DNA of 64,000 nt from Patescibacteria group bacterium. GTDB taxonomy: Bacteria > Patescibacteriota > Patescibacteriia > 2-02-FULL-49-11. The notes under the pieces are model-generated. The model saw only the letters and a program-made list of their open reading frames with translations, was not told the origin of the DNA and did no database searches. How positions within the stretch are numbered: the first letter of the stretch is position 1; each line of letters begins with the position of its first letter. The stretch lies in the NCBI GenBank assembly GCA_041645165.1, contig JBAZQN010000003.1, forward strand, positions 28,198 through 92,197, read 5' to 3'. This document shows, piece by piece, positions 1 to 64,000 of the stretch. The position numbers were made by a program, and so were the translations under genes.

Positions 1-194
1 AAGTTCCGTCTGAATGTCTGCTTCTGACAACACAAGTCCGGGCGGGCAGCCATCAATGACCACGCCCACCCCGCCCCCGTGCGACTCGCCGAAGGTAGTA
101 ATGCGAAATAATTGTCCAAAACTATTACCAGGCATATGCACTGAAGATACAAGTTACAAGAGACAAACACCAAACAATTTCCAAGATACAATAA

Positions 195-1067
195 TCAATT
201 TGGGATTTTGAGTTTTGGGTATTGGTGATTATTTGTTACTTGTTTCTTGGTTATTTCGTTCAATGTCATCTTCATAACTTTAACAGGCGCATCACAACCA
301 GTAAATAATGTAAATGATAATATTGCCGTTTCTAAAAGCATTTCCGTACCAGGAATAACGAAACAACCTGCCTCTCTTGCCAATTTAGTCAAAGGCGTGC
401 TTTTGGCTGAATATACAATATCATACACCACTAATCCTTTCCGCAATAATTCCTTGCGTACGGGCGATCCTTGAACGCCATGCGGTAGGCCTATTGAGGT
501 CGCATTCACCAGAATATCGGTGGCAGCAATGAATGACGATAAATCATCAAGCGATCCCGCCGCATGCGCGCCAAATTCGCGGGCAAGCGCTTGAGCTTTA
601 TCTGCGGTGCGATTGAGAATAGACACGTAAGCATCAGCCTGCAAAAGCGCATAAACGATCGCCCGCGCAGCCCCTCCCGCGCCAAGCACGACTATGTGTT
701 CTCCTTTCACCTCGCCGATCGCGTGACGAAGCGTCGACATAAATCCCGGCGCATCCGTATTGTATCCCTTAAGCCTTCCTTCCTCGTTCACAATCGTATT
801 CACGGCGCCAATTGAGCGCGCATGATCATCAAGCGCGTCAAGAAAGGGAATCACGGTTTGCTTGTGCGGCACGGTTACATTGAGCCCCCGCACCCCGAGG
901 CTCCGCATGCCTTTGACTGCGGCTTCCACATCCTTCACCGGAAACGCGGCATAGATAAAATCCAAACCTAGCGCCTCAAACGCCGCATTATGGATCACGG
1001 GTGAAAGTGAATGATCTACCGGATCTCCTATGATGCCGCAAACTTTAGTTTTCGCGGTTATGTGCAT
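195..1067 (-). CDS. aroE: shikimate dehydrogenase
   Basis: Translation MHITAKTKVCGIIGDPVDHSLSPVIHNAAFEALGLDFIYAAF matches the AroE N-terminal substrate-binding motif; start at internal Met assumed (ORF extends to 1115). Confidence 0.85.
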   Translation of the reverse strand: MHITAKTKVCGIIGDPVDHSLSPVIHNAAFEALGLDFIYAAFPVKDVEAAVKGMRSLGVRGLNVTVPHKQTVIPFLDALDDHARSIGAVNTIVNEEGRLKGYNTDAPGFMSTLRHAIGEVKGEHIVVLGAGGAARAIVYALLQADAYVSILNRTADKAQALAREFGAHAAGSLDDLSSFIAATDILVNATSIGLPHGVQGSPVRKELLRKGLVVYDIVYSAKSTPLTKLAREAGCFVIPGTEMLLETAILSFTLFTGCDAPVKVMKMTLNEITKKQVTNNHQYPKLKIPN

Positions 1068-1584
1068 ACGACTTATGCTTATCAAACAATATATTGATAT
1101 CCCGAATAATGGCATGCGGAGCCTTGCCGCTTACATCGACCACCGCATCAGCCGCAGCGCGATACTGGGCTTCCCGTTCCTTCCATGTGCGCAGCATATC
1201 CTCTTCAAATGTTTCCGCATTGGTTAAATACGGGCGCTCCCCTTTCTCTCCCTGAAGGCGCTCCATAAGGCGCTCAACCGGCGCGTATAATAAAACCAAG
1301 AAGCCATTGATTTTCAGCCGCGTAACGCTTTCGTTGTTCATCACCACCCCACCGCCAGTCGCGATAACCGCCTTCTCGTCTCCTGCGACTTGAACAATCA
1401 CCTCAGCTTCGTGCCGCCGAAACGCATCCCAGCCCTCTTCGTTCACAAAATCCTCCAAGGAAACGCCTATGCGCTTCTCTATCAAGCTATCAGTATCCAA
1501 AAATGCATAGCCTAAAATATCAGCCAAGAGCTTCCCCACAGTTGATTTCCCGCTTCCCCGCATGCCGATTAATACTATGTTCAT
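1045..1584 (-). CDS. aroK: shikimate kinase
   Basis: MNIVLIGMRGSGKSTVGKLLA Walker A P-loop and size (179 aa) typical of AroK. Confidence 0.85.
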   Translation of the reverse strand: MNIVLIGMRGSGKSTVGKLLADILGYAFLDTDSLIEKRIGVSLEDFVNEEGWDAFRRHEAEVIVQVAGDEKAVIATGGGVVMNNESVTRLKINGFLVLLYAPVERLMERLQGEKGERPYLTNAETFEEDMLRTWKEREAQYRAAADAVVDVSGKAPHAIIRDINILFDKHKSYAHNREN

Positions 1585-1592
1585 ATTCGCAT

Positions 1593-1684
1593 GTCATTCC
1601 CGCGAAGGAGGGAATCTAGACAAAATAAACAAAAAACGATTATTTATTTTTAATTTCTGGATCCCCGATTAAATCGGGGATGAC
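1593..1684. repeat. family-1 TIR-bounded palindromic element (MITE/RPE-like), copy a
   Basis: gtcattcccgcgaagg(a/c)gggaat palindrome + AT-rich aaacaaa..tttgttt core + ggatccccgat..atcggggatgac palindrome; termini gtcattccc/gggatgac are inverted repeats. Same architecture at 9731, 11228, 12929, 48090. Confidence 0.6.
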
Positions 1685-1720
1685 AATGATGCGTGTTTCC
1701 CCAACGGGAAACCCGAATGA

Positions 1721-2980
1721 CTAGGCGTGTTTGCCAATGAGCATCCCGAGCGCTTCCCAAAACCCCGGATACGATTTGCTCACCACTTCCGCGTCCTGTA
1801 TCACCGTCTCCCCATCTGCCGCAAGCCCGGCAACCGCAAATGCCATTGCCATCCTATGGTCGCCGTGCGGATCAATCACTGCGCCTTTCAACTTTCCTCC
1901 GTGTATTTTTAACGAATCACCGTTCACCTCCGCGCGTATGCCCATCTTGGCAAGTTCTTCCGCAGGCGCGGCAAGGCGATCGCTCTCCTTCCCGCGCAGA
2001 TGGCCAATGTGGGTGATCACGCTCATACCCGGCGCAACCGCGGCAAGCACCGCAAGGGTAGGCACGAGATCAGGAACGTCGCAGCCGTCCACAGAAAATG
2101 GTTTTACTGATTTTGCGCCGCGCACCACCACTGCATTACGCTCATACTTTACTTCACATCCTACGCTGCGCAGAATGTCCAGTACTTTCCTATCCCCTTG
2201 CACAGATTCAGGCGCAAGTCCCAAAACCTTGACTTCGCCGCGAGTGACTGCGGCTGCGGCAAACCAATACTGTGCCGAAGAATAATCCCCTTCTATGGCA
2301 TACCTCCGTGCACGATACGATTGCCCCGGCTCAACCGTGAATTGATTGCCTTTCTGTTCTACCGCCACGCCAAGCTCTTTCAAAAGCGCGATCGTCAAAT
2401 CAATATACGGCCGTGAGTATATCGGCTCTTCCACTGCAATAGTCATTCCTTGCGGTAAGAAAGGTGCGATCATGAGCAGCGCAGATACAAATTGCGAACT
2501 GACATTTCCCGGCAGCCTCACCTTGCCGCCTTGCAATGCGCCTCCCCGTACCGTGATCCTCTTCGGCTCTTGGGTCACTTCTGCCCCCAACGTTTGAAGC
2601 GCATCATACAGTGGCTGCAAGGGGCGCTCTAACAATCGCACACCGCCGGTAATGATTGTTTCGCCTGGCGCCAGCGCTGCTAACGCGAGCGCAAATCGCA
2701 AGGTGGTGCCGGAAAGGCCGCATTCGAGGGGCCTTGAAGGAATACATAATGTCCCACCTGTGCCTTGCACTACCAGCTTTAATTCTTCCTGCTTTATTGA
2801 CGCGCCGAAACCCCTGCACGCGTCCATAGTTGCTTCCGTGTCATCCGCGTACAATATATTAGTTAACACAGATTCTCCTTTTGCGAGCGTTGCGAGCACT
2901 ATTGCGCGGTGCGTAATGCTCTTGGAGGGAGGCGTGACCACGACTCCTTCTATCTTTCCTGGAATTACAGTGACTTGCAT
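1721..2980 (-). CDS. aroA: 3-phosphoshikimate 1-carboxyvinyltransferase (EPSP synthase)
   Basis: KSITHRAIVLATLAKG...CGLSGTTLRFALALAAL motifs of class II EPSPS; start at MQVTVIPGK assumed (ORF to 3013). Confidence 0.88.
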   Translation of the reverse strand: MQVTVIPGKIEGVVVTPPSKSITHRAIVLATLAKGESVLTNILYADDTEATMDACRGFGASIKQEELKLVVQGTGGTLCIPSRPLECGLSGTTLRFALALAALAPGETIITGGVRLLERPLQPLYDALQTLGAEVTQEPKRITVRGGALQGGKVRLPGNVSSQFVSALLMIAPFLPQGMTIAVEEPIYSRPYIDLTIALLKELGVAVEQKGNQFTVEPGQSYRARRYAIEGDYSSAQYWFAAAAVTRGEVKVLGLAPESVQGDRKVLDILRSVGCEVKYERNAVVVRGAKSVKPFSVDGCDVPDLVPTLAVLAAVAPGMSVITHIGHLRGKESDRLAAPAEELAKMGIRAEVNGDSLKIHGGKLKGAVIDPHGDHRMAMAFAVAGLAADGETVIQDAEVVSKSYPGFWEALGMLIGKHA

Positions 2981-3087
2981 AATAAGCTTTATATTAGCGA
3001 GGATTGCTCTCACACAAACCCTCCGCAGACTCCGCCGGCATGGTGTCCGACGTAACGTCGGACCGGCGGAGGCGAGGCGGAGTGCGG

Positions 3088-3582
3088 TCAGCCGCTGGGC
3101 TGACCGACACGTGTTTGTGCTGAGGCAAGCCTCGCGACCAGATTCTCTAACCCTACCACGTAACTCTGCTCTTTTAACCCCATGACCCTTTCCGCCGCAA
3201 TATCGGCAATCACGGAAATCCTCCGGAACGGCTCCCGGTGCTCAATGTTAGACAAATGCACCTCCACGAGCGGAAGACCGGCGTCAACAAGCGCGTCCCT
3301 CAAGGCATAGCTGTAATGGGTGAGCGCCCCGGGATTGATGAGAATTCCATGCGCACCTCCCGCCTGTGCTTGAATAAAATCAATGAGCGCTCCTTCATGG
3401 TTTGACTGGAAAAACACGAGTTCTATCACCTCATGCCCCTCGCTTAATCTCCCTGCCTTCGCGCGCAACATATCCTCAATCGCACCCAACGTGAGCGAAC
3501 CGTACTGTACGGGGTCGCGTCTCCCCAGCATATTTAAATTTGGCCCGTTGATTACTAAAATACGCATAAGTTCATTGTTCAT
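3088..3582 (-). CDS. aroQ: 3-dehydroquinate dehydratase type II
   Basis: MRILVINGPNLNMLGRRDP...HLSNIEHREPFRR canonical type II DHQase motifs; 164 aa (start may be the Met at ~3567). Confidence 0.9.
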   Translation of the reverse strand: MNNELMRILVINGPNLNMLGRRDPVQYGSLTLGAIEDMLRAKAGRLSEGHEVIELVFFQSNHEGALIDFIQAQAGGAHGILINPGALTHYSYALRDALVDAGLPLVEVHLSNIEHREPFRRISVIADIAAERVMGLKEQSYVVGLENLVARLASAQTRVGQPSG

Positions 3583-3610
3583 TATTTGTAGCGGACTTGA
3601 ACCCAGAGGC

Positions 3611-3687
3611 GAAGGAATACCAATTTGTCGAGGATTTAGGCGCGAGGGTCGCTAGATCGCGTCCGCAGAAAAATTGTGTATTCCTGA
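3611..3687. repeat. family-2 TIR-bounded element, copy A
   Basis: gaaggaataccaattt(g/t)tcgaggatttaggcg...cgcgtccgcagaaaaattgtgtattcctga; imperfect ~17-bp terminal inverted repeats (aggaataccaattttt / aaaattgtgtattcct). Copies also at 5601-5676 and 50407-50504. Confidence 0.6.
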
Positions 3688-3717
3688 CCAAGAAACAACC
3701 TGGGTGAGCAAATACCA

Positions 3718-4821
3718 TTATTCACTGTTGAACATCCCTCGCAATGCTTCATGTACAATCTTACGCGGCACCTTGACCCCCGCCCTCGCCTTCCCAATCT
3801 TCTCCAACAGCACCCACCTTACGCTGCCACCTTGCGCCTTTTTATCATGCTGAAGAATATTTATCAGTCTTGCGATGTTCGTACGCGCGGGCAATCTCGT
3901 GGGTAGATTATAATGCGCCAATAACGATTCTACACGCGCGCAATCCTGCGTATTGAAACCTAATAATTCATTGCTTATCCTTACCGCCGCAACCATGCCG
4001 ATGGCGATTGCTTTGCCGTGCGGGAGTAAAAAATTGCTCATACTCTCCAGTGCGTGTCCCACGGTATGCCCGAAATTTAATAGTACCCTCTCGCCTTTTC
4101 GGTCGTTCGGGTCCCGCGCAACCGCCGCCGCCTTCGCCCGTACGCAAAATCCCACCACTTCGTCCCAGGGCATGCGATTGAAGGCACACTCCTCCAATCG
4201 CGCCGTGAATGTGCGGCTGCCTATCAATCCGTATTTAATTACTTCCGCCATGCCGTTAATAAGCTCATCTTGAGGGAGCGTCCTTAAAAACGTGGTGTCG
4301 CATACCACTGCCTTCGGCTGGTGAAACGTGCCAATCACATTTTTTATGCCCCGAAAGTCAACGCCGGTTTTGCCGCCAATCCCGCTGTCCACTTGTGCTA
4401 AAAGCGTTGTTGGCACCTCAATATAATCTATGCCTCGCAAATAAACGGACGCCACAAAACCCGTGAGGTCGCCTACCACGCCGCCGCCCAGCGCAACGAG
4501 GATGCCGTAACGATCAACTTTTTTCTGCTGCAGTATGCGCAAGCATCGCTCGGCAATGCGCAGTTCTTTCGAACGTTCTCCCGGCCTCAGCACAATGGTA
4601 TGCACGGGCACGCGCCCTTCGCGCAAGGTTCTCAAAACCCTTCCGTGCAGGCGCGCAACCGTGCGATCGGTAATGAGAACCACAGAGGTACGGGCATTGC
4701 CCCGTGCGAACTGAGGCAAAACGGCAAGCGCCCGATTTCCCGCGATGAGCGCACACGTGTTTTTCGCTGTTACGCGATAATGTATACGGATCATACCCCG
4801 TATATCAATATCCAACGCCAA
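3718..4821 (-). CDS. aroB: 3-dehydroquinate synthase
   Basis: GGGVVGDLTGFVASVYLRGIDYIEVPTTLLAQVDSGIGGKTGVDF NAD/metal-binding motifs of DHQS. Confidence 0.9.
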   Translation of the reverse strand: MALDIDIRGMIRIHYRVTAKNTCALIAGNRALAVLPQFARGNARTSVVLITDRTVARLHGRVLRTLREGRVPVHTIVLRPGERSKELRIAERCLRILQQKKVDRYGILVALGGGVVGDLTGFVASVYLRGIDYIEVPTTLLAQVDSGIGGKTGVDFRGIKNVIGTFHQPKAVVCDTTFLRTLPQDELINGMAEVIKYGLIGSRTFTARLEECAFNRMPWDEVVGFCVRAKAAAVARDPNDRKGERVLLNFGHTVGHALESMSNFLLPHGKAIAIGMVAAVRISNELLGFNTQDCARVESLLAHYNLPTRLPARTNIARLINILQHDKKAQGGSVRWVLLEKIGKARAGVKVPRKIVHEALRGMFNSE

Positions 4822-5029
4822 ACGTGGTTGGCATTGAAGTAAGCTTTAACATGAAAGCGACCTTGGTGTATTGAATCATAGTAAAATTTGTAGATAACGT
4901 TTGGCGATCAGTGAGGGAGGCTATGTAAAAATCTGCAATACGGTCAATCCTCATCCAGTAGTACTCCATCTATATTCTGCTTAAAGATTCCCGCCTCCCT
5001 CTTGGATGTTGTATTTCGGGGCATATGGT

Positions 5030-5317
5030 TCAGCGCTTTTGTGTCTGGCGCGATGATGCAATGATAATACCCATAAGCGTACGCACCTTTGACGCCGGGA
5101 GGCCCAGGGACCTGCCAAACTTCACGGCGCATGCGATTACCCGTTGTTCCCTTTCCCTGTCTTTTAAAGAAAGAGACTGGTCTAGTTTTAGTTTGCCGAT
5201 TTCACGCGCAACCTTCAAGCGCCTGGACCACAATCGCAATAAGGCGCGGTCAAGAGCGTCAATCTGTTTCCTTAAATGAGTGAGTGATTTAGAGTTCATA
5301 GGCTGCTCCTCGCTCAT
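5030..5317 (-). CDS. chorismate mutase (AroQ class)
   Basis: LRKQIDALDRALLRLWSRRLKVAREIGKLK matches CM type 2 helical motif; ~90 aa; immediately downstream of pheA. Confidence 0.7.
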   Translation of the reverse strand: MSEEQPMNSKSLTHLRKQIDALDRALLRLWSRRLKVAREIGKLKLDQSLSLKDREREQRVIACAVKFGRSLGLPASKVRTLMGIIIASSRQTQKR

Positions 5318-6310
5318 ACGTCCCCAACACCGTGAGGGTAACCGCTTCGTGCCTCAAGGCAGAGAGCGCCCGCGTGAGCGCTTCAGGCGAGAAGGTGTGT
5401 TCAAAATCCACATAGAACAAATATTCCCACGGCTTGCCGAGCAAAGGGCGCGATTCGACTTTGGTAAGATTCATGCCCCTGCCTGCGCACTGCACGAGGA
5501 AACGTGAGAGGCTCCCCGCGACGTGCGGAAGCGTGAGCAGGAGCGATACTTTATTTCCTTTCACCGCGGATAGTAAGTACTCACCGGCTTCAACGCGATG
5601 CGAAGGAATGCCAATTTTTCGAGGATTTAGGCGTTCAAGCTGCTTGGTCGCGTCCGCAGAAAAATTGTGCATTCTGAAGCGGGATGACTTTGGATGAGCA
5701 GTTATCGCAGATATCGGCTTTTTTGCAGGTTTTATAATAGCGCCGAAGCGGGTATAATTCTCGCGATCGGTCTCAATATGGTCGGCAACTACCGACAAGC
5801 CGTACAATGACGCCGCCACCCTGCTCGCGATTGCCGCCTCATCCTGGCGCCTACGGAGCGCCACCTCCCGCGCCGCGCCCGCGGTATCGCGGAATGATAT
5901 AACTTCTATCCAGGGATGGCGCTTAAGAAATTCCTCGCATTGGTCAAGCGCTTGAGGATGCGAGTAGACGCGCCGGATTTGGCGGATTCTTTTCGCGCCG
6001 CCCGCGTGCGCAGAATTTGCAAGCAGGTTATGGGATATGCGCAAAAATATTTCTCCGTCCAAGACAAGCGAGTGGCGTGCAAGCAAATCATAAATGCGAT
6101 GGATGGTGCCGGCGACCGAATTCTCCAAAGGCACGATACCCTGCAGAGCCTTGCCTTTTGCCACTGCCTTGAAAACCTCGTCAAATGAGGGACAAGGTAT
6201 CATCGCCGCGTGTATCCCAAAATATTTCTGTGCCGCGATTTCGCTGTACGCGCCATGTTCTCCTTGGAAAGCGATTTTATTCCGTTTAGGTAATGAATTT
6301 TTTGTCATAA
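5289..6310 (-). CDS. pheA: prephenate dehydratase with C-terminal ACT domain
   Basis: NKIAFQGEHGAYSEIAAQKYFG PDT N-terminus and VSLLLTLPHVAGSLSRFLVQCAGRGMNLTKVESRP ACT motif; start at MTKNSLPKRNKIAF assumed (ORF open to 6476). Linker contains in-frame family-2 repeat. Confidence 0.85.
5601..5676. repeat. family-2 TIR-bounded element, copy B, inside pheA coding sequence (in frame)
   Basis: gaaggaatgccaatttttcgaggatttaggcg...cgcgtccgcagaaaaattgtgcattctga; translated on minus strand as [34 protein letters not shown] within PheA linker. Confidence 0.65.
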
Positions 6311-6480
6311 TTTCTTTCCTACCTTTCTCTCTTCTTAGAGCGAGTGTTGGCTGTAACGAAAAGCGTCTCGGAGGTTTTGCGGGCATGGGTCCCGCGAAGC
6401 GGGAGAGCAAAACCGAGAGCCGAGCGGTAATTTCCTCGCTGGGGAAATTGACCGCGTCTTTTCGTGGCGGCCACACTCGC

Positions 6481-7401
6481 TTACGTCGCCACCGTTCTTC
6501 CTATCGCGCCCGCAATGGTATTTATTTCTCGCATCAGCTGGTTAAGCGCCTCAATGGATATCGCTTGCTCTGCGTCTGAAATGGATTTATCCGGATCTAT
6601 GTGGCACTCGATAAGCAGCCCGTCTGCCCCCGCGGCAATGGCCGCTCTACTCATCGCGGGCACCAAATCGCGCCTGCCAGTACCGTGTGAAGGGTCCACG
6701 ATGATGGGCAAGTGGGTTTCATTTTGCAAATAAGGCACCGCATTCAGGTCAAGCGTAAACCGCAGCTCAGTGACATGCGTGCGGATGCCGCGTTCGCAGA
6801 GCATCACATTTGCATTGCCTCCGGTGAGAATATATTCTGCGGCGAGCAAAAATTCCTTGTAGGTGGAATGCATGCCGCGCTTTAAGAGCACGGGATGTTT
6901 TGTGCGCCCGACCTCTCGCAAAAGTGTATAATTCTGCATGTTCCGCGCGCCGATTTGGAGTATGTCCGCATATTCCACAATAAGATCCACATCCCTGGGG
7001 TCCATCACTTCCGTGATGGAGCGCAATCCAGTAGAACGCGCCGCTTTCTGGAGAAGCTGGAGCCCTCTCTTCCCCAACCCTTGGAAATCATACGGGCCGG
7101 TGCGGGGCTTAAATGCCCCACCGCGCAGCACCGTGCCGCCCGCCTCTTTTACCGCTTTCGCAATCAGCGTAATCTGCTCTTCGTTTTCCACCGAACACGG
7201 CCCTGCCATTATCACCACCTGCGGCCCTCCCACCAGCAGCCCTTGCACGTCAATCACTGTCTTCTCATCTCCGGAAGTATGCGCAAGCCGGTATGGTTTG
7301 AGAGGAGACGACTCTGCAGGCAATATTCCGTTGTCACTCTTAGGTGATTCTAACACTGTTTTCACTCTCTTAATGACTTTTTCTTTCATGATAGTTGGCA
7401 T
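6481..7401 (-). CDS. 3-deoxy-7-phosphoheptulonate (DAHP) synthase, class I-beta / KDO8PS-like
   Basis: [14 protein letters not shown]...[17 protein letters not shown]...[20 protein letters not shown] typical of Bacillus/Thermotoga-type DAHP synthase; 306 aa. Confidence 0.85.
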
Positions 7402-7647
7402 ATGTGTGGCGTATAAAGGCGTAATAATGGCGTGAATTGGCTTCTATAAAACATTAAACTCCCCCGTGTTTGGGAGAGTCATACTATCGCGAGGCTTGAA
7501 CTATCTTTATTTATTCATATACGACAAATCTCCCAAACGGTTAGTCGGGCTAAAGAAAAACCAAAAATAATTGTTGGAGAATTGTGCGCTTTGCATAATT
7601 AAAAATTTATACTCTACCAAAACAGATAAAAGCTCCACTTTCTCTTT

Positions 7648-8031
7648 TTATTTAGCATTTTTATCCTTTTCTTCGGAGGACGTCTGCATACCAAGCCTAT
7701 CTCTTTCAAAATCAGAAACTGCTTTGAGCGCTTCATCTGCGCGCTGTTTAAGTTTATCGTACTCTTCATTGAGTGCTCCTGCTTCCTCCTGACCAGCCCC
7801 AACCAGCTTATTCAGTCTCTGCCGTAAGAGCGCCATGTACTCATAGTTATGCGACAAACCCTGCCTCTTTGTCCTCTCCCAAAATTCTGTCACTGGTGCA
7901 TCTTTCGATAGTCCTTCTTTTCTCACTTGATCCGTTTCTTCATGCATGGATTTATTTTCCTCTGCGACTTGCCTAGCATCATCATATACTTCTGCGACTT
8001 TCTCTGGATCCCAATTTTCTTTTTTCCACAT
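7648..8031 (-). CDS. hypothetical charged helical protein
   Basis: 127-aa ORF, highly charged (E/K/R rich), no recognisable motif. Confidence 0.45.
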   Translation of the reverse strand: MWKKENWDPEKVAEVYDDARQVAEENKSMHEETDQVRKEGLSKDAPVTEFWERTKRQGLSHNYEYMALLRQRLNKLVGAGQEEAGALNEEYDKLKQRADEALKAVSDFERDRLGMQTSSEEKDKNAK

Positions 8032-8046
8032 AGGTGCAAAATTTAT

Positions 8047-8169
8047 TCACGACCGCTGATCTCCGGACGCGTCTTTCTTCTCCTTATAGAAGAGTGTCGG
8101 CCATGAAATCGCCACAAGCCCTGCCAGGATGATGGCGAGTATGATGATAATGTGTGCGTAGGGATTCAT
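8047..8169 (-). CDS. possible small single-TM peptide
   Basis: ATG..TGA ORF MNPYAHIIIILAIILAGLVAISWPTLFYKEKKDASGDQRS (40 aa), hydrophobic core; not in provided track (below size cut-off). Confidence 0.25.
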   Translation of the reverse strand: MNPYAHIIIILAIILAGLVAISWPTLFYKEKKDASGDQRS

Positions 8170-8224
8170 ACACTTTTATTAAACATCTTCACGAAACAAT
8201 ATTACCACACGCCTTATAACCATG

Positions 8225-8596
8225 TCAAATCGGGCGGACGGAAAGGTCGGGAATCCTTCGAAAATCGCGCACATTCCTCGTCACGAGACTCGTGCCAGTG
8301 AAGAGCGCAGTGGCAGCAATCGTGCTGTCCGCGAGTGAGAGGCGATAGGTGCGCCGGATAAATCCAGTGATGCGTGCAATGCGCGAGTCGAGCGAAATCA
8401 CCGCGAGCGTGCTCAATAACCTTTCGATCCGATTTTCTTCCTCGATACTCAAATCCGGAAATCCGAAAAGTTCCGCCTCGGTGAGCGCCGACACATACAC
8501 GGTGATCGGCTCGTTGAGCAGTCCGCTCAAGATTGCGGCCGCATGAGGGTCGTCCTTGAGGTAATAGATGATCGCGTTGGTGTCGAGCGTGTACAC
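8225..8596 (-). CDS. vapC: PIN-domain toxin (VapC-like)
   Basis: YTLDTNAIIYYLKDDP...SLADSTIAATALFTGTSLVTRNVRDF: PIN acidic residues (D..E..D..N/D) pattern; start likely GTG ~8596 just after upstream antitoxin stop (track ORF extends to 8638). Confidence 0.7.
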   Translation of the reverse strand: MYTLDTNAIIYYLKDDPHAAAILSGLLNEPITVYVSALTEAELFGFPDLSIEEENRIERLLSTLAVISLDSRIARITGFIRRTYRLSLADSTIAATALFTGTSLVTRNVRDFRRIPDLSVRPI

Positions 8597-8610
8597 AAAC
8601 AGAATGTGCG

Positions 8611-8814
8611 CTACGCCTCCGCTGACGTCCGCTCCCACTCACGACGCATCTTCCGCAAGGTGAGGATGGGATCGGGTTTCCGGCGCTTCCACATCCCGCG
8701 TGCCTGTTCCCAGACGCGTGTACGGTCATTGCCGCGCAGGAGTAAGCGAAGATTCGCTTCCGCGTCACCTTTTGTACGTTCTTTTATTGGAGTCGAAATG
8801 ACAGAATATGACAT
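8611..8814 (-). CDS. putative antitoxin partner of VapC
   Basis: 67-aa ORF ending 14 bp before the PIN gene start, basic C-terminus (WKRRKPDPILTLRKMRREWE); classic TA gene arrangement. Confidence 0.5.
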   Translation of the reverse strand: MSYSVISTPIKERTKGDAEANLRLLLRGNDRTRVWEQARGMWKRRKPDPILTLRKMRREWERTSAEA

Positions 8815-8907
8815 AAAACGCCTTTTATAACCCTTACATCAATATAACTATACCCCATTCTCAAGCGTCCATCAAGTGTGTGGGGGTACTGTGTGCGGGG
8901 TACTACG

Positions 8908-9735
8908 TCAATTTATCCCTTCGCCTGCGTCCACCAACGTCCTCAAATATTTCTTTACCGCATCAATCCCTTGCCCCTGCGGCACTTTATTAAACACATC
9001 CAGCACCGCGCTGCCGACGATGGCGACATCAGCCCCCGCCTCTTTGAGTGTCTTGATATGCTCATGTGTTGAAACGCCAAATCCCACCGCGATGGACACA
9101 TCCTTATGCGCCCGAATTCTTTGAAGATGGTGCGCAAGCTCCTTATGGAGCGACGCGCGCGCGCCGGTCGTTCCTTTCTGCCCGATGAAATAGAGAAACT
9201 GGTTTGGCTTATCCAGTACTTTCTCAACTCGCTCGTCCGTGCTCACGGTGGAAAGAAACCGCATCGCTACTAAACCAGAACGCGCTGCGTGCTCCAAAAA
9301 ATGATCATGCGCTTCTTCATCAATCGGAATATCAGGAACGATGAGCCCGCTCACCCCCACCTCTGCCGCATCTCTACAAAATTGCTCGACGCCGTAATGA
9401 AAGACAAGATTAAAATACGTCATAAATAGGAGAGGTATTTTACAGTGTGCCCCAACCAAATTCTGCGCCGCGGCAAACGCATCCTTCACCTTGAATCCTC
9501 TCTTAAGCGAGACTTCATTTGCCTTCATTATCGTCGGCCCGTCAGCCAAGGGATCTGAAAAAGGAATCTGCAGCTCGATAAAATCAACGCCCGCCCCTGC
9601 CATCGCATGCACAAGCCCAATGGAATCCTGCAGCGACGGATAGCCCAAGACAATATGGGCCATGATCCCTAATCTTTTCTCCTCTTTTATTTTATTGAGT
9701 CGTGTAATAATCTTGTTCATATTCACGTGTGTCAT
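8908..9735 (-). CDS. trpA: tryptophan synthase alpha chain
   Basis: GIMAHIVLGYPSLQDSIGLVHAMAGAGVDFIELQIPFSDPLADGPTIMKA canonical TrpA motifs (start may be the Met at 9720). Confidence 0.9.
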   Translation of the reverse strand: MTHVNMNKIITRLNKIKEEKRLGIMAHIVLGYPSLQDSIGLVHAMAGAGVDFIELQIPFSDPLADGPTIMKANEVSLKRGFKVKDAFAAAQNLVGAHCKIPLLFMTYFNLVFHYGVEQFCRDAAEVGVSGLIVPDIPIDEEAHDHFLEHAARSGLVAMRFLSTVSTDERVEKVLDKPNQFLYFIGQKGTTGARASLHKELAHHLQRIRAHKDVSIAVGFGVSTHEHIKTLKEAGADVAIVGSAVLDVFNKVPQGQGIDAVKKYLRTLVDAGEGIN

Positions 9736-9833
9736 TCCCGCGAAGGCGGGAATCTAGAAAAAAAACAAACATAAAAATCGATCGTTTTCTTTTTGTTTTT
9801 TAGTTCTGGATCCCGTATCAAGTACGGGATGAC
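9731..9833. repeat. family-1 TIR-bounded palindromic element, copy b
   Basis: gtcattcccgcgaaggcgggaatctag...aaacaaacataaaaatcgatcgttttctttttgtttttt...ctggatcccgtatcaagtacgggatgac; right arm contains trpB last codons and TGA stop. Confidence 0.65.
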
Positions 9834-11119
9834 GGTAATGTTGACCTTCTCTTTAAGTATTCCTTCCAAATCTGCCCGCCGAATATATCCCCGAGAATAA
9901 ACAAATCTTTATCACCGCGTCCCGACATATTCACGACGATGATTTTTTCTTTGGATAAGGTGGGTGCAAGTTTCACGACATGCGCGAATGCGTGTGCCGA
10001 TTCAAGCGCGGCAAAGAGCCCCTCCATGCGCGCCAGAGCTTGAAATGCACTGAGCGCTTCCTCGTCGGTCGCCGACACATACTGCACTCTTCCCTTCTGG
10101 TAAAGCAGCCCATGCTCCGGCCCGATCCCCGCATAATCAAGGCCCGCAGAAATGCTATGCGTGTTTTGTATTTGCCCGTCTTCGTTCTGCAGAAAATAAG
10201 ACTTATATCCTTCAACAACCCCAAGCTTGGGATCGCGGGCTAGGCGCGCCGCGTGCTTCCCTGTTGATGTCACTCCCTCGCCCCCTGCCTCCACGCCAAT
10301 AAGACGCACGGAAGGCTCTTCCAAAAAGGTGTTGAAAATGCCTATGGCATTACTGCCGCCGCCCACGCACGCGATCACATAATCAGGGAGTTCTCTGCCT
10401 GTTTGTGCCTTTAACTGCTCCCGCACCTCAAGCCCCACAATATTCTGAAAATCGCGCACCAGAGAAGGGTAAGGGTGCGGGCCTAAAGCGCTTCCCAACA
10501 GGTAATAGCTCTCATCCACGTTCGCGATCCAGTCTTGGATGGCAGCCGTGACTGCGTCTTTTAAGCGTTTAGTGCCATGGGCAACCGGCACTACCTCAGC
10601 GCCCAATTGCTCCATCCAGAATACGTTCGGCCGCTGCCGTTCATAATCCACCTCGCCCATGTAGACGGTGCATGCAAATCCAAACTTCGCCGCGACCGTT
10701 GCGGCCGCCAGCCCATGCTGTCCCGCGCCTGTTTCTGCGATTAGGCGTTTTTTGCCCATGCGGCGAGCAAGGAGCGCCTGCCCCAGACAATGGTTCATCT
10801 TGTGCGCGCCGGTATGGTTTAATCCTTCATTTTTAATAAAAATATTCGCGCCGCCTAAGTGCGCGCTCAAATTTCGCGCAGAGGTAAGCGGCGTGGGGCG
10901 GCCGGAATAATTCTGATAGAGATCCATAAGCTCGCTCAAGAAAGTAGGATCATTTTTCGCGGTTGCATAGGCGCGCTCAAGCGCGAGTAACGCCGGCATC
11001 AAATTTTCCGGCACATACCTACCACCCAGCTCGCCAAAATGCCCCTGCGCGTCTGCATCGTACGGTGTGGAGAAAAAAATGTTCTTCACCCCGTTAGAAA
11101 TTTGTTTTGCATCTTGCAT
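9818..11119 (-). CDS. trpB: tryptophan synthase beta chain
   Basis: HFGELGGRYVPENLMPAL...HTGAHKMNHCLGQALLA...GGGSNAIGIF PLP-fold TrpB motifs; 433 aa. Confidence 0.9.
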   Translation of the reverse strand: MQDAKQISNGVKNIFFSTPYDADAQGHFGELGGRYVPENLMPALLALERAYATAKNDPTFLSELMDLYQNYSGRPTPLTSARNLSAHLGGANIFIKNEGLNHTGAHKMNHCLGQALLARRMGKKRLIAETGAGQHGLAAATVAAKFGFACTVYMGEVDYERQRPNVFWMEQLGAEVVPVAHGTKRLKDAVTAAIQDWIANVDESYYLLGSALGPHPYPSLVRDFQNIVGLEVREQLKAQTGRELPDYVIACVGGGSNAIGIFNTFLEEPSVRLIGVEAGGEGVTSTGKHAARLARDPKLGVVEGYKSYFLQNEDGQIQNTHSISAGLDYAGIGPEHGLLYQKGRVQYVSATDEEALSAFQALARMEGLFAALESAHAFAHVVKLAPTLSKEKIIVVNMSGRGDKDLFILGDIFGGQIWKEYLKRRSTLPSSRT

Positions 11120-11227
11120 AATATTTCATCCCTGTTAGAAGTCTTTCTTGTGATTTCTAACGGGGTTAATAAACAATATGACCATTTAGCCATGTATACT
11201 CGATTGCTATTCAAATTTCGATTGCAT

Positions 11228-11392
11228 CGTCGTTCCCGCCCCGTATCACGGTACGGGGTAAACCATGGCCTCGCGCAGGCGGGGCTCTTGCGGGAATCCA
11301 GACGCCGTCCTCGACCGAGATCGGGAAAAACCAAAAGAAAATCGATTTTTGCTTGTTTTTTATGTCTGGATTCCAAATCAGGTCTGGAATGA
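11228..11392. repeat. family-1 element, copy c (with nested extra hairpin module)
   Basis: gtcgttcccgcc[ccgtatcacggtacggggtaaaccatggcctcgcgcaggcgggg]ctcttgcgggaatc ... ctggattccaaatcaggtctggaatgac; same nested module as copy d. Confidence 0.6.
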
Positions 11393-11437
11393 CAATCGAA
11401 ATTGGGTTGGCAATTTATTATAACCATTACGCTATTT

Positions 11438-12073
11438 CTATTTTGCGTTTTTAATAAACAATCGTACCTTTCGCATATCTTTCACCCCCGGTTTAACTTC
11501 AACTCCGCCCGAGGCATCAATAATTCGCGATCGCGTAAACTTGATGCCATCATGGATATTTTCTGGTGTCAACCCGCCGGAGAGCACCACCTCATATCCC
11601 GCTTCAACAAGCTCACGCGCGAAGTTCCAGTCAGCACGCTTTCCGCTCCCGCCTGCCCCGTGCATTGGATTTTTTGCATCAACCAGCAGCACCTCAACGA
11701 CACTCGCGTAGTGCAGGTAATTTTGCCGCGTCACCGCTTTCCATATTATTACCCCTCGTTTTCGCAGCCGATTAACGTAGGCCGTTGTTTCATTCCCATG
11801 CAATTGCCAAATACTGATTCCCGATTCCTCGATTAACCTGCACAACCGTTCAAACGGCAGATTCACCACCACCCCCACCGTACGGGCAGAAAATTTTCTG
11901 CCCCTACACCTATTATTTACCGCCTCCTGTATCTCCCGAGCTTTCTCTCCCGTAACGCTTCTTGGACTCTTAGGAAATTCTATAACACAGCCTACAAAGT
12001 CCGCGCCTTGCCGCGCGATTTCCCGCGCCTGCGCGGGCAGTGTCACACCGCAAATTTTTACCTTTACGTTCAT
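11438..12073 (-). CDS. trpF: phosphoribosylanthranilate isomerase
   Basis: MNVKVKICGVT...position in trp operon between trpC and trpB; TIM-barrel PRAI signature KICGxT. Confidence 0.85.
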   Translation of the reverse strand: MNVKVKICGVTLPAQAREIARQGADFVGCVIEFPKSPRSVTGEKAREIQEAVNNRCRGRKFSARTVGVVVNLPFERLCRLIEESGISIWQLHGNETTAYVNRLRKRGVIIWKAVTRQNYLHYASVVEVLLVDAKNPMHGAGGSGKRADWNFARELVEAGYEVVLSGGLTPENIHDGIKFTRSRIIDASGGVEVKPGVKDMRKVRLFIKNAK

Positions 12074-12098
12074 ATCCGAAATATAAAACTTATTAGGC

Positions 12099-12920
12099 TT
12101 ATTCTGCCAACGATAACGCTCTGACCATATTTACAGGATCGCCCGATTTCATCAGCGCTTCCCCCACCAATACAGCGCGTACACCAGCATGGTGCCACTT
12201 CCGTACTATTTCAGCTGATACAACGCCGGACTCGCCGATCAGTAAGGGCAAAAAATCTTTTGCCCCTACGGCACGTGTCGCCGTTCTTGCCAATCTCACC
12301 ACCCTATCCACATCCACCGTCAAATCAACCAGACTCCGCGCGTTTATCCCGATAATTTCTGCGCCAATCTTCATGGCACGTTCAAAATCCTCCTCTTGTT
12401 CCACTTCCACCAATACCTGAAGCCCAAGCGCACGGCTTAATTGAAAGAGCCTTTTTAGTTCATCGTCTTCAAGCCATCTGGTAATAAGGAGCACGAGATC
12501 TGCGCCTGCCGCCTTGGATTCATACACCTGATACTCGCTGATGATGAAATCTTTGCGCAAAAATGGCATGGAGGGGAAACTCTCTTTCAGTTGCTTCAAT
12601 TCTTCCAATGAACCGTTAAAATAATTCGGCTCGGTAAGCACGGATATGGCGACTGCGCCGCCATCCACGTACGCCTGCACCTGCGCCAGATGGTCGCGGC
12701 CGCTGATCATGCCTGCGTTCGGGCTTGCGTGCTTGATCTCACCGATAACCGCGACAGGGCTCTGCCGCCTTACGATGCGTTCCTTTATGTCAACGAGGAG
12801 CAGTGTCCGCACGGCCGCTAGCCGCTTCAAATCCTCCAAAGGAACAGCCGCCTCTTCTTTCTGAACGCGTTCCTGAATGATTGGATAAATTTTTCCTAAA
12901 AATCCATTCAAATTTTTCAT
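12099..12920 (-). CDS. trpC: indole-3-glycerol phosphate synthase
   Basis: IGEIKHASPNAGMI...AISVLTEPNYFNGSLEELK...FLRKDFIISEYQV IGPS motifs; start at ATG 12918-12920 (track ORF begins TTG 12926). Confidence 0.9.
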   Translation of the reverse strand: MKNLNGFLGKIYPIIQERVQKEEAAVPLEDLKRLAAVRTLLLVDIKERIVRRQSPVAVIGEIKHASPNAGMISGRDHLAQVQAYVDGGAVAISVLTEPNYFNGSLEELKQLKESFPSMPFLRKDFIISEYQVYESKAAGADLVLLITRWLEDDELKRLFQLSRALGLQVLVEVEQEEDFERAMKIGAEIIGINARSLVDLTVDVDRVVRLARTATRAVGAKDFLPLLIGESGVVSAEIVRKWHHAGVRAVLVGEALMKSGDPVNMVRALSLAE

Positions 12921-12928
12921 ACTCAACT

Positions 12929-13074
12929 GTCATTCCCGCCCCGTATGCCGCTACGGGGTAAACCATGGCCTCGCGAGGCGGGGCTCCGGCGGGAATCCAG
13001 ATAAATAACAAACATGAATTACCGATCGTTTTCTTTTTGTTTTATCTAGATCCCGTATCTCGGTACGGGATGAC
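12929..13074. repeat. family-1 element, copy d (with nested hairpin module)
   Basis: gtcattcccgcc[ccgtatgccgctacggggtaaaccatggcctcgcgaggcgggg]ctccggcgggaatccag...aacaaacatgaattaccgatcgttttctttttgtttt...gatcccgtatctcggtacgggatgac. Confidence 0.65.
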
Positions 13075-13099
13075 AACAGGACGTATTCGTGCCCGATAA

Positions 13100-14122
13100 T
13101 CAACTTTTCAACCTATTACTCACCTCAATAAACTTTTCCAACAACTTCGTCGCTTCCCCATTCGTCACTGCCTCTCTCGCTATTGCAATCCCTTCTCCAA
13201 CATCCTTCGCTTGCCCCGCCACATACAACGCCGCACCGCTGTTGAAAAGCACCGTATCAAGCCGCGCTCCTTTCTCTCCCGAGAGCACGGCACGGATAAT
13301 CGATGCATTCTCCTGTACATCACCACCTCTCAGGTCATTGTTCGTCGCGTGCGAAAAACCGTAATCCTGCGGATCTAAGACATACTTCTCGATAATTCCT
13401 CGCTTCACTTCATACGCGTCAGCAGTGGCCGTAGTGGTAAGCTCGTCGTGCCCATCCCCACTGCGCACTACCATTGCGTGTTCGCTGCCTAAAAGCCGTA
13501 GAGTTTGCGCAATTATCTGCATCTTCGCGGGATCGGCAATGCCGATAATTTGCCGCCGCGGCATCGCGGGATTCACGAGCGGCCCTAAGATATTGAACAG
13601 CGTGCGCACTCCAAGCTCTTTCCGCACTGGCCCCACCTTCGCAAACGCAGGGTGATACAGAGGCGCGAAGAGAAACACAATACCCGCTTCTTCTAAACAG
13701 CGGCTTGCCTGCGCGGGCGTGAGATTAATATTCACACCCAGCGCTTCCAGGACGTCCGCGCTCCCGCACGCGCTCGAGACCGCCCGGTTGCCGTGTTTTG
13801 CCACTTTCACTCCGCACGCCACGACGACCAGCGCGGTTGCCGTAGAAATGTTGAAAGTGCCTCTGCCATCGCCGCCAGTCCCGCACGTATCAAAAACTTC
13901 CGTGTGTGCGCCGGGTAAGGCTATTGCGTGGGTGCGGAGCGACCGCACAAAACCCACGATCTCCTCTGCAGTTTCGCCTTTTATGCGAAGTGCTACCAAC
14001 AATGCGGCAATCTGCGCAGGGGTATAGTCCCCTCCTATAATCGTTTCCATCACTAGCTCTGCCTCTGTTAAAGTAAAGCTCTCTCGATTGAGTATTTTGT
14101 TGAGTATTTCAGAGTATATCAT
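13100..14122 (-). CDS. trpD: anthranilate phosphoribosyltransferase
   Basis: AALLVALRIKGETAEEIVGFVRSLRTHA...DTCGTGGDGRGTFNISTATALVVVACGVKVAKHGNRAVSS TrpD signature. Confidence 0.9.
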   Translation of the reverse strand: MIYSEILNKILNRESFTLTEAELVMETIIGGDYTPAQIAALLVALRIKGETAEEIVGFVRSLRTHAIALPGAHTEVFDTCGTGGDGRGTFNISTATALVVVACGVKVAKHGNRAVSSACGSADVLEALGVNINLTPAQASRCLEEAGIVFLFAPLYHPAFAKVGPVRKELGVRTLFNILGPLVNPAMPRRQIIGIADPAKMQIIAQTLRLLGSEHAMVVRSGDGHDELTTTATADAYEVKRGIIEKYVLDPQDYGFSHATNNDLRGGDVQENASIIRAVLSGEKGARLDTVLFNSGAALYVAGQAKDVGEGIAIAREAVTNGEATKLLEKFIEVSNRLKS

Positions 14123-14697
14123 AGGCCTAAAAAATTCTTTATTAAATCCATACCCAATTCCGTCCTAATCGATTCGGGATGGAACTGAATACCCTCAATA
14201 GGAAATTGGCGATGCCGCACGCCCATGATCTGCCCGTCATCCTTTGCGAGGGCCGTAATCTCGAGGCATGCAGGGAGGCTTTCCCTCTCGCCCGCGAGAG
14301 AATGATAGCGCATGCCCTGCAAGGGACTGGCAAGACTCTTGAAAATACCTTTTCCTTCGTGCACGATAAGGCTCACTTTGCCGTGTTTGACGACTGGCGC
14401 GCGCACCACGCGCCCCCCAAACGCCGCAATAATCCCCTGATGCCCGAGACACACGCCCAACACCGGCGTCGTTTTTCCGCATTCAAGAATAACGTCTTTA
14501 CATACACCGAAGTATTGGGGGTCCGTAGGATCGCCCGGGCCCGGGGAAATGACGACATGGGTATACCCTCCTCCCCTCACGTCATCTAATGTGACTGCAT
14601 CATTCCTTTCTACCACAGGATTTCCTCCCAACATCCCCACATATTGGTAGAGGTTGTAGGTGAATGAATCGTAGTTGTCGATAATAAGTATTTTCAT
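14119..14697 (-). CDS. trpG: anthranilate synthase component II (glutamine amidotransferase)
   Basis: MKILIIDNYDSFTYNLYQYV...GVCLGHQGI class I GATase triad context; 4-nt overlap with trpD. Confidence 0.9.
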   Translation of the reverse strand: MKILIIDNYDSFTYNLYQYVGMLGGNPVVERNDAVTLDDVRGGGYTHVVISPGPGDPTDPQYFGVCKDVILECGKTTPVLGVCLGHQGIIAAFGGRVVRAPVVKHGKVSLIVHEGKGIFKSLASPLQGMRYHSLAGERESLPACLEITALAKDDGQIMGVRHRQFPIEGIQFHPESIRTELGMDLIKNFLGL

Positions 14698-14867
14698 AAT
14701 CTTTCTTCTTCCCTTCTCCTCCTAGTGGGCGGGGTTAATCTCAGAGTGAGGATTAGCCGTTGAAAAACCCTCCGCAGTCCCGCAGTGGCGGGACGAGGCG
14801 GAGTGCCCCGCCGCGCTGGAGGCGGGGACGCGTGTTTTTCCAACGGACAAGCCGAACGACTGTACGT

Positions 14868-16169
14868 TCACACTCGCGCACACGCTACCGCCTGTTGTAT
14901 TGCCCTCTGTTTATTCATAATCTCCTCATATTCCTTCTCGCACACCGAATCATACACAATCCCGCTTCCTGACCTGGTATATGCCTTGTTGCCTGAGACA
15001 AAGAGCGAACGGATCGCAATCGCAAACATCGCATCGCCATTCACGCTAAAATATCCGACAGACCCCCCGTACAAACCGCGCGGGCTCCTCTCCAATGCGG
15101 CGATTATTTTCATTGCCTCAATCTTGGGCGCGCCAGTGAGCGTGCCTGCGGGGGCGCACGCCGCCAGAACATCAAAACTGTCCAACCCTTTGCGCAGAGT
15201 CCCGCGTATTTCTGTCGATAAATGCTGCACATGGCTATAGCGCTTCACTGCCATGAGCCCTTCTACGCGCACGCTCCCGAACTCCGCCACCCTGCCGACG
15301 TCATTGCGCGCCAAATCCACGAGCATCATGTGTTCTGCCACTTCCTTTTCGTCGGATTTTAATTGCGCCGCAAGACGCTCATCCTCTTGCCTGTCTGCGC
15401 CGCGCTTTATGGTCCCGGCAAGCGTGCCAAAATGCTCAATTGCGTGCCCCTTGGTCCTGAATAACAATTCCGGCGATGCACCCAGCGCATACCTTTCCCG
15501 GAACTTCATACAATACATGTGCGGCGAAGGATTAATTTCGCGCAGGTTCCCGTACACCGCGACTGGCGATCCTGCACACTCATACTCAAACCCCACAGAA
15601 AATACAATCTGAAATGCATCGCCCCTCCCCACATGCTCTTTGATTGATGCAAACGCCTCTTGGTATTGCGGCAGCGACATATCCGAGGTGTGCGATTCCA
15701 CCTCAAAACGGGGTGTCTCACCATGTTTTTTTAGCATCTCCTTGAACTGCGCTCTCCTGTCCTTTTCAAGCGTGAAGTACCGTATTGATTGCGTGTGCTT
15801 ATCAAAAATAAAACCATCAAGGTAGAGTCCGAACTCAAATTGGGGAAAATACGGCTGCTTTTTCCCCGAGAAAGCCGGTTCAAAAAGCGCCGTGCCGTCA
15901 TATGAGACATATCCCACCAGACCGCCATGATAATGCGGCGGCAGCCCCTCGACATGGGGAAGCAGACCCTTTAACGCGGCATAATCAGTAGTGGCATCAG
16001 AAACCACTGATTGCGGCTCCGCGCCAAGGTACGTGAAACGGGAAAACTCCGATTCCGCGCCAAGCGACTCAAGGATAAAAGCGTTTTCGCAGCGCTGTGC
16101 AAGCCTTTCAAATATCTCAAATGGCTTTAAATCGGTGCTAAATTCGAACTCTTGATATTGAAAACTCAT
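14868..16169 (-). CDS. trpE: anthranilate synthase component I
   Basis: 433-aa chorismate-binding enzyme (…GTLTGAPKIEAMKIIAALERSPRGLYGGSVGYFS…) at head of trp operon. Confidence 0.9.
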   Translation of the reverse strand: MSFQYQEFEFSTDLKPFEIFERLAQRCENAFILESLGAESEFSRFTYLGAEPQSVVSDATTDYAALKGLLPHVEGLPPHYHGGLVGYVSYDGTALFEPAFSGKKQPYFPQFEFGLYLDGFIFDKHTQSIRYFTLEKDRRAQFKEMLKKHGETPRFEVESHTSDMSLPQYQEAFASIKEHVGRGDAFQIVFSVGFEYECAGSPVAVYGNLREINPSPHMYCMKFRERYALGASPELLFRTKGHAIEHFGTLAGTIKRGADRQEDERLAAQLKSDEKEVAEHMMLVDLARNDVGRVAEFGSVRVEGLMAVKRYSHVQHLSTEIRGTLRKGLDSFDVLAACAPAGTLTGAPKIEAMKIIAALERSPRGLYGGSVGYFSVNGDAMFAIAIRSLFVSGNKAYTRSGSGIVYDSVCEKEYEEIMNKQRAIQQAVACARV

Positions 16170-16285
16170 AAGTATTCAATGGATACCACCCCTTATGTCC
16201 CCTCCTTACTAAGAGCCTGACCCGTGTTTATCACGGGGAGGGGGTAGGGAGGTCTCCTTAATTTAAAACCAATGGCGTACATAAC

Positions 16286-16313
16286 AAAAAACTGACCCCC
16301 TCTCGGGGATCAG
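16286..16313 (-). terminator. trp attenuator terminator hairpin + U-run
   Basis: Minus-strand gatccccgagagggggtcagttttttg; GC hairpin followed by T6, located between leader peptide and trpE. Confidence 0.6.
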
Positions 16314-16349
16314 TCAGCGTTAGGTAAGGTAAAAAATCTCTGGAATACC

Positions 16350-16415
16350 TCAAACCACTGATCTCCGAGAGAGACCAGTGCTCCACCAATTCAATTGCAC
16401 GTTCGTATATTTCAT
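16350..16415 (-). CDS. trpL: trp leader peptide with tandem Trp codons
   Basis: ATG AAA TAT ACG AAC GTG CAA TTG AAT TGG TGG AGC ACT GGT CTC TCT CGG AGA TCA GTG GTT TGA = MKYTNVQLNWWSTGLSRRSVV*; WW codons overlap first stem of alternative hairpins. Confidence 0.6.
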   Translation of the reverse strand: MKYTNVQLNWWSTGLSRRSVV

Positions 16416-16597
16416 ATTAAGTATCCACACTATAGCTCAGCATGATTTTTATGTCAAATTTCTTTCCCACTCCCCATAGTCATTGACAACTCTCTCTCTC
16501 TCTGCTTAACTGAACGTTAAAACTAATTCACAAATAGAGAGATTTTGTAATTCCTGCCCTTTGAAAACCTAGACGAAAAAATAGAGGAGAATTTGCC

Positions 16598-17707
16598 GTG
16601 GAAAATTTACACATCCAAACCGAAGGGTTTGCGGGATTCCTCATTCCTGCGATTGAAAAAATCATAAAAGTGGCATTCGATGTCCCGCTTTGCTGCACCA
16701 ACGCCGGAGAGAATTTAGATCAGGTCGTTGCCGAACTTATCGGCTCTAACCAAGTCCGGCAAGAAGGTGTACCCGTAACATCTGAGCTCCAACAAGGGGT
16801 TACCGAGATCGTGAAATATTACGTTGGCCTTCAACGTCCCATCCCCATTCTGACACCATGTGGAGGGAGAAAAACCATTTGTGGTCTCAGTATTGACGTG
16901 GCTGAACTTGTCGCGTTAAAAATGCTCATGTGTCTTCAACGGCGGGTACAGCAACATTATCCTCCAGGGTTGGAAATTCGTATACGAATTGAGGATATGG
17001 GCGCACTCCATCTCTTTAACCGAGATGATATCGCAACAAATCGACGCACGGTGAATGAGTATGCGAACGATTTCAGCTCATTAGTTCACATACTTGGGTT
17101 CGACTTATTACCGATACCGGAAAGCACTTTCATGGACGAGAAGCAGTACTCGGCTCTCGCCGACAGCTTCATCCCGCTATTGGAAGCTTATATCGTTGAG
17201 TCCGATGAGCACGGGCTTGATGCTTATGAGCGACTTCCCTGTTGGAAACAGTTGGCAGAAGTGGGGTGGACCGGTCCTATTCCGATTGAACAACGGGAAT
17301 ACTATCGTTCCCGTTACCGGGTACTCTATCCCGGCATTACGCCAGCCCAAGCAACGGAAATGCTGGCTCGTTATTTTGCCGGGTCGTTGGCAAGATACAA
17401 ACTGAACGGAACCTGCGTAGGTGACCTTGAAGGAAAATACATTCAAGTCACCTTCATGTGCCCGATTCCAGGTGTTCCTCCCGAAATGGTCTGGCGAAAT
17501 ATCTACTACCGCACGCTCCCGACCAAATTGGCGCGCACCCACATTCCCTTCTGGCGAGGAAAGGGGTACTTGCGAGTTCAGGGCGATACTGTTTGCCCAA
17601 AACTCGCGAGTTGGAGCGAACAGCTCAAATACAATCCCGCCTCAATTACTCTCTCCAACCAAAATTTAGCGGTAACCCTCGCCGCCGATTATGTAATCAT
17701 GCATTAA
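16598..17707 (+). CDS. hypothetical protein (369 aa), divergent from trp operon
   Basis: Long GTG-initiated ORF with good coding look, RBS-like aggag 8 bp upstream; no motif I can assign confidently. Confidence 0.6.
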   Translation: MENLHIQTEGFAGFLIPAIEKIIKVAFDVPLCCTNAGENLDQVVAELIGSNQVRQEGVPVTSELQQGVTEIVKYYVGLQRPIPILTPCGGRKTICGLSIDVAELVALKMLMCLQRRVQQHYPPGLEIRIRIEDMGALHLFNRDDIATNRRTVNEYANDFSSLVHILGFDLLPIPESTFMDEKQYSALADSFIPLLEAYIVESDEHGLDAYERLPCWKQLAEVGWTGPIPIEQREYYRSRYRVLYPGITPAQATEMLARYFAGSLARYKLNGTCVGDLEGKYIQVTFMCPIPGVPPEMVWRNIYYRTLPTKLARTHIPFWRGKGYLRVQGDTVCPKLASWSEQLKYNPASITLSNQNLAVTLAADYVIMH

Positions 17708-17857
17708 TCTCTCCTCACTATAAAAACACGAACAGGTGAAAATCCATCTGTTCGTGTTCCCTCCTTTGTTACGAGATACTCGTGATAATGGAGAGAACAT
17801 TCATATCCACATAAAAAGTCCCTATTGAAGTCGGGATTTTTAATAAAAATCTGCTTT

Positions 17858-17892
17858 CGAGCCATTTCGCGCCAAATGGCTCATATTTTTAT
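17858..17892. terminator. hairpin + T-run between convergent genes
   Basis: gagccatttcgcgccaaatggctc followed by atatttttatgg. Confidence 0.4.
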
Positions 17893-18449
17893 GGCTTTAC
17901 CACGAGCAACTCCTGATACTTCTTCCTTATTTTTTCGATTTTCGGCTTAATGACTGCTCTTGAATACCCCTCATTAAGATGGCAGGCGTAATAATTCTTG
18001 TGGTACTCTTCCGCAGGATAAAACGCCTCCAAGGGAGCGATTTCCGTCACGAGGGGTTTGTCGTAAACGCGGGCATCGGCGAGCTCGTTCACAAAACGTT
18101 CTGCGGCGGCACGCTGGTCAGGTACGGTGAAAAGAATAATAGATCGATATTGGGTGCCGATATCGTCACCCTGCCGGTTCAGGCTGGTCGGATCATGACT
18201 TTCGAAAAAAATTTCAAGTAATTTTTCATACGAGATAATTTGAGGATCGTATACTACCAGAATTACTTCCGCATGCCCGGTGGCGCCGGTGGACACTTGT
18301 TCGTAGGTGGGATTCGGCACCGTCCCTCCGGCGTATCCCGAGGTAACATTCACCACCCCTTTTAATCCAAGAAAAACCGCTTCAGTGCACCAAAAGCATC
18401 CACCGCCGAAAGCAACACGCTGATATACTTTTTGCCCAATAGAATTCAT
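17889..18449 (-). CDS. msrA: peptide methionine sulfoxide reductase A
   Basis: VAFGGGCFWCTEAVF GCFWC active-site motif. Confidence 0.9.
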   Translation of the reverse strand: MNSIGQKVYQRVAFGGGCFWCTEAVFLGLKGVVNVTSGYAGGTVPNPTYEQVSTGATGHAEVILVVYDPQIISYEKLLEIFFESHDPTSLNRQGDDIGTQYRSIILFTVPDQRAAAERFVNELADARVYDKPLVTEIAPLEAFYPAEEYHKNYYACHLNEGYSRAVIKPKIEKIRKKYQELLVVKP

Positions 18450-18451
18450 AT

Positions 18452-18866
18452 TTAAACCTTAGCAACGACAAATCGCATAGCCACGGAATTAATGCAGTAC
18501 CGCTTGCCCGTGGGTTTGGGCCCGTCATCAAACACATGCCCAAGGTGAGAATCGCATCGTGCGCAGCGCACTTCCGTGCGCTGCATGCCGTGCGTAGTAT
18601 CCTCGCGCGCTTTAATGTTTTCTGGGTTAACAGGCCTGGTAGTAGCTCGGCCAGCCGGCGCCTGATTCAAATTTGGCGTCCGCGCGGAACAAAGGCAAAT
18701 CGCACGCGGCGCAATGGTACGCGCCGCTTTTATGAGGCATTCCCGTAGGACAGGAAAACGCAGGCTCGGTCCCCTGCGTGCGCATTATCCGGTATTGCTC
18801 CGGTGTGAGCAGAGCCTTCCATTCCTGTTCCGTCTTATACATTTTTTCCATATTGCTGCTACCCAA
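18452..18866 (-). pseudogene. msrB: methionine sulfoxide reductase B, split by a frameshift
   Basis: N-terminal half ([19 protein letters not shown]…[10 protein letters not shown]…SGAGWPS) in ORF 18627-18866 and C-terminal half ([28 protein letters not shown]) in ORF 18452-18670, different frames overlapping ~40 bp. Confidence 0.6.
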
Positions 18867-18873
18867 AAACTAC

Positions 18874-19077
18874 TTAAGAAAAAATAAAAAGATCATCGAT
18901 TCTGGTTTTGAGGATCTTAGCAATCTGATAGGCAAGCCTCAGAGAAGGATTATATTTCCCCTGCTCCAGAAACACGATGGTTTCCCTGCGCACACCCGCG
19001 TGCGCGGCCAGTTGCTCTTGCGTCAGGTTATACTTTGTACGAAATTCTTTAATACGATTTTTCATAAATGTTTTCAC
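18874..19077 (-). CDS. XRE-family HTH transcriptional regulator
   Basis: [41 protein letters not shown] Cro/C1-type HTH. Confidence 0.75.
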
Positions 19078-19143
19078 GCGACTTGATACGACTATTGCCT
19101 CATTTTTTCAATGGATGCCGGAGGTTATCGCTCCTCCTGCGGC

Positions 19144-19704
19144 TCACATCGTATCGTCAACGCAAGGCGCATCAGGCATAGGTGTTCGCGGATTACCATG
19201 CTTGATCCACTGCCCCTCATCGCAGAGCCATGTATCCTCGTCCCCGCTGAATAGGCGCAGGCCGACTATCACAAACGCCAAGAGTAATGCTCCCATCAAT
19301 ATAAAAGCCAGAACTTTACGACTCTGCACACGCGGTTTATTGAGATAATTGAAAATAATGCTATAAACGAGGAGGATAAAACAGGTAGCATACGCTAATA
19401 CATAACCTATTACTTCAAAGAGAGGGTGCCCTTCCCGTAAAGCAATGAGAATAAAAGTGGCAATGCTCGCCATAACCGCAAATATTACCATGGCATAGCG
19501 CGCCGCCTTGCCCGCGATCTGATAATCCCGCTCGTCAGCGATAACCTCTTTCACCTGCCTGCGGAACATCATCATAAGCCCCGCCGCAATCGCAACCGAT
19601 GCCGCTGCCAATGGGTAATTATCGATAATAATAGCTTGGCTTATCACTGCAGCTAATATCATTGCTACGATAATTTTTGCGAATTTATATCTTTGGTAGG
19701 TCAT
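19144..19704 (-). CDS. membrane protein (DUF2178-like partner of XRE regulator)
   Basis: 186 aa, 4 predicted TM helices, immediately downstream of small XRE gene, a recurrent pairing. Confidence 0.5.
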   Translation of the reverse strand: MTYQRYKFAKIIVAMILAAVISQAIIIDNYPLAAASVAIAAGLMMMFRRQVKEVIADERDYQIAGKAARYAMVIFAVMASIATFILIALREGHPLFEVIGYVLAYATCFILLVYSIIFNYLNKPRVQSRKVLAFILMGALLLAFVIVGLRLFSGDEDTWLCDEGQWIKHGNPRTPMPDAPCVDDTM

Positions 19705-19990
19705 AAGATAATAGTTAGAAATACCTCACAATCTTAATGTTGTATTATTCTAACATTGTTGTCAAGGCGTTTGGTGAATATGCTAAATTATGTAATCTGG
19801 CGATATCTGCCGATACCCGATTTTGACCGATCGGCCATAGTCTTTTATAATGGTAAAGTACCAATTAACGAGGGGCTTATTTGGTGCCTCACAGGTAACC
19901 TATAAAGGTTTTTATTTATTATGGCGGCTTTCCGCTTGACGTCCGGCAGTTGCCGACGCTGGCCGTTTACCAGCCAGCCGCCACGGGAGA

Positions 19991-21094
19991 ATGGTTATGT
20001 CCGAAAAAGTTATGGCCGAGTATATATGGCTGGACGGCCGACGACCCACCGCCAAATTGCGTTCCAAAACAAAAATTGTGAACGGGCCTATAGCCAAAAT
20101 TAGCGATTTGGCGGATTGGGGTTTTGACGGTTCTTCCACCGAACAGGCCGAAGGTCACTTTAGCGACTGCATGCTGAAACCGGTACATTTTGTCACCGAT
20201 CCGATACACAAAGCGCCGCACATATTAGTGCTCTGTGAAGTGCTGAATGCCGACGGCACGCCGCACGTTTCCAACACGCGCCATGTGTTAGCCGCAACCG
20301 CCGCCAAATACCGGTCTCATGAACCGTTGTTCGGCATTGAGCAAGAATATACTTTATATCATAAAGATTGGCCACTGGGGTGGCCGACGAGCGGTTTCCC
20401 GCATCCGCAAGGGCGTTATTATTGTGGCGTCGGTTACGATGAAGTACACGGCCGTGAGCTGATAATGGAACATGTGGAGGCCTGCCTGGAAGCCGGACTC
20501 GCCATATCCGGCATTAACGCCGAGGTAATGCCGGCGCAGTGGGAATTCCAGGTCGGCACGCTAAGTCCTTTGGAAGTGAGCGACCAGTTGTGGCTCGCGC
20601 GCTGGCTATTGTATCGCTTGGGAGAAAATTTTTCCGTGTATGCCAAACTGGATCCCAAACCCATGCCAGGAGATTGGAACGGCGCCGGTGGCCACACTAA
20701 TTTTTCAATCAAGAGCATGCGCGAAGACGGCGGTTTAGCAGTCATTAAAAAAACTTGCCAAAAACTGGGCCAATTCCATAAAGAACATTTGCGGGTGTAT
20801 GGCGCGGATAACGATAAGCGTTTAACCGGCAAACACGAAACTTGCAGTATTTACCAATTCCGTTATGGCGTGTCCGACCGGGGAGCCTCTATCCGCATTC
20901 CCATGGCCACGGCCAATGCCGGTAAGGGTTATTTGGAGGACCGCCGGCCAGCGGCGAATCTGGACCCTTACCAAATTTGCACGGCCTTGATCGAAACCGC
21001 GTGCGGAGACGGTTTTAATCCGGATAAATACGGCTGGGGTAATTTTGAAATTAATAATGCGAAACCAGTGGAAATCCAGGCAGAGGACGCTTAA
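19991..21094 (+). CDS. glnII: glutamine synthetase type II (eukaryote-like GSII)
   Basis: ~360 aa, EYIWLDG…GIEQEYTLY…PAQWEFQVG…NGAGGHTNFSIKSMRE motifs of GSII rather than the 470-aa GSI. Confidence 0.85.
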   Translation: MVMSEKVMAEYIWLDGRRPTAKLRSKTKIVNGPIAKISDLADWGFDGSSTEQAEGHFSDCMLKPVHFVTDPIHKAPHILVLCEVLNADGTPHVSNTRHVLAATAAKYRSHEPLFGIEQEYTLYHKDWPLGWPTSGFPHPQGRYYCGVGYDEVHGRELIMEHVEACLEAGLAISGINAEVMPAQWEFQVGTLSPLEVSDQLWLARWLLYRLGENFSVYAKLDPKPMPGDWNGAGGHTNFSIKSMREDGGLAVIKKTCQKLGQFHKEHLRVYGADNDKRLTGKHETCSIYQFRYGVSDRGASIRIPMATANAGKGYLEDRRPAANLDPYQICTALIETACGDGFNPDKYGWGNFEINNAKPVEIQAEDA

Positions 21095-21132
21095 ATAAAC
21101 GCATTTTTATCTGTTGAATTGGTCTTTAAAAA

Positions 21133-21159
21133 GTGGCCGAAATGCTGCAATTCGGCCAC
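21133..21159. terminator. hairpin between convergent glnII and zupT
   Basis: aaaaagtggccgaaatgctgcaattcggccac; A-run on plus side gives T-run for minus-strand transcript. Confidence 0.4.
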
Positions 21160-21188
21160 ATAGGTCTGAAATCAATAATCTGAATCAG

Positions 21189-21989
21189 TTACCCAAACGC
21201 GACGTCAAGCACCATCATGACTGTAAATCCGATCATGGCCCCGATGGTTGCCACGTCCGTGGCATTTTTCTGCGATGCAGGGATTATTTCTTCCACCGAC
21301 ACGTAAATCATGGCGCCTGCGGCAAAGGCAAGCGCATACGGCAATATCCCGCGCATGACGAGCACGCTCGCCGCACCCAATACTGCCGCCACCGGTTCAA
21401 TGAGCGCGGATGCCTGCCCGTAGAAAAAAGCGCGCCAACGGCTCAATCCTTCCCGACGGAACGGAAGCGATACCGCGAGCCCTTCGGGAAAATTCTGTAT
21501 CCCGATCCCCAGCGCGAGCGCGGCCGCGCCTGCCCAGCTTGCCCCGTCTATGCCCTGCGCCGCAGCCCCGAACGCCACGCCGATCGCAAGCCCCTCCGGA
21601 AAATTATGGAACGTGATCGCCAAAAAAAGGAGCATCGTCCTATGCCAGGACGTGCGTATGCCTTCCACGCGCGCAAGCGGCTGACCGAACCATAAATGCG
21701 GAAGCGCTTTATCAATCAGCCAGAGAAACAAGCCGCCGCTTAAAAAACCAACAGCAGGAGGCATCCACGGGAGTATGCCAAGCTTCTCACTCATGGCAAT
21801 GGAAGGCGCAAGCAGCGACCAAAAACTCGCCGCAATCATGACTCCTGCGGTGAAGCCAAGCATGGCGTCTAAAAGCCTCTGCTTAATTGTTTTAAAAAAG
21901 AAAACGCCGGCGGCTCCGACGGCAGTCATGCCCCAGGTAAAGAGCGTGGCATAAAACGCGGCAAGGACTGGATTATCAGGGAAAACCAT
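21189..21989 (-). CDS. zupT: ZIP-family zinc transporter
   Basis: HNFPEGLAIGVAFGAAAQG and second IQNFPEGLAVS motif; multi-TM. Confidence 0.8.
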   Translation of the reverse strand: MVFPDNPVLAAFYATLFTWGMTAVGAAGVFFFKTIKQRLLDAMLGFTAGVMIAASFWSLLAPSIAMSEKLGILPWMPPAVGFLSGGLFLWLIDKALPHLWFGQPLARVEGIRTSWHRTMLLFLAITFHNFPEGLAIGVAFGAAAQGIDGASWAGAAALALGIGIQNFPEGLAVSLPFRREGLSRWRAFFYGQASALIEPVAAVLGAASVLVMRGILPYALAFAAGAMIYVSVEEIIPASQKNATDVATIGAMIGFTVMMVLDVAFG

Positions 21990-22126
21990 GAATGGTCGAA
22001 ATGGTCATGCGATATCTTCCTTATAAGCTTACCAAAATAATGGGAAAAAAGCCATGGAGAAAAAGTCATAATAAATAAGCGCCTTCGCTATATCGAGGCT
22101 ATTCGCCTGCAAAAACTTTCTCTCAA

Positions 22127-23104
22127 CTATAATATCCATGTGTACACATACCCCAGTATGATTATGCTCGCCGTGATTGTGCCATAAAATATGGCGATAA
22201 GCCTGCAGGTCATCGCTTTCTTGAGCATTATGGCAGACGGGAAAGAGAGGCCGACCGCTGCCATCATAAAGGCAAGCACCACTCCGAGCGGAATGCCCTT
22301 GTCTACCAGCGCTTGCGCAATAGGGAGTATCCCTGCCGCATTCGCATACAGGGGCACAGCTACCATGACGGCAACCGGTACGGCGATGAGACTATTCACA
22401 GGGAGATATGTTTCAAAAAATCCTATGGGAACAAAGCCATGAATGACCGCGCCCACGCCCACACCGATGATTACATAAACCCCCACGCTCCGCACGATGT
22501 TCCATGTTCCTCTGGCAGCGCGAGCTAGCTTCTTTGAAAAACCGTTACCTTCCTGAATAAATACTCCCTGCACCTCCTGCATTACGGCTTGCGTAACCCA
22601 AGACGATAAATACTTTTCTAACCTCATTTTCCCAAGCAGGTAGCCGGCAACCACCGCTACCAGTATCCCGCTCATTACGTAAATAAGGGTAACTTTAACG
22701 CCAAATACACCCAGAAGCATAGCTATCACTACCGAATCGACTAGCGGCGAGCTGATAAGGAAGGCTAAAGTCACCCCCAAGGGAATGCCGCCGCGCACGA
22801 ACCCTATGAAGAGCGGCACCGAGGAACAGGAGCAGAAAGGCGTGATAGTGCCAAAAAGCGCTGCCAATAAGTAATCAGCGCCATATAATTTTTTAGTACT
22901 AAGATACGCACGCACCTTTTCCACGGGAAAATACTCATTCACCAAACCCATGACGAGCGCTATGCTAAAGAGAAGAATAAATATCTTTAGGGTGTCGTAA
23001 ATAAAAAACCGCACGCTCTCGCCAATGCGGGTCGCCTCGCCGAGTGAAAAGACGCGGAATGCCGCCCAATCGGCGAATTGTTCAAGCGGGTACCAAATAC
23101 TCAT
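22127..23104 (-). CDS. permease (ArsP/DUF318-like)
   Basis: 325-aa multi-TM protein with TPFCSCSSVPLF cysteine motif typical of ArsP-type permeases; co-operonic with thioredoxin-like and ArsR genes. Confidence 0.65.
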   Translation of the reverse strand: MSIWYPLEQFADWAAFRVFSLGEATRIGESVRFFIYDTLKIFILLFSIALVMGLVNEYFPVEKVRAYLSTKKLYGADYLLAALFGTITPFCSCSSVPLFIGFVRGGIPLGVTLAFLISSPLVDSVVIAMLLGVFGVKVTLIYVMSGILVAVVAGYLLGKMRLEKYLSSWVTQAVMQEVQGVFIQEGNGFSKKLARAARGTWNIVRSVGVYVIIGVGVGAVIHGFVPIGFFETYLPVNSLIAVPVAVMVAVPLYANAAGILPIAQALVDKGIPLGVVLAFMMAAVGLSFPSAIMLKKAMTCRLIAIFYGTITASIIILGYVYTWIL

Positions 23105-23105
23105 A

Positions 23106-23345
23106 CTATCCTGCCTGCTGAATGAGTTCCTTTATTTTCTCTAAAGAGGGCAGACTCCCGGCCAACACAGACTTCTCGTCAATGACGAGAACCGGACTGT
23201 GCATAATCCCCCTAGCCACAATCCTTTCCACATCCGTGATATATTCAATCTCTGCAGATACCCCCAACAATGTTACTGCTTCTTTTGTTCGCTCTAAGAG
23301 CATTTTACACGTAGGGCATCCTGTGCCCATAACTTGTATCTTCAT
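23106..23345 (-). CDS. small thioredoxin-fold redox-active disulfide protein
   Basis: MKIQVMGTGCPTCKML CPxC motif, 79 aa. Confidence 0.7.
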   Translation of the reverse strand: MKIQVMGTGCPTCKMLLERTKEAVTLLGVSAEIEYITDVERIVARGIMHSPVLVIDEKSVLAGSLPSLEKIKELIQQAG

Positions 23346-23674
23346 AGTGGTGCATTTAATAAGCGCAATACGCGAATAAGGCGCTTCCCTTGCGCCGTCA
23401 GAGCATAATCAATGTACTTGCCAGCGCGTTTTTTCTCCACCACGCCTCCTGCCATCAGATCGGCCAGGTGATGCGATATGAGTGTTTGGGACATGCGCGT
23501 ATGCGTCATTAAATCGCACACGCAGTGCGCGCCTCGGGAGAGCAGCAAGAGTAGTCTCACGCGCGCAGGCACCGCAAGCAATTTCAATGTATTCTCCGCC
23601 GCAACGAGTGAAGCATCTCCTTGCTCTAACGCCGGTGATGAGGAATGACAACGACAACGTTTATATATGAACAT
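23342..23674 (-). CDS. arsR: ArsR/SmtB-family metalloregulator
   Basis: CVCDLMTHTRMSQTLISHHLADLMAGGVV wHTH with CVCDL metal-binding motif. Confidence 0.8.
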   Translation of the reverse strand: MFIYKRCRCHSSSPALEQGDASLVAAENTLKLLAVPARVRLLLLLSRGAHCVCDLMTHTRMSQTLISHHLADLMAGGVVEKKRAGKYIDYALTAQGKRLIRVLRLLNAPL

Positions 23675-23740
23675 ACGTTCATATAATAATCCCTTCTATT
23701 CATTCAGTCAATCGGGTTCGAACTCCCTTTCTTACCCAAT

Positions 23741-23778
23741 CAAAAACACCCTGAAAGGGATGTTAAAAATCAAAACTC
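23741..23778. repeat. conserved hairpin module (copy 1) next to tRNA-like remnant
   Basis: caaaaacaccctgaaagggatgttaaaaatcaaaactc; second copy with compensatory stem changes at 48168-48207; preceded by gggttcgaactccc T-arm-like fragment. Confidence 0.5.
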
Positions 23779-23854
23779 TCTAGGATAAGATGGCGTTAAT
23801 AAGGACCAGGCTTATAACCCAGTCTTATACAAATCTGAACAATCTTGGAAACAA

Positions 23855-25360
23855 TCAGCGCCTGGTCATGAGATTCATGATGTTCATTTCATACCACACC
23901 TTCTCCGCCACTCTCTTCTCCTGCCGCTCGATCCAGGGTGTCCAGTCAAATGCTTCTTCAGATTTATTTTTCCCTTCTCTCTCCAGATAATCGGCTTTTT
24001 CTTTCAACGCGCCTTGTTGCTCATATCGTTTCACTAATGAGAGCACGTCCGGTGACAGCATGGTAAGCTCGTACAGCCGAATTCTTGAATTTTCTATGCC
24101 GGACAGGGCGACATTGGCACGTAAGATGAATTGTTCAACGGGTAACACCGTCACCGCGGCATACATCCAAATAAAGAGCACTACCAAAAATTTGAGGATA
24201 TTGGAGCGCTGCGCGATAAACAAGCGCGTGATGAGCCACACAAAGACTATCGCACAATAGAGCACCGTGTAGGCGGCAAAAAATTTTTCGTAGCTGAACC
24301 CGTAATAGGTGACATAGAGCCCCATGCGATAGCCTGCGGAAACTAGCAACAGCAATGACGCGGCAGTAAAAGCCGCCAGAATCTTTTGCACTATGGGGCT
24401 GGTTTTTCTGTATGCGAAGAAATAAATCAATATATTGATCACGGACAAAAACAGCAGCTGCCAAAAACCGCTTTTCACCAAATGCTCGGTTTCCTTGAAA
24501 TCAAAGGGGAGGTCTCCCACCCACAAACGCTTCACCTGCACCCAGAGAAAAAGCGCATACAGGCAGAGGATGCCGCCGAGCACGATCCCTGCGACAATCG
24601 AGTCGATCGGCTTGTCCTGTTTCTCTTTTTTGCCGTAATCAAACGGCCCGCTCCACGCCGCGAGCACTGATGAGAATAGGATTGATAAAGCAATGCCCAC
24701 CAGCAGCTTGTACATGAATGGCACAGAGATAATTTCTTTGAACCAATCATAGATGCCTTTCATGCGTTCGGCGAACACAGCATCGGCAGAGGAGAGAAGC
24801 GGAATGAAGACAGTGAGCGCGATGACCAAAAACAAGACTAGGCCGGCTGTTACTCTTACCGCAATCCGCTTCTTTGCCGATCCGGTCGGTACAATAAGAT
24901 TCAGATAGAGTGTGGCGGACTTGCCAATCTGCAAGAGGAATGAGAAAAATCGGCTAATTATCCTTAGCACATACTCGATATCCCAGTACTTTGACTCTTT
25001 ATCAGGCAAAAACGCCTGATTGTAAAAAATCGCAAACCCCGCCGGCAGAACCATGAGACTGAATATTTTTAGAAAAGGATTATCGTAGAGCGCGAAACTC
25101 AGGACGATAAGTGTGAACGGTATGAGCCACGCGAGATCATTCTTTCCAAAATGCCCTTCTTTGCGCAAGACCCACACGAATAACCCAAGAAATAAAACCA
25201 GAAAAATAAAGGCATTGAATCCCAGCGCATACACTCCTTTGCTCCAGAAATTCCACAGGAAGACAACCCAAAAAATCGCCAAACCAGCGCACAAAATAAG
25301 CCTAAGGGCCAAATCCCTGTTTAAACTCTCCGGGTGTTCCGTGGGAGCATTATTTGCCAT
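23855..25360 (-). CDS. polytopic membrane protein (DUF4153-like)
   Basis: 501 aa, ~12 TM helices, charged C-terminal tail; no catalytic motif recognised. Confidence 0.55.
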   Translation of the reverse strand: MANNAPTEHPESLNRDLALRLILCAGLAIFWVVFLWNFWSKGVYALGFNAFIFLVLFLGLFVWVLRKEGHFGKNDLAWLIPFTLIVLSFALYDNPFLKIFSLMVLPAGFAIFYNQAFLPDKESKYWDIEYVLRIISRFFSFLLQIGKSATLYLNLIVPTGSAKKRIAVRVTAGLVLFLVIALTVFIPLLSSADAVFAERMKGIYDWFKEIISVPFMYKLLVGIALSILFSSVLAAWSGPFDYGKKEKQDKPIDSIVAGIVLGGILCLYALFLWVQVKRLWVGDLPFDFKETEHLVKSGFWQLLFLSVINILIYFFAYRKTSPIVQKILAAFTAASLLLLVSAGYRMGLYVTYYGFSYEKFFAAYTVLYCAIVFVWLITRLFIAQRSNILKFLVVLFIWMYAAVTVLPVEQFILRANVALSGIENSRIRLYELTMLSPDVLSLVKRYEQQGALKEKADYLEREGKNKSEEAFDWTPWIERQEKRVAEKVWYEMNIMNLMTRR

Positions 25361-25419
25361 GTTTCAATAATCCCACGAAATATGACTTAAATCAAGGAAA
25401 ATCGCCCAAACGCTAAACC

Positions 25420-25452
25420 CGCCCCGCAAATGCGGGGCGGGTTTAGGACCTC
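25420..25452. terminator. perfect GC hairpin flanked by A/T runs (bidirectional terminator)
   Basis: aaacccgccccgcaaatgcggggcgggttt. Confidence 0.5.
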
Positions 25453-25995
25453 TAAATACGGCAGTATTCCGAATGGTCAGAACCTCTCAAAATGCATGTA
25501 AATAAAAGAGAAAACGAGCGCTTGTACGCTCGCTGTCCCATATTCCTCTCCGCCTTGACTGACGTTAGAACCTGCTTGCAAGGATTAGTGGATAAATATT
25601 TGCCGTTTGTATTGGTAAAATCGTGGTAGTATCTTAGTGCAAAATTGAACAATTTCCGTATATATATTCAACGAAAAGTGGCTTTCGGATGTCCCCTCCC
25701 TGCGATAGAGACCGTAGGGGATCACGGCTGGCGATCCCACGGTCTTACGAACCTAACCATGTTACTGCTCTTAAACTTTTTCCTTAAGGTAACCCTATAG
25801 CAAGAGCCACAGGGTGTCCTGTGAAGCTATCAACCTTTCGCTCTCCTGAGACCATGCATGTATATGATAAGAAGTCGCGACGTAACAAAAAAGATTACAT
25901 CCGCCTTCTGCGCCGTTTCTGCCCGCACCGTAATCTCTGACCACACCATGTGCCGCCCAGCAAGAAAATGCAATGTGCATTGCCTTTCACACGGC

Positions 25996-27942
25996 CTACA
26001 AGCTGCCCATATCTAGTGTCTTCCAGAGGGTTGCCAAGGAGAGAGAGGCTGCGCCGACGACCTGATCTGCGGCCCCGAAATACATGTAAAGATCACCGCC
26101 CCTAATGACCGCGCCGCAAGGGAAAACGACATTCGATACCTGACCTAATTTTTCAAACGGCATCCGCGGCTCAAACAGCGACTCATCAGTTCGCGCGATA
26201 ATGCGGGTAGGATCCTTCACATCGGCCAACACGGCGCCGACGCGGTATTGACCATCATCGTCGGATATGCCATGGTAGAGCACCAGCCACCCTTTATCGG
26301 TCTTCAACGGCGGCGCAGCAATGCCAACTTTACGTGAATCCCACATGCCTTTCCGCGGCGCGATCCAGCGGTACTCCTCGAGCCACGTCTTCCCGTCAAA
26401 CGCAAGGCTGGCATGAAATGAAAGGTCAATATCATCCCCACTTCGATGGATAATGAGGTAGGTGCTGTTGATCTTCTCCGGGAAGAGACACGCATCTTTA
26501 TCATCGCACCCGGGCGGCGAAATGAGTACGGGTTTTGCCCAATTCCATTTTCTCTCAAGGAAATCCTTCTCATGAATTGAGGTGAGCGCGACCCGCGGTG
26601 GATTTTTTCCATCGTAGGCCGTATAGCACATATAGAATTTAGTACCCATCTTCGTCAGCCGCGGATCTTCGCATCCCGAATTCGCCCCGGGCACCACTTT
26701 TTGTTCAAATACCTCTCGAGGAACGTAGACCGGCTCTGGTAACCGCTCATCAATGTCAAATCCGTTCGTGCTGTTGGCGTATCCCAACACTGACGTATTG
26801 TCGTGAGACATGGCGCGGTACAGGAGATGCACCTTGCCATTCAGGTACACAGCCGCGGGATTGAATACCGCCTTAGACTCCCACGGATGATCAGCGATGG
26901 GCGCAAACATCTGTTGCTCGCGCGCCCACAACGATCGCAGGGGACCAGCAGGCGCTGTGAGTTTCTGCAATAATCCTTTGAGGGAAATAAATGCGAGACA
27001 GCAAACGGTATCAGCGGCGCCGTAGTACAGGTACACCTTCCCTCGGCGGATGAGCGCGCCCGAGGGGAATACCACATTCGGCACGATCCCGATTTTCTCA
27101 TAGTATTCCTCTGCGGTAAGCAGCGGATACAGGGTACGCGCAATGACGTGTCGTGGATCCTTGAGATCAAGCAATACTGCTTCCACGCCAAACACCTGAT
27201 GAGGATGACTGTAGTTCTTGATATACGAGTAAAGCAGTAACCAGCCCGCCTTTGTCTTCAAAGGAGGCGCACCTACTTCAACGTGGTCATAGGGAGTCCG
27301 CTGGAGCGGCAGGGTGGGCTGCGCGGAGAGATTACGGTACCACTCCTGCCAGTAATCCTCTACCCACATGTCTTGCGGCGTGTCAAAACTCGCGAGGCAT
27401 ATATGCGTGGGCGGCCGGTCAGTATTCACCGACAGCACCGCCCAGATCTTGCCGTTCACTCTCTCCGGAAATAGTGCCATGGCCTTCGCATTAAACGACG
27501 TCACGAGGTGTTTCTCCTTGATAGTCTGCAAGTCGGCGCTCACGGCCACGCCCACGCGGATGCCATCGGCTCTAAACGGATACTCGGACAGCGCGGTATA
27601 AAAGATGTAATACATTCCCTCAAGGGCAGTCACCCGAGGATCTTCGCACCCAAACCGGTCCCACGGCATATCAGGAACAATAAATCGTTGCCGTGCAGAA
27701 AAATGCACGCCATCCTTACTTTTCGCGATCCCCACATCAGACACCTTCAGCGTGGTGTTTGCGGCAGAATGGAAATGAGGCAGTGAGACAGCACGGTAGA
27801 GCAGGTAAATGGAACCCTGGTGGAGTACCGGGCATCCATTAAATACCGCATCCGCCTCCCACGATTGATGCCGATGGGGGATGAGTATCGGATTTTTACT
27901 CAATCGCTCGACGATCATAGCTGCGTAAAAAAAATAACCCAT
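25996..27942 (-). CDS. tandem-fused glycoside hydrolase family 130-like protein (two phosphorylase domains)
   Basis: 648 aa = two ~320-aa halves each with GH130-like blocks (…LYRAVSLPH…DPRV…GAPPLKT.KGWLLLYS… and …LLYRAMSHD…GCEDPRLT…APPLKTDKGWLVLYHG…). Confidence 0.7.
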   Translation of the reverse strand: MGYFFYAAMIVERLSKNPILIPHRHQSWEADAVFNGCPVLHQGSIYLLYRAVSLPHFHSAANTTLKVSDVGIAKSKDGVHFSARQRFIVPDMPWDRFGCEDPRVTALEGMYYIFYTALSEYPFRADGIRVGVAVSADLQTIKEKHLVTSFNAKAMALFPERVNGKIWAVLSVNTDRPPTHICLASFDTPQDMWVEDYWQEWYRNLSAQPTLPLQRTPYDHVEVGAPPLKTKAGWLLLYSYIKNYSHPHQVFGVEAVLLDLKDPRHVIARTLYPLLTAEEYYEKIGIVPNVVFPSGALIRRGKVYLYYGAADTVCCLAFISLKGLLQKLTAPAGPLRSLWAREQQMFAPIADHPWESKAVFNPAAVYLNGKVHLLYRAMSHDNTSVLGYANSTNGFDIDERLPEPVYVPREVFEQKVVPGANSGCEDPRLTKMGTKFYMCYTAYDGKNPPRVALTSIHEKDFLERKWNWAKPVLISPPGCDDKDACLFPEKINSTYLIIHRSGDDIDLSFHASLAFDGKTWLEEYRWIAPRKGMWDSRKVGIAAPPLKTDKGWLVLYHGISDDDGQYRVGAVLADVKDPTRIIARTDESLFEPRMPFEKLGQVSNVVFPCGAVIRGGDLYMYFGAADQVVGAASLSLATLWKTLDMGSL

Positions 27943-27983
27943 CCACGAGCATCAATAAAAACGTAGCAAGCATAAGGTGTATC

Positions 27984-29120
27984 TTATGATTTCTCTCGCA
28001 CGACGCTCCGCGTGAGTACAGGCTCCTGGTCTTTCCGGAGCGCGTCGATGAACTGCGCAAAATCGACATGGGCCACGCAGACGTAACTGTCTGCCGCGCC
28101 ATAGTACACGAGCAGCTGTCCGTCTTTCACCACGGCGCCTGAAACGTACACCACACCTGGTTTAAACCCGTGATGCTCATACGGCTCACTAGGCTCTAAG
28201 ACTGGCGTGCGTGCGCGAGAGCGCACTATAGTCGGGTCATCGTGATCAAGCAAGAGCGCGCCGACCCGGTACTTGCTCCAGTCATGATCCATCGCGTGGT
28301 AGAATACCAGCCAACCATAGTCCGTCTTGAGCGGCACCGGCCCGGCGCCCCGTATCCATCGATCCCAGCAATTCTGCCGCGGTTTCCCGCCGTGATTGCT
28401 GGCGATACAAGCCTGATTTTTAAATTCGAGGCTGTCCACATACTCGACGAGCACCTCTGGATTGAGGCTGTGCAGTATCGCATACTTCCCATGTATCTTC
28501 TCCGGGAATATCACCCAGTTCTTATGGACCTCCTCGGGAGGAGAGATGAGGAGGGGCGCTTTCCAATGCCACCGCTTCTGCAGAAAGTCTTCGAGAGATA
28601 TTGAGGTGAGTGCAACCCGTAAGTCGCCGTTGCAGGCCGTATACATCATATACAAAACATCCTCGTCGCCCACGCGCACAATGCGCGGATCCTCACTACC
28701 GCCCCAGCTCCCGCCCGACTGATAACAATACACCTGGGAAGGCCTCCGCCCGACCCGATGTTCGTACACAGGATGGGGCAGCCTTTCGTTAATCACAAAT
28801 CCATCCTTGGACGCCGCATACCCAAAGCGCGAAATGCCGTCTTTTCCAATCGCTCGGTACAAAAAATGGACGACATCGTTCAGCACGATCGCTCCTGGAT
28901 TGAATGTCTGCCACCCCTCCCACTCATTCTCTGTACGGGGGAAAAGTATGGGATTCTCGGGAATTTTGTGTAATTGAAAAGCAGATACTGTCCTTTTTCT
29001 AGCTCTCTGCGCCCCCTTTGTGGCTGTTTTCTTTGCTGCTCCCTGGGATTTCCCCGCCTGGTAGGGTCTAGTACCCCCCGTTGAGAACTTAAATAAATAC
29101 TTCAATAGTGTTTTGAGCAT
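27984..29120 (-). CDS. GH130-like glycoside phosphorylase/hydrolase
   Basis: IPENPILFPR…FNPGAIVLNDVVHFLYRAIG…GGSEDPRIV…GPVPLKTDYGWLVFYHA; start uncertain (ORF open to 29291, basic N-terminal extension). Confidence 0.65.
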   Translation of the reverse strand: MLKTLLKYLFKFSTGGTRPYQAGKSQGAAKKTATKGAQRARKRTVSAFQLHKIPENPILFPRTENEWEGWQTFNPGAIVLNDVVHFLYRAIGKDGISRFGYAASKDGFVINERLPHPVYEHRVGRRPSQVYCYQSGGSWGGSEDPRIVRVGDEDVLYMMYTACNGDLRVALTSISLEDFLQKRWHWKAPLLISPPEEVHKNWVIFPEKIHGKYAILHSLNPEVLVEYVDSLEFKNQACIASNHGGKPRQNCWDRWIRGAGPVPLKTDYGWLVFYHAMDHDWSKYRVGALLLDHDDPTIVRSRARTPVLEPSEPYEHHGFKPGVVYVSGAVVKDGQLLVYYGAADSYVCVAHVDFAQFIDALRKDQEPVLTRSVVREKS

Positions 29121-29656
29121 AGGACTATATAAAACTGACCAAGAATATAGAAATTGACTAGGTAGAATAGCACTATGGCTAATCCCTCCATAACTACTCT
29201 TATATTCTCCCACTTTCTGTCTTGATTGACAATATGTTTGGTTATACACCAAGAGCCGCAGGAAACGACTTTTACGATTCCTCCGCTGCAATTTACTCTC
29301 TTTCAGGATGGATCATTGATATTTTTAACTTAAGGCCATGACGCGGCAGAGGAAGGCATCGCAGATAATCTCGAAAAAGAGACTCCCCACCAGGAAATGC
29401 GAGGAAGGTAAGGCTTACCATGCCGTCATAGCCTGGCTCCGGTGAAAATGAAATGGCGGGAGGCTGATCGGGAGGAAGCGTCTGCGCCGTACTGGGAATA
29501 AAAAACACCCTCCGAAAAGAGTGTTCTTGTTTGATTACCAACCTGCTGTGAGGTTTTTGAGACGGAAACGGGCCTGCCGCGCCGGAGTCCAGAATCTCTG
29601 GACGCAGGTGGGTCTCTTCCTCCAGAGGCGGACAAGCGAACCGCGCAATAATTTGA

Positions 29657-29710
29657 CTCCGAGGGCGAGATTCGAATCCCAAACCAATCCGCCGCAATTT
29701 CTCTGGCTCC
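29657..29710. repeat. left copy of 54-bp direct repeat (putative attL of genomic island)
   Basis: ctccgagggcgagattcgaatcccaaaccaatccgccgcaatttctctggctcc; identical (1 mismatch) to 48205-48258 which overlaps the tRNA-Asn 3' end. Confidence 0.6.
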
Positions 29711-30034
29711 CTAGCTCGGTCTGGTACTGAAAGTATAGCGGTTTCGCAAGGATTTCCGCGCCTCTTTCTTGATGCCCCGGAACGGAGCTGGGTCAGGCTC
29801 TTAAATGGAGGGATGAGACAAATGAGACAGTTCTTAAGGGCGGTCTTTCGTGTCTCATTTGACGCGACTGTCTCATTCGTGGTCTTCTTATTTCTCACTT
29901 ATAACTTGACCTTCTTCATCTTTGCGATGAACCAACGGATATCGTCGTACGTGACAGAGTCGGGGCACTTTTCTTTGATTGAGCCGAGACGGGCAGGATC
30001 TTCGCATTCGCTCATGGCTTTGAGGGTCGCGCGT

Positions 30035-31303
30035 TCATGGTCGCGGGAAAGAAAGGAGTTGATTACCTAAACAATGATCGCACCCTTGGCAATGGTCCTT
30101 CTGAAGAGAAGAGCCGCCACCGAAATAATCAAGGATGATCTTACGGCGACAGGCGCGGGCGGTGGAATATTCCTGAATTTTCTTAAGTTTCTCATATTTA
30201 ATCACGCGCACGACGGTTGCCTCTTGCAAGGGCTTCCCCCGCTCCAATGATTCCTCATAATTCTTCCCAATGAAGAATTCGTGGAGCGCGCTGTCTTTCC
30301 TGCTATGCAGAAGCACACAGTACGCAATCTCGCCGTCCCTTCCTGCGCGTCCCGCTTCCTGGTAGTAATTCTCCAGAGAGGCAGGCATATGCGCGTGGAT
30401 GACAAAACGGACATCGGGCTTGTCCACCCCCATGCCAAAGGCAATGGTCGCAGTGATTACGGGCACTTCGTCCCGCATGAATTTCTCTTGTACGCGTGTC
30501 CTCTCCTCTGAATCCATGCCTGCATGATACGGAAGCGCCTTAATCCCGTGTTCTTGAAGATACCATGCGAGTTCCTCAGTCTTGTCTCGCGTGCCGCAGT
30601 ACACGATGCCGGAACCTTTCATAGAACGCGCGAGCCGCACTACTTCTTCATCCCGCTCAAAATCGGAGAGATACGCACGGGTGAAGAACCGGAGGTTGGG
30701 GCGGTCAAACCCCCGCACGAACGTTTGGGGATCCTTGAGCCCCAACCGCTTGATGATGTCCGCTTTCACCTCGGGCGTGGCGGTCGCGGTAAAGGCGGCG
30801 AGGATGGGACGCTGTGGGAGGCAGGAAATGTGTTTCTGAATTTCGAGATAATCCGGCCGGAAATCGTGCCCCCACGCGGACACGCAATGCGCCTCATCTA
30901 TGGCGACGAGGGAAACGAAAACTTTCTTCAACATCTCAATAAAGCCGGTGGTCAGACGCTCCGGGGCAACGTAGAGGAGCTTAGTCTTTCCCGCTAACAC
31001 CTCTTGTGTGCGCCGTTCAATTTCGTCATCCGGCAGGGATGAGTTAATAAAACTTGCCGCGATCCCCCTGACGTTCAGCGCATCCACCTGATCCTTCATG
31101 AGCGCAATCAAGGGCGAGATCACCACGGTCGTGCCGGGAAGCGCGAGCGCGGGCAGTTGGAAACACAAGGACTTCCCCCCTCCGGTGGGCATGAGCGCGA
31201 GCGTATCGCGTCCCGCAAGAATACTTGCGACAATCTCCTCCTGCCCGGGACGGAAAGAGACAAAGCCGTAATGGAATTTCAAGAGTTCATCAAGGTCAGG
31301 CAT
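30035..31303 (-). CDS. recQ: RecQ-family ATP-dependent DNA helicase (short form, no HRDC)
   Basis: FRPGQEEIVASILAGRDTLALMPTGGGKSLCFQLPA…DEAHCVSAWGHDFRPDY…C-terminal CQGCDHC zinc motif. Confidence 0.85.
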   Translation of the reverse strand: MPDLDELLKFHYGFVSFRPGQEEIVASILAGRDTLALMPTGGGKSLCFQLPALALPGTTVVISPLIALMKDQVDALNVRGIAASFINSSLPDDEIERRTQEVLAGKTKLLYVAPERLTTGFIEMLKKVFVSLVAIDEAHCVSAWGHDFRPDYLEIQKHISCLPQRPILAAFTATATPEVKADIIKRLGLKDPQTFVRGFDRPNLRFFTRAYLSDFERDEEVVRLARSMKGSGIVYCGTRDKTEELAWYLQEHGIKALPYHAGMDSEERTRVQEKFMRDEVPVITATIAFGMGVDKPDVRFVIHAHMPASLENYYQEAGRAGRDGEIAYCVLLHSRKDSALHEFFIGKNYEESLERGKPLQEATVVRVIKYEKLKKIQEYSTARACRRKIILDYFGGGSSLQKDHCQGCDHCLGNQLLSFPRP

Positions 31304-31385
31304 GGACTCTATTAAACCACCCTCCTTTCATGCATATATGAACGAATGGACACATCTTATTCCGCTGTGGCGCATTTGGCGAATT

Positions 31386-31958
31386 TCAACGCTTCAGCTT
31401 AATCTCATACGCGATCCGCTCCAATTTCACGAGATTGCGCTCCAGGTCGTCATACTTTTCCCGGAGCTTGCCGGAGAAGGATACATGAGAGAGCTCGTCC
31501 ATAATTGATTGCGTTATACGGACATACGACTCAATCTCTTTAAGGTGCGTGGTGTCGGCAATGCTCATGGCCTTGCGCACCAGTTCTCCGGTAAAATCAC
31601 AAACCCCGCCCAGAGCTTCGTCGGTATCGAGAGGAATGAACGATGGGATAGTGAGTCTCCCGCCAGTAAGAAAACTCAAATACGCTTTTGCCTCCACGTA
31701 TTCCTCCAGCGCCTCGCGGAAGAAGCCTTCGGTGGCGAGCAGTGGCTGGCGCGTGAGCAGAGCTTGAACCGATCTCAGAGTGCGTTCGGCATCGGCCAGC
31801 AACCGCTTCCCGTCCTGAAACTTATCCTGCCGCATCAGGGTGATTGCCTGCTTGGCTAGAGAGCGCGTCTGATCGGAAGGCGCCTTCAGCCGATGCCGCA
31901 AGTCTTGATATTGCCGGTAGTCTTTGACTAACCGTCGAAGAGTTTTGGTATCAAACAT
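31386..31958 (-). CDS. translin-family-like helical protein
   Basis: EEYVEAKAYLSFLTGGRL…EALGGVCDFTGELVRKAMS…LREKYDDLERNLVKLE recalls translin DLTGEL block; assignment from memory only. Confidence 0.4.
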   Translation of the reverse strand: MFDTKTLRRLVKDYRQYQDLRHRLKAPSDQTRSLAKQAITLMRQDKFQDGKRLLADAERTLRSVQALLTRQPLLATEGFFREALEEYVEAKAYLSFLTGGRLTIPSFIPLDTDEALGGVCDFTGELVRKAMSIADTTHLKEIESYVRITQSIMDELSHVSFSGKLREKYDDLERNLVKLERIAYEIKLKR

Positions 31959-32067
31959 AATGCGAATGTTAAAATTCGTACCCTTGACGCATCTTGGCGG
32001 GATATGCTATCTTAATACTGCGATAGCACTCTGGAGTATTCCGCAAGGAATAGCTCCAGATTCTTTT

Positions 32068-32577
32068 TTATTGGCTGATCTCGGCTTTTAACTTCCTTAG
32101 ATCAACGAATTTCGCGAGGTTAAGGAGTTCTTTACCGACCCTTCCGCGCGTAGACATCACAATGACCCGCTTTCCCCTTTGTTTAAGCCGCTCCAGAGCG
32201 GGCGCAAAATCGCTGTCGCCGGAAACGAGAACGGCGGTATCGTATTTCTCCGCGAGCTCCACCATTTCAAAGGCGAGTTCAATGTCGAGACTGCCCTTAT
32301 GTTTATTGCCTTCGTTAGTTTTAATCTCTTTGAGCGCTTTGGTACGCAGAATATAACCGTTGATATCGAGCATGTCAAGGAATTTGCGTTCGGCGAGATT
32401 GTTTTCATCGACGGCGGCGTAAGCGAAACACTTCATGCCCTCGCCGCATTCGCGCTTAAGGTACCGCATCAACTTGGCATAAGCAACCTTCCAGCCAAGC
32501 GTGCGCTGCGAATAGAAGACATTAGAAACGTCGATGAAAACGTAGACTTTGCCGTGGACGAATGAGGAAATCATAAT
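32068..32577 (-). CDS. NYN-domain (LabA-like PIN) protein
   Basis: KVYVFIDVSNVFY…DIELAFEMVELAEKYDTAVLVSGDSDFAPALERLKQRGKRVIV: NYN acidic residues and layout. Confidence 0.7.
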   Translation of the reverse strand: MMISSFVHGKVYVFIDVSNVFYSQRTLGWKVAYAKLMRYLKRECGEGMKCFAYAAVDENNLAERKFLDMLDINGYILRTKALKEIKTNEGNKHKGSLDIELAFEMVELAEKYDTAVLVSGDSDFAPALERLKQRGKRVIVMSTRGRVGKELLNLAKFVDLRKLKAEISQ

Positions 32578-32774
32578 GGTAGCGTAGCAAAAAAGCGTGT
32601 TTTTCACAATATTACCCGTTCATACGGGTTAACAACGACGGCGACACGTTCCACTGCCGCCCGTCGCCAGTTCTGACCGTGACACTCCGGCGGTTTACCC
32701 CGCAGTGCGGGGTGAAGGAGTAATTGTCATGTGGTATACTACAAGTAGAATCAGTTTGTTTCTTTACTTAATTT

Positions 32775-33743
32775 ATGACCAAACTCATTCGGCTGAAAGT
32801 TTCCCGCATCAAATACACCGGCGATTCCATCGGCGATGACATCCGCATTGAAGTCGAGAGCCTGAACAAGTTCGTGGGGTTGAATATGCGGCTGAAGCGG
32901 GGAAGCGATAGAGCGCTGAATGTCGAAATAGGGCAATTCTTTGGCGACGGTGTGTCGTTCGCCCTGCCAGTAACAATCAGAATCATCGAACGAGATCTAG
33001 TATTCAACGACGTAGGAAGCGTGCAAAAAACGATCAAGGTCAATTTGAGCGACCCTTCGTCTCAACGTAACATCTATACGATAGAAGTGCGGGAACGGCG
33101 CGGTTATCTGACCCGGAAAAAGGCGGTCTTTGAAGTAACTTTGGAAGCAGGCGTGTCGGATACGATTTTGTACGTAGCAGACGAGAGCGGAGACGGCTGG
33201 GTGGTCACCGTGCCAGAACACGGTACCGAGAACATAAGCCTTCCATACCACTTAAAAATCTCGTTAGAAAAATACGATACTAAGCGCCAGTACTTTAAAA
33301 TCATGGAAGGGATCATACAGGGCACGAAGGCTTCAGTACAAATCGAATCAAACGGCACATCACACCTCCGTACTGAAAATCCGCATACCGGATCGGCGCA
33401 TCTCACATATTCGCTTTCTCGAGGAACGTTAAAGATGAACCGTAACGTCTACAAAGTCCTTAACTTCCCCCAAGACCCTGAACCATGGAAAAATGGTCTT
33501 TATGATATCGAAATACCTGACGCGCCGCATGAGCCCGGAGAAGCATATTTAGACCGTGCCAGATTGGCAAAAGTCTGGTTCCGCGTTGGTCACGGCGGAG
33601 AGAGGTACCTCCATACCGGCAGCGTGACACTTGGGTGCATCACGTTGACGGAAGTAGAACGCTGGGATTATATGTGTAAAGTACTCATGAAAGCGCGCAA
33701 AGGCGATGGGGAGAGCATCGGCGTGTTAGAGATAACCGACTGA
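32775..33743 (+). CDS. hypothetical protein with C-terminal YkuD/L,D-transpeptidase-like H…GC motif
   Basis: 322 aa, beta-rich; C-terminus VGHGGERYLHTGSVTLGCITL resembles LDT catalytic His…(S/T)xGC(I/V) signature. Confidence 0.5.
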   Translation: MTKLIRLKVSRIKYTGDSIGDDIRIEVESLNKFVGLNMRLKRGSDRALNVEIGQFFGDGVSFALPVTIRIIERDLVFNDVGSVQKTIKVNLSDPSSQRNIYTIEVRERRGYLTRKKAVFEVTLEAGVSDTILYVADESGDGWVVTVPEHGTENISLPYHLKISLEKYDTKRQYFKIMEGIIQGTKASVQIESNGTSHLRTENPHTGSAHLTYSLSRGTLKMNRNVYKVLNFPQDPEPWKNGLYDIEIPDAPHEPGEAYLDRARLAKVWFRVGHGGERYLHTGSVTLGCITLTEVERWDYMCKVLMKARKGDGESIGVLEITD

Positions 33744-33749
33744 GACTCT

Positions 33750-34727
33750 ATGCACCGAAAATATGCTCTCATCGCGTGTATAAGTCTCATACTCGTGACT
33801 GGCTTGGCCGCGCTGGTTCTCTACCGCTTCCGGGTTTCAGCCCCCTTGCGGAGCGTGCGTGAATTTGGCCCATTAACATTAGGAAGCAGTATGCCGTTAG
33901 CAGGACCGGGAGATTGGACGTTCGCACCGTACAAAAAGATACCTGAGTCAGATTTTTACGTACTCGTCGTCCAATATGATAATTGGTGCATCCAAGCTTC
34001 ATGCAGTCTTGATGGCGCTTTGGTACAAACTATGGGCGGATGGCTGCAAGGAGAAACAACGCGTAATTTCCCAGACTTACCGGAGATCATTGGTTTTGAC
34101 CGGGAAGAAAATAGGAAAGTGAAATCCATCGTCGTCATCGGCGACTCGAAGGGGAGGATTGCCGGCATCTATCCGAACAAGGGCATGGAAGACCTTATCC
34201 CCGTCTTGAAACTCCATCCTGATATTGCCGACTTCAGCCTCTTAAACGGCGTGGACGCATTCGGTCCGCTCAAAGTCGGAGAACCTTCACCGGTACAGCC
34301 CGGCAATCCGACCGGCTACCAGGCGGGAGCGCCAACGTCGTTTCCTTACATCCAAATACCAGCAGGAAAAAAATTTTATGTATTCTCATTTCAACAAGAA
34401 CTAACGGGAACAGGCTATTGCGCGTTCTGGAATTGCATCACGAGCAACTATGGCTACCGTAACTATACCGCGAACTATGTTGAAGATTTGGGCGGGTGGT
34501 GGTCAAGCGACGGATTACCTGAAACGGCACGGAAATTCGGCCTTGACCCTAACCGCGTGGCAAAAGGAGAAGCCTCGCTCGTGGTCGTGACCGACCCCTC
34601 CGGCGCCATCGTCGCCATTCATCCCAACAAAACCATACGGGACATCCTCTCCATCCTGCGGCAACTTCCCGAACTCGCTGACGTGGAACGGTTATTCGGG
34701 GACCGCGCCGACGACGCTCCCATTTGA
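33750..34727 (+). CDS. membrane-anchored protein with two tandem thioredoxin/redoxin-like domains
   Basis: N-terminal TM helix; internal duplication; each half has hydrophobic strand + WC..C-like motif (YVLVVQYDNWCIQASC / YVFSFQQ…YCAFWNC) and peroxiredoxin-like C-terminal strand (KSIVVIGDSKGRIAGIYPN / ASLVVVTDPSGAIVAIHPN). Confidence 0.45.
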   Translation: MHRKYALIACISLILVTGLAALVLYRFRVSAPLRSVREFGPLTLGSSMPLAGPGDWTFAPYKKIPESDFYVLVVQYDNWCIQASCSLDGALVQTMGGWLQGETTRNFPDLPEIIGFDREENRKVKSIVVIGDSKGRIAGIYPNKGMEDLIPVLKLHPDIADFSLLNGVDAFGPLKVGEPSPVQPGNPTGYQAGAPTSFPYIQIPAGKKFYVFSFQQELTGTGYCAFWNCITSNYGYRNYTANYVEDLGGWWSSDGLPETARKFGLDPNRVAKGEASLVVVTDPSGAIVAIHPNKTIRDILSILRQLPELADVERLFGDRADDAPI

Positions 34728-34732
34728 AAATG

Positions 34733-35032
34733 CTATGCCTTGATCCTCGTTAAAAACGACGGCGAGACGTTCCATTGGCGCCCATCGCCAGTCTTGATTG
34801 TTACGCTCCGGCGGTTGAGTTTCATGACGATGCCGACGATCTGCTTCCCCTCATGTGTAAAGTACACTCTGTCCATGAGATTGAATTTCGCAAGACCCTT
34901 CAAGTCACGGGCTTTGTGATAGAGCTTTAATCGTTCAACGACCATTCGGTTAAGCAGCCTCAAATCTTCTTCACTCAAACGATTGAGGAAATGCTCGAAT
35001 TCGGTGACAGGTTGGAGATGTTGATCCGGCAT
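34733..35032 (-). CDS. hypothetical small protein
   Basis: 99-aa ORF 3 bp downstream of pRiA4b-like gene; C-terminal beta-rich segment (VYFTHEGKQIVGIVMKLNRRSVTIKTGDGRQWNV). Confidence 0.4.
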   Translation of the reverse strand: MPDQHLQPVTEFEHFLNRLSEEDLRLLNRMVVERLKLYHKARDLKGLAKFNLMDRVYFTHEGKQIVGIVMKLNRRSVTIKTGDGRQWNVSPSFLTRIKA

Positions 35033-35035
35033 ACA

Positions 35036-35638
35036 TTAATCAAGCGCAGGATATTGTTCGGGCGCGACGCCGCGCTGGTCTATCACGCGCGGAAAATCGC
35101 GTGCTGTTTCTTGTTTATCAACGTGACGCGTTCCTTTCAACTTAACATCAAACCTGTGGCCGTCGCCAAAGTCAAACATGAATTCCAGCCTTGGGTGCCG
35201 GGAGTAATCGAGGTCGCAGATGCGGATTTCGTCTGTCTTGAACGTCGGATGCGGATCGTCTTCCCAACCCGGCGCAAAAAACGCAATGGATGAACCGGTG
35301 AACAATGGATCTGGTCTTTTACGCGTGTCGAGAAATTCAAAACCGTGCATGTGATCGTTATCCCAGCACATCGACTCAATTATCGTCTCGGCAAGATCGC
35401 AAAAAGTCTGCGTACCCAAAATTGCGATATCCCGCCATACAGGCCTTTTCAGGAGATACGTTGCACGGAACGCATACACCGCATCTTTGGGATTCTTGTC
35501 CGTAAAATTTTTCTCAAACTCCAGCTTATACTCCTTGTACTTCTTCAGCACTTCCTGTAAATACTCAACATGCCGCTCTTCTGTTATGGCACGATTGATA
35601 CTCTCGTGAAAATTACCTTCTTGGATTTTTGGGTGCAT
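35036..35638 (-). CDS. plasmid pRiA4b ORF-3-like family protein
   Basis: MCWDNDHMHGFEF and FMFDFGDGHRFDV blocks match the W.D.HLH.F / DFGD motifs of PF07929 as I recall them. Confidence 0.5.
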   Translation of the reverse strand: MHPKIQEGNFHESINRAITEERHVEYLQEVLKKYKEYKLEFEKNFTDKNPKDAVYAFRATYLLKRPVWRDIAILGTQTFCDLAETIIESMCWDNDHMHGFEFLDTRKRPDPLFTGSSIAFFAPGWEDDPHPTFKTDEIRICDLDYSRHPRLEFMFDFGDGHRFDVKLKGTRHVDKQETARDFPRVIDQRGVAPEQYPALD

Positions 35639-35758
35639 ATATAAGGCAGCTAAGCCATAGCGATACGCATACGGTCCATGGCGGCATTCCCACAACGCCC
35701 CCCTCGCTTTCAACGCCGACGGAATTTGTGCCAGCAGAAAGCTCTCGCGCCGCTTTAT

Positions 35759-38443
35759 TTATTTTTTAATCCAAGTCCGAACAACTTCTTGAAAATTGCG
35801 AGGTTTCTGTTGTTGGGTTTCCCATTCTTCCTGTCTGACGTAAAGCATTTTGTAAACGACGTTCTTTTGATTCGCGTTTACATCCACGCACCATTGAGCA
35901 AGCCGTTTAATTTTCTCGACATCATCGAGATCCTCTCGCCCTTTGGTTTCAACGACATAGTATTCTTCAGGGCGTACTTTTACAATATAATCCGGGTAGT
36001 AATCTGAAATGCTTCCGTCCGCGTTTTTATAATCAATTTTGAAATGCACCGCAAAATAGTTTTTGGCGTAAGAAATTATATCCTCGCAATTTTCAAGAAA
36101 GCTCGCGAATTCCAACTCAAAATGGCTATCACCAATAATTTTATTAAAAATGCTTCGCTTTGGCACAATATACTCCTGATCTTTGACCACGAACGGGCGA
36201 CTTTTGCCGATTTTTATATAGTCCCGAATTTCCGTCTCGCCTTTATCCAAAACAGTGAGCGTGTTGATTTCTTTTTTGAATGTTTCAAAGATCGTCCGCG
36301 AAGCCTCAATTTCGGATAGATTGCGAAGCGAATTGAGGTTATCAAGATCAATACGCGTATTAAATAAATGTCCTTGGATAAACTCCTTAACCTTGCCGTA
36401 AAGTATGTCATAGCCGGAAACAAGCCGGAGTTCTTTCATAATAACCTGCGTAAAATATCCGATTACGCTTTGATAGTTAGGCACAAAATTGCTATCAAGC
36501 TCCGTTTTGTGGGTAATATCTCCGCTCGCTATATCACGAAAGACAATCTCTCGTTTTTCCTCCTCCGAAAACTCTTTGATAGGGATTTTTTTATGACCGA
36601 ATTTCGCGACATCAAGTCCGGACAAATTTTTATATTCGCGATAAATGCGGGGAGTAAGAACCGGAATTTGAATATCCATTTTCTCAATGTCCTTTTTCAT
36701 ATTCTCGCGATCAACTTCAACCACGAGCGGACTTTTTGGGCCGGTGCCTTCGCCCATCTTGCGGTGTTCAAATTCAACTCCCTCGTTTTTGATAGATTCC
36801 ACAAAATCCATAAATGCGTCAGTGCCTACAACACTGACAAGCTCCGGCAAGTCCGGATCGCGATACATTCGGCGCAAACCTCGTCCAAGCGTCTGCTCGG
36901 GCAGAATGTTGCTTTGCGCAACATAAGCCCGTAGGCCGACAATAGTCGTTACATTACGAACATCCCAGCCCTCTTTGAGCATAAGCACCGAAACAATCGC
37001 TTTGTACGGACTGTCGAGCTGATCAATCTCATTAGCCGCCTTACGCAGTATTTTTAGTTCTTCCTCTTTTTTGCCAGTTACACTTTCCGAAATTTCTCCG
37101 TTGTTTTTCGTGTGAATCACTAACACCGCGTCTTTTAGCTCCGCATAGGTGTTTTCAAGATATTCCGCCACCTCATCGCAATTTTTTGTATCATCTGTCA
37201 TCAAAAATAAGACTGCTTTTTTGCCGAGCTTAGTGTGCACGTCGTACACTTTTTTCCATTCAAGAAAACCGAGATGGATATAATCTTTATATTTCTCGGT
37301 ATACTTCGCGCTTTTGTGTTCCTGTAATTTTGCGCGGCTGGCTGAATCCGGCAAAACAGGGTGCTTAACGACATTTTGATGGATTGCTTCAACAAGCGGG
37401 TAGTCGCTTATCGTTTGCACAAAAATTGCGCCGCTGTTGTGCTTCGGCGTAGCCGTTACATCAACCTGCAAAGCAAGCTGACCACCTTTCATCTTGAGCC
37501 GATTGTGAATATCCTCAATTGCCTTGAACCACGCCAAGCGCGGATCGTGGATATGGTGGGCTTCATCGTTTAGCACAATAAGTTCGTCCACATTGCGAAC
37601 AATATCCCCAAGATCAAGTTTTGATTCGTTCGTCGCGCCAACCGGCTGCTTTCCAAGAAAATAATCGGTTGTATCGGGATCACCGAAGCTCGCCGACTCT
37701 ATCGCGCCCTCGTAGACACGGTGAATGTTCGTAAGAAAGATATTGCCGGTTTTTCGCACAGTGCCAATTTCATCCTGAATATGAAGCGTCATTTGAAAAT
37801 CATCGCGCCAGTTCCGTCCTTGATAGCCGTTGTCGGGAAGCACGGGATCCCCAAAAAATATTTTGAGTCCGTCAAAATCGGCGCGAATACGATCAAGAAC
37901 GATAATATTGGGCGTAATGACCAGAAAATTGCGGGCCAACCGCGAATCGTCCTCATAAAGTTTGTGATAGTAGCACCATGCCAAAATCAAACTCAATACT
38001 TTTGTTTTTCCACTACCAGTTGCCATCTTTACTACATATCGCGTCCATGTCTCGCTAAACATACTTGTTGAAATCGCCCGCGAGCTATCAAATTGCATAA
38101 GTGCGTATGGATCTCTCGCCTTGGCGATTTCATACAGCCAAATAATCGTTTCCACCGCCTCTCGTTGGGCAAAGTAGTATTGAAAAAGAAATATCTCGCC
38201 GTCTGATGTTTCTGTCGGATGATCAGTTAAAAACCACCACTTGAGCAATGTTTTGCTTGTTTCGCTAGCGCCGTCATAACCGGACAATCGCCAATCCCGA
38301 ACTTTTTTGCGAAGTTCGGCAACGAGTGGAGGGAGTAGTTTTTCATATCCCTTTTCACGCAAATTCTCATCAGCCGGAAACCACCGGATCGCCGGATCAA
38401 GAATTTCATATGGTGATTGTGGAAACTTTTGATGAAGTGCCAT
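35759..38443 (-). CDS. res: Type III restriction endonuclease Res subunit (SF2 helicase + PD-(D/E)xK nuclease)
   Basis: MATGSGKTKV Walker A, LNDEAHHI DEAH box, C-terminal DYYPDYIV…VVETKGRE nuclease motif; 894 aa. Confidence 0.85.
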   Translation of the reverse strand: MALHQKFPQSPYEILDPAIRWFPADENLREKGYEKLLPPLVAELRKKVRDWRLSGYDGASETSKTLLKWWFLTDHPTETSDGEIFLFQYYFAQREAVETIIWLYEIAKARDPYALMQFDSSRAISTSMFSETWTRYVVKMATGSGKTKVLSLILAWCYYHKLYEDDSRLARNFLVITPNIIVLDRIRADFDGLKIFFGDPVLPDNGYQGRNWRDDFQMTLHIQDEIGTVRKTGNIFLTNIHRVYEGAIESASFGDPDTTDYFLGKQPVGATNESKLDLGDIVRNVDELIVLNDEAHHIHDPRLAWFKAIEDIHNRLKMKGGQLALQVDVTATPKHNSGAIFVQTISDYPLVEAIHQNVVKHPVLPDSASRAKLQEHKSAKYTEKYKDYIHLGFLEWKKVYDVHTKLGKKAVLFLMTDDTKNCDEVAEYLENTYAELKDAVLVIHTKNNGEISESVTGKKEEELKILRKAANEIDQLDSPYKAIVSVLMLKEGWDVRNVTTIVGLRAYVAQSNILPEQTLGRGLRRMYRDPDLPELVSVVGTDAFMDFVESIKNEGVEFEHRKMGEGTGPKSPLVVEVDRENMKKDIEKMDIQIPVLTPRIYREYKNLSGLDVAKFGHKKIPIKEFSEEEKREIVFRDIASGDITHKTELDSNFVPNYQSVIGYFTQVIMKELRLVSGYDILYGKVKEFIQGHLFNTRIDLDNLNSLRNLSEIEASRTIFETFKKEINTLTVLDKGETEIRDYIKIGKSRPFVVKDQEYIVPKRSIFNKIIGDSHFELEFASFLENCEDIISYAKNYFAVHFKIDYKNADGSISDYYPDYIVKVRPEEYYVVETKGREDLDDVEKIKRLAQWCVDVNANQKNVVYKMLYVRQEEWETQQQKPRNFQEVVRTWIKK

Positions 38444-38627
38444 AAAACTATTTAAAGTTTCAACTAATTCCAGCCCTTATTTTAAGCCAAATTTTAATCA
38501 TTTTTTAACTAATTCGTCTCTCTTTTAACTAACTTCCAAACCGCAATTCCGATCTTTTCTTCTAATCCCTTAGCTAGGATAATGACCCGCCCAGAAACGG
38601 CCTTAAAATAGAGCCTAAATCGGCCTA

Positions 38628-40082
38628 TCATGTTTTATTATCAACCCCCCTTGAAAATAAACCCTTGGGCATCTCTTGCCCAGGCTTTCTATAGTAACGA
38701 TCCTTTTTTGCCTTACCAATTTTTTCTAGCAGTCCTTTTTCAACCCAGGCCTTCAAAATCCTAGACATTCTTAAGACATCGTGTACGCCGGTTGTTTCAC
38801 GGGCCTGTTTATTCGTAATGCGATAGTTTGCATCTAAATATTTACTGACGGTATCCCAATATTCAACTTTTTGCAGATTAAGAAGTATAAGCAACACCGA
38901 GTTCGGTTTTATTGTCGGCGGAAAGTATAACGGTTCGTATAGATTTTTCTCTTTCATCACTTTATACATACGATCAACGCCTTCTCCAATATCCAGGTTT
39001 GGAGCAACTTGAAAACGATTCAATGTTCTTAATATTAAAGGGTTTCTGGCGAATCTTTCTGACCGTATATTTTCAGTAGTGATGTGTCCCGGATAAGTCC
39101 CCGGACTTTCCACCTCAACACGATCGTCAAAGAATCTAACCTGTATATCGTTCTGGACAAAATAATTTCTATGAATAACTGCGTTCGTAATAGCTTCTTG
39201 AAATGCCCACTCGGGAATCATAAAAGTTGGTCTAAATGAGGCGCCGCTTAGTTTTGGTCGAGAACTTTTCGCCACACTCTTAAAATAGTCAACAGCTTTT
39301 TCTATCTGATGCAAGAGAGATCCTTCAAGAGTAAATGGCCGGTCTACAAAATTTGGCTCACCTGTATAATTTGGTTTGGTCCCATAATAGTGAGAAATTT
39401 TAATTCCGCATTTATTTTTCAACATAACCGATGGATTTTTACCGAACAATAAGACTCCGGCTGTGGTGAGCTCGTGCTTTCCAGCTTGATCAATCGAAAG
39501 TCCGTTATCTTTCAAAAACTGCCAGTCATTCAAGCTTTCACTTGCGGTATCCTTTTTATATTGCTTCAGTAAATTTTCATCCACGTCGTCGAGCGTAAAA
39601 ATGTCTGATTTCTCACTTTCAAATTTTATAGCGCCCTTCTCATACTTAAGACGCATTATTTCCGTAGAGCCGATTTTTACATTCTGCCTGCCTTTCCTTA
39701 CGAAAGTATCGCCGCGCTTGAGGGAATGCACATCATTGCTCTTTTTTACACTCACTACAAACAACTTGTCCGGCTGCCTATTCACATTGGTTATATCGAG
39801 TTCAAATTTTCCCCAAAGATTAAGCGGTGGTTCAATTTCTTTTTCAATGAGCTTCAAAAACTCTGAAATATTATCCAGGTTTTCACTGATTCCAAGTAGT
39901 CGTTTGTGGCCTTCTGCTTTTGACGGATCTTCAAGCCCAACGACAATGTAACCACCTTCCGTATTTGCAAAGGAAACAACCGTCTCTAAAAGTTTCGCCG
40001 GCTCAATAGCGGCTCGCTTACACTCAAAAGTCTGCCACTCCTGGGTATCTAGAAAAATCTTTATTATTTCTTGGTCATTCAT
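38628..40082 (-). CDS. AlbA_2 (Schlafen-like) DNA-binding + HATPase_c_4-type ATPase protein with C-terminal wHTH
   Basis: N-terminal divergent-AAA/AlbA_2 fold (…VSFANTEGGYIVVGLED…), central region often mis-annotated as RecG C-terminal domain, C-terminal HTH; start overlaps mod stop (ATGA). Confidence 0.65.
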   Translation of the reverse strand: MNDQEIIKIFLDTQEWQTFECKRAAIEPAKLLETVVSFANTEGGYIVVGLEDPSKAEGHKRLLGISENLDNISEFLKLIEKEIEPPLNLWGKFELDITNVNRQPDKLFVVSVKKSNDVHSLKRGDTFVRKGRQNVKIGSTEIMRLKYEKGAIKFESEKSDIFTLDDVDENLLKQYKKDTASESLNDWQFLKDNGLSIDQAGKHELTTAGVLLFGKNPSVMLKNKCGIKISHYYGTKPNYTGEPNFVDRPFTLEGSLLHQIEKAVDYFKSVAKSSRPKLSGASFRPTFMIPEWAFQEAITNAVIHRNYFVQNDIQVRFFDDRVEVESPGTYPGHITTENIRSERFARNPLILRTLNRFQVAPNLDIGEGVDRMYKVMKEKNLYEPLYFPPTIKPNSVLLILLNLQKVEYWDTVSKYLDANYRITNKQARETTGVHDVLRMSRILKAWVEKGLLEKIGKAKKDRYYRKPGQEMPKGLFSRGVDNKT

Positions 40083-42235
40083 ATATTCACCTCAATTATC
40101 TTCATCGTATCATTGCCGAAAATATCCACGACCTTGATTGCAAGCTTGTGCTTGCCCTTTCCAAGCTCGCGGGAAATAGATGTAAGTTCAAGCTCGCGCT
40201 TCTTCTTCGTACGGAAATCCTGCCACTCGTTTTCAAACACATAATCGCCAGTCCATACTTCTTCATATTCCAAGAGGTTCACCTGCGTTGGATTCGTTGA
40301 GCCGTCCAGTTTTATCTGCGTGGCTTCTTTTTTGGGTACGCGAACAACTTCTTTTTTGCTCTCAAAATTAAAATCAACCGCCCAATAATCAATCCAGTCC
40401 GTCCATTTTTTCGTGAGCGTCTCTCGCTCCACAATACCATCTTTGTCTTTGGATATTTTGATGATTTGGCCGTTTTCCACCACCAGCTTTTTACCCCCGG
40501 CTTTAAGATTTTCCTCAACTTCTTTGATTGAATCCTGATTATAAAATACTGAAAAATCAGTCAGCTCAACCGCTACCATTCCTTTTTTAACAATAGGTTT
40601 TACTTCAATATAGCTCACATCATGGAATACTACTTGATTCTTCTCAATCGCGCGCTTGTCAAACACATCGCGGGGAATGTATTTGAGCGCGAGATCAACG
40701 CCTTTGCCTTTGGCTTCTTCCTGAATGTTGGGAAATAATCCCATTTCAAACTCAAACGCCAAAACATCAACTTTGGTGATTTGCTTTTCAACTGCTTCTG
40801 TTATCACCGCGTCAACGAACAGCCGCGAGACCGGCATATTGATTGGCCCAATGGCAACGAGGCGAGAATTTTTCTTACCATGAAATGTTTTAAAGCCGTC
40901 AAAACTTTCGGCTTTGTATGCCGAAATAATAAGTGCAATAAAATCTTTTTCTTTTTGAGCGATTTGCTTTTGTTTCTCATCTTCGCGCAGGTTCGGATTG
41001 ATACCAACAAACATCTGGCGTTCGTATTTTCCGAGATTTAAAATTTCAAAGGCGCGAAAATCTTTTCCCGCTTTTGCCAGTTCACGCTGAACACCAATCA
41101 TTCGCTTGCGAGTTGTATGAATTGAGAATTTGCCTAAATCAGAACCAATCCACTTACGCCCGAGCTTTTCCGCAACAGCGAGCGTAGTACCCGAACCAGC
41201 AAAAAAATCCGCAACGAGATCGCCTTCGTTAGACGATGCTTTAACAATTCTCTCTAATAAATCTTCATGTTTTTGAGTAGGATAACCAACTTTTTTGTCC
41301 CCTCTTAACGCTGGCAATTCGATAAAATTATCGGCCTTGTTTTCCGTAACTTCAAAATAAACAATTTTGCCATTTTCGTCTCTTAGTCTTTGGGCTTTCC
41401 CCGTAACTGGATCCCAGACATGCTTGCTTGCGGTTCTAAATCCTTCTTCATTTTTAATTTTTTCGTAAACAATATTCCAGATATGCTCACCCTTGTTTTT
41501 TGCGTAATAAAATACCGTCTCGGTATTTTGATGAAATTTTTTCGACAAAGCTTTTAAACCTACTGCTGTGTAATGTATGACAATTTCATTTTGAAAATTA
41601 TTTTCATTGAATATCTCATCCAGTAATATTTTAATATACGGGCTTACTCTCCAATCGCAATGCACATAAATACTTCCATCTTCAGCAAGTAAACCGTGCA
41701 TAAGCGACAATCTCTCATATATCATCGCGATAAAACTATCCGCGCCCTTGCCCCATGTGTCACGATACGCTAATTCTTCCAGCACGCCGGGCTTTTTAGT
41801 AAATTCTTCTTCCCCGACTTCAATGTTCATTGAAAAATCCGCACCAACATCAAACGGCGGATCAATGTAAATCAATTTAATTCCACCTTGTTCTTGGATT
41901 TCTTGCCGAAGCGGACCATTTTTCAAACTGGAAAGGATTAATTTGTTGTCGCCCCAAATGAGCTTATTCGTCCATCCTTTGAGCTGGCGGCCGCGAGTGT
42001 CCACGTCAAACAGGGCCTGCTGGAGCTTGACCTCTTTTTCGCTTCTCGGCTCATCAACCTGCTCAATAACTTGAAATGGCAAAACGACATTCGTAACCTC
42101 ACTCGTTTTTCCATTCCAGACAAGCTCCACCTCCTGCTTATCCGCAAAAAGCAAAAAACGATATTTATCCGGCAACGGCTTATCGGCTTCCAAGTATTTG
42201 ATAATATCCCGTTTTTCGTTATCTGCTATTTTCAT
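40079..42235 (-). CDS. mod: Type III R-M DNA methyltransferase Mod subunit
   Basis: IYIDPPFDVGADF (DPPF motif IV) and DFFAGSGTTLAVAEKLGRKWIGSD (motif I FxGxG) in N6/N4-MTase beta-class order; 718 aa. Confidence 0.85.
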   Translation of the reverse strand: MKIADNEKRDIIKYLEADKPLPDKYRFLLFADKQEVELVWNGKTSEVTNVVLPFQVIEQVDEPRSEKEVKLQQALFDVDTRGRQLKGWTNKLIWGDNKLILSSLKNGPLRQEIQEQGGIKLIYIDPPFDVGADFSMNIEVGEEEFTKKPGVLEELAYRDTWGKGADSFIAMIYERLSLMHGLLAEDGSIYVHCDWRVSPYIKILLDEIFNENNFQNEIVIHYTAVGLKALSKKFHQNTETVFYYAKNKGEHIWNIVYEKIKNEEGFRTASKHVWDPVTGKAQRLRDENGKIVYFEVTENKADNFIELPALRGDKKVGYPTQKHEDLLERIVKASSNEGDLVADFFAGSGTTLAVAEKLGRKWIGSDLGKFSIHTTRKRMIGVQRELAKAGKDFRAFEILNLGKYERQMFVGINPNLREDEKQKQIAQKEKDFIALIISAYKAESFDGFKTFHGKKNSRLVAIGPINMPVSRLFVDAVITEAVEKQITKVDVLAFEFEMGLFPNIQEEAKGKGVDLALKYIPRDVFDKRAIEKNQVVFHDVSYIEVKPIVKKGMVAVELTDFSVFYNQDSIKEVEENLKAGGKKLVVENGQIIKISKDKDGIVERETLTKKWTDWIDYWAVDFNFESKKEVVRVPKKEATQIKLDGSTNPTQVNLLEYEEVWTGDYVFENEWQDFRTKKKRELELTSISRELGKGKHKLAIKVVDIFGNDTMKIIEVNI

Positions 42236-42255
42236 AACTACTCGATGAAAAAATC

Positions 42256-42588
42256 CTACAGGTTTTTTGGAGAAGGTGGCGAATTGTTTTCATTATAGCA
42301 ACTCTCGCACTCCCAATACTCAAAACACCCATACGGTTTTGGGTCCTGGTTGAGAACTCGGAGAGTAAAATTACCGATGCGTTCCGTTTTGTGCCCCGCT
42401 TTCTTGGCTCTCTGAAATTCTGCTTTTGAAATTTTCGGTACCTTGCCGAAGTAATGCCCGCCGAGGTAGGAGCGGTTAGCACTAAGCCTGATAGAAACAG
42501 CACATCCGCAAATGCTGCACTGACGTGCGAGCACCCGAGCCGTCACCCGATCTTTGAGATTTTTAGTGAGAGTTAATGGCCTTGCCAT
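42256..42588 (-). CDS. small zinc-ribbon protein
   Basis: CSICGC … CESC cysteine pairs; ~110 aa from MARPLTL; 20 bp upstream of mod. Confidence 0.4.
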   Translation of the reverse strand: MARPLTLTKNLKDRVTARVLARQCSICGCAVSIRLSANRSYLGGHYFGKVPKISKAEFQRAKKAGHKTERIGNFTLRVLNQDPKPYGCFEYWECESCYNENNSPPSPKNL

Positions 42589-42663
42589 ACCTCCATGATC
42601 CCACAAAAAACGGCTTGGGGCAAGGAAAAACGTGGCAAACATACTGCAAATTTGCCACATCGC

Positions 42664-43200
42664 CTAGACGCCGCCTGACAATTTATACTTGGCATGGCGT
42701 TGATCGCCCAGCCGCGCCACAAGACCGCGGTTGATGAGTTCTTTGAGCCGGTTAGTCGCGGTAGTGTCGGTGACGTGGAACGCATCCCGAATATCCTGAT
42801 TGGTGACCAGCGTGCCCTTCTGTTTGATGAAATCCACGATCTCCTGAAGACGCGCTTCATACTGCGCGCGCTTCCTGGTGTGTGCAAGCGTGAGATTGGC
42901 GTCCAGCTTGTCCTGAAATATACGGTCTTTGTCCGCATCCGTGAGCGGCTTCTCTACCTCTTTTATAACTTCTTTCACCACAGGCTCTGCGACAGGCGAC
43001 GTATCGTGTGTCTCCTGAATAGGTGGCTCGCTTTCTAGCGAAGGCGCGTCCGGTGCAGGCGGTTCAAATATAGACGATGGTTCTACCTCCGGCGCGGGCT
43101 CTATAACAGTCACCGGTTCAGCGACTGGAGCAGGTTCGGCAACTGGCGCAGGCGAAACCGGCGCGCTTTCCGGCATGGTCTCTTCTGAAGGCGCATCCAC
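42664..43200 (-). CDS. Pro/Ala/Glu-rich protein with C-terminal winged-helix DNA-binding domain
   Basis: N-terminal PAPVAEPAPVAEP low complexity; C-terminal TLVTNQDIRDAFHVTDTTATNRLKELINRGLVARLG HTH. Confidence 0.5.
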   Translation of the reverse strand: MDAPSEETMPESAPVSPAPVAEPAPVAEPVTVIEPAPEVEPSSIFEPPAPDAPSLESEPPIQETHDTSPVAEPVVKEVIKEVEKPLTDADKDRIFQDKLDANLTLAHTRKRAQYEARLQEIVDFIKQKGTLVTNQDIRDAFHVTDTTATNRLKELINRGLVARLGDQRHAKYKLSGGV

Positions 43201-43323
43201 CTGCGCACTATCACTTGGGATTATAGTACTCTCATCGCTTATACATTAAATTCTCTCAAACCCGTCGTAGGCCCTTTCGTGCGAAAGGTATCACGACAAC
43301 AAATAAATTTTATGCGATGAGGA

Positions 43324-43767
43324 CTATCCGCCGACAACGGCTGGTGGAGTCTTCGCTTGCCGCTTGAGGCGGCGATGCGTGCGGATGATGAGAATGATGC
43401 TTACAATAAAATATATCAGACCCAAAAGTGATCCATAAAATTCTCCGCTCCCAATCCCCAACGAATTACCGTCTCCGTTAGAACTATCCAGCACGATAAA
43501 AAGAATAGAAAGGGGAATATATATGCGGGCGAATTTGAACCAGTTAATAAAAACCTCCTTCTTTAAAAAAGCAAGTATAAACAGAAATGCCGATATTCCT
43601 ATTGACCACGCGAATACGACGCCAGCAACGGTGTCAAAAAAATTAAGGCAATCCCACCTAGCATTCATACAAATCCCACCATAATCTACCCGCGCAAGTA
43701 ATACTGATGCTACAGTTAAAACCAAGAGAAAAACGATACTAATGATCAATTTTTTGGTGTGTGTCAT
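43324..43767 (-). CDS. 4-TM membrane protein (paralog of 44559-44978)
   Basis: 147 aa hydrophobic; C-terminal IRTHRRLKRQAKTPP resembles VRENVKLRRSKQTTP of paralog. Confidence 0.5.
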   Translation of the reverse strand: MTHTKKLIISIVFLLVLTVASVLLARVDYGGICMNARWDCLNFFDTVAGVVFAWSIGISAFLFILAFLKKEVFINWFKFARIYIPLSILFIVLDSSNGDGNSLGIGSGEFYGSLLGLIYFIVSIILIIRTHRRLKRQAKTPPAVVGG

Positions 43768-43779
43768 AGGCAGTAGTTA

Positions 43780-44493
43780 TTATACCAACGAAGCCCGTAT
43801 CGTTTCAATGATTTGGATAAGCGGCTGGGCATCCGATGGTTTGATGAGGAACTTGGGGAAACCCTGCAATTGTTTGACCAATCCCTTGAGAATACCATCG
43901 GCGGCCTTCACAAGTCCTTTGTCTAGTAGTTTCTCCGCCACTTCTAATTGCTTGATAACCGCATTCTTCACTCCTTTCTTAATGGCAAGCGTATTCACCA
44001 CTTGCTTAAGCGCTTTGAGCGATTCCTTCGGATCGGGTTCTGCCGAAGGGGAAACGGTAACATCCGGCGTGCCGTCTCCCTGCAGATCAATTGAAAGACT
44101 GCTTGTAGTCTCAACTGTTTGCGTGATGAGGAACGCTTTGGTGTCTGGCGTGACGGGTATATTCGTATAGGCGGTAGAGTCAACCACTTCGTCATTAAAC
44201 ACCTCATCGATTTCGAGCGTGAACGATCCGAGAGCAAGACCCTGAATCTCGATGCGGTACTGATCTTGCGTATCCAAGCCCAGGTAAGTCTTTTCTCCTA
44301 TTTTGTAGTAATAACTATTGGGGACTTGCGCTTCGAAAAGTTGATCATTTGAATTTGGGACGGGGCCGGTGTGGTTGCCGAAGGAATTGGTCATATAACG
44401 GTCCTTTTGCGACACCCTCTCGAGGCGATACACGTAACAAATCAAACGCAAAAATCCCCCTAAAAAGGGAGAATCCACAAAGCTTAAAAGCAA
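43780..44493 (-). CDS. truncated paralog of the lipase-like protein (C-terminal domain only)
   Basis: Aligns along ~190 aa with the C-terminus of 44994-47999 (…TLEIDE…IPV…GDGT.DVTVSP…LK.VV.TL.I.KG.K.A.I.QLE.AEK…FP.FLI.P.DA..LI.II..IR..LV); no signal peptide; possibly a gene remnant. Confidence 0.45.
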   Translation of the reverse strand: MLLSFVDSPFLGGFLRLICYVYRLERVSQKDRYMTNSFGNHTGPVPNSNDQLFEAQVPNSYYYKIGEKTYLGLDTQDQYRIEIQGLALGSFTLEIDEVFNDEVVDSTAYTNIPVTPDTKAFLITQTVETTSSLSIDLQGDGTPDVTVSPSAEPDPKESLKALKQVVNTLAIKKGVKNAVIKQLEVAEKLLDKGLVKAADGILKGLVKQLQGFPKFLIKPSDAQPLIQIIETIRASLV

Positions 44494-44558
44494 TTGTGGA
44501 TTAGTTAGTAGGGAAGCGGATTTATGGACTGTCGCCCAATTGAGGTTTTGCAGCTGGG

Positions 44559-44978
44559 TTATTTGTTTGGAGTGACTGGAGACGACGGTGTTGTCTGTTT
44601 TGATCGGCGGAGTTTGACGTTTTCACGTACAATAAGGATGATGGAAGTTAGTAAGAAAATAACAACCATTGTCCATGTGATTGATTCGTGATCAATGCCT
44701 ACACTAAAACCCATTCCTGTCTCACCGGTTGCTGGTGCGAGAATTATGAGTACAAAAGCGATGAGGAGATAAACACGGGCGAAATTTAGCCATGATTGAA
44801 AAACCTTGATCTCCATGAATGTCATGGTAAGTGAGAGTAGAAATACTATTACAGAGAAGTAGGCGATTGCTGCGCCGGACTCTCCAACAGAATCTGACTC
44901 TGAGTAATTTAAAAAAGCACCTAGCAAAAAGCTGATCACCGATAGGAATAAGATTTTTTTAGGGTTAATTTTCTGCAT
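44559..44978 (-). CDS. 4-TM membrane protein
   Basis: 139 aa, hydrophobic, paralog of 43324-43767; immediately downstream of lipase-like gene. Confidence 0.5.
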   Translation of the reverse strand: MQKINPKKILFLSVISFLLGAFLNYSESDSVGESGAAIAYFSVIVFLLSLTMTFMEIKVFQSWLNFARVYLLIAFVLIILAPATGETGMGFSVGIDHESITWTMVVIFLLTSIILIVRENVKLRRSKQTTPSSPVTPNK

Positions 44979-44993
44979 ACGCGTATCGCGTCT

Positions 44994-47900
44994 TTATTGT
45001 ACCAACCGCCCCCTTATCTCGTCAATGATCTTAATAAGCCGCGTCGCATCCTCGGGGCTAATAAGAAACGTGGGAAAGTGTGTAAGTTGAGTCGTCATTG
45101 TTTTGAGAATTTGGCTCGCCACCTTGGGAAACCCTTTCTTGACGACCTTTTCCGCAGCTTCTATCTGTGCGATCAGCGCTTTTTTGAGACCCTTTTGGAT
45201 ATCAAGAGTCTGAACTATCTTTTTCAATATTACCAACGACACCCCCGCGTTGTCGGCTGTATCAGGAGTCACCGTTATATCATTCGTTCCGTTCCCATCA
45301 ATGTCCATATTCAAATTAATGGGCGTTAGTCCAGTATCTGTTGTTTGTACCGTGAGTGTCGCTATGGTGTGTTCGGCAACCGGGATATTTCTGATGGCCG
45401 TAGAGGCGACAAGTGTATCACCGCGCGCTTCGTCAATTTCGAGCGTAAAGGTGCCAAGATCCGTGCCTTTCAGGACGACGCGAATCGGTTCGCTTCCGTC
45501 CGCCCCAGCGTATTTCACTTCACCGGACTCCATGTAGTAGCTGTTCGGTATCGTCTTTTCATAGAGCCGGATATCTGAATCGGGATCAGAATTTTCTATC
45601 AAGCCCGTATGGCTGCCCAACGCATCGTAGAGATGAATGTCAACTGGCGAATGCAGGGTGAAATCTATGGTTGTGTCTGAGGATCCCTGTGTCGGCTCTG
45701 TTACGGTGATGTGTTTAGTGTTCTCTCCTTCTTCAGGGTGTTCTTTCCCCTGGATGATATTGACAATGAACTCCTGCAGATCATCTATTTCGAAGATGCT
45801 GCCGTGATCTCGATTTTTTCTAAGTCGAAGATTCTCTTTATTATGTTTTCTTATATTCACATAATACCGATCCACTCCCTCCATCATGAGCGCGCTGGGC
45901 AGCACGACCGTTCCATCGCCTTGTATAGTCATCGGTTTGACTGTTTTATCGAGCGAACTGAGAGAAGCGCAGAAGAGACCGCATGAATACGTGATATGCG
46001 AAATCGTCTTAACACCCCATCCGGCAACTTGCACTACCTGCATGTGCGGGGGCGGCGACCATATATCGAGCGTGTCGTTATGCGTGGCTATAGCCCGCGA
46101 GAGAAGGTGCGGTTTGAGCACGTTGGGGTATTCGGCATCTTCCTTGTCAGGTTCTTGTCGCGTTCCTTCATCGCCTAAGAGGAATTTGTAAAGTTCTTCA
46201 GAAGAGGAAATATGTGCACCCGCGCGATTCACAAGCGCACCAAGTTTGCTGACACTTTCATCGAAGTTGATGACTGGCGTATGCACGATGTCGAAATACT
46301 TTTCTGACGGCAGAAGATCATACGCGCTTATCATGTTTTCCGCGGCCTCGCGCGCACGTTCTTCGTCCATGAGGAAACCGATATCATCAAAAGGCAGCTG
46401 CGCAGACTCGGCGTGCAGAAGCGCCTCAATCGCTTTCGGCGTGCCTAGCTGTGGCGGAGCAACCATGACGAGACGGTCAATATGATTGTAAAGATCGTGG
46501 TAAGGGTGATTTTCGTTTGCAATCTGAGTCAGAAGCGTTTTAGCGATCAAGCCGCCCATGCTATGCGTAATAATGGTGACATTGCCGCTTTTCGAAGATA
46601 CAATAAGTTTTTTTATCTCTTCGAGGAGATAGGGCGTTTCAGTGACTCCACTGTTGTAATTGACATTTTCTCCGTCCACGATACCGCTTCGTATGAGGTG
46701 TTCGAAATCAAGGCGCCAATCGTAGGGAAGGGCTTTCCACTCGTTGATGATTCCGTCATCGTCATCTGCTAATTCATCCATGAACTTTTTAAATTTTTCA
46801 TAGAAATTTGCCTGCAATACTCCGGTCGGGTCTGGAATAATATTGGCTTCGTCAATGATGTCGCGGGTATAAATACTTTTATCCAGACTTTCTCCTGTGG
46901 TAGAAGATGTATATAATTTTTCCACGTCAAAATTTCGATTTGGTTCCCACAGTTGATTTTCGAAAATTTCTTTTTTGTAGAGTCTGCTACCTTGAATACC
47001 AGGAAGAAACGCCACATTCGAGTAGCCTGTTTCGAATGTGAGTTCTCCGGTTGCGGGTAATCGCGATGACTCCTCGCCGTCGCTGGTTTCAAAATGGTAT
47101 TGGTAATGCCCTTTGGGGAAGGTATCGGTGCGGACGTATTGTTCTCCGTTGGTGTAATTGCCATCGCGCAGCGAGATAGGTATGGTTTCGGCAGTGTCAG
47201 GCTGCAGGAAGCTAAGGATGGCTCCGGTGCCGTCGTCTCTGGAGATTGCCACATACGGCGGCGGATCATTGTCGGCGTCGGTGTAAATTATCTTAAATAC
47301 GAGCGGGGTAACATCCGCCGTGCCCTTGTCCGGATTGATACCGTCGGTTCCATAACCGCTCTCGGCAGAGAATGAAAGGATGGGCGCGTGATTCGAGGGG
47401 AGCGCGGGGGTGAGGGTAAAGGTGAAGGGGCCATCCACCCATGGTTGGCCAAGATACCGCCAGTGTTCACCGTCCGTGGCTTGGAAATAGTATTCGTAGT
47501 TAGCGGCGTACGGAAATCCCGCTGGTACGGTTACGGTAAATTGCTCGCCGTCCGTATAATCTCCATTGTGGAGGAGAGGGAAAACGGGATCGGGAGCGGT
47601 GTCGCGGTGCAGGCGCAGTTCAGTAAAGAAAAATGGGTAACTTTCGGTGGTGCTGACGAATAGTTTGATCGCTTCTTCCGTTTCATCGTCGTCATGCGCG
47701 AGCGCGGCAGGGATGAAATCGTGGCGCGTCAGTACGGGCGCTGCGATGACCGGAGGATGGTTGTCCGGATGGGTGTAAACCATGGAAAAGGTGAGCGGGG
47801 TATTGGCAGGCGCGGTGTCAAGATTAATTGCGTCCGTACCGTCAAACCCTTCGGCGGGAGAGAAGGCGAGCGTGGGAGGGTGCGCAGGAAAAAACGCCCT

Positions 47901-47999
47901 TGCCGGATCGACCGGATTGGGAAGAATGGAAGCAATCGCCCAGGCCGTAACAGTGCCTATGAGAAGTAAGGAAATGCGTTTGAGAATTGAGAAGTGCAT
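44994..47999 (-). CDS. secreted multidomain protein with LCAT/PGAP1-like alpha/beta-hydrolase (lipase) domain
   Basis: N-terminal signal peptide; two repeated beta-domains (…NGDYTDGEQF… / …DGNYTNGEQY…); ALPYDWRLDFEHL and VTIITHSMGGLIAKTLL (GxSxG nucleophile) typical of LCAT-like lipases; 1001 aa. Confidence 0.6.
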   Translation of the reverse strand: MHFSILKRISLLLIGTVTAWAIASILPNPVDPARAFFPAHPPTLAFSPAEGFDGTDAINLDTAPANTPLTFSMVYTHPDNHPPVIAAPVLTRHDFIPAALAHDDDETEEAIKLFVSTTESYPFFFTELRLHRDTAPDPVFPLLHNGDYTDGEQFTVTVPAGFPYAANYEYYFQATDGEHWRYLGQPWVDGPFTFTLTPALPSNHAPILSFSAESGYGTDGINPDKGTADVTPLVFKIIYTDADNDPPPYVAISRDDGTGAILSFLQPDTAETIPISLRDGNYTNGEQYVRTDTFPKGHYQYHFETSDGEESSRLPATGELTFETGYSNVAFLPGIQGSRLYKKEIFENQLWEPNRNFDVEKLYTSSTTGESLDKSIYTRDIIDEANIIPDPTGVLQANFYEKFKKFMDELADDDDGIINEWKALPYDWRLDFEHLIRSGIVDGENVNYNSGVTETPYLLEEIKKLIVSSKSGNVTIITHSMGGLIAKTLLTQIANENHPYHDLYNHIDRLVMVAPPQLGTPKAIEALLHAESAQLPFDDIGFLMDEERAREAAENMISAYDLLPSEKYFDIVHTPVINFDESVSKLGALVNRAGAHISSSEELYKFLLGDEGTRQEPDKEDAEYPNVLKPHLLSRAIATHNDTLDIWSPPPHMQVVQVAGWGVKTISHITYSCGLFCASLSSLDKTVKPMTIQGDGTVVLPSALMMEGVDRYYVNIRKHNKENLRLRKNRDHGSIFEIDDLQEFIVNIIQGKEHPEEGENTKHITVTEPTQGSSDTTIDFTLHSPVDIHLYDALGSHTGLIENSDPDSDIRLYEKTIPNSYYMESGEVKYAGADGSEPIRVVLKGTDLGTFTLEIDEARGDTLVASTAIRNIPVAEHTIATLTVQTTDTGLTPINLNMDIDGNGTNDITVTPDTADNAGVSLVILKKIVQTLDIQKGLKKALIAQIEAAEKVVKKGFPKVASQILKTMTTQLTHFPTFLISPEDATRLIKIIDEIRGRLVQ

Positions 48000-48089
48000 G
48001 AGGGTAAGGATAATCCCTCCAAGTATGCCATTACCGTATCACGCGGACGGAATTGCGCAAGTGGATATATTTTCTGTTTGTTTTCTTGT

Positions 48090-48164
48090 CCCCCGATCAG
48101 GTGAGGACAGCGTCTGGATCCCCGATCAAGTCGGGGATGACAGGTGGAGAGCGCGGGAATGACA
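48090..48164. repeat. family-1 element, partial/rearranged copy e
   Basis: ctggatccccgatcaagtcggggatgac…gcgcgggaatgaca. Confidence 0.5.
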
Positions 48165-48167
48165 AAA

Positions 48168-48207
48168 CAAAAACACCCCGTAAAAGGGGTGTTAAAAATC
48201 AAAACTC
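48168..48207. repeat. conserved hairpin module (copy 2)
   Basis: caaaaacaccccgtaaaaggggtgttaaaaatcaaaactc; compare 23741-23778. Confidence 0.5.
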
Positions 48208-48258
48208 CAAGGGCGAGATTCGAATCCCAAACCAATCCGCCGCAATTTCTCTGGCTCC
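48205..48258. repeat. right copy of 54-bp direct repeat (putative attR), overlapping last 7 nt of tRNA-Asn
   Basis: ctccaagggcgagattcgaatcccaaaccaatccgccgcaatttctctggctcc. Confidence 0.6.
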
Positions 48259-48326
48259 GAGACCGGGATTCGAACCCGGAACCAACTGCTTAACAGGCAG
48301 CTGCTCTACCATTGAGCTATCTCGGA
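48252..48326 (-). tRNA. tRNA-Asn (anticodon GTT), CCA encoded
   Basis: Minus-strand TCCGAGA-TA-GCTC-AATGGTA-GAGC-A-GCTGC-CTGTTAA-GCAGT-TGGTT-CCGGG-TTCGAAT-CCCGG-TCTCGGA-G-CCA folds as cloverleaf with 7-bp acceptor, GTT anticodon. Confidence 0.85.
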
Positions 48327-48422
48327 CGGTTAGCCAGAGAATTTGGGCGGACTGCTCTACCTCCGCCAGCTGGCGGAGAGCTACCTCGGATTATTGTTCA
48401 TTGTGAAAGAACCATTTTGTCT

Positions 48423-48782
48423 TTATTCTTCTTGCATCTTTTTGTGCCGCGCCATCTGTGCGGCATAGGAGAACGCGTAGAAATATTTCTGCCAAAGCTC
48501 GTCAGTTGAGCCGTACTGGTTTTCTCCCACAAAATAATCAGCGAGCGCTTCCCGCACGCGCGCCACTTCTTTCAAGCGCGGATACATTCTATTGCGGGGA
48601 TCTTGCAGTGTCAAATCAAGAAGTTCGAGCGCCCTGTCAAAGGCGAGGGCGCTATACTCCCCATTTCCTTTTTTTCTCCAGCTGATGGTCCGTTCCACTT
48701 CGCTGCCCACGTTCGCAAGCTGTTCCATGAATGGCAGCTCAAACCACCTGCCATTGGCCAATTGTTGATGCTGGAATGTCAT
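48423..48782 (-). CDS. hypothetical protein
   Basis: 119-aa ORF, 4-nt overlap (ATGA) with upstream ORF. Confidence 0.45.
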   Translation of the reverse strand: MTFQHQQLANGRWFELPFMEQLANVGSEVERTISWRKKGNGEYSALAFDRALELLDLTLQDPRNRMYPRLKEVARVREALADYFVGENQYGSTDELWQKYFYAFSYAAQMARHKKMQEE

Positions 48783-49120
48783 AATTTCACTAAATCCCGC
48801 ACCACCTCACATATTTTTTTTTGCAGTTCAGCGTTATCAACCCCGCGGCTCCGGTTATCCTGCCAGGGGCGTATATTAATCATCGAGTCAAATTCTATCC
48901 ATTCCTCTCCCTCCGCCTCAGGTTGCAAATTGATGCCCCACAGATCTTTTTGCGCTGAACCGTTTTGTAACATGAACGCTTCCTCATCCGCATGCAAATC
49001 TCCCCCCACCGCCATAATTCTCTTCTCAATATCCACCACTGCCTTCACCAAATTTCCATAGAAACCCTTCGCCATATCCCGGAGCTCTGCGATAGTAATA
49101 TGATCGTTCACAATTTGCAT
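48779..49120 (-). CDS. hypothetical protein
   Basis: 113-aa ORF directly downstream of rpoD, co-oriented, coupled to next ORF. Confidence 0.45.
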   Translation of the reverse strand: MQIVNDHITIAELRDMAKGFYGNLVKAVVDIEKRIMAVGGDLHADEEAFMLQNGSAQKDLWGINLQPEAEGEEWIEFDSMINIRPWQDNRSRGVDNAELQKKICEVVRDLVKL

Positions 49121-49131
49121 AATTCGTTTGA

Positions 49132-50358
49132 TTAGTAATCCTTCAATTTTGCCATACCGGCGTGCGCCTCGATTTTTTCCAAAGCCTTCGCTTCGATCTG
49201 CCGAATGCGCTCCCTTGTCACGCCGAACTCCTGCCCCACTTCTTCCAGAGTGTGCGCGATGCCGTCCACCAGGCCGAAGCGCATTTCCAGGATCTTCTGT
49301 TCGCGCGGCGAGAGCCCTGAAATAATTTGCCGCACGTGGTCGCGCAGGAGCTGCAGGGCGGCCGCCTGGGAAGGGGTGACGGTTTTGACATCCTCTATGA
49401 AATCGCCGAGCTTTGATTCATCCTCCCCTTCATCCCCCACCGAGGTCTCGAGCGACACGGTATCCTGCGATATCTGGATGATGTGGCGGATTTTGGCGAC
49501 CTCTTCGCCCATTTCCGCGGCGATCTCTTCAGGGAGCGGCTCTCTTCCAAGATCCTGGATGAGCTGCCGCTCCACTTGCTGGAACTTATTTATAGTCTCC
49601 ACCATGTGCACGGGAATACGGATCGTGCGCGACTGGTCTGCCAAGGCCCTGGTGATAGCCTGCCGGATCCACCACGTGGCATAGGTGGAGAATTTATAGC
49701 CCTTGCGGTAATCAAATTTTTCAACCGCCCTAAAAAGCCCGATATTCCCCTCCTGAATAAGATCAAGAAGTGTTAAGCCCCCGCGCCCCACGAATTTTTT
49801 CGCAATGGATACCACGAGCCGAAGATTCGCTTCGACGAGCCGCTTGGTCGCTTCCCGTTCGCCCCGCTCTTTCCTCTTGGCAAGGTTCAGTTCCTCTTCC
49901 TGGACAAGGAGCGGCACTTTCCCTATCTCCCGAAGGTACATCTGGATCGAATCAGAAGAAATGTCGGAAAGGTCAAGCCGCTTCTGGTCGGCAGAGAGCC
50001 CTACTTCGCGCAGGATCTTTTGGCGCTCCTCAGGCTTCGCGAGTATCCCTAAATCCCTTTCAATCACCTGGATGCCTGCATGTTCAAGCTGGTCAATCGT
50101 CTCCTCAAATAGGTCAAGGTATTCCTCAAGCCGGGGAAAGGCGTACAGGAGCTCCATTTCAGTCACGAAACCGCGGGACCGCGCTTTCATGACCACCTGC
50201 GCTATGTCCGGTTTAAGATCTACGCGCGGCGCCTCTGCCGCAGCGCGCGGCTTGCGGACCGGCACATTCCTTTGCATCCGTGCACGGAACGCGCGGTGCT
50301 TGGGCCTGCGGATGAGCCTCTTTTGGTGTTTCATCTTTGTGCGTGAAGGATGTTTCAT
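49132..50358 (-). CDS. rpoD: RNA polymerase sigma-70 factor
   Basis: Regions 1.2-4 recognisable: [40 protein letters not shown] (region 2), …[45 protein letters not shown] (region 4). Confidence 0.9.
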
Positions 50359-50406
50359 GCGTTGAAGAGAAAAAAATTCTGTAACTACTGACTTAGTCCT
50401 TATAGC

Positions 50407-50504
50407 GAAGGAATACCAATTTTTCGAGGACTTATGCCTGTTTCAGACAGGCATAAGCGTTCAAGCTGCTAAATCGCGTCCGCAGAAAAATTGTGTATTC
50501 CTGA
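50407..50504. repeat. family-2 TIR-bounded element, copy C (with extra 27-bp palindrome)
   Basis: gaaggaataccaatttttcgaggac[ttatgcctgtttcagacaggcataag]cgttcaagctgct…cgcgtccgcagaaaaattgtgtattcctga in the rpoD-dnaG intergenic region. Confidence 0.6.
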
Positions 50505-50708
50505 GCGGGAAAAACCTGTGAGCAGATACAATCTTTAATGCAAAACGCTTCAATGCCGCGGGCTGACGCCCGCCGCAGTGAGTACAAAGGGGTAAACCCC
50601 GTTACCATGGGCTTGAGGTCCATGACATTGGTCGTCATTCCCCTTTTGGGTTGATGTACATTCATCTACGGTCTCAACGACTCTGTAACGCTCTAGTAAC
50701 GGGGTAAA

Positions 50709-52526
50709 TCAAAATTCAAGCTCGGCAAGCGCTTGCGTGAGCACGGTGAATTCCCTGCTCAGCGCGTCAAGCTCGGCAGTGTCCTTAGCTGCCGTTGTAG
50801 GCAAATTTTTTTGTTCGCGCTCCCGGATAATCCGCGAGAGCGCTTCCACACGCTCTTTCAGCACGAGCCGCTTCAGCGACCGTGCCAGATGAGTGATTTC
50901 TTGGAGAAGCTCCGAATCGCTTCTTCCTTGATACTCGAGGTCCCCGCGGGTGGCGAGGATTTGGACGTTTCTGTGAAGCTCTGGTAGAGACGCTTCAATC
51001 GTCGCAATGAGATGTTCGCTGGTGTGGATTCTTGACTCACTGTACCAAGAAGTGAGCATCTTGTAAAGCGCCTGATGCGGCTCCGGCACATACTCATGGG
51101 CAATGATCTGGACCGCATGCGGTATCATGGGAGGCGTAGTGAGCAAAAGCGAAAGCATGCGCTCCGTCAAACTCTGCGCAGGAAGAAAGGGCACTGCTTC
51201 CTTCACGGGCGCCGCGGCGGCGCGCGTGCCCTGCGATGAGGAGACAGCTTTGGCAAGCGCTTCGCGCAATGCCTGTTCTGACACACGCAGTTCTTCAGAC
51301 ATGCGCTTTACATAATGGTCGCGCTCAATCGGGTCCGCGAGCTTGAGAAGGTAAGGAAGCAGTGCGCCGGCAACCGCCTTTTTATCCTGTACGGTATCTC
51401 CAGGATGCTCTAGGCGGGCTTGCGTAAATAAATATTCAAGGATCGGCTGGCTTGCATTAACCGCCCCGATAAACGCTTCCTTGTCTTTCCGCACCACTTC
51501 ATCAGGGTCTTTGCCTTTATTCTTAGGCAATCGGGCTAATTTTACCGTGAAGCCGGCTGCCCAGGCGAGTTCGAGCCCGCGCAGCGCCGCGCCTTTTCCG
51601 CCCGCATCGACATCGAAACACAACACGAGCGTGTCCGTGACGCGCTTGAGAAGGATGAGTTGCAGCTCCTCGAGATTAAATGAAGTTCCTGACGAGGCTA
51701 TGGTATTGCGGATACCCGCCTGCCATAAGGAAGTAACATCCATTTGCCCCTCCACCACCAGCGCAAACCCTTGTGCGCGTATGTCCTGTTTGGCTTTATC
51801 GAGACCGAAAAGTACCGCACGTTTGTGATACAGCAGGGTTTCGGGCGTGTTCACGTACTTGCCCCCTTCCTCCTTATTTTCTTTGAGCTGCCTGCCGGTA
51901 AACCCAACGATGGCGCCATGGTGGTCCCGCAGAGGAAACATAATCCTGTCGCGGAAACGGTCGTAGACACCGCGCTCTCTCCCCGGCAAGGCCATACCCG
52001 CGTTTACCATCTCCTGGTCGCGATATCCTTTCGCGCGCAAAAAGCGCGTGAGCTCTTCCCAACCCTGCGGCGCGTAGCCTAAGAGCCATTCCTCGAGCGT
52101 GTCAGGGATAAGACCGCGTGTTTCTTTTAAATAACGCAGGGCTTCTGCGCCTCGCGCGGTCTGCAGCTGAACCGCAAACCACTGCGCGGACGCGGAAAGG
52201 AGCTCCCTCATCCTCTGCCGCTCACTCTTAAGCTGCGGATCCTCCCGTTTCAATTCAACATTCGCTTTTTTCGCGAGGATCTCCAACGCTTCCGGAAATT
52301 CAATATTCTCGATCTTCTGGATAAACGTAAACATGTCTCCCCCAAGATTACACCCGAAACAATGCCACATCTGCCTTCCCCGGTGCACCATGAATGAAGG
52401 GGTTTTTTCATGATGAAACGGGCACAAACCTTTGAGGTTTGCACCTGCCATCTTCAGCGGCACGTATTCTTGGATAATATCCACGATATCCAGCCGCGAT
52501 TTGATGTCATCGACAGGAGAGAACAT
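50709..52526 (-). CDS. dnaG: DNA primase
   Basis: CPFHHEKTPSFMVHRGRQMWHCFGCNLGGD zinc-binding domain; TOPRIM (…VVEGQMDVTSLWQAG…); upstream of rpoD as in MMS operon. Confidence 0.9.
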   Translation of the reverse strand: MFSPVDDIKSRLDIVDIIQEYVPLKMAGANLKGLCPFHHEKTPSFMVHRGRQMWHCFGCNLGGDMFTFIQKIENIEFPEALEILAKKANVELKREDPQLKSERQRMRELLSASAQWFAVQLQTARGAEALRYLKETRGLIPDTLEEWLLGYAPQGWEELTRFLRAKGYRDQEMVNAGMALPGRERGVYDRFRDRIMFPLRDHHGAIVGFTGRQLKENKEEGGKYVNTPETLLYHKRAVLFGLDKAKQDIRAQGFALVVEGQMDVTSLWQAGIRNTIASSGTSFNLEELQLILLKRVTDTLVLCFDVDAGGKGAALRGLELAWAAGFTVKLARLPKNKGKDPDEVVRKDKEAFIGAVNASQPILEYLFTQARLEHPGDTVQDKKAVAGALLPYLLKLADPIERDHYVKRMSEELRVSEQALREALAKAVSSSQGTRAAAAPVKEAVPFLPAQSLTERMLSLLLTTPPMIPHAVQIIAHEYVPEPHQALYKMLTSWYSESRIHTSEHLIATIEASLPELHRNVQILATRGDLEYQGRSDSELLQEITHLARSLKRLVLKERVEALSRIIREREQKNLPTTAAKDTAELDALSREFTVLTQALAELEF

Positions 52527-52534
52527 AATAAGTG

Positions 52535-52622
52535 AAAAATCCCAATGTCAAAATCCCAATGTCAAATGAAATCCCAATAACCAATATCAAATTTGACATT
52601 TGAAATTTGAATTTTGACATTA
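52535..52622. repeat. AT-rich tandem TTGACA-containing repeats (promoter-like)
   Basis: aaaatcccaatgtcaaaatcccaatgtcaaatgaaatcccaat…aaatttgacatttgaaatttgaattttgacatt upstream of dnaG; related array at 56770-56867. Confidence 0.45.
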
Positions 52623-52638
52623 CCGCGCCCTGCGCGGT

Positions 52639-54177
52639 TTATTCCCACTCGATCGTGCCCGGCGGTTTGCTGGTGAGATCATAAAGGACGCGGTTGACGC
52701 CCTCCACCTCATTGGTAATCCGCGTGGCGAGGCGTGCGAGCACGTCCTCGGGAATACGCGCCCAATCCGCGGTCATCGCATCCTCTGAGGTTACGGCGCG
52801 CACGACGATGGGATGCGCGTACGTACGCTCATCGCCCTGCACGCCCACAGAACGCACCTCCGGCAGAAACGCAGCATAATATTGCCACAATTTTAATTTT
52901 TTTGCGAGCGGGTCTAGCGTTTCGCGCACGATCGCGTCCGCCTGCGCGAGGGTCTTCAGGCGCCCTTCATCCACCGCGCCCACAATCCGCACGGCAAGGC
53001 CGGGACCGGGAAACGGCTGGCGCTCCACCACTGCGCGCGGGAGCCCCAAAATCCTTCCCACCTCCCTGACCTCATCTTTGAAGAGCATGCGCAGCGGTTC
53101 AATAAGTTTCAAATGCATGCGCGCAGGCAGCCCTCCCACGTTGTGGTGCGTTTTGATGGTGCTTGCCGTCCTGCCGCTTCCCGCCATTGCCGATTCGATC
53201 ACGTCAGGATAAAGCGTGCCTTGGACCAAAAAGGCGGGTTTTGATTTCAGCCGTTTTGCCTCTCTCTGGAACACTTCAATAAAAGTCCGTCCTATGATCT
53301 TCCTCTTCTCCTCTGGATCGCTTACCCCTTTTAATTTATGCAAAAATAATTGCGGCACGCGCACCACCTTCAAATCCGCCTTCAGCATGCGCCGCATCGC
53401 CTGCGCCACTTCTTGTTCCTCGCCCAAGCGAAGCAGGCCGTGGTTCACGAACACCGCAATAAGCCGGTGGCCGAGGGCATGGTGCACGAGCGTGGTGGCC
53501 ACCGCCGAGTCCACGCCGCCGGAAAGCGCGGCGATCGCGTATCCCTTGCCCGCCTTTGCTTTAATTTCCTCTATGGCTGACGTCACGAACGACGGCATAG
53601 ACCAATCCGGCGTGAGGCCTGCAATACGGACCAGAAAATTCTCAAGCATTTTTTTTCCAAACTGCGTATGCACGACTTCCGGATGGAATTGCACGCCCCA
53701 TATATTCTTTTCCTTATCCCCCACGAGGGCAAATGGGGAATGTGCAGTCACGCCATATGCGTGAGTGCCTTTGGGGAGCCGCACGACGGCATCGCCATGG
53801 GACATCCATACTCTCAATTGCTGAGGGAGACCGGCAGTGAATGGCGATCCGCGGACAATCTTTACGCTCGCGGGGCCGTATTCTCTCTGCTTCATCCTTA
53901 CCACTTTCCCTCCGGTGAGATAACACGTCAGCTGCTGGCCATAACATATCCCTAAAATGGGAATGCCCAGCGCAAACAATTCTTTCGGCACGCGCGGCGC
54001 TCCCTCTGTATATACTGATGAAGGCCCTCCGGAAAGAATAATCGCGTGTGCCTGCTTGAGCCTCTCAAGCGGCGAGCGATAAGACACCAGCTCCGCGGAA
54101 AATCCCAACTCGCGCACCCTACGGGCGATCAACTGGCTGTACTGCGCGCCAAAATCAATGACAAAAACTTGGGACAT
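52639..54177 (-). CDS. guaA: GMP synthase (glutamine-hydrolysing)
   Basis: N-terminal GATase (…GICYGQQL…) + ATP-PPase SGGVDSAV P-loop + C-terminal dimerisation domain ending …PGTIEWE. Confidence 0.9.
   Translation of the reverse strand: MSQVFVIDFGAQYSQLIARRVRELGFSAELVSYRSPLERLKQAHAIILSGGPSSVYTEGAPRVPKELFALGIPILGICYGQQLTCYLTGGKVVRMKQREYGPASVKIVRGSPFTAGLPQQLRVWMSHGDAVVRLPKGTHAYGVTAHSPFALVGDKEKNIWGVQFHPEVVHTQFGKKMLENFLVRIAGLTPDWSMPSFVTSAIEEIKAKAGKGYAIAALSGGVDSAVATTLVHHALGHRLIAVFVNHGLLRLGEEQEVAQAMRRMLKADLKVVRVPQLFLHKLKGVSDPEEKRKIIGRTFIEVFQREAKRLKSKPAFLVQGTLYPDVIESAMAGSGRTASTIKTHHNVGGLPARMHLKLIEPLRMLFKDEVREVGRILGLPRAVVERQPFPGPGLAVRIVGAVDEGRLKTLAQADAIVRETLDPLAKKLKLWQYYAAFLPEVRSVGVQGDERTYAHPIVVRAVTSEDAMTADWARIPEDVLARLATRITNEVEGVNRVLYDLTSKPPGTIEWE
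54133..54177. repeat. 45-bp direct repeat copy 1 (= authentic 5' end of guaA)
   Basis: ctggctgtactgcgcgccaaaatcaatgacaaaaacttgggacat identical to 55449-55493. Confidence 0.7.
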
Positions 54178-54208
54178 AATGCTTAAAATGAGAATAGTGA
54201 ATTATTAA

Positions 54209-55411
54209 TCAGGGGTGCATCACGCCTTTATTAAGAAATGAGAGTATTTCATCAGCCGCCTTTCGGTAACCGCCGCTCGTTAAAAAAGATTGCCTTATTT
54301 TCTCAGCTGAACTCACATATGCTCCCTCATGTAACACCTTTTTTGCGGCCATCGCTAATATCTGTGGAGTTACCGCAGAACGATCAATCATGATACCCGC
54401 CCCAAGTCGCTCTACGCGGCGCGCATTTAATTCCTGCTCCAGAGTCGAAGGAATCATGACAAGAGGCGTCTGGTAATACATGCCTTCGCTCACACTATTC
54501 AATCCGCCATGGGTTATAAAGAGTTTCGCTCTTTTAAGAATCGCTTTTTGGTCAACAAACGTTTCGACTTGAAAATGAGAGGGCAGATGAGTGAAATGTG
54601 TCTGCGTAAGGCGCCCGCCCAGAGACAGTATGACATGATAATCCATGCCTTTGAATGCCTCAAAACATATTTCAAAAAAATTATCTAACCGATCAAATAA
54701 GGTGCCGAGAGAAATATAAATAATATTTTCCTTTGCCTCTCTGTTGCCTTCCTCCTGTTCCTCATCGATAGATGCCCCGATAAATTTGTATTCCTCGCCA
54801 AAGAATCGCTCAAAGGGTTGGAAATAACGCGAAGTATACACGATATTCAGCTTTTCCCTATTGTATATAATATCCTTAAATATGCTTTTGCGTACCCCAA
54901 AAGTCTTGCATAAACGGCGCGCAACATTTATATATTTCCCGAATTGGGACGCGCCTTTGAGGGTAAACTTCCAAAGATAAGGCGTTCTTAAGGTCATCCG
55001 TCCGTTCATCAAACCAATGGGGACGGAGCAAATGGCGGGGGTATTTGTCTTGAGGGCAGCTATTTTCCCTCCTAACACCATTGCATCATGAATGAGAAAA
55101 TCCGGCTTCGTCTTTTCAATATCCTCAATACCTGAAGTGATGAATTTCTCCGTATATTCTAATATCGCAAGCCAAAAATCGGTGAGTCCGCGACTCCTCA
55201 AACACTGAACCAGCTTGTCTTCGAGCGCCGAATAAAAATCATTTCCGTAGGGATAGCGTTTAAACGCTATACCATGTCCTTCTATAACCTTCCTAAATTT
55301 ATCTGTGGAGTAATATATCATTTCTACCCCTCTCCTCGTCAGCTCACGGCAGACAGGCAGGGTTGGCAAAGTATGTCCCCAAACTGGTAAACTAAAAAAT
55401 AATCCTCTCAT
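54209..55411 (-). CDS. GT1-family UDP-glycosyltransferase (MGT/macrolide-glycosyltransferase-like)
   Basis: MRGLFFSLPVWGHTLP N-terminus and C-terminal …ITHGGLNSVSEGMYYQTPLVMIPSTLEQELNARRVE donor-binding motif; start at internal Met (track ORF extends to 55522 through duplicated guaA fragment). Confidence 0.8.
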   Translation of the reverse strand: MRGLFFSLPVWGHTLPTLPVCRELTRRGVEMIYYSTDKFRKVIEGHGIAFKRYPYGNDFYSALEDKLVQCLRSRGLTDFWLAILEYTEKFITSGIEDIEKTKPDFLIHDAMVLGGKIAALKTNTPAICSVPIGLMNGRMTLRTPYLWKFTLKGASQFGKYINVARRLCKTFGVRKSIFKDIIYNREKLNIVYTSRYFQPFERFFGEEYKFIGASIDEEQEEGNREAKENIIYISLGTLFDRLDNFFEICFEAFKGMDYHVILSLGGRLTQTHFTHLPSHFQVETFVDQKAILKRAKLFITHGGLNSVSEGMYYQTPLVMIPSTLEQELNARRVERLGAGIMIDRSAVTPQILAMAAKKVLHEGAYVSSAEKIRQSFLTSGGYRKAADEILSFLNKGVMHP

Positions 55412-55448
55412 GTATTTTATGCGACTGATCGAAAAAATATAATCCAAG

Positions 55449-55493
55449 CTGGCTGTACTGCGCGCCAAAATCAATGACAAAAACTTGGGACAT
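55449..55493. repeat. 45-bp direct repeat copy 2 (duplicate of guaA start incl. ATG)
   Basis: Same 45 bp; creates a 33-codon uORF MSQVFVIDFGAQYSQLGLYFFDQSHKIHERIIF overlapping the GT start. Confidence 0.7.
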
Positions 55494-55534
55494 GGGAAAA
55501 TAATGAAAAACTCAAAATGCATAATGGTTCGACA

Positions 55535-55645
55535 GGCTCACCATGACATTTCTGTCACCCTGAGCTTATCGAAGGGTCACGCCGAAGGCTCACCATAACA
55601 ACCACTTTCTTGTCATCCTGAGCCCGACGAAGGATGATTTTTGAA
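55535..55645. repeat. two tandem degenerate palindromic units (family related to family 1)
   Basis: ggctcaccatgacatttctgtcaccctgagcttatcgaagggtcac / ggctcaccataacaaccactttcttgtcatcctgagcccgacgaaggatgat. Confidence 0.5.
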
Positions 55646-56659
55646 TCACGATCTTATAAAGCTCGCCTCGAACCCGTTCTCACTGCACTTGGTCAGTTCG
55701 CTTGCGGTGAAAATTTTATTTTTCTTAAGCAATTCATACTCCTGCTTTAGGTTGGTCCCGTGCATTTCAGGGCCGTCCGTGTTGATCGTGAGACGCACGT
55801 GGTGCTCTAAAAGAGTCCGGAAAATGCGGCGCATCTCTTCCACGCTCTTGATGACGCCCACATTCAGGTTGGAGGTGGGGCAGAGCTCAAGGGTAATATT
55901 TTTTTCTGCAACCATATGCATCAATCCCGTGTCCTGCCATGCGAGAAATCCATGCCCGATCCGGTGGGGGGCGATATGTTCCACAATATATTTCATCTCT
56001 TTCACAGATCCTTCCTCGCCCGTATGGATAGTGGCTCCGAAACCAAGATCTTTTGCTTCCTGAAACAAGCTCTCGTATTCCTCAATATGGAACGCAGGGC
56101 TCTGCGGCCCTGCAAGGTCAATGCCCACGATCCCCCGATGCTGGTATTTCTTTGCTTTTTCAAAAATGATGGTATTCAGCTTCTTGGGGTATTCCCGGTC
56201 AAGCATCAGGATTAATCCCGCGCGCACCGAAGGGTATTCAAAGAGCGCATTTTCCATTCCGCGGATTGCTGCAAGAATAATGTAATCAAGATCGCGCTCT
56301 CCGCCGCGATTGCGCTTCATGGGATTGAACCGGAGCTCGTGCACGACGACGTTATTCGCGCGGTACGCGCCTCCTATGGTGCCGTGCACTGCCGGCTCGA
56401 TCGCCAAAGGGGATGATTGGATGAGCTCGGTCCAGTGATATAATTGCCGATCAACCTCCAAAAAGCGATGAAACTTTCCTTTCTCCTTAATAGTGACCAT
56501 CCGTTCGAACTCCCAATAATCCTTCGTCGGCAATTTGATCCCCTGTTCGTGCGCCAAGGTCCACAAGATTGCGGCGTCCACGGCGCCGCCGAGATGAGAG
56601 TGAAGCTCGGTTAGAGGAGGACCGGCGGGATGATTAGTAATTGAAGACTCACTTTTCAT
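55646..56659 (-). CDS. add: adenosine/adenine deaminase-family metallohydrolase
   Basis: LHSHLGG…HTGEEGS…TINTDGPEMHG metal-ligand motifs of adenosine deaminase superfamily. Confidence 0.8.
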   Translation of the reverse strand: MKSESSITNHPAGPPLTELHSHLGGAVDAAILWTLAHEQGIKLPTKDYWEFERMVTIKEKGKFHRFLEVDRQLYHWTELIQSSPLAIEPAVHGTIGGAYRANNVVVHELRFNPMKRNRGGERDLDYIILAAIRGMENALFEYPSVRAGLILMLDREYPKKLNTIIFEKAKKYQHRGIVGIDLAGPQSPAFHIEEYESLFQEAKDLGFGATIHTGEEGSVKEMKYIVEHIAPHRIGHGFLAWQDTGLMHMVAEKNITLELCPTSNLNVGVIKSVEEMRRIFRTLLEHHVRLTINTDGPEMHGTNLKQEYELLKKNKIFTASELTKCSENGFEASFIRS

Positions 56660-56769
56660 AGCCTTACACTTATGATGAGTAAAAATATTTTACACGCTGA
56701 AGTTCAAAATCTCACCGCTTCAGCGGGATCCCGCATACTTTAGATAAATTAGTTCAATGTGCGGGACAA

Positions 56770-56867
56770 AACTCAAATGCCAAATTAAATTCAAAATCAC
56801 AACGCCAAAACTTTGACATTTAGGCTTTGACATTTATTTGAACTTTGAAATTTGTCATTTGAACTTA
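56770..56867. repeat. AT-rich TTGACA-containing tandem repeats
   Basis: aaaactttgacatttaggctttgacatttatttgaactttgaaatttgtcatttgaac between guaB stop and add start. Confidence 0.45.
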
Positions 56868-57941
56868 TCAATAATTTGGCGCATGCTTCGTAATAAATAC
56901 TGAATGCGGGTGGCTCTCTCTCATGCCTGCATCGGTGATGCGGATAAAGTGAGCTTTCCTCTGGAGCTCGGGAATGTTGCGCGCGCCCACATATCCCATC
57001 CCGCTTCTTAATCCTCCCACAAGCTGGGTAATTATGTCCGAAAGCGGCCCCTTGAGAGGCACCGCGCCTTCCACCCCTTCGGGTACGTATTTTTTTGACC
57101 CTTTTTGGAAATATCGATCAGCGCTTTGCCCCACGTTCATGGCTCCCAAACTTCCCATACCGCGATAGGTTTTGTACGCCACGCCTTCGATGATCACTTT
57201 TTTCCCCGGCGCTTCATCCGTACCGGCAAACAGGCTCCCCAGCATGACAGCGGACGCGCCCGCGGCAAGCGCTTTCACAATATCGCCGGAGTGCCGGATG
57301 CCCCCGTCCGCGATCACGGGAATCCCTTTTTGTTTCGCGACCCGCGCCACTTCCATGATCGCGGTCAATTGCGGCACGCCTACACCAGCGACGATCCGCG
57401 TCGTGCAAATGGAACCAGGCCCTACACCCACCTTGAAGCCGTCGGCCACGCCTAAAAATGCGCGCGCCGCTTCTGCGGTTGCCATATTGCCCACAATGAG
57501 CTTTGCCTTTATTTTTTTCTTTAATGCTTTGGCAGCGGCAACGGAAGATGGCTTGTGGATATGCGCGGAATCAAATACTATCACGTCCACGCCCGCCTTA
57601 TCAAGCGCAAGGGCCCTCTCTCTATCGCCTGGCCCTACGGCAGCGGCAACCTTATTTTTGATTTTTGATTTTTGATTTTTGATTTCGTGAATCATCTTTA
57701 CCTGCTCTTCCACGGTGCAATTGCGATGCAATACCCCCATCCCCCCCGCTTCACCTAAGGCTGCGGCGAAACGGGCGTCGGTCACGGTGTCCATTGCCGC
57801 AGAGAGCAAAGGAAGGATAAGCGGCAATCCTTTGGCCGCATATGACGAAATATCAGCCTCGCGCGGGCTGATGGCAGATTCTTGCGGAATCAGGAGAACA
57901 TCGTCAAAAGTAAGACCAAACGGAGTCTTTGAGGTTTCCAT
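56868..57941 (-). CDS. guaB: IMP dehydrogenase lacking the CBS subdomain
   Basis: [11 protein letters not shown]…SAAMDTVT…GPGSICTTR…[20 protein letters not shown]…YVPEGVEG; CBS pair replaced by short [10 protein letters not shown] linker; 357 aa. Confidence 0.8.
57655..57682. repeat. (TTTTTGA)x4 heptanucleotide tandem repeat inside guaB
   Basis: tttttgatttttgatttttgatttttga encoding [10 protein letters not shown] on minus strand. Confidence 0.8.
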
Positions 57942-58048
57942 AGAGGAATCTTAGCAAACCTTTGGGAAATTTCAAAATTCACAGGTCTCCAATGGACTGC
58001 CGTACAGTTTCAAGAATCCGTACGACCGAATCATGCGGCGAAAACCAT

Positions 58049-60484
58049 TTACTCCTTCGGTTTAAGTTTCGCAAGATGCTTTTGGAGTATCGCCTGCATG
58101 GCTTCAGGGAATTCGTTCACGCTCTTCGGAATAATGCTGTCTTTACCGAAATGGTACTGCACCATCCCCGCCACCTCTGGTTCAGGCGTGATCGCCGTCC
58201 CTTCGAGAGGAGTAAACTTACGCGCTTCATCGGCCGCTTGCTTAGTCGACGCTTCCTGCGTGGTGCTATCGGTAATAAATATCATCAAAGATCCAATCCG
58301 ATCGACTTCTGCGCGTTTTCTCTGCAATATCTTCTTTAATCGCGGCACCGCCACTTCTATAGCCTCAGCATCCCGATTATCCCCGCCGAATCCTGACTTT
58401 TGACTATCCAACATCATGACGATGCGTGACTTGACCCTCCCATCGTATGGCTCATTGGCTGCCTTGATAATATACCTTTCATCGTGAGTTAAATTCTTAT
58501 CGTCGCTCGCCAGGATCTCAATATAGACATTATAGTCTTTTGCCGCTTCGCATGTTGCAATGCATGACTTAACCGCGTTCACGATGCGTTGTTGATCATT
58601 ACTATACATCGATCCGCTCACGTCAACAAGAATTTGCAACACCATTGCCGTTTCCTCAGGCGTTTCCCGGCGCCCCATGGGTTTCTCGGTGCCGGTGCCG
58701 ATGCGCTGAACGTACCGTCTCACGTCAAAACGGATTCCTCTTCTGCTCCATTCGTATTCCAGTTCATCCACCTTTGGGACAAATCTTTTAAAGATTCGCT
58801 TGAGTCTCTGGGTCGCGGAATTTACTTCGAGCCGGAGTTCATTGTATTTTTCGCGCAGGACGGGATCGTTAAAGTTATCTCTGCTTTTTTGTAACTCATG
58901 TTTTTCTTGCTCCCGCTCCGCTTGTGTTTCTTTATTTTGCTCTGCACGCTCTTTTGCTTCTCTAGCCCTCTGCTCCAGCCGCTGGTTATGCTGTTCAATC
59001 ATCTTCTTCAGAATCTTTTGGAAATGTATAGGCCAGGAAGATGGATCGTGAGGGTCGAGATTGGGATCTTCTTCGGGCTTGGTGCCGCCTTCGGAAGGTT
59101 GGCCTCTCTTGCCTTGTTGCTGTTGCTTACCGCCTTTCGCTTGACCTTGCTCTGATGGTTTACCTTCCTGCTCTCCACTCTCATCTTGATCTCTCCGATC
59201 TTGTTCACCTTCTCCGCCAGTCTTACTTGTATCATCTTTGCTACCTTGAGCACTAGCACCATCTTTCTCATCGGGAAATCCATTCCCATCTTTCGATTCA
59301 TCAGCACTTTGTGATCCTTCTTTCGATTCATCGCCTCCATCTTGTGCAGTATCTTTTTCATCACCACTATCTTTGCCGCTTCCTTGATCGTCTTTACCAT
59401 CATCTTTTTTACCATCGCTTCGATCTGCTTCCTCATCTTCTCCATTAGCTTCTTTACCACTTTGCTTACTCCGTTGATCCACGCCTTCCGTACTCTGAGA
59501 TTGATCCTCTCCCGGCTCGCCGTCCTCTCCTTCACCATCGCCTCCTCCTGACCCTTGTTGTTTCTGCTCTCTACTCTTATCAGGAAATTCATCAATGAGC
59601 CTTTTGAGCGCAGGCCAAATATGCTCAACAATGAGCTTCTCTATCTCGGGGTTTACCTTCATCGCTGGTTTTACTGCGTCACCAGTAATTTGAGCGACAA
59701 TTTGTTCAATTTTTAGATACTCCTCCCTTACCCGCGGATGGAGGTCGTCTAGACCCCACGGCTTCTCGACTCCTTTTACTTCTTTTTCATGCAACGCCCA
59801 AAGTCGCTCTAGCTTGATCATGAATTTGAACTGATCGGTGGGAGACATCTTCGCCACTCCACCCGCTTCTCCGTCAATGTTTTCCATCTCTTTACCGTGT
59901 ATCCCTTCAACGATATCGGGGATGATCATCTTGCTATTTTTTTCAAATAACTGCAAACGAGCATTCTCATGAAGAGGTCCCCCAACGAGGCGCTCCATGC
60001 GAGGATCTTCAAGACAATTGTTTAGTTCGAGAATCTCCTGCGGATCGTACCCTTCCTGCCGCGCGAGCGACTCGAATCGTTTCAAGCGGCCGTAGTCAGT
60101 CCATTCCGTATGACCTTTTTCATGGCGAATCTCTCCCAATAAAAAGTTAAGGGGAGCATCGCCGGCGATGAATCCAAACGGCGCGCCAATGATGTATTGC
60201 TTGCGTACCGGATCGTCGACGATCTCGCCTTCCAAGGTCACTCTCTTGGCAGGTACTTGAGCGCAGAAAAAGGTGTCGAGTTCGGGATCGGTGTAAATCT
60301 CGATTGCACGGTCTGGCGACTGGGAAGCGTGCTCAAGCGTGGCGAGGACATACGCCATGCGTTCAGGATTCGGCCGCGCGGCATTCTCTTGAAGCCGCTG
60401 CATGAAAGCTTGGTAACCCTCAATCATCGGGTGCTTCCCTGTCTCTGCGGGTTTATAAAAATCAAAATCTTCGTGCTTAATCAT
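58049..60484 (-). CDS. HExxH metallopeptidase-like / acidic low-complexity / C-terminal VWA-domain protein (CobT/DUF2201-like architecture)
   Basis: IRHEKGHTEWTDY HExxH; ~150-aa D/E/G/K/S-rich spacer; C-terminal VLQILVDVSGSMYS MIDAS-like DxSGS motif. Confidence 0.55.
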   Translation of the reverse strand: MIKHEDFDFYKPAETGKHPMIEGYQAFMQRLQENAARPNPERMAYVLATLEHASQSPDRAIEIYTDPELDTFFCAQVPAKRVTLEGEIVDDPVRKQYIIGAPFGFIAGDAPLNFLLGEIRHEKGHTEWTDYGRLKRFESLARQEGYDPQEILELNNCLEDPRMERLVGGPLHENARLQLFEKNSKMIIPDIVEGIHGKEMENIDGEAGGVAKMSPTDQFKFMIKLERLWALHEKEVKGVEKPWGLDDLHPRVREEYLKIEQIVAQITGDAVKPAMKVNPEIEKLIVEHIWPALKRLIDEFPDKSREQKQQGSGGGDGEGEDGEPGEDQSQSTEGVDQRSKQSGKEANGEDEEADRSDGKKDDGKDDQGSGKDSGDEKDTAQDGGDESKEGSQSADESKDGNGFPDEKDGASAQGSKDDTSKTGGEGEQDRRDQDESGEQEGKPSEQGQAKGGKQQQQGKRGQPSEGGTKPEEDPNLDPHDPSSWPIHFQKILKKMIEQHNQRLEQRAREAKERAEQNKETQAEREQEKHELQKSRDNFNDPVLREKYNELRLEVNSATQRLKRIFKRFVPKVDELEYEWSRRGIRFDVRRYVQRIGTGTEKPMGRRETPEETAMVLQILVDVSGSMYSNDQQRIVNAVKSCIATCEAAKDYNVYIEILASDDKNLTHDERYIIKAANEPYDGRVKSRIVMMLDSQKSGFGGDNRDAEAIEVAVPRLKKILQRKRAEVDRIGSLMIFITDSTTQEASTKQAADEARKFTPLEGTAITPEPEVAGMVQYHFGKDSIIPKSVNEFPEAMQAILQKHLAKLKPKE

Positions 60485-60486
60485 AC

Positions 60487-61467
60487 TTAATCATTACGAT
60501 GTTTTTGCCTCCACTGCGGTTTATATTGATCAATGATCAGATCGACAGATTGTGGAACATCTAACCTAAAAGTAAATTGTGCCAAGATTTTCGCTGTCTC
60601 CATGTCAACCGCTTGAAGGCCGTTAAGCATTATCTTGTTTTCATGTTTGACCAACTCTTTCGCTATATCAGAATCAAGAGCGGTCAAACCATTCAATTCA
60701 AGTGGGCCTCGAACCCTCGCAAGCGCCTTTGCAGTAGCAACTGAAAGCGTAGTAAGATTATTCAATTTGAGCCAATCAGTAGTATAGGCAGGTGACGGAT
60801 AGCTTGGAGGGACGAAAAGGCAATCCGCTACTTCCGACGATATTTCTTTTATGCCTAAAGTCTTAGATGGAATCTTCGCTAAACATGTTGCAACCTTAGG
60901 AGTAAGCGACTTCATTCCATTCAAGGAAATGGAGACGCTACTCTTACCTAATATTTCTGCTATTTCGACTGGAAGATTGTTTAATCCATCCAATTCTATA
61001 CGGAGACGGCGAACAGATGATAATTCCTGAGCCGTTTTATACGATATCGACTTAAGGCTGTTTAACCACACCGTAATGCCTTCAATGGGGCTGTTTGCTT
61101 GTTTGATTAAAATGATTCGTCTCAGGATATTAGGAGGACAAAATGTTAATCTGTAGGTATTATCAACGTTGCCGTCTTCAATCTCGTGCCAAATCTTAAC
61201 ATCTTCCTCGATCAAAGACGAGAGATTATCTATTAAACACTCCTCGCCTTCAACATCAATGGTGAGTCCATTGATTGATTCCTCAAGATTATGAACTTGC
61301 CCCACGGTAACCGGCCTGTCATTCTCAACAGTGGCCACGAGTTCTTTTGCGTGATTCACTACATCGTCCAATTCCGGTGTTCTCGCAATTTCCAGATTCA
61401 AGTATACCGATTGCTCACTTTCACGATCCAGCTTTACTTCAAACATGTTTTCACTTTTCTCAGACAT
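60487..61467 (-). CDS. RI-type leucine-rich-repeat protein (paralog 1)
   Basis: Repeats IELDGLNNLPVEIAEILGK / LELNGLTALDSDIAKELVKH / IMLNGLQAVDMETAKILAQF resemble ribonuclease-inhibitor-type LRR (LxLxxNxLxxxgAxxLaxaL). Confidence 0.55.
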   Translation of the reverse strand: MSEKSENMFEVKLDRESEQSVYLNLEIARTPELDDVVNHAKELVATVENDRPVTVGQVHNLEESINGLTIDVEGEECLIDNLSSLIEEDVKIWHEIEDGNVDNTYRLTFCPPNILRRIILIKQANSPIEGITVWLNSLKSISYKTAQELSSVRRLRIELDGLNNLPVEIAEILGKSSVSISLNGMKSLTPKVATCLAKIPSKTLGIKEISSEVADCLFVPPSYPSPAYTTDWLKLNNLTTLSVATAKALARVRGPLELNGLTALDSDIAKELVKHENKIMLNGLQAVDMETAKILAQFTFRLDVPQSVDLIIDQYKPQWRQKHRND

Positions 61468-61486
61468 AATGGAGTTGAATGCATGT

Positions 61487-62569
61487 TTACGATTTTCCGA
61501 CTGCTGCCTTCTCGGATTTTTCTTTATACGCACAAATCCTTCTATCTACATCCACTGAGAATCCATATTTTTGTACCTTCTCCCACGGAGCGCTTGCCAA
61601 AATCGGTATCGCTTCGGGAGATACTTTCACGCAAATCAAGTCAAAAACACCAGGATTATCGAATGATATCAATTCCTTTGCCGCTGCGGGAGAAAGCTCA
61701 AAATCAAGATTGCTAAAATTTATAGATCGATCTGCCAACTTCCATTTTCCTTTGAATGCCCGTATAACCTCTGGGGTAGGTTCGAGTTGCTCAAAATAAT
61801 ATTTCCCATGATTTTTCGCCAACTCCTCAAGCGCCCCCGATTCAAAAGACTGCAGACCATGTAATGAAAATTTGTCATGCGAAGAAGCCCCTCTTCGCCC
61901 AAAAGCTTCTGCAGCCTCGACCGTAATTGATGTAATGCCATGTAAATCTATTTCACTGCCATACCTGGTCGTTAACAACGCACGCGCTATCTCTGGTGAT
62001 AATTCAGAAAGCCCATTCAATTCGACCTGGCGGCCAGTTTGACTGAGCGCCTGCGCAGTCTCTGGAGAAACATGATGGATATTGTTAAAATTAAGCCTTA
62101 CTCCATGAGCGTCAGCTAATGCTTTTGCTGTCCCTGATGAGAGCCATCGTAAGCTCTTGAAATTCCATGTTTTAATATCGTCAAAATGGTGTTCCTTAGT
62201 ATACTCAGCCAATATCCGCGCATACCTCTCGGGCAACATGGTGAGCGCTTGTATTGATTCGCGGTTAAGCACACGACCGTAATTCTTCGAAAAATCCTCC
62301 ATGGCTTCCCAAATCGGATGATTTCTCTCAATTTCGTCCTTTAGATCAGCAATCGGCACTCCTTCGATAGTTAGCTGTCCGATGGAATCATTGAGAGTCT
62401 GGAATTCGCCAGCAGCTATTGGCTGATCCTTCAACATTACTTCCTTCAAGGTCGTCAAATTTTTTAGTACTGAACCCAATGCAACATCGGGGGCAATTTC
62501 CAAGGAAGTGACTGATTTGGTCTCATGCATCTCCACTGCATCGTACACTTGTTCATTTAGCTCCGACAT
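61487..62569 (-). CDS. RI-type leucine-rich-repeat protein (paralog 2)
   Basis: VELNGLSELSPEIARALLTT / IDLHGITSITVEAAEAFG / FSLHGLQSFESGALEELAKN repeats. Confidence 0.55.
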   Translation of the reverse strand: MSELNEQVYDAVEMHETKSVTSLEIAPDVALGSVLKNLTTLKEVMLKDQPIAAGEFQTLNDSIGQLTIEGVPIADLKDEIERNHPIWEAMEDFSKNYGRVLNRESIQALTMLPERYARILAEYTKEHHFDDIKTWNFKSLRWLSSGTAKALADAHGVRLNFNNIHHVSPETAQALSQTGRQVELNGLSELSPEIARALLTTRYGSEIDLHGITSITVEAAEAFGRRGASSHDKFSLHGLQSFESGALEELAKNHGKYYFEQLEPTPEVIRAFKGKWKLADRSINFSNLDFELSPAAAKELISFDNPGVFDLICVKVSPEAIPILASAPWEKVQKYGFSVDVDRRICAYKEKSEKAAVGKS

Positions 62570-62738
62570 AGTACAAGAACTTAATTTATTGTGCCTCCCC
62601 CGACACCGCCTCAACTTTCGCTTCGTTGAATGAGCTTGACCGAAGAAGAGAATCCTCACGCTCGTGAGGATGCACTTCCTGATGTGATATTTCGTTCACT
62701 TCTAGCATAATTTATTCGCTCGAAACTTTGTCTCATCC

Positions 62739-63554
62739 CTAGCCAAAGTGACAAAAGCGCTGGTGTTCCGGAACGCTTGTTAAAATTTGTTTCACCTCAT
62801 CGTTGAGCTGCGAGAATAATGTTTCTGGAAAATAGACCCCTCCATGCCGATCATGAGGTTGTGATACGAACTCCATCGCCGCTTCCGCAGAGATATCAGT
62901 CACCCCGAAGAGTCTCACGCCAGTCGTGCTTTTCGTGAGTGCTCTTGCCAACTCAGGTGAAATACTTGTCAAACCATTCAGAAAAATTACTCCCCTGTTG
63001 CGCTTGACCAGGATTTCTACGACTTCAGGCTTTATTGAAGTGATGCTGTCGAGTTTAATGGCGCCTTCATGAAAGTGAAAAGCAGACGCTGCTCCCTCAT
63101 CCAAAGAAGTAAGGCCGGACAGATCAATGTCCTCGCTATACATACCATGATTATCGTTGAGGTAGAAAACTGTACTACGGTCAATAAAAGTCAACTTTTT
63201 CGAGAGTTTATCAACTTCAAATCCACCCGATCTTAACGCTCCGTCCTGTTTAATCTTTTGTTTGAACATTTGCAACGTCTGGACAGTATCCTTGAACCCC
63301 TTAATCTTTAGCAATTCACTAAAGGTCGCTCCCTGCCCGTCTCCTCTATCCAAGAGTAGTAAAGATACCAGATGCTCTAGCCTTGCCATTTGTCCTTCCG
63401 TCACGGCCTGATTAGTATCTACTCGCGCGGCTAAACCTTGAATATGAGAAAGTGCCTCCTGGAAATGGGGCGTCTGCATTATTTCCACCCGCGCCAGCTC
63501 TTCGGTCTCACGTTCATGAGGACTCGATTCTTCTATTGTGTTCAAGTGCTCCAT
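62739..63554 (-). CDS. RI-type leucine-rich-repeat protein (paralog 3)
   Basis: IDLSGLTSLDEGAASAFHF / IFLNGLTSISPELARALTKS / VRLFGVTDISAEAAMEFV repeats. Confidence 0.55.
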   Translation of the reverse strand: MEHLNTIEESSPHERETEELARVEIMQTPHFQEALSHIQGLAARVDTNQAVTEGQMARLEHLVSLLLLDRGDGQGATFSELLKIKGFKDTVQTLQMFKQKIKQDGALRSGGFEVDKLSKKLTFIDRSTVFYLNDNHGMYSEDIDLSGLTSLDEGAASAFHFHEGAIKLDSITSIKPEVVEILVKRNRGVIFLNGLTSISPELARALTKSTTGVRLFGVTDISAEAAMEFVSQPHDRHGGVYFPETLFSQLNDEVKQILTSVPEHQRFCHFG

Positions 63555-63576
63555 AAAATTTAGAGAAGGGGAACAC

Positions 63577-64000
63577 TTACTTAGACGGTGCTACAAGCGT
63601 ATCGTCAATGAGTTGTTCAAGAGATATGAGTACCGTATCGAGTCCTTCGATCGGATTTTTTCGGTAATCATCCATCACTCGCAGCCATGCGATGCGCACA
63701 TCCCGGGTTTTCCTATACTCACGTACCACCGCAATCGTGTCGCGCCGGCTGACGCCGATGAGATCGAATCGCTGGCGTTTCTCATAACCCTTCCGCCAGC
63801 TGTCCGCAATGCGCAGAATATCCCGCAGATCGATCAATATTTTTTTGATATGTTCAGCGGAGGGAGGCGTTTCAATGAGCTTCTTTAATTTAGGATTCGT
63901 TTCGATCTCGGTGATTCTCGACCCTTGAGTATCTTCATTCACGAAATAGTCCCACAGGAGGGCAAATTCCTGATCGTTAATGCCGGTGAATTCATTCAGT
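63577..64000 (-). CDS. hypothetical protein, N-terminus beyond window
   Basis: Reading frame stays open to the window edge (…LNEFTGINDQEFALLWDYFVNEDTQGS…). Confidence 0.4.
   Translation of the reverse strand, partial: LNEFTGINDQEFALLWDYFVNEDTQGSRITEIETNPKLKKLIETPPSAEHIKKILIDLRDILRIADSWRKGYEKRQRFDLIGVSRRDTIAVVREYRKTRDVRIAWLRVMDDYRKNPIEGLDTVLISLEQLIDDTLVAPSK

Follow-up and report, generated by a model that had tools for sequence, protein, structure and literature searches.

A recently mobile MITE family of Patescibacteria with in-frame copies in pheA and dnaX

Background

Does a palindrome that recurs between aroB and aroQ, inside pheA, and between dnaG and rpoD in one bacterial genome represent mobile DNA, or an RNA structure maintained for its fold? 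The question is raised by a stretch of 64,000 nucleotides from a Patescibacteria metagenome-assembled genome (contig JBAZQN010000003.1), referred to below as the window. Patescibacteria (CPR) have genomes of about 1 Mb, which are usually called streamlined, and no publication on MITEs in this group was found in the literature searched. According to the evidence given below, the three repeats are very probably copies of a non-coding palindromic transposable element (MITE) family from Patescibacteria. The family is new, but selfish DNA of this kind is well known, and no new type of system is involved.

Results

Copies of the repeat in the window

An earlier note on this DNA had quoted three copies at positions 3611–3687, 5601–5676, and 50407–50504, and all of them are present as quoted and can be aligned with one another. 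The right-hand 21-mer CGCGTCCGCAGAAAAATTGTG has 3 exact occurrences in the window, all on the + strand, with 0.00 expected according to 100 dinucleotide-preserving shuffles, and the left 24-mer occurs 3 times at ≤1 mismatch (0 expected, dinucleotide-preserving shuffles). Thus, the repeat is real, and its 3 copies far exceed the chance expectation of 0.00. With a profile of 15 copies, nhmmer reports no fourth one in the window. Both sequence similarity and inverted-repeat pairing reach approximately 25–40 nt past these core intervals on both sides, and the full elements, all in + orientation, occupy positions 3588–3715 (copy A, 128 nt), 5573–5705 (copy B, 133 nt), and 50381–50529 (copy C, 149 nt).

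The gene neighbours named previously are confirmed by Pfam for all three copies, and all of these genes are on the − strand. Copy A is located between aroB (3-dehydroquinate synthase, 3718–4821), which lies upstream, and aroQ (type II dehydroquinase, 3088–3582), which lies downstream. Copy B is inserted in frame in the linker between the PDT and ACT domains of the prephenate dehydratase gene pheA (5289–6476), the product of which is 100% identical to database protein P0001 (339 aa, with the start at 6308). Copy C is situated between the primase gene dnaG (50709–52526, upstream) and the gene of an rpoD-type sigma-70 factor (49132–50358, downstream), and ends 23 nt upstream of the rpoD start.

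The aroQ gene of the window is also present on Logan contig L043 (SRR8449827), whose end lies inside copy A. This is a typical repeat-caused assembly break, and the element disrupts short-read assemblies in this way. As for the genomic surroundings, positions 1–7401 of the window, and likewise L043, contain a complete shikimate/phenylalanine gene cluster (DAHP synthase, pheA, chorismate mutase, aroB, aroQ, aroA, shikimate kinase, shikimate dehydrogenase, and chorismate synthase). Patescibacteria are usually described as being without amino-acid biosynthesis.

Other repeats in the window

The window also contains a second, unrelated family of short-hairpin repeats at 1592–1685, 9730–9834, 11229–11394, 12929–13001, and 48113–48142. 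It comprises 4 copies of TCTGGATCCCCGATTAAATCGGGGATGACA type with 73–100% identity to the reference copy, together with the partner motifs TGTCATTCCCGCGAAGGAGGGAATCTAGA and GTCGTTCCCGCCCCGTATCACGGTACGGGG, and is probably the one that the earlier note listed as its family 1.

Among direct repeats, a 55-nt sequence is found at 29656–29710 and 48204–48258 (98% identical), and the two copies bracket about 18.5 kb. The second copy adjoins the 3′ end of tRNA-Asn (48252–48326, − strand), the sole tRNA gene. The bracketed segment includes a stretch of low GC content (0.42–0.44 at 36–44 kb) and encodes a RecQ-like helicase, a type III restriction Res subunit, an N6/N4 DNA methylase, a Schlafen/AlbA_2 protein, and a large LCAT-like hydrolase. 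The whole resembles an integrated defence island bearing repeats of att type. No integrase is identified within these ~18.5 kb, and a Pfam scan of the low-GC island (29.7–48.2 kb) reports type III restriction-modification and other defence-type genes and no transposase. Finally, a perfect 45-nt direct repeat occurs at 54133–54177 and 55449–55493, 1316 nt apart. Its first copy is the 5′ end of a 512-aa ORF (52639–54177, − strand), which suggests tandem paralogues with identical N-termini.

Element structure

Each copy is a near-complete palindrome composed of four layers: terminal inverted repeats (approximately GTAACTGCTCACTG / CAGTGAGCAGTTAC), a spacer arm, a strongly conserved inner stem (AGGAATACCAATTTTTC / GAAAAATTGTGTATTCCT), and a variable tip, which sometimes carries an extra hairpin. 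The element has a length of 128–154 nt (128–149 nt for the window copies), which falls within the range of about 50–500 bp expected of MITEs, and it has no coding capacity of its own. It starts with GTAACTGCTCAC(TG) and ends with (CA)GTGAGCAGTTAC. These ends are mutually inverted and paired in every well-preserved copy, perfectly over the terminal 13 bp in L029 and imperfectly in the window copies. The ~17-bp sequences GAAGGAATACCAATTT/AAATTGTGTATTCCT, previously taken for the terminal inverted repeats, are therefore an internal stem, since the real termini GTAACTGCTCAC...GTGAGCAGTTAC lie 22–28 nt further out on each side. Similarly, the motif (g/a)tgagc, which had been described as a common right flank, does occur to the right of each core (3704–3709, 5694–5699, and 50518–50523) but belongs to the right terminal inverted repeat.

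In the alignment of all copies with their flanks, the left part of the consensus is GTAACTGCTCACTGaCTTcAAC.CGA. followed by GCGAAGGAATaCCAATTTTTCGAGGA. The middle consists of either TTTAGG or CTTATGCC-loop-GGCATAAG, then CG, and then a variable segment of 13–14 nt that is of GAGGGTCGCTAGG type or TCAAGCTGCTTGG type. The right part is TCGCGTCCGCAGAAAAATTGTGyATTCC(T)GA followed by GCGGGAAAGAACCTGAGTGAGCAGTTAC.

The optional hairpin is represented in copy C by CTTATGCCTGT-TTC-ACAGGCATAAG at 50431–50457. This 27-bp palindrome had been interpreted as an acquisition of copy C that points to modular evolution. The word modular is fair, but the hairpin CTTATGCC-loop-GGCATAAG is found in 6 of 16 full copies from three genomes (copy C, L010, L011, L026, L035, and L036), so copy C did not gain the module alone, and the module is old and shared among copies. 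Its loops vary and its stems stay paired, with a double compensatory change in L035 (CTTAAGCC/GGCTTAAG) and G-U pairs in L026. Presence or absence of the hairpin and the two types of variable segment occur in all four combinations; the family is a mosaic.

Folding and the RNA alternative

Whole elements fold into a single long end-to-end hairpin with energies of −37 to −55.6 kcal/mol (z = −2.9 to −7.1). The corresponding values are −37 kcal/mol and z = −2.9 for copy A, which folds from end to end, and −55.6 kcal/mol and z = −6.5 for copy C. Both strands fold well, also when only the cores are considered (z = −2.3 to −6.8). Such structures would be expected if the repeat were a structured non-coding or cis-regulatory RNA, such as a leader, an attenuator, or a processing/stability hairpin, conserved for its functional fold. 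The near-invariance of the inner core in three genomes agrees with this alternative, as do one covarying pair and the optional hairpin that keeps its pairing through double changes. Stable folding, however, is trivial for a palindrome, and beyond it the suggestion that the core forms a conserved stable RNA finds no support. Rfam 15 yields no match at the gathering score for the whole window, and at E ≤ 10 it reports only noise for copy C (13–14 bits vs cut-offs of 50–90) and nothing for copy A. Of the 23 pairs that RNAalifold predicts for the core, 22 are without any compensatory change, and the sole covarying one occurs as A-U (8 copies), G-C (5 copies), or A·C (2 copies).

The genomic context adds to this picture. 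Among 15 mechanically annotated copies, 10 run antisense to their neighbours, always in the same orientation, which could be read in favour of an RNA, but 3 are sense and 2 mixed, so the bias is weak and not a rule. The copies stand beside unrelated genes in both orientations, some of them within coding sequence and in frame, and scans of copies A and C for promoter and terminator consensus sequences find nothing within the element. The target-site duplications and empty sites described below also speak for insertion and not for vertical conservation. Overall, the RNA alternative is very unlikely.

Distribution across genomes

An exact scan for the core 18-mer GTCCGCAGAAAAATTGTG was applied to GTDB (one genome per species) and JGI metagenomes. 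It detects full elements only in Candidatus Uhrbacteria RIFCSPLOWO2_02_FULL_49_11 (3 contigs) and in metagenome Ga0265296 (9 places on 8 long contigs). All other matches are bare, lie in unrelated sequence, and are roughly as numerous as expected by chance (~17 estimated for the genome scan). The nhmmer search with the 15-copy profile adds a full copy (L020:2317–2447), whose 18-mer deviates by one mismatch, and a decayed one (L035:6873–6958). Thus, at least 17 distinct copies are known from three genomes, namely the window's MAG, Ga0265296, and the Uhrbacteria genome. That the 18-mer is invariant among the copies retrieved reflects ascertainment; this does not apply to the left core GCGAAGGAATACCAATTTTTCGAGGA, which is nearly invariant.

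The decayed copy, which corresponds to L047:8479–8564, has an nhmmer E-value of 1e-6 to 1e-7 and lies in a spacer, 35 nt after the dnaX stop codon. No copy is detected in the relative L045. Since this copy is strongly decayed, the family includes both old and young insertions. As for possible vectors, blastn of copy C against plasmid and phage collections returns no match and two exact-pattern scans of viral contigs are empty, giving no sign of a phage or plasmid vector. A tblastn comparison of the window proteins with the Ga0265296 and Uhrbacteria loci fragments, intended to set host against element divergence, reports no orthologous genes.

Target-site duplications

Six copies have a duplication exactly at the ends of the terminal inverted repeats, with a length of 8 bp in five cases and 14 bp in one. 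In the window, copy A is flanked by CATTATTT (3580–3587) and CATTATTC (3716–3723), and copy B by CGCGGATA (5565–5572) and CGCAGATA (5706–5713), with 7 of 8 positions matching in both pairs. The same degree of identity is observed for L028 (ATAAAATG / ATAAAAAG, 7/8), while the duplications are perfect for L026 (TTTTTTAG / TTTTTTAG, 8/8), L018 (CAATTTAA / CAATTTAA, 8/8), and L035 (ATTCTCGTTATGAG on both sides, 14/14). At a fixed boundary, a match of ≥7/8 has a chance probability of about 4e-4 for each copy. Copy C has no clear duplication left (4/8), and several other copies are also without a recognisable one; free scanning of the boundaries yields only 5–6/8, which is not meaningful.

Some insertions touch the ends of adjacent genes. 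The left duplication of copy A contains the first in-frame ATG of the aroQ ORF, and its right duplication contains the aroB stop codon (3718–3720, − strand). Judging by homology to the related contig L044, the true aroQ start is probably the ATG at 3567. At L029:517–524 the terminal GTAA of the element gives, on the opposite strand, the TAA stop of a 567-aa ORF (L029:521–2224, − strand), and this ORF may have had its original 3′ end replaced through the insertion.

Empty sites in relatives

Three empty sites are found in relatives with approximately 92% identical host proteins. Two of them belong to L044, a Logan contig with the same gene order as the window. It encodes P0002 (289 aa), the closest pheA homologue without the insert, which is 92% identical over aligned residues. 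On the gene strand, the empty pheA site of L044 is ...AAGCCG TTATCCGCC GTGAAAGG..., with one copy of the octamer, and the filled site of the window is ...AAGCCG ATATCTGCG (133-nt element) TATCCGCG GTGAAAGG.... Copy A is absent from L044 as well, the aroB–aroQ spacer having 3 nt there vs 135 nt in the window. The third case is the dnaX gene of another Patescibacteria genome (L035), in which a 154-nt element lies between two copies of CTCATAACGAGAAT, whereas L045 (relative P0124, 550 aa, with 92% identical DnaX) has a single CTCATAACGAGAAT and an empty site. The filled dnaX allele is also present in the independent ENA assembly L047 and is thus no assembly artefact. In this way the duplications of copy B and L035 are both checked against empty sites that have a single copy of the duplicated sequence.

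The description of the repeats as a MITE-like family is therefore borne out by target-site duplications and by empty sites in relatives. The family is genuine and recently mobile in Patescibacteria, and its in-frame insertions resemble those of Rickettsia palindromic elements (RPEs).

The same observations bear on two other routes of mobility. A REP/REPIN-type element, i.e., a REP doublet mobilised by RAYT (an IS200/IS605-like TnpA) via single-stranded hairpin intermediates, would share with the present family inverted arms that form a long hairpin whose tip is less conserved, inner arms that are more conserved than the outer ends, and positions mostly between genes within operons. REPINs and relatives of IS200/IS605, however, are not known to make target-site duplications, and those of 8–14 bp reported here are verified against empty sites. 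In addition, two copies are intragenic, and no RAYT gene is seen in the loci examined, which comprise little sequence. A REPIN origin is hence very unlikely.

The second route is a retro-transposed small element (SINE-like), or insertion at staggered nicks of variable spacing, which could account for duplications of 8 as well as 14 bp, both extremes being checked against empty sites. The element, however, is bounded symmetrically by terminal inverted repeats and lacks a 3′ tail or poly-A, and neither orientation-specific truncation nor a reverse transcriptase is seen. Moreover, variable direct repeats of 7–11 nt have been documented in QMITE2, a MITE from bacteria (PMC5896051), so the spread between 8 and 14 bp alone needs no new mechanism. 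This explanation is extremely unlikely.

Three further candidates were dropped. The attC/integron and intron/IStron readings do not fit the duplications and the in-frame intragenic copies. The same misfit applies to a small-ORF leader starting with GTG/ATG-AGC after the core, and its presumed start codon belongs to the terminal inverted repeat on the right.

In-frame copies in pheA and dnaX

Among the 17 copies, 2 are intragenic. Copy B lies between the PDT (residues 68–249) and ACT (residues 311–375) domains of pheA and, together with one duplication, adds 141 nt, i.e., 47 codons (ISAITAHPKSS...VEAGEYL) without a stop. In dnaX the insert amounts to 168 nt (56 codons), also without a stop, and lies in a low-complexity linker after the AAA+ clamp-loader domains. 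Both copies are read on the same strand and in the same reading frame, antisense to the + orientation of the element, and this frame is the single stop-free one of the six in these two copies. Copies of the GAGGG subtype have a stop even in that frame. Without selection, the right strand, the right frame, and a length divisible by three would coincide twice with a probability of roughly (1/18)^2, which speaks for host genes that continue to be read through and to function, and against removal of the element at the RNA level.

The element peptide (~45 aa) has no homologues among 1.84 billion representative proteins, where the 2 matches obtained are unrelated tandem-repeat proteins, and a profile of it has no match in an index of 5.8 billion proteins. 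Translated copies are thus rare and restricted to the lineage.

Mechanism and parentage

Insertion is of cut-and-paste or copy-in type and duplicates about 8 bp of the target (14 bp once). In the MITE interpretation, a transposase supplied in trans would recognise the ends of the element. After insertion the element would be passive. Copies in operon spacers (aroB–aroQ and dnaG–rpoD) would add a long hairpin to the polycistronic mRNA, and this hairpin may affect mRNA stability or coupling in these units. An intragenic copy would survive only if it landed in the single stop-free strand and frame with the downstream frame kept, and it would then be translated as an extra linker segment of 47–56 residues between domains (in pheA and, in a relative, dnaX).

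As for the source of the transposase, derivation from IS66 is possible, although on balance rather unlikely. The GTAACTG... termini and the mostly 8-bp duplication seem to fit IS66 better than other IS families. The IS66 family has inverted repeats of 20–30 bp starting with GTAAGCG (variants GTAACCG) and 8-bp direct repeats (PMC11946415, PMC12888890), so that termini beginning with GTAA(C/G) and a typical target duplication of 8 bp are common to both. In contrast to the canonical GTAAGCG, the element has GTAACTGCTCAC, its start GTAAC(T)G having just 4–5 nt in common with the IS66 consensus, and its duplication length is non-uniform (8 bp vs one case of 14 bp). No tnpA/B/C genes are found near any copy, and the loci examined contain no IS66 transposase gene (tnpC, DDE_Tnp_IS66). 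Within the window, a search with the terminal inverted repeat consensus for a full-length IS returns the three MITE copies only, at chance level, Pfam reports no transposase domain in the 17 ORFs scanned, and no autonomous element or transposase with matching ends is present.

Conservation is higher in the inner core than at the termini, which holds for the three window copies, where ascertainment plays no part, and for the left core in all copies. In MITEs the termini are usually the best-conserved part, and this reversal hints at an additional constraint. Possible causes are a subterminal transposase-binding site, gene conversion between copies, or an exapted function. A more far-reaching interpretation, which is improbable, would treat the ~50-nt inner core, whose conservation across three Patescibacteria genomes exceeds that of the element's own termini, as a functional module (either a platform that binds a mobilisation machinery other than IS66, or an exapted RNA or peptide module) and the stop-free frame as selected, making the family more than passive junk. 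If true, binding of the core by such a non-IS66 machinery would also explain the 8–14 bp range of the duplications, and the stop-free frame would give the element access to essential genes of ultra-small genomes, a strategy like that of RPEs but evolved independently in CPR.

Discussion

A recently active MITE that is tolerated within translated essential genes (pheA and dnaX) means that selfish DNA is still shaping the genomes and proteins of CPR bacteria, in parallel to the RPEs of Rickettsia. The phenomenon itself, i.e., MITEs and their in-frame insertion, is already well known. In practice, the element can be mistaken for a regulatory RNA, and it inflates gene models, the pheA and dnaX products being 50 and 56 aa longer than their orthologues, respectively. 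Its presence/absence polymorphisms, in turn, provide ready-made strain markers.

Comparison with known palindromic elements

Among known palindromic repeats, the classical bacterial MITEs, namely Correia elements of Neisseria and ERIC sequences of enterobacteria, are also palindromes of 100–150 bp that are located in operon spacers and co-transcribed as long mRNA hairpins. They likewise form subfamilies with internal insertions and deletions, comparable with the optional hairpin of the present family. Correia elements differ in having a TA duplication, IHF sites, and promoter parts, whereas no promoter or terminator consensus is found within copies A and C.

In-frame MITEs are known from RPEs (PMC10969869) and QMITE2 (PMC5896051). 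QMITE2 of Coxiella burnetii belongs to a similar size class (150–190 bp vs 128–154 nt here) and has direct repeats that vary in sequence and length (7–11 nt vs 8–14 here). It is mostly found at gene ends and between genes, with occasional in-frame insertions that add residues or a stop codon (PMC5896051). Its sequence and host, however, are unrelated, and QMITE2 yields a detected sRNA (PMC5896051).

The closest resemblance in behaviour is to RPEs (Ogata et al. 2000, reviewed in PMC10969869). These are also palindromic, approximately 100–150 bp long, and found in a small reduced genome. They too occur both between genes and in frame within unrelated housekeeping genes, adding a conserved extra peptide where the fold tolerates it, and a transposase partner is known for neither family. 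The likeness is one of behaviour only, as RPEs belong to Alphaproteobacteria and the present family to Patescibacteria. No RPE-related match is obtained with Rfam or with BLAST against phages and plasmids, and the family is found only in Patescibacteria/Uhrbacteria genomes. Intragenic copies are also fewer (2 of 17, vs nearly half in some RPE families). Finally, in contrast to RPEs, clear terminal inverted repeats and 8-bp target duplications are visible in the element described here.

Follow-up and report, generated by a model that had tools for sequence, protein, structure and literature searches.

The pheA locus and its additional segment

The gene pheA, encoding prephenate dehydratase, lies on the minus strand at positions 5289–6308 of the window, i.e., of the whole 64-kb stretch of DNA that was analyzed, and forms a single uninterrupted ORF with an ATG start at 6308 and a product of 339 aa (ORF list and Pfam). 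The protein is identical to P0001, an NCBI prephenate dehydratase domain protein of a Patescibacteria MAG, and contains a PDT domain at residues 12–193 (Pfam, E=3.7e-60) and an ACT domain at residues 255–319, the latter with a weak match of 21.8 bits, under the 27-bit cut-off. All of the family-conserved residues of PDT + ACT proteins are there, including T186, R187, F188, E285, S286, R287 and P288, and the protein is assigned to this family. The structure PDB 2qmx aligned with it (E=1.3e-52) over query residues 12–210 and 251–331, and both matched stretches meet at chain residue 198.

A repeat lies inside this ORF. The preliminary description had the same element occurring three times in the window, one copy being read through within pheA with neither stop nor frameshift, and this was borne out. 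In the 64 kb, each of the two conserved arms was found at three places and no more (3609–3634 with 3657–3683, 5600–5625 with 5648–5674, and 50405–50430 with 50474–50500), as against none in 100 shuffles. The three copies align over more than 60 bp, with a mean column identity of 78%, the middle one is the copy inside pheA, and the peptide quoted for it had been correctly read from the continuous minus-strand ORF.

The boundaries of the segment were defined by comparison with an empty site. The nearest homologue of the window PheA (P0002, 289 aa, 92% identity across the aligned part) is encoded on L004, a syntenic contig on which pheA is followed by chorismate mutase, aroB and aroQ, and it is without exactly the 47 residues of the window insert. 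At the DNA level, blastn gave two blocks, window 6278–5710 corresponding to L004 495–1063 and window 5572–5029 to L004 1060–1603, with 141 bp extra in the window. The window site reads CCTTTCAC-CGCGGATA-[133 bp]-CGCAGATA-TCGGCTT and the empty site of L004 CCTTTCAC-GGCGGATA-ACGGCTT, with one target copy, GGCGGATA. Thus, the sequence and the single-copy site of L004 delimit a left target-site duplication CGCGGATA at 5565–5572 and a right one CGCAGATA at 5706–5713, alike at 7 of 8 positions, and between them a short-form MITE copy of 133 bp at 5573–5705, defined by the empty site, the terminal-repeat consensus and an nhmmer match of E=3.4e-37. It stands in the + orientation of the family model, and pheA reads its reverse complement. 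Its outer inverted ends are GTAAGTACTCAC / GATGAGCAGTTAT, the left terminal inverted repeat GTAAGTACTCACC being located at 5573–5585 (+; consensus GTAAyTGCTCACT) and the right one, GATGAGCAGTTAT, at 5693–5705 (+; consensus AGTGAGCArTTAC), whereby an inner hairpin core (5600–5674, +) consists of a left arm at 5600–5625, a loop and a right arm at 5648–5674. Element and duplication together make 133 + 8 = 141 bp, or 47 codons, corresponding to residues 199–245.

Some of the dimensions given earlier have to be revised accordingly. The range 5601–5676 did contain a real repeat but covered only the inner hairpin core of an element extending over 5573–5705; the 'terminal' inverted repeats recognized there were the inner hairpin arms, and the real termini lie outside them, at a distance of about 27 bp on either side. 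A size of 76–98 bp is replaced by 133 bp for the pheA copy, on the evidence of the L004 empty site and 18 family members, and an insert of about 35 aa becomes one of 47 aa by the empty-site comparison. The lengthening of the linker between the PDT and ACT domains was, in turn, confirmed by the proposed alignment of orthologs: the 47-aa segment is missing from all 13–14 aligned relatives, the 92%-identical orthologue among them, and the gap maps onto the repeat.

Bacterial PheA homologues are mostly 269–298 aa long, the exceptions among the 120 listed being one protein of 340 aa and one of 450 aa. An exhaustive search of 1.84 billion representative proteins with the insert peptide yielded only two marginal matches, both to unrelated tandem-repeat proteins, and so the segment is not a native protein domain. 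In that set, PheA and DnaX are presumably represented by insert-free cluster members, and the search could not count in-frame copies. A search with the 47-aa peptide in a word-indexed protein database gave no match either, no candidate having three 5-residue words in common with it.

The repeat family in the window and in other genomes

The other two copies in the window are intergenic. Both had been recognized in the preliminary description and are real, with extents that are corrected here from 3611–3687 to 3581–3715 and from 50407–50504 to 50381–50529. The first (+ orientation, nhmmer profile, left terminus decayed) separates aroB, whose stop codon is at 3718–3720, from aroQ, which starts at 3567. 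It is flanked by the duplication CATTGTTC (3573–3580) / CATTATTC (3716–3723), the right copy of which includes the aroB stop codon, and is missing in L004, where the distance from aroB to aroQ is 3 bp. The other is a long-form copy of 149 bp (+ orientation) with a nested 27-nt hairpin at 50431–50457; it is located 22 nt upstream of the start of the minus-strand ORF 49132–50358 and has a fold z-score of -7.2, with no recognizable target duplication in its flanks (4 of 8 positions alike). Close to one end of copy 1, a motif resembling part of a tRNA, GGTTCAAGTCC, was dismissed as a coincidence, since neither ARAGORN nor Rfam finds anything there. At the gathering threshold, Rfam matched only a tRNA-Asn in the entire window, and at E<=1 there was no match in 5450–5850, around the pheA copy; on these results, a known ribozyme, intron or sRNA was rejected as the identity of the repeat.

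Outside the window, three copies of the exact right-arm 22-mer were present in Candidatus Uhrbacteria RIFCSPLOWO2_02_FULL_49_11 (= Ga0156063). A scan of metagenome contigs with an exact right-arm 18-mer returned 39 loci, a subset of which was confirmed as true copies by the nhmmer profile. Overall, at least 18 different copies of the family were recovered from several metagenome genomes of Patescibacteria, and its alignment comprised 21 distinct flank-inclusive sequences, three of them belonging to one Uhrbacteria copy. The loci come from at least four sources: the window MAG, the metagenome Ga0265296, the above-mentioned Uhrbacteria genome and Ga0209343. Ga0265296 has many copies spread over nine large contigs; only the elements themselves match the window (84–95% identity), and the window genome is therefore distinct from Ga0265296.

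Full-length copies fall into a short form of 133–136 bp and a long form of 149–157 bp, the latter with a further hairpin nested in it, CTTATGCCTGT...ACAGGCATAAG. At the outer ends are terminal inverted repeats of 13 bp (GTAAyTGCTCACT / AGTGAGCArTTAC); L026, L029, L028 and L038 have them in perfect or near-perfect form, and in L029 and L023 the variant positions are matched between both ends. Of the 11 copies with defined ends, 5 have flanking 8-mers that agree at 7 or more of 8 positions, vs. 0 of 110 cross-copy controls; several copies have no recognizable target duplication. The duplication is 8 bp long in six cases, with 14 bp in dnaX as the exception (see below), and orthologous empty sites were found for pheA, aroB-aroQ and dnaX. 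A sister element of 89 nt (L039, 9669–9757) differs in its interior but shares the perfect ends and likewise has an 8-bp duplication, which suggests that the outer ends are what a transposition machinery would recognize. By its small size without a transposase (133–157 bp, with no frame open in most copies), inverted ends, duplications, copy number, dispersal and empty sites, the repeat family is a MITE, and the MITE reading proposed initially is strengthened by the outer inverted ends, the 8-bp duplications and the empty orthologous sites.

Alternatively, the repeat might primarily be a functional structured element, for instance a hairpin at the RNA level or a site for protein binding, with a part in mRNA stability, processing or operon regulation; it would then be more than selfish DNA, and the pheA copy a by-product. 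Its 16-bp inner stem (GGAATrCCAATTTTTC / GAAAAATTGTGyATTCC) has one covarying pair in the consensus fold, A-U in 10 copies and G-C in 6, and the folds are stable, with z-scores from -2 to -7. The inner arms (26 + 29 nt) are near-invariant across genomes, the loop and the termini being variable, and such arms, more conserved than the termini, are unusual in a purely selfish MITE; this conservation is partly an ascertainment effect, since the metagenome scan used an exact right-arm 18-mer, and the invariance of the right arm is thus imposed by the search pattern. Most copies are, moreover, situated in very short spacers between co-directional genes, often less than 20 nt from a gene end. All of this would fit a structural role, yet we consider such a primary role unlikely. 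Indeed, the covariation tracks subfamilies and may be inherited rather than selected, the orientation of copies relative to the flanking genes is mixed (about 7:5, no bias), which argues against a strand-specific RNA role, and the above-mentioned Rfam searches matched nothing in the repeat. The target duplications and empty sites mean, besides, that the copies arrived by transposition. It is likewise doubtful that the family, its near-invariant inner hairpin being retained in several Patescibacteria species for a host function, serves either as an intercistronic RNA or a protein-binding module of these very compact operons or, in translated form, as a reusable linker that changes allosteric coupling, for example between PDT and ACT; if so, it would be a structural module of CPR genomes that is mobile and has been domesticated.

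In-frame copies in other genes and the state of pheA

About 18 copies are known, and three of them are located within real genes (pheA, dnaX and a pilin gene), all three in frame, stop-free and between domains. The dnaX copy is found in the metagenome Ga0265296 (L038), where the product, P0121, has 606 aa and matches DNA_pol3_delta2 in Pfam (E=2.7e-41), with weak matches to the gamma/tau domain III and DnaX_C, that to domain III being sub-threshold. Orientation and frame of the element agree with those in pheA, and it sits in the linker from domain III to the C-terminal domain. The DnaX orthologue P0122 (550 aa, 92% identity) is without exactly 56 aa, and the motif HNEN, present once in P0122, stands on either side of the insert in P0121. 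The duplication here is a perfect one of 14 bp, making 154 + 14 = 168 bp, again a whole number of codons. The third case concerns a T4SS pilin gene (L019, PF18895), which like dnaX belongs to a related genome; here the orientation is the opposite one, and the repeat lies in the interval from the signal peptide to the pilin domain. For both pheA and dnaX, the target duplication can still be seen, and the empty site is known from an orthologue. A pattern that is in frame, stop-free and between domains in three of three cases would be expected from selection, not from luck.

Evidence on the state of pheA itself comes from its conservation, its predicted fold and its surroundings. The dN/dS between the window pheA and the L004 orthologue was 0.11 over 289 codons, and the 93 codons downstream of the insert, which cover the ACT domain, differ at 11 nucleotides, 10 of them at third positions, with no amino-acid change, although both figures accumulate over both lineages and also fit a very recent insertion in a gene that is now dead. 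Loss of translation beyond the insert is unlikely in view of these unchanged downstream codons, unless the insertion is very recent; since the two duplication copies have diverged at 1 of 8 positions, it is probably not brand new. All residues invariant in 78 PheA sequences are kept in the window protein. An AlphaFold model based on the 78-sequence alignment had a mean pLDDT of 86 and a pTM of 0.81, with ten-residue block means of 93–98 across nearly all of both domains and a dip to 68 at residues 61–70. In the insert region (about 201–250), the block means fell to 37–55, corresponding to a low-confidence loop with a short helix at 218–226. Moreover, the shikimate, Trp and Phe gene cluster around pheA is intact. 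Judged by its conserved residues, constraint and predicted fold, pheA looks functional, and we infer that the insert-bearing PheA is made and active. The earlier view that the insertion is tolerated in pheA has indirect support only.

The opposite reading is that pheA is dead or dying: the enzyme would have been inactivated by the insertion, and it would be a matter of luck that the length is divisible by three and the frame free of stops. Only one of the six frames is open in the pheA copy, and the frame used in pheA is open in 6 of the 21 family sequences, one subfamily having a TAG in the loop, so that the family as such is not built for translation. CPR bacteria, besides, commonly lack amino-acid biosynthesis. 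Against these points stand the retained invariant residues, the low dN/dS with an unchanged ACT domain, the diverged duplication copies, the intact gene cluster and the three in-frame, between-domain genic copies, and an inactivated pheA appears quite improbable. That the 47-aa segment is a native lineage-specific linker, with the intergenic repeats as fragments of pheA, or else an assembly artefact, is scarcely credible: PDT–ACT linker lengths do vary and the window is a metagenome assembly, but the segment is absent from all 13 aligned relatives, its peptide is without a real homologue in the protein set searched, the same DNA with inverted ends and duplications occurs in unrelated contexts of other genomes, and L005, a contig of an ENA assembly, matches the window at 100% identity across 11.4 kb, insert included.

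Proposed insertion mechanism, known counterparts and candidate transposase

Taken together, a 133-bp MITE has very probably been inserted into the linker-coding part of pheA with an 8-bp duplication, the frame was kept open and the insertion is tolerated. The non-autonomous element, an imperfect palindrome with 13-bp outer inverted ends around a conserved 16-bp inner hairpin, would have entered the linker-coding stretch and duplicated 8 bp of target. As the resulting 141 bp are whole codons and the frame read in pheA is stop-free, the gene would have stayed open, and PheA would have gained 47 residues between its catalytic PDT and regulatory ACT domains. The insertion may persist because the extra segment falls in a flexible inter-domain linker, so that both domains can still fold. 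A filter is proposed to act on the family as a whole: in needed genes, only in-frame, stop-free insertions at tolerant positions would survive, and gene-breaking ones would be lost, whereby the canonical length might favor survival (133 + 8 = 141 bp in pheA, 154 + 14 = 168 bp in dnaX). Mobilization in trans might be due to a DDE transposase of the single-ORF, IS66-like kind (ISBst12/ISGka4-like).

Tolerated in-frame MITEs mean that selfish DNA can lengthen proteins without destroying them, with Rickettsia as the classic case. The Rickettsia palindromic elements (RPEs; Ogata et al. 2000, 2002, summarized in PMC10969869) are about 130–150 bp long and occur in intergenic regions as well as in frame within unrelated housekeeping genes, and every RPE is reported to encode a conserved peptide. 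The Patescibacteria family resembles RPEs in being palindromic, of that size range and present both in spacers and, in frame, in housekeeping genes unrelated to one another, where a peptide of about 45–55 aa is added at a fold-compatible position. Indeed, a palindrome in frame at fold-tolerant sites of unrelated genes was found in pheA, dnaX and the pilin gene, and the Rickettsia-like behavior noted in the preliminary description for pheA gains strength from the two further genic copies, that in dnaX with its empty site and that in the pilin gene. There are also differences. RPEs are hosted by Alphaproteobacteria rather than Patescibacteria, and the likeness drawn here concerns behavior, not membership in the RPE families; the Patescibacteria family has clear outer inverted ends and 8-bp duplications; its frame is open in 6 of 21 sequences, as opposed to a conserved peptide in each RPE; and its genic fraction, three of about 18, is below that reported for RPEs.

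Coxiella QMITE1/2, intragenic ERIC, BOX and the Anabaena MITEs are similar in being small, non-autonomous, hairpin-forming and mostly intergenic, with occasional in-frame fusion to host ORFs (PMC5896051, PMC10969869). Those cases mostly concern hypothetical proteins or gene ends (PMC5896051), whereas the insertions described here are internal to pheA and dnaX. Full-text literature searches found no paper describing MITEs in Patescibacteria/CPR. In-frame MITE insertion is a known type of event, but for the present repeat family and bacterial group those searches found no description of it, and behavior of the Rickettsia type now extends to the small, densely packed genomes of Patescibacteria (CPR). 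Such insertions make proteins appear longer, and they may lead astray both the annotation of CPR genomes and studies of domain linkers in them. With one PheA bearing the insert and its orthologue lacking it, a ready test is, moreover, at hand of how far the PDT–ACT linker can be stretched, and the ends of the family indicate a candidate transposase family that can be tested.

With regard to the latter, the IS66 family is characterized by 'GTAAGCG' ends and 8-bp repeats (PMC11946415), and in ISDge4, a member of its single-ORF ISBst12 group, the end reads GTAACTGCTCAGCA and the repeat is again 8 bp long (PMC12898284). The first 11 nt of this end are the same as in the consensus end of our family, GTAACTGCTCACT. 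The IS66-like ISGka4 on the Geobacillus plasmid pHTA426 is bounded by GTAwCTATTCAGCCC and flanked by the 8-bp duplication GACGAGTT, and its transposase matches PF03050 (E=1.9e-64). Single-ORF IS66-like elements (ISDge4 of the ISBst12 group, ISGka4) and the present family hence share ends starting GTAACT..TCA and 8-bp duplications; in comparison, the former are about 1.6 kb long and encode the PF03050 transposase, for which the 133-bp pheA element is too small. A tblastn search with the ISGka4 transposase gave no match in the window and about 310 kb of related loci, and pairs of GTAA-type ends 60–4000 bp apart in the same DNA were of MITE size only, with no full-length parent among them. Mobilization by an IS66-like enzyme is accordingly put forward as a lead with about even chances of being correct, drawn solely from the GTAA-type ends and the 8-bp duplications. 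The GTAA ends are present in the family consensus (GTAACTGCTCACT), and the length of the duplication agrees with that of IS66 elements except in dnaX, where the 14-bp duplication departs from the 8-bp rule.

Relatives of the MITE outside the window

Two further elements came from loci of metagenome Ga0265296. The first, an 89-nt sister MITE, lies in an intergenic region of locus L039 (9669-9757; Ga0265296_1000389); its ends are perfect and the same as those of the family (GTAACTGCTCACT / AGTGAGCAGTTAC), with a different interior, and the duplication at this element is 8 bp long (GCATGAGk). The second is the copy inserted in frame in dnaX (L038 6148-6303; Ga0265296_1000387), where the flanking duplication, ATTCTCGTTATGAG, is perfect and measures 14 bp, as opposed to the usual 8 bp of the family.

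Spacer and start codon near pheA and aroQ

The spacer that separates the pheA start codon from the DAHP synthase gene (window 6357-6474) has 77% identity to positions 3172-3292 of L004, a syntenic related contig, where the matching segment sits downstream of aroQ. It may belong to a further mobile or repeated segment. At the aroQ end, the longest ORF is opened by an ATG at 3582-3580, to which the decayed left terminus of MITE copy 1 and its target duplication both contribute, and the start backed by the orthologue is at 3567; gene callers may over-extend aroQ by 5 codons.

Other repeats in the window

Repeat comparison within the window revealed a second palindromic family at 1592-1685 and 9730-9834, with partial matches at 11365-11394 and 48113-48142. 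Its layout is TGTCATTCCCGCGAAGGmGGGAATCTAGA followed by some 40 nt of AT-rich sequence and then by TCTGGATCCC-hairpin-GGGATGACr. Minus-strand start codons are located some 8-12 nt downstream of these repeats, namely that of aroK at 1584 and that of another gene near 9719. Intergenic spacers in the trp region hold a third, small hairpin repeat (GTCrTTCCCGCCCCGTA...ACGGGGTAAACC) at 11229-11275 and 12929-12975, and a similar sequence is found beside MITE copy 3, near 50590-50640.

Direct repeats were also present. Two 98% identical copies of a 55-nt repeat are located at 29656-29710 and 48204-48258, one of them adjoining the 3' end of tRNA-Asn(gtt) (48252-48326, minus strand), the sole tRNA gene within the window. 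The pair could represent the attachment sites of an element, roughly 18.5 kb long, that has integrated here. An exact 45-nt repeat (54133-54177 and 55449-55493) has one copy at or close to the 5' end of each of two neighbouring minus-strand ORFs, 52639-54177 and 54209-55522, which suggests duplication of an N-terminal coding segment.

Aromatic amino-acid gene cluster

The region 195-16300 harbours an aromatic amino-acid gene cluster comprising aroE, aroK, aroA, aroQ, aroB, pheA, the genes for chorismate mutase and DAHP synthase, and trpA, B, F, C, D, G and E. The cluster looks complete, and the NCBI label of the genome is Patescibacteria. Such a complete-looking cluster is unusual for CPR bacteria, from which amino-acid biosynthesis is generally absent.

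Follow-up and report, generated by a model that had tools for sequence, protein, structure and literature searches.

NIME-like inverted hairpin pairs, probably of the NTS/SRM kind, in the intercistronic gaps of a patescibacterial trp/aro gene cluster

The DNA analysed here, termed the window, is a 64-kb stretch of a Patescibacteria contig that carries genes for tryptophan and aromatic amino-acid biosynthesis. Every gene of the trp/aro region lies on the minus strand (Table 1), and a classical leader peptide with tandem Trp codons (MKYTNVQLNWWSTGLSRRSVV) and a terminator are present upstream of trpE. In relatives, trpB begins at the position matching the GTG at 11089-11087. The TrpB protein matches that of the nearest named relative, Ca. 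Uhrbacteria, at 82%, and an identical protein has been annotated from a Patescibacteria metagenome-assembled genome. DNA identical to the window is also present on ENA and Logan contigs.

Interspersed among these genes is a family of palindromic repeats, which an earlier note on this DNA had described as five copies of a three-module element. Alignment confirmed that all five loci lie where the note had placed them and belong to one family, and the three-module architecture was upheld for copies a to d, while copy e proved to be a fragment with one complete hairpin. The family as found in the window thus consists of 4 complete copies and 1 fragment, a number that refers to the ~76 kb of sequence covered by the window and its flanks. 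In a complete copy two GC hairpins, the second inverted relative to the first, enclose an AT-rich near-palindrome, and each outer end carries GTCAT. For example, the simple form represented by copies a and b reads GTCATTCCCGC-GAAG-GCGGGAATCTAGA, followed by the AT-rich near-palindrome and then by TCTGGATCCC...GGGATGAC. Copies c and d have the same outer parts, and in their left hairpin a nested module of ~50 nt takes the place of the loop; the claim that this module is identical in the two was borne out by the same 21-mer, GGGGTAAACCATGGCCTCGCG, in both left-hairpin loops (11255-11275 and 12955-12975). Alignment of the copies further indicates that the repeated unit is the whole composite, including its spacer. 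When folded as single strands the elements form three hairpins with z = -3.4 to -7.3 relative to shuffled sequences (z = -3.7 for copy a as ssDNA). One Logan contig (L002) starts and stops inside copies c and b, as is expected of an assembly that breaks at a repeat. The complete copies are clustered in the aromatic amino-acid genes, a distribution that is only suggestive given five points in 64 kb and a rough estimate of p = 0.1. Next to fragment e is a tRNA-Asn gene, and the fragment lies on the border of a putative 18.5-kb island that has 55-nt repeats as its bounds.

Table 1. Positions in the window of the trp/aro genes and of the members of the repeat family
Feature	Position	Strand	Location	Details
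trpE	14868-16169	minus		
trpG	14119-14697	minus		
trpD	13100-14122	minus		
trpC	12099-12920	minus		
trpF	11438-12073	minus		
trpB	9818-11119	minus		3' end 9818-9835 within copy b
trpA	8908-9720	minus		called start ATG 9720-9718, 10 nt from copy b edge
aroA	1721-3013	minus		stop at 1721
aroK	1045-1584	minus		ATG at 1584
Copy a	1592-1685		between aroA (stop 1721) and aroK (ATG 1584)	NTS-type hairpin 1592-1619 (+); AT-rich spacer 1620-1656; inverted SRM hairpin 1657-1685 (-)
Copy b	9730-9834		between trpB and trpA	NTS hairpin 9730-9757 (+); AT-rich CGATCG-centred spacer 9758-9805; inverted SRM hairpin 9806-9834 (-)
Copy c	11228-11393		between trpF and trpB	left hairpin split, GTCGTTCCCGC 11229-11239 and GCGGGAATCCAG 11290-11301; extra hairpin 11301-11325, then AT spacer, then inverted SRM-like hairpin 11366-11393
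Copy d	12928-13075		between trpD and trpC	left hairpin split (12929-12939, 12989-13000); spacer 13001-13045; inverted SRM hairpin 13046-13075 (-)
Copy e (fragment)	~48068-48163			T-rich half spacer; complete right/SRM hairpin 48114-48142 (-); lone half hairpin GCGGGAATGAC 48153-48163

A literature search returned no match to the hairpin sequence itself, and the outer hairpins could be identified through motifs that have recently been defined. The Neisseria Transformation Sequence (NTS) is a 28-nt sequence, CGTCATTCCCGCGMAVGCGGGAATCYRG, that includes the classical dRS3 repeat ATTCCC-N8-GGGAAT and whose members differ from it by at most 1 mismatch, and the Ssn-related motif (SRM) is described by the degenerate pattern HGTCWYN(0-2)YYVSBRHN(0-5)WNVSBRGN(0-2)RNCYNB (Chenal et al. 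2025, Nat Commun, PMC11893778). SsnA is a 94-aa GIY-YIG nuclease that binds these hairpins as single-stranded DNA, on one strand only, and cleaves a few nucleotides upstream of the hairpin; strand-specific ssDNA binding and cutting have been demonstrated in vitro for the Neisseria and Wolbachia proteins only, and the sole role tested for Ssn is the restriction of transformation in Neisseria, where no activity on RNA was seen (PMC11893778). Ssn homologs are single-domain GIY-YIG proteins (cd10448), and their genes frequently have the motif on both sides, in a layout resembling that of an IS (PMC11893778). The dRS3 repeat is in turn a component of the Neisseria NIME, a dRS3-RS-dRS3 unit in which 20-bp ATTCCC-N8-GGGAAT inverted repeats surround a low-GC repeat of 19-214 bp (Parkhill 2000; Bentley 2007; PMC1797815).

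Comparison with these motifs established that the left arm of copy b (9730-9757, TGTCATTCCCGCGAAGGCGGGAATCTAG) has 1 mismatch to the NTS and so belongs among its members, and that the left arm of copy a (1592-1619) has 2 mismatches and falls outside the limit. Both of these left arms match the dRS3 core exactly. The right-arm hairpins (ATCCCGTA.../ATCCCCGA...) are ATCCC... variants that do not fit dRS3 or the NTS and fit the degenerate SRM pattern only, as is seen for the right arm of copy a. Within the window the SRM pattern has 5 matches, all of which are arms of the elements, whereas 100 dinucleotide shuffles gave 0.25 matches on average and never more than 2. From the NTS near-matches and the five SRM-pattern matches we conclude that the outer hairpins are NTS/SRM motifs, one on each strand, that point inward with GTCAT outermost. 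The termini had been reported earlier as inverted repeats of the element, and this holds for their outer GTCAT ends; they are not idiosyncratic to it, being instead the pan-bacterial NTS/SRM hairpin with its dRS3 core.

The breadth of that distribution is evident from a scan for the exact 24-mer GTCATTCCCGCGAAGGNGGGAATC, which at one genome per species returned at least 120 loci. Hosts among the matches listed include Bacteroidota, Chloroflexota, Planctomycetota, Nitrospirota, Patescibacteria, all classes of Pseudomonadota and a Rickettsia endosymbiont. Neighbouring SRM pairs among these matches are convergent with GTCAT outward in 44 of 57 cases, with spacers of 9-117 nt. A small GIY-YIG ORF is present in 8 of the 120 matches listed, 2 of the 8 being from Patescibacteria, and PF01541 was detected in the four ORFs that were scanned near a hairpin at E values of ~1e-15 to 1e-17. 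The full SRM-ssn-SRM form occurs at three loci among the matches listed (L077, L081 and L030), all from other taxa, and in two units appearing as adjacent pairs the hairpins are separated by 306 nt. Additionally, two Patescibacteria loci (L062 and L079) contain a GIY-YIG gene together with a composite element resembling those of the window. The window elements share the geometry of SRM-ssn-SRM but have ~40-50 nt of AT-rich DNA where the gene would be. A search with GIY-YIG sequences, followed by one with a profile built from actual neighbours of the hairpin, detected no ssn/GIY-YIG ORF in the 64 kb of the window or in a further ~12 kb of flanking sequence (L127, L132 and L133). A metagenome scan with the lineage-specific spacer pattern gave 2 matches, both at the trpB-trpA junction of Uhrbacteria.

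Alignment of the cluster with related contigs provides both filled and empty sites, a comparison which supports the elements as insertions into a formerly compact operon. The aroA and aroK genes are 1 bp apart in one relative (L126) and fused in another (L123), and copy a is therefore read as an insertion. Likewise, trpF and trpB overlap (ATGA/ATGG) in four relatives (L123, L126, L130 and L131), from which it follows that copy c and ~155 nt of accompanying DNA constitute an insertion specific to the lineage of the window. Copy d is missing from the trpD-trpC gap in L123 and L125. Copy b is more widely shared, as it is present at the same position in L130 (TrpB 91%), L131 (85%) and the Uhrbacteria contigs L123, L124 and L128 (82%); it is absent from L125 (TrpB 93%) and L126 (83%), where the gap holds a different palindromic filler of the TCAAA/TTTGA type.

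Copy b also reaches into coding sequence. The earlier note had proposed that it provides the last five codons and the TGA stop of trpB, and both the stop (9818-9820) and the preceding codons P-S-S-R-T (9821-9835) do lie in its right hairpin. TrpB orthologs encoded without copy b end in ...YLKRKS(K/Q/AG/EL), whereas those encoded with it end in ...RRS-TL-PSSRT (the window), -AL-PSSRT or -IPS-SSRT, a difference by which the refuting condition set in the earlier note is decided in favour of its claim: copy b does provide the last codons and the stop. In Uhrbacteria the hairpin is mutated, the stop is lost and TrpB runs on to 444 aa. A further proposal, that the element places an ATG upstream of or fused to the starts of aroK, trpA and trpC, fared less well. 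An ATG within GGGAATGAC does precede the called aroK, trpA and trpC starts by 13, 15 and 13 nt, respectively, with the element edge at 8, 10 and 8 nt from these start codons. This ATG is in frame for trpA (MTHVN-MNKII) but not for aroK or trpC, and even for trpA the frame is not conserved, as the same ATG lies out of frame in Uhrbacteria. The longest trpA ORF begins at the ATG in the element terminus (9735-9733), and on the identical ENA contig the gene was called from the downstream ATG, giving a protein of 270 aa. The donated ATG looks like an incidental by-product of the ...GGGAATGAC terminus. The consequences of the elements for the operon are a 7-residue extension of TrpB, loss of the trpF-trpB overlap, and the presence of stable hairpins 8-10 nt before three starts.

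Our interpretation of these observations, which we hold with reasonable but not full confidence, is that the elements are NIME-like pairs of inverted NTS/SRM hairpins, non-autonomous in nature, that occupy trp/aro gaps in Uhrbacteria-like Patescibacteria. Their layout is that of SRM-ssn-SRM with a spacer in place of the nuclease gene, and they are therefore best read as non-autonomous copies. As to how they spread, we infer that the composites moved whole within the lineage and entered the intercistronic gaps of the trp/aro cluster. An Ssn protein encoded elsewhere in the genome would bind each hairpin on the strand reading GTCAT... and would nick ssDNA a few nucleotides beyond the edge of the element, in the way that the Neisseria and Wolbachia proteins do in vitro. 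Either this interaction or recombination between copies could account for both spread and retention.

Any interpretation has to accommodate the conservation of copy b. Identity across copy b is 94% with L130, 90% with L131 and 87% with L123, versus 71%, 34% and 50%, respectively, at the 4-fold degenerate sites of trpB (Fisher p 3e-7 to 1e-18), in a comparison of few sequences that ignores indels and includes a low-complexity AT-rich spacer. The non-coding part alone is 88-93% identical, and copy b is the best-conserved 100-nt block of the trpB-trpA stretch. Pairing in the two GC hairpins is kept in 96-98% of cells; of the 5 compensatory pairs, 2 are double substitutions in the Uhrbacteria copy. 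A recent recombination tract was considered as a cause and rejected, because the flanking 100-nt blocks show ordinary conservation that is no better than that of the rest of the gene. Homogenisation of the copies within a genome is also unlikely, given that orthologous b copies are more alike than copy b is to a, c or d of the same genome. The strong conservation leaves room for a selected role, be it as a DNA-level Ssn target or as an RNA-level hairpin, and it accords no less well with a selected function than with a selfish element.

One form that such a role might take, and which we consider a possible if doubtful reading, is that the elements, or copy b at least, are selected intercistronic RNA modules in the trp/aro mRNA that resemble REP/BIME sequences. 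Such modules may bar the way to 3'-5' exonucleases, define processing sites or adjust the translation of the downstream cistron, roles to which we assign the same tentative standing, and the SRM match would then reflect origin only. Consistent with this, the RNA fold of the element is stable (z = -3.8), three copies stop just short of a start codon, and copy b is better conserved than the flanking coding DNA with compensatory changes that keep its hairpins. The other palindromic filler found in the trpB-trpA gap of relatives without copy b points in the same direction. All 4 complete copies are also oriented alike relative to transcription, but four copies would share one orientation by chance with a probability of 1/8. 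The reading is further weakened by close relatives whose compact and presumably functional operons lack copies a, c and d, by the occurrence of the hairpin in every genomic context across phyla among the matches listed, and by the inactivity of Neisseria Ssn on RNA (PMC11893778).

A broader proposal, which on present evidence is unlikely, is that the SRM-spacer-SRM composite is a functional, selected module rather than junk. It would draw together, in a lineage that naturally scavenges DNA, the near-unchanged state of copy b, spacer included, at a divergence where trpB synonymous sites are saturated, and the manner in which further copies fence each cistron of the aromatic cluster. This pattern would be consistent with an Ssn-guarded NTS-gene-NTS arrangement for controlling the replacement of these genes by recombination. 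It would be equally consistent with elements that are the non-autonomous half of an ssDNA transposon driven by a GIY-YIG enzyme, and of mobile DNA of that class there is, to our knowledge, no demonstrated example.

It is improbable that the composites accumulated by recombination, through an IS110/Piv-type enzyme of dRS3-integrating filamentous phages or through IS1111-like insertion. There are precedents for both routes: dRS3 is a documented target of phage integration and NIME arrays have been proposed as recombinase sites (PMC1797815), and in Coxiella IS1111 inserts into QMITE2/REP, which is a palindromic MITE (PMC5896051). The position of fragment e at tRNA-Asn on the edge of the putative island would also be in keeping with such events. 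However, an IS110-type or phage insertion is present in none of the copies, and recombination of this sort leaves unexplained why the repeated unit is the whole composite with its conserved AT spacer.

The earlier note had termed the family MITE-like, and as a description of shape this stands. The elements are 94-166 bp in length (below the ~600 bp customary for MITEs), occur in several copies at filled and empty sites, and have GTCAT(T)CCC...GGG(A)ATGAC terminal inverted repeats. Copy b moreover overlaps the 3' end of a gene in the manner of the QMITEs. That they are classical MITEs, meaning internally deleted copies of a transposase-encoding IS that move by cut-and-paste as envisaged for QMITE1/2 of Coxiella burnetii, is nevertheless very improbable. 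No convincing target-site duplication was found at the borders of any copy, the best flanking matches being within the range of shuffles with the exception of a 12-nt repeat (ATTGTTTATTAA) around copy c that was reached by 9 of 500 shuffles and that is not adjacent to the termini. There is likewise no transposase or cognate autonomous element in the window and flanks. The termini are those of the pan-bacterial SRM hairpin and not IS-specific inverted repeats, and elsewhere, among the matches listed, the only kind of gene that they enclose is a ~95-aa GIY-YIG nuclease, with no transposase. Identity with QMITE1/2 was rejected outright, as the host is not Coxiella but a member of the Patescibacteria and both the QMITE direct repeats and the association with IS1111 are absent.

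Finally, the suggestion that these stable hairpins within a trp operon are transcription terminators or attenuators regulating the trp genes is hardly credible, as a GC stem followed by a T run is found in none of the copies, no Rfam family reaches threshold, and the classical trp leader and terminator already sit elsewhere, upstream of trpE. A scan of the elements for promoter consensus sequences gave matches at background level only.

With the reading as NIME-like NTS/SRM pairs, an anonymous MITE-like repeat becomes linked to a defined protein-DNA system, that of Ssn and the NTS/SRM, and this system is extended to the Patescibacteria. Genomes in this group are small, and its members are believed to rely on the uptake of DNA, so that a nuclease specific for ssDNA and with targets in the genome could be of consequence to them. 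The usual unit across phyla is a pair of inverted hairpins, which is the geometry of the IS-like SRM-ssn-SRM form. The trpB-trpA junction additionally offers a natural example of an element that rewrites the C-terminus and stop of a conserved enzyme and is afterwards conserved well above the neutral rate. Current understanding is not overturned by these results; rather, they sharpen a hypothesis already raised by the authors who described Ssn. A specialist would know the motif; what is usefully added to this very recent discovery is the host from the candidate phyla radiation (CPR), the rule of paired units and a conservation above the neutral rate.

Several known systems bear comparison with the window elements. 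The REP/BIME sequences with their RAYT (TnpA-REP) proteins, and IS200/IS605, likewise involve hairpins recognised as ssDNA and a small dedicated nuclease, and have an intergenic, often intercistronic, location with mosaic combinations. They differ in sequence and in enzyme fold, which is HUH/Y1 as opposed to GIY-YIG, and the window elements have no GTAG head. REP/BIME sequences occur in E. coli operons. The QMITE1 and QMITE2 repeats of Coxiella burnetii (Wachter et al. 2018, PMC5896051) are likewise small and palindromic and share a few bases with the 3' ends of genes. These are set apart by their description, belonging to another organism and having direct repeats of 2-11 nt (PMC5896051) that were not found in the window.

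Searches of Rfam with the elements gave only sub-threshold matches, to WsnRNA46, FtrB (27.3 bits against a threshold of 66, below gathering) and TD-1. Wolbachia sRNA 46 (RF02625, WsnRNA46) has a consensus of GTCAT-hairpin-GGATCCAGAAA, an AT-rich stretch, and CTGGATTC-hairpin-GGATGAC that parallels the window elements, and copy a aligns end to end with its model. The score of this alignment (26.1 bits) is far below the gathering score of 65.3; the window copies are not members of the family, and the likeness is one of layout only.

The Neisseria NIMEs are closer still. They share with the window the ATTCCC-N8-GGGAAT core seen in the left arms, GC-rich inverted hairpins around a low-GC spacer of ~50 nt, and a high-low-high wave in G+C profile, and isolated dRS3-RS-dRS3 units are on record in Neisseria as well (PMC1797815). 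In contrast to the Neisseria genomes, the window has no long arrays, and in place of dRS3 its right arm has the variant hairpin ATCCCGTA...TACGGGAT; NIMEs have moreover been described as Neisseria-specific (PMC1797815).

Relative to the NTS/SRM system as published, the window differs in its host, since the Patescibacteria/CPR are absent from that study (PMC11893778), and in its ~76 kb of window and flanks, in which an ssn gene was not found. Its unit is a fixed composite with two distinct hairpin variants and a conserved AT-rich CGATCG spacer, and one copy overlaps a coding 3' end, where 2% of NTS are intragenic in N. meningitidis (PMC11893778). What the two have in common is a directional motif with GTCAT on the 5' side, a GC hairpin and then ATCYAG, and an intergenic placement clustered around a gene set. 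Furthermore, the identical hairpin flanks ssn genes in other genomes. The best-supported conclusion is consequently that the window elements extend the recently described NTS/SRM kind and are MITE-like in shape and NIME-like in composition.

The longest trpB open reading frame begins 10 codons upstream (window 11087-11119, minus strand) of the start position found in all relatives (MKNIFF...), a position that is occupied in the window by a GTG codon (11089-11087). These 10 extra codons are probably a consequence of the insertion of copy c, the composite hairpin element located between trpF and trpB, which broke the overlap of these two genes. The insertion is flanked by a 12-nt direct repeat, ATTGTTTATTAA (11169-11180 and 11455-11466; 21 nt at 81% identity), that is weak in that it was equalled in 9 of 500 shuffles. 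One copy of this repeat constitutes the 3' end of trpF, and the repeat may represent a duplicated piece of the former trpF/trpB overlap. In the trpB-trpA gap, the window contains an element bearing the SRM (Ssn-related motif) terminal hairpin, while the gap in two relatives (L125 and L126) is occupied by ATTTGA/TCAAAT-type sequence. Thus, each of the five lineages examined has some hairpin-forming filler in this gap.

A small additional hairpin, GTTTCCCCAACGGGAAAC, is located at 1688-1712, where it separates copy a from the aroA stop codon. More short inverted repeats are present beyond the GTCAT termini in the flanks of copies a and c, a pattern suggestive of palindromes within palindromes. 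The window also contains a second, unrelated 78-nt repeat family, GCGAAGGAATACCAATTT...CGCGTCCGCAGAAAAATTGTGTATTC, with members at 3606-3683, 5597-5674 and 50423-50500 that are 63-83% identical. Judging from sequence, a possible third repeat with GGGGTAAACC...CCGTTACCATGGG occurs at 50560-50645 and in additional flanking sequence (L132, 9860-9930). This candidate has short strings in common with the nested module of copies c and d, and its end adjoins a GTCATTCCCC.

By its sequence features, the region upstream of trpE (16290-16457, minus strand) is a classical trp attenuator, for which Rfam gave no family match. Elsewhere, the 3' part of tRNA-Asn recurs 18.5 kb away as a 55-nt repeat with 98% identity (29656-29710 versus 48204-48258), and G+C content falls to 0.42-0.44 at 36-44 kb of the window. 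Together, these features resemble an integrated island with att-like repeats as its borders. SRM fragment e is immediately adjacent to the tRNA-proximal boundary.

Locations of attenuator components, palindromic repeats and the tRNA gene
Feature	Location	Strand	Remarks
Promoter-like TTGACA-17-TATAGT	16457-16429	-	upstream of trpE
Leader ORF	16415-16350	-	21 codons; product MKYTNVQLNWWSTGLSRRSVV; tandem Trp codons
GC hairpin, then T run	16315-16290	-	
ATTTGA/TCAAAT palindromic repeats	window 52591-52622, 56836-56867, 57656-57687; L125 11290-11400; L126 1570-1680		low-complexity
tRNA-Asn	48252-48326	-	

Rfam comparison gave two sub-threshold matches, one of window 9713-9801 (plus strand) to Francisella FtrB (27 bits) and one, end to end, of window 1576-1699 (minus strand) to Wolbachia sRNA 46 (WsnRNA46; 26 bits). 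Since an inverted pair of SRM-type hairpins is legible in the WsnRNA46 consensus, this published sRNA family may have descended from the same repeat class as the SRM-hairpin elements.

Follow-up and report, generated by a model that had tools for sequence, protein, structure and literature searches.

The 64,000-nucleotide stretch of DNA analysed here (the window) carries on its minus strand a tryptophan operon, trpEGDCFBA, which begins with trpE (14868-16169) and extends to the end of trpA at 8908. Upstream of trpE, on the same strand, lies a promoter-like site composed of a -35 hexamer, TTGACA (16452-16457), and a -10 hexamer, TATAGT (16429-16434), separated by a spacer of 17 nucleotides; with a match of 11 out of 12, this site (16457-16429) was the best that a promoter scan returned within positions 1-16600 of the window. 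The conserved block GTGGATA, situated right after the -10 hexamer (16428-16422, minus strand), probably contains the transcription start. If transcription begins, as we infer, a few nucleotides past TATAGT, the leader AUG, which is 13 nucleotides from the end of the -10 hexamer, would lie only about 5-7 nucleotides from the 5' end of the RNA, and the transcript would be near-leaderless.

The frame opened by this AUG comprises 21 codons plus TGA (MKYTNVQLNWWSTGLSRRSVV; 16350-16415, minus strand, with the ATG at 16415 and the TGA at 16352-16350), and its translation includes tandem tryptophan codons, TGG TGG (16388-16383, minus strand), which are the putative regulatory codons. A sequence-only reading of this DNA had described a 21-codon leader with tandem TGG codons upstream of trpE, and the frame is indeed present; it had also set the Trp codons inside stem 1, which needs amending, as they end 2 nucleotides 5' of that stem. 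Segment 1 (CACTGGTCTCT; 16370-16380), beginning 2 nucleotides past the second Trp codon, is the 5' arm of hairpin 1:2, and segment 2 (GGAGATCAGTG; 16356-16366) is both the 3' arm of 1:2 and the 5' arm of the predicted antiterminator 2:3 (these and the following leader features are all on the minus strand). [quoted passage not shown] The 42-nucleotide linker between segments 2 and 3 includes a small hairpin recovered by folding, GAGGUA(N14)UACCUU (16326-16351), which is predicted to reduce the loop to be closed by 2:3.

Segment 3 (CTGATCCCC; 16305-16313) serves as the 5' arm of the terminator and as the 3' arm of the antiterminator, and is followed by the loop GAGA, by segment 4 (GGGGGTCAG; 16292-16300), which is the 3' arm of the terminator, and by the U6 tract of the intrinsic terminator (16286-16291). 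This terminator, CUGAUCCCC-GAGA-GGGGGUCAG (16313-16292; extended stem 16315-16290, 9-11 base pairs, ΔG of 3:4 -16.6 kcal/mol), was the top-scoring one that a terminator scan found within positions 1-16600 of the window, and corresponds to the GC hairpin followed by T6 (16291-16286) that had been proposed earlier. The text quoted there for segment 4, 'ctcgggggtcag', does not occur literally in the sequence, which reads gaga followed by gggggtcag. For the alternative pairing 2:3, GGAGAUCAG is complementary to CUGAUCCCC at eight of nine positions, the same count as had been given before. The 145-nucleotide leader has a minimum free energy of -45.2 kcal/mol, in a structure that consists of 1:2 and 3:4, and its z-score relative to dinucleotide shuffles is -3.1.

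The terminator is separated from trpE by about 120 nucleotides, and the 5' untranslated region of trpE contains a long irregular hairpin in its minimum free-energy fold, CCCCUCC.../...GGAGGGG with an inner stem CCCCGUG..CACGGG (16181-16257, minus strand); at the equivalent position the related loci L001, L081, L082 and L090 have a hairpin of the form CUGGAUUCCCGC..GCGGGAAUGACA. Two candidate elements near the trpE start were considered and rejected. The string GGGGUGGUAUCC (16192-16181), together with the T-boxes of relatives, had suggested a hidden T-box; it gave no T-box match in Rfam at E <= 10, lies within the 5' untranslated hairpin and is not conserved in relatives. A mini-ORF overlapping the trpE ATG (GTG GTA TCC ATT GAA TAC TTA TGA), combined with a sequestered AAGGAGGGG resembling a Shine-Dalgarno sequence, was considered as a translational switch and dropped because the region is wholly different in relatives and Shine-Dalgarno motifs are hardly used by the genome. 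No Shine-Dalgarno sequence was found before the leader ORF either; since an SD-like motif precedes just four of the 45 long ORFs of the window, its absence at the leader is normal for the host and constitutes no objection, and efficient translation of an SD-less leader with its AUG near the 5' end is assumed in what follows.

We compared the DNA around all locatable TrpE relatives (50-89% identity). A scan of genome contigs gave only one close relative, L001, and the others were located through exact-protein look-ups. The attenuator anatomy was present upstream of trpE in all ten of the other distinct loci in which TrpE is 63-89% identical, giving a set of 11 distinct loci that comprises the window and L081, L082, L083, L001, L084, L085, L086, L089, L090 and L092; the presence of the same leader in related genomes, which had been suggested as a check, is thus established, and it is mainly because of this conservation in ten other loci that we regard the attenuator as more than a chance arrangement. 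The corresponding leader peptides are MEHTGVQLNWRNTGLSRRSVV (L081), MKHAFAQLNWRNTGLSRRSVD (L082), MIKTINMQLNWWNTGLSRRSVS (L083), MMNILVQQNWWNTGLSRRSVG (L001), MSYKLNNIPLNWWNTDLSRRSAS (L084), MLYRLNTTQLNWWGLISSRRSGSLA (L085), MLHRFTISQLNWWNVDLS (L086), MQMMLFISANAWWNWLGKRAR (L089), MSYRYNVRQLNWWDTGLSRRSVS (L090) and MFEEIKQLNWWGAGLSREIR (L092). A scan of metagenome DNA with the degenerate pattern AAYTGGYGGNNCNNTGRTCTCTC yielded no new member among 32 stretches, 29 of which were unrelated, mostly coding, chance matches and three of which were copies of L086 and L090.

An in-frame ORF running from ATG to a stop and containing (Q)LNW[W/R] is found in all 11 loci. The distance from the ATG to the first Trp codon is invariably 27, 30 or 33 nucleotides, with the N-terminal residues free to vary; the leaders range from 18 to 25 codons in length and end in TGA, TAA or TAG between -14 and +9 nucleotides relative to the 3' end of segment 2. 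At least one TGG stands at an identical position in every leader, and the gap from the Trp codons to segment 1 is 2 nucleotides in nine loci and 0-1 in L085 and L086. Nine leaders contain WW, counting the WWNW of L089. Tandem Trp is not strictly maintained, since L081 and L082, the closest relatives (TrpE 89% and 82% identical), carry W-R (TGG CGG) and hence a single Trp codon. The C-terminal part of the peptide differs wherever the RNA arms differ (TGLSRRSVV, GLISSRRSGSLA, NVDLS, NWLGKRAR), which implies that selection acts there on the RNA, and on the Trp codons. Such a pattern would be expected if the ORF is translated and only its Trp codons are selected, the remainder being constrained by RNA structure. 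The promoter TTGACA-17-TATAGT recurs in nine of the 11 loci, L089 having the variant TTGACA-17-TATTAT, and the distance from the -10 hexamer to the leader AUG is 6-13 nucleotides in six loci, including the window, and 24-26 in four. In all 11 loci the terminator hairpin is followed by four or more U residues in a row. Conservation at the nucleotide level is seen in CAATTGAAT, before the Trp codons, and in GTGGATAAG, after the -10 hexamer.

Folded alone, each of the 11 leaders forms 1:2 (-11.4 to -17.5 kcal/mol) and the terminator (-8.6 to -18.9 kcal/mol) with its U-run. Helix 1:2 of L085 and L089 is wrongly placed by MAFFT (A1) as well as in the covariance-model alignment (A3), and a hand-anchored, N-padded alignment (A4) was therefore made. 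In A4, which is fitted to 1:2 and 3:4 and hence favours those hairpins, 92.9% of the cells of 1:2 plus 3:4 are paired across the 11 loci, against 32-46% with slid partners, both sides have changed in seven pairs (10 cells), and none of 500 shuffles attains any of these measures. For helix 1:2 alone the paired fraction across loci is 97.5%, and four of its pairs are altered on both sides. The covariance-model alignment likewise gave 92.9% paired for 1:2 plus 3:4, though two sequences are misaligned in it.

When segments 1 and 4 are excluded, 2:3 pairs in all 11 loci, with fold energies of -17.6 to -21.4 kcal/mol compared with -8.6 to -18.9 kcal/mol for 3:4, and each of the linkers (27-44 nucleotides) forms a small hairpin of its own within the fold that spans segments 2 to 3. 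The 2:3 duplex is stronger than that formed with a shuffled segment 2 (z = -1.2 to -4.6), and pairing reaches 78.5% of its cells, compared with 23-49% for slid partners. Shuffles attain the covariation of 2:3 in 99-251 of 500 cases, so that it does not exceed the control; seven pairs of the core are invariant or vary by wobble only, and an A.C mismatch breaks the helix in eight of the 11 loci. The best evidence for co-evolution of 2:3 comes from L089, where a joint shift has taken all four segments from CUGAUC/GAUCAG to the CUGGCC/GGCCAG type and whose own 2:3 has -14.8 kcal/mol compared with -8.9 and -7.7 in cross-locus pairings, a concerted change that falls in essentially one lineage. L092 behaves similarly (-13.6 for its own 2:3 versus -8.7 kcal/mol cross-locus).

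A stalled ribosome was represented by masking the RNA up to a point 13 nucleotides beyond the second Trp codon's first base, placement and masking being based on ribosome footprint sizes. On this model, 1:2 is so placed that a ribosome stalled at the Trp codons would disrupt it, and one that has reached the stop codon would cover segment 2. Under the mask, the minimum free-energy structure contains 2:3 and lacks the terminator in eight of the 11 loci. The exceptions are the window, L081 and L082, where the terminator is still the thermodynamic minimum with segment 1 masked, and antitermination in these three loci would therefore have to be kinetic; in the window, a state with 2:3 (-27.2 kcal/mol) is available before segment 4 exists.

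T-boxes (RF00230) are recognized by a Stem I specifier loop and by a conserved motif (AAnnnGGGUGGUACCGCG) in the antiterminator bulge. A cmscan search of positions 16000-16700 against Rfam at E <= 10 found neither a T-box nor Trp_leader (RF00513), the only match being one to Pab91 at chance level, and no family was matched at the gathering threshold in any of the 14 loci searched (the window and 13 relatives). An array of 9-11 (G/U)AG triplets spaced 2-3 nucleotides apart, as would suit TRAP (MtrB), is absent from the 11 leaders, the longest chain being one or two triplets. The proposal that the element is a leader-peptide attenuator, and neither a T-box nor a TRAP system, is thus backed by these negatives as well as by the comparative and folding evidence, within the limits of sequence analysis and modelling.

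Six more distant relatives (L002-L004, L093, L128 and L130; TrpE 48-54% identical) have a UGG-containing specifier-like loop and AAGGUGGCACC before trpE. The Rfam T-box model matches four of them over its full length, below threshold (L004, L002, L003 and L130, with 43, 32, 31 and 24 bits, respectively; E 1e-6 to 0.1), and in L093 and L128 the T-box motif was recognized by eye only. NCBI lists a protein 100% identical to the TrpE of the window under the name Patescibacteria group bacterium, and the next named relatives are Candidatus Gottesmanbacteria (TrpE about 48% identity). A model built from the attenuator (R1) gave exactly one forward-strand match per attenuator locus; the T-box loci searched with it (L002-L004 and L093) and five further Patescibacteria trpE loci gave no match. 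It follows that, in this sample, the attenuator is limited to one clade, with a T-box at the same position outside it. The E. coli-type mechanism had been thought informative about lineage; since the host belongs to the Patescibacteria, it is no pointer to Proteobacteria, and distant Patescibacteria relatives use T-box-like leaders at the same gene.

The leader had further been taken to place a 16-kb trp-aro block under Trp regulation at its head. Between trpA and the aro genes the minus strand carries two promoter-like sites (8875-8847, downstream of trpA, and 8228-8199), the first followed by a gene with a PIN domain (PIN toxin; 8638-8225, Pfam E 9e-18) and the second by an ORF matching no family (8031-7648). 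Further along come a second leader ORF rich in Phe, Tyr and Trp (MQSAQFSNNYFWFFFSPTNRLGDLSYMNK, containing YFWFFF; ATG at 7596) and a terminator-like hairpin (7480-7457) directly before the DAHP synthase gene (7401). The second leader contains CCGUUUGGGAGA, which is complementary to the 5' arm of the 7480-7457 hairpin. The DAHP synthase gene is followed by genes for prephenate dehydratase, DHQ synthase, DHQase II, EPSP synthase, shikimate kinase and shikimate dehydrogenase. L089 has an analogous leader (MNTHRRNFYFYFWFNVNW; FYFYFWF..W) and a terminator before its own DAHP synthase gene. Because these promoter-like sites, the PIN gene, the ORF and the second leader with its terminator-like hairpin separate trpA from DAHP synthase, the aro genes are most likely under an aromatic-amino-acid attenuator of their own and not under the trp leader, and the idea of a single Trp-regulated block is not supported. 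That a leader ORF of like design also stands before the DAHP synthase and prephenate dehydratase genes strengthens the reading that this lineage relies on ribosome-mediated attenuation.

We consider with good confidence that the best reading of the locus, on the evidence of sequence comparison and folding models, is a classical ribosome-mediated transcription attenuator of a Patescibacteria trpEGDCFBA operon; the point where transcription begins, leader translation, ribosome stalling and a response to Trp are what we infer. A ribosome would start on the 21-codon leader very close to the 5' end of the transcript, without a Shine-Dalgarno sequence. With charged tRNA-Trp plentiful, it would reach the UGA and cover segment 2, or 1:2 would re-form after its release; 3:4 could then form, and the hairpin and U6 would cause termination about 120 nucleotides before trpE. 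With Trp scarce, the ribosome would stall with a UGG in the A site and its footprint over segment 1, 2 nucleotides downstream, leaving segment 2 free to pair with segment 3 on its emergence, helped by the linker hairpin; no terminator would form and RNA polymerase would continue into trpE. Were the leader not translated, both 1:2 and 3:4 would be expected to form, leading to termination.

Some of the same observations would suit other arrangements. The leader and terminator might sense translation or coupling in general, or provide a fixed basal termination, the Trp codons being incidental or vestigial. L081 and L082, which retain the whole structure without a second Trp codon (TGG CGG), are compatible with this, as are the three loci that keep the terminator as the thermodynamic minimum despite a ribosome on the Trp codons. 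Trp is, however, a rare residue, and yet at least one TGG is kept at the same position in all 11 leaders and two or three in nine of them; moreover, the regulated operon makes Trp and the companion aro/pheA leader is enriched in precisely the aromatic codons, and we judge this arrangement to be improbable. Indels between the ATG and the Trp codons that are always multiples of 3, and three different stop codons at one position, are hard to explain without translation, and together with the peptide length kept at 18-25 codons they speak against an RNA switch with an untranslated ORF that is operated by a trans-acting factor, whether an RNA-binding protein or, as in a very degenerate T-box, an uncharged tRNA. 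Such a switch would accommodate the T-box-like leaders before the same gene in more distant relatives, the lack of a Shine-Dalgarno sequence in a leader that starts almost at the 5' end, and the nucleotide conservation of CAATTGAAT and GTGGATAAG, which could fit an RNA or DNA site; given that the searches returned no T-box or other meaningful Rfam match at E <= 10 and no TRAP-like triplet array, it seems distinctly improbable.

The covariation of 2:3, statistically like that of shuffles, and the resemblance of segment 1 to segment 3, as duplication would give, leave room for two independent hairpins, a 5' stabilizer and a leaky terminator, whose 2:3 complementarity would be a by-product of duplicated hairpin sequence. 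Against this, segment 1 still resembles segment 3, and segment 2 still resembles segment 4, down to a TrpE identity of 63%, the segments of L089 and L092 have changed in concert, which is not required of independent hairpins, and the positions of the Trp and stop codons relative to the arms are conserved, all of which makes independent hairpins highly improbable. The ribosome-mediated attenuator is thus the reading that we retain, with the caution that look-alike leaders exist: mutants of the candidate leader peptides of ilvB and leuA in S. coelicolor did not behave as classical attenuators (PMC1262725).

As attenuators of this class have been documented mainly in Proteobacteria and in some Actinobacteria (PMC1262725, PMC4833913), the host lineage is of interest. 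In the full-text literature, coverage of which was incomplete, we found no leader peptide, attenuation or T-box riboswitch reported for Patescibacteria/CPR, and it does not seem that this textbook type of switch has been described before in the lineage. Leader-peptide attenuation requires tight coupling of transcription and translation. Should the trp attenuator prove functional, it would indicate that reduced, uncultured bacteria couple translation to transcription and control Trp synthesis through tRNA charging, that a T-box and a leader peptide can take each other's place in evolution at a single gene within one group, and that the switch can operate on an mRNA without a Shine-Dalgarno sequence and almost without a 5' untranslated region. 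A wider proposal, that a small CPR clade swapped the Trp T-box of its relatives for an SD-less, nearly leaderless leader-peptide attenuator and uses the same device for the DAHP synthase-pheA-aro genes, has in our view an even chance of being correct; if true, it would be the first ribosome-mediated attenuation in CPR and a natural case of attenuation dependent on initiation of the leaderless type, only a few nucleotides from where transcription starts. The picture of the operon is most likely also corrected, with the trp and aro genes under separate control. Since the mechanism is a textbook one, the gain concerns distribution and evolution rather than principle, and what is modestly new is the host lineage, the SD-less and near-leaderless leader and the proposed replacement of a T-box by an attenuator.

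The canonical example of such a switch is E. coli trpL, the attenuator of trpEDCBA (Yanofsky model; Rfam Trp_leader, RF00513). The two share a short ORF with tandem UGG, four segments (1:2, 3:4 and, as predicted for the window, 2:3) and a GC-rich terminator with a U-run before trpE, and the predicted logic is the same, stalling at Trp freeing segment 2 and finished or absent translation leading to termination; as in E. coli, antitermination in the window, L081 and L082 would be kinetic. Homology to trpL is not detectable (no Rfam match at E <= 10), and the layouts differ: in the window the Trp codons precede segment 1 by 2 nucleotides instead of forming part of it, the stop codon comes after segment 2 (except in L086) rather than between segments 1 and 2, and the Patescibacteria host has, unlike E. 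coli, a 27-44-nucleotide linker with its own hairpin, an almost leaderless AUG without a Shine-Dalgarno sequence, and about 120 nucleotides with a further hairpin between terminator and trpE. The trp attenuators of Corynebacterium and Streptomyces have double or triple UGG, GC-rich terminators with poly-U and conserved complementary triples common to antiterminator and terminator (PMC1262725). The CUGAUC/GAUCAG core common to the four segments of the window leader parallels these triples; the actinobacterial core, gGCC-rGCy-GGCC, is different and belongs to another phylum, homology having been compared through Rfam only. The Trp T-boxes of Gottesmanbacteria and related Patescibacteria act on the same gene and likewise have as their output an intrinsic terminator before trpE, but, unlike the attenuator, sense uncharged tRNA directly (UGG specifier, AAGGUGGCACC) and have no leader ORF. 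The second leader (YFWFFF) resembles in design the pheA (pheL) and pheST attenuators of Proteobacteria, with their Phe-rich regulatory codons, and differs from them in its mixture of Tyr, Phe and Trp codons and in preceding a DAHP synthase-pheA-aro string.

Upstream of the DAHP synthase–prephenate dehydratase–aro genes, the minus strand of the window contains a second candidate leader-peptide attenuator (7440–7600). Its leader ORF, which runs on this strand from 7596 to about 7507, encodes MQSAQFSNNYFWFFFSPTNRLGDLSYMNK, and the 5' arm of a terminator-like hairpin (7480–7457) is complementary to CCGUUUGGGAGA inside the ORF. In the related locus L089, MNTHRRNFYFYFWFNVNW followed by CUGGCCGUACGGCCGG-U6 lies upstream of the DAHP synthase gene (1600–1730, minus strand). 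Among the trp leaders themselves, that of the relative L083 (2238–2320) lacks the TTGACA-17-TATAGTGTGGATAAG promoter conserved elsewhere, its place being taken by short AACGCAGAT-like repeats immediately upstream of the leader ATG. This leader has the weakest terminator of the set (−8.6 kcal/mol) and a perfect antiterminator pairing of segments 2 and 3 (10 bp).

Translation initiation in this lineage is suggested to be independent of Shine–Dalgarno pairing, since a Shine–Dalgarno-like motif precedes just four of the 45 long ORFs in the whole window and an AU-rich start context, e.g. (GTCG)TATATG, is common to many of them; a context of this kind is also found upstream of the leader ORFs and trpE in relatives.

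A hairpin element, CUGGAUUCCCGC...GCGGGAAUGACA, recurs in intergenic DNA (window 1592–1602, 1675–1685, 9730–9740, 11384–11394, 12928–12938 and 48132–48164), with seven copies of its core in the window versus 1.5 expected when at most one mismatch is allowed. In the window it often stands immediately upstream of start codons (those of trpC, trpA and the shikimate kinase gene); in relatives (L001 520–575, and upstream of trpE in L081, L082 and L090) it is placed downstream of the trp terminator and upstream of trpE. The hairpin in the 5' UTR of the window trpE (16257–16181) looks like a diverged copy. The 170 nt trpE–trpG spacer (14698–14867, minus strand) is highly structured (−71 kcal/mol) and includes a terminator-like GC hairpin with U5 (14785–14772, minus strand). 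The corresponding spacers of five relatives (L081, L083, L084, L090 and L092) contain palindromes that differ strongly from those of the window: L081 and L084 have long, AT-rich inverted repeats, and L090 has GC-rich ones. The spacer has the appearance of a hot spot at which palindromic elements insert into the operon.

The stretch separating trpA from the aro genes harbours a PIN-domain (VapC-like) gene (8225–8638, minus strand; E = 9e-18 for Pfam PF01850), and promoter-like sites lie nearby at 8875–8847 and 8228–8199. Together with a small upstream ORF encoding a candidate antitoxin (around 8620–8815, minus strand), this gene probably constitutes a toxin–antitoxin pair.

More distant relatives (Gottesmanbacteria and other Patescibacteria; TrpE 48–54% identical) carry Trp T-box-like leaders upstream of trpE, located at L002 746–942, L003 2697–2930, L004 2715–2939 and L130 1245–1378 and, by eye, at L093 about 2150–2400 and L128 about 600–930. 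With scores of 24–43 bits, far under the Rfam gathering threshold of 93, these leaders are divergent T-boxes that would escape standard annotation.
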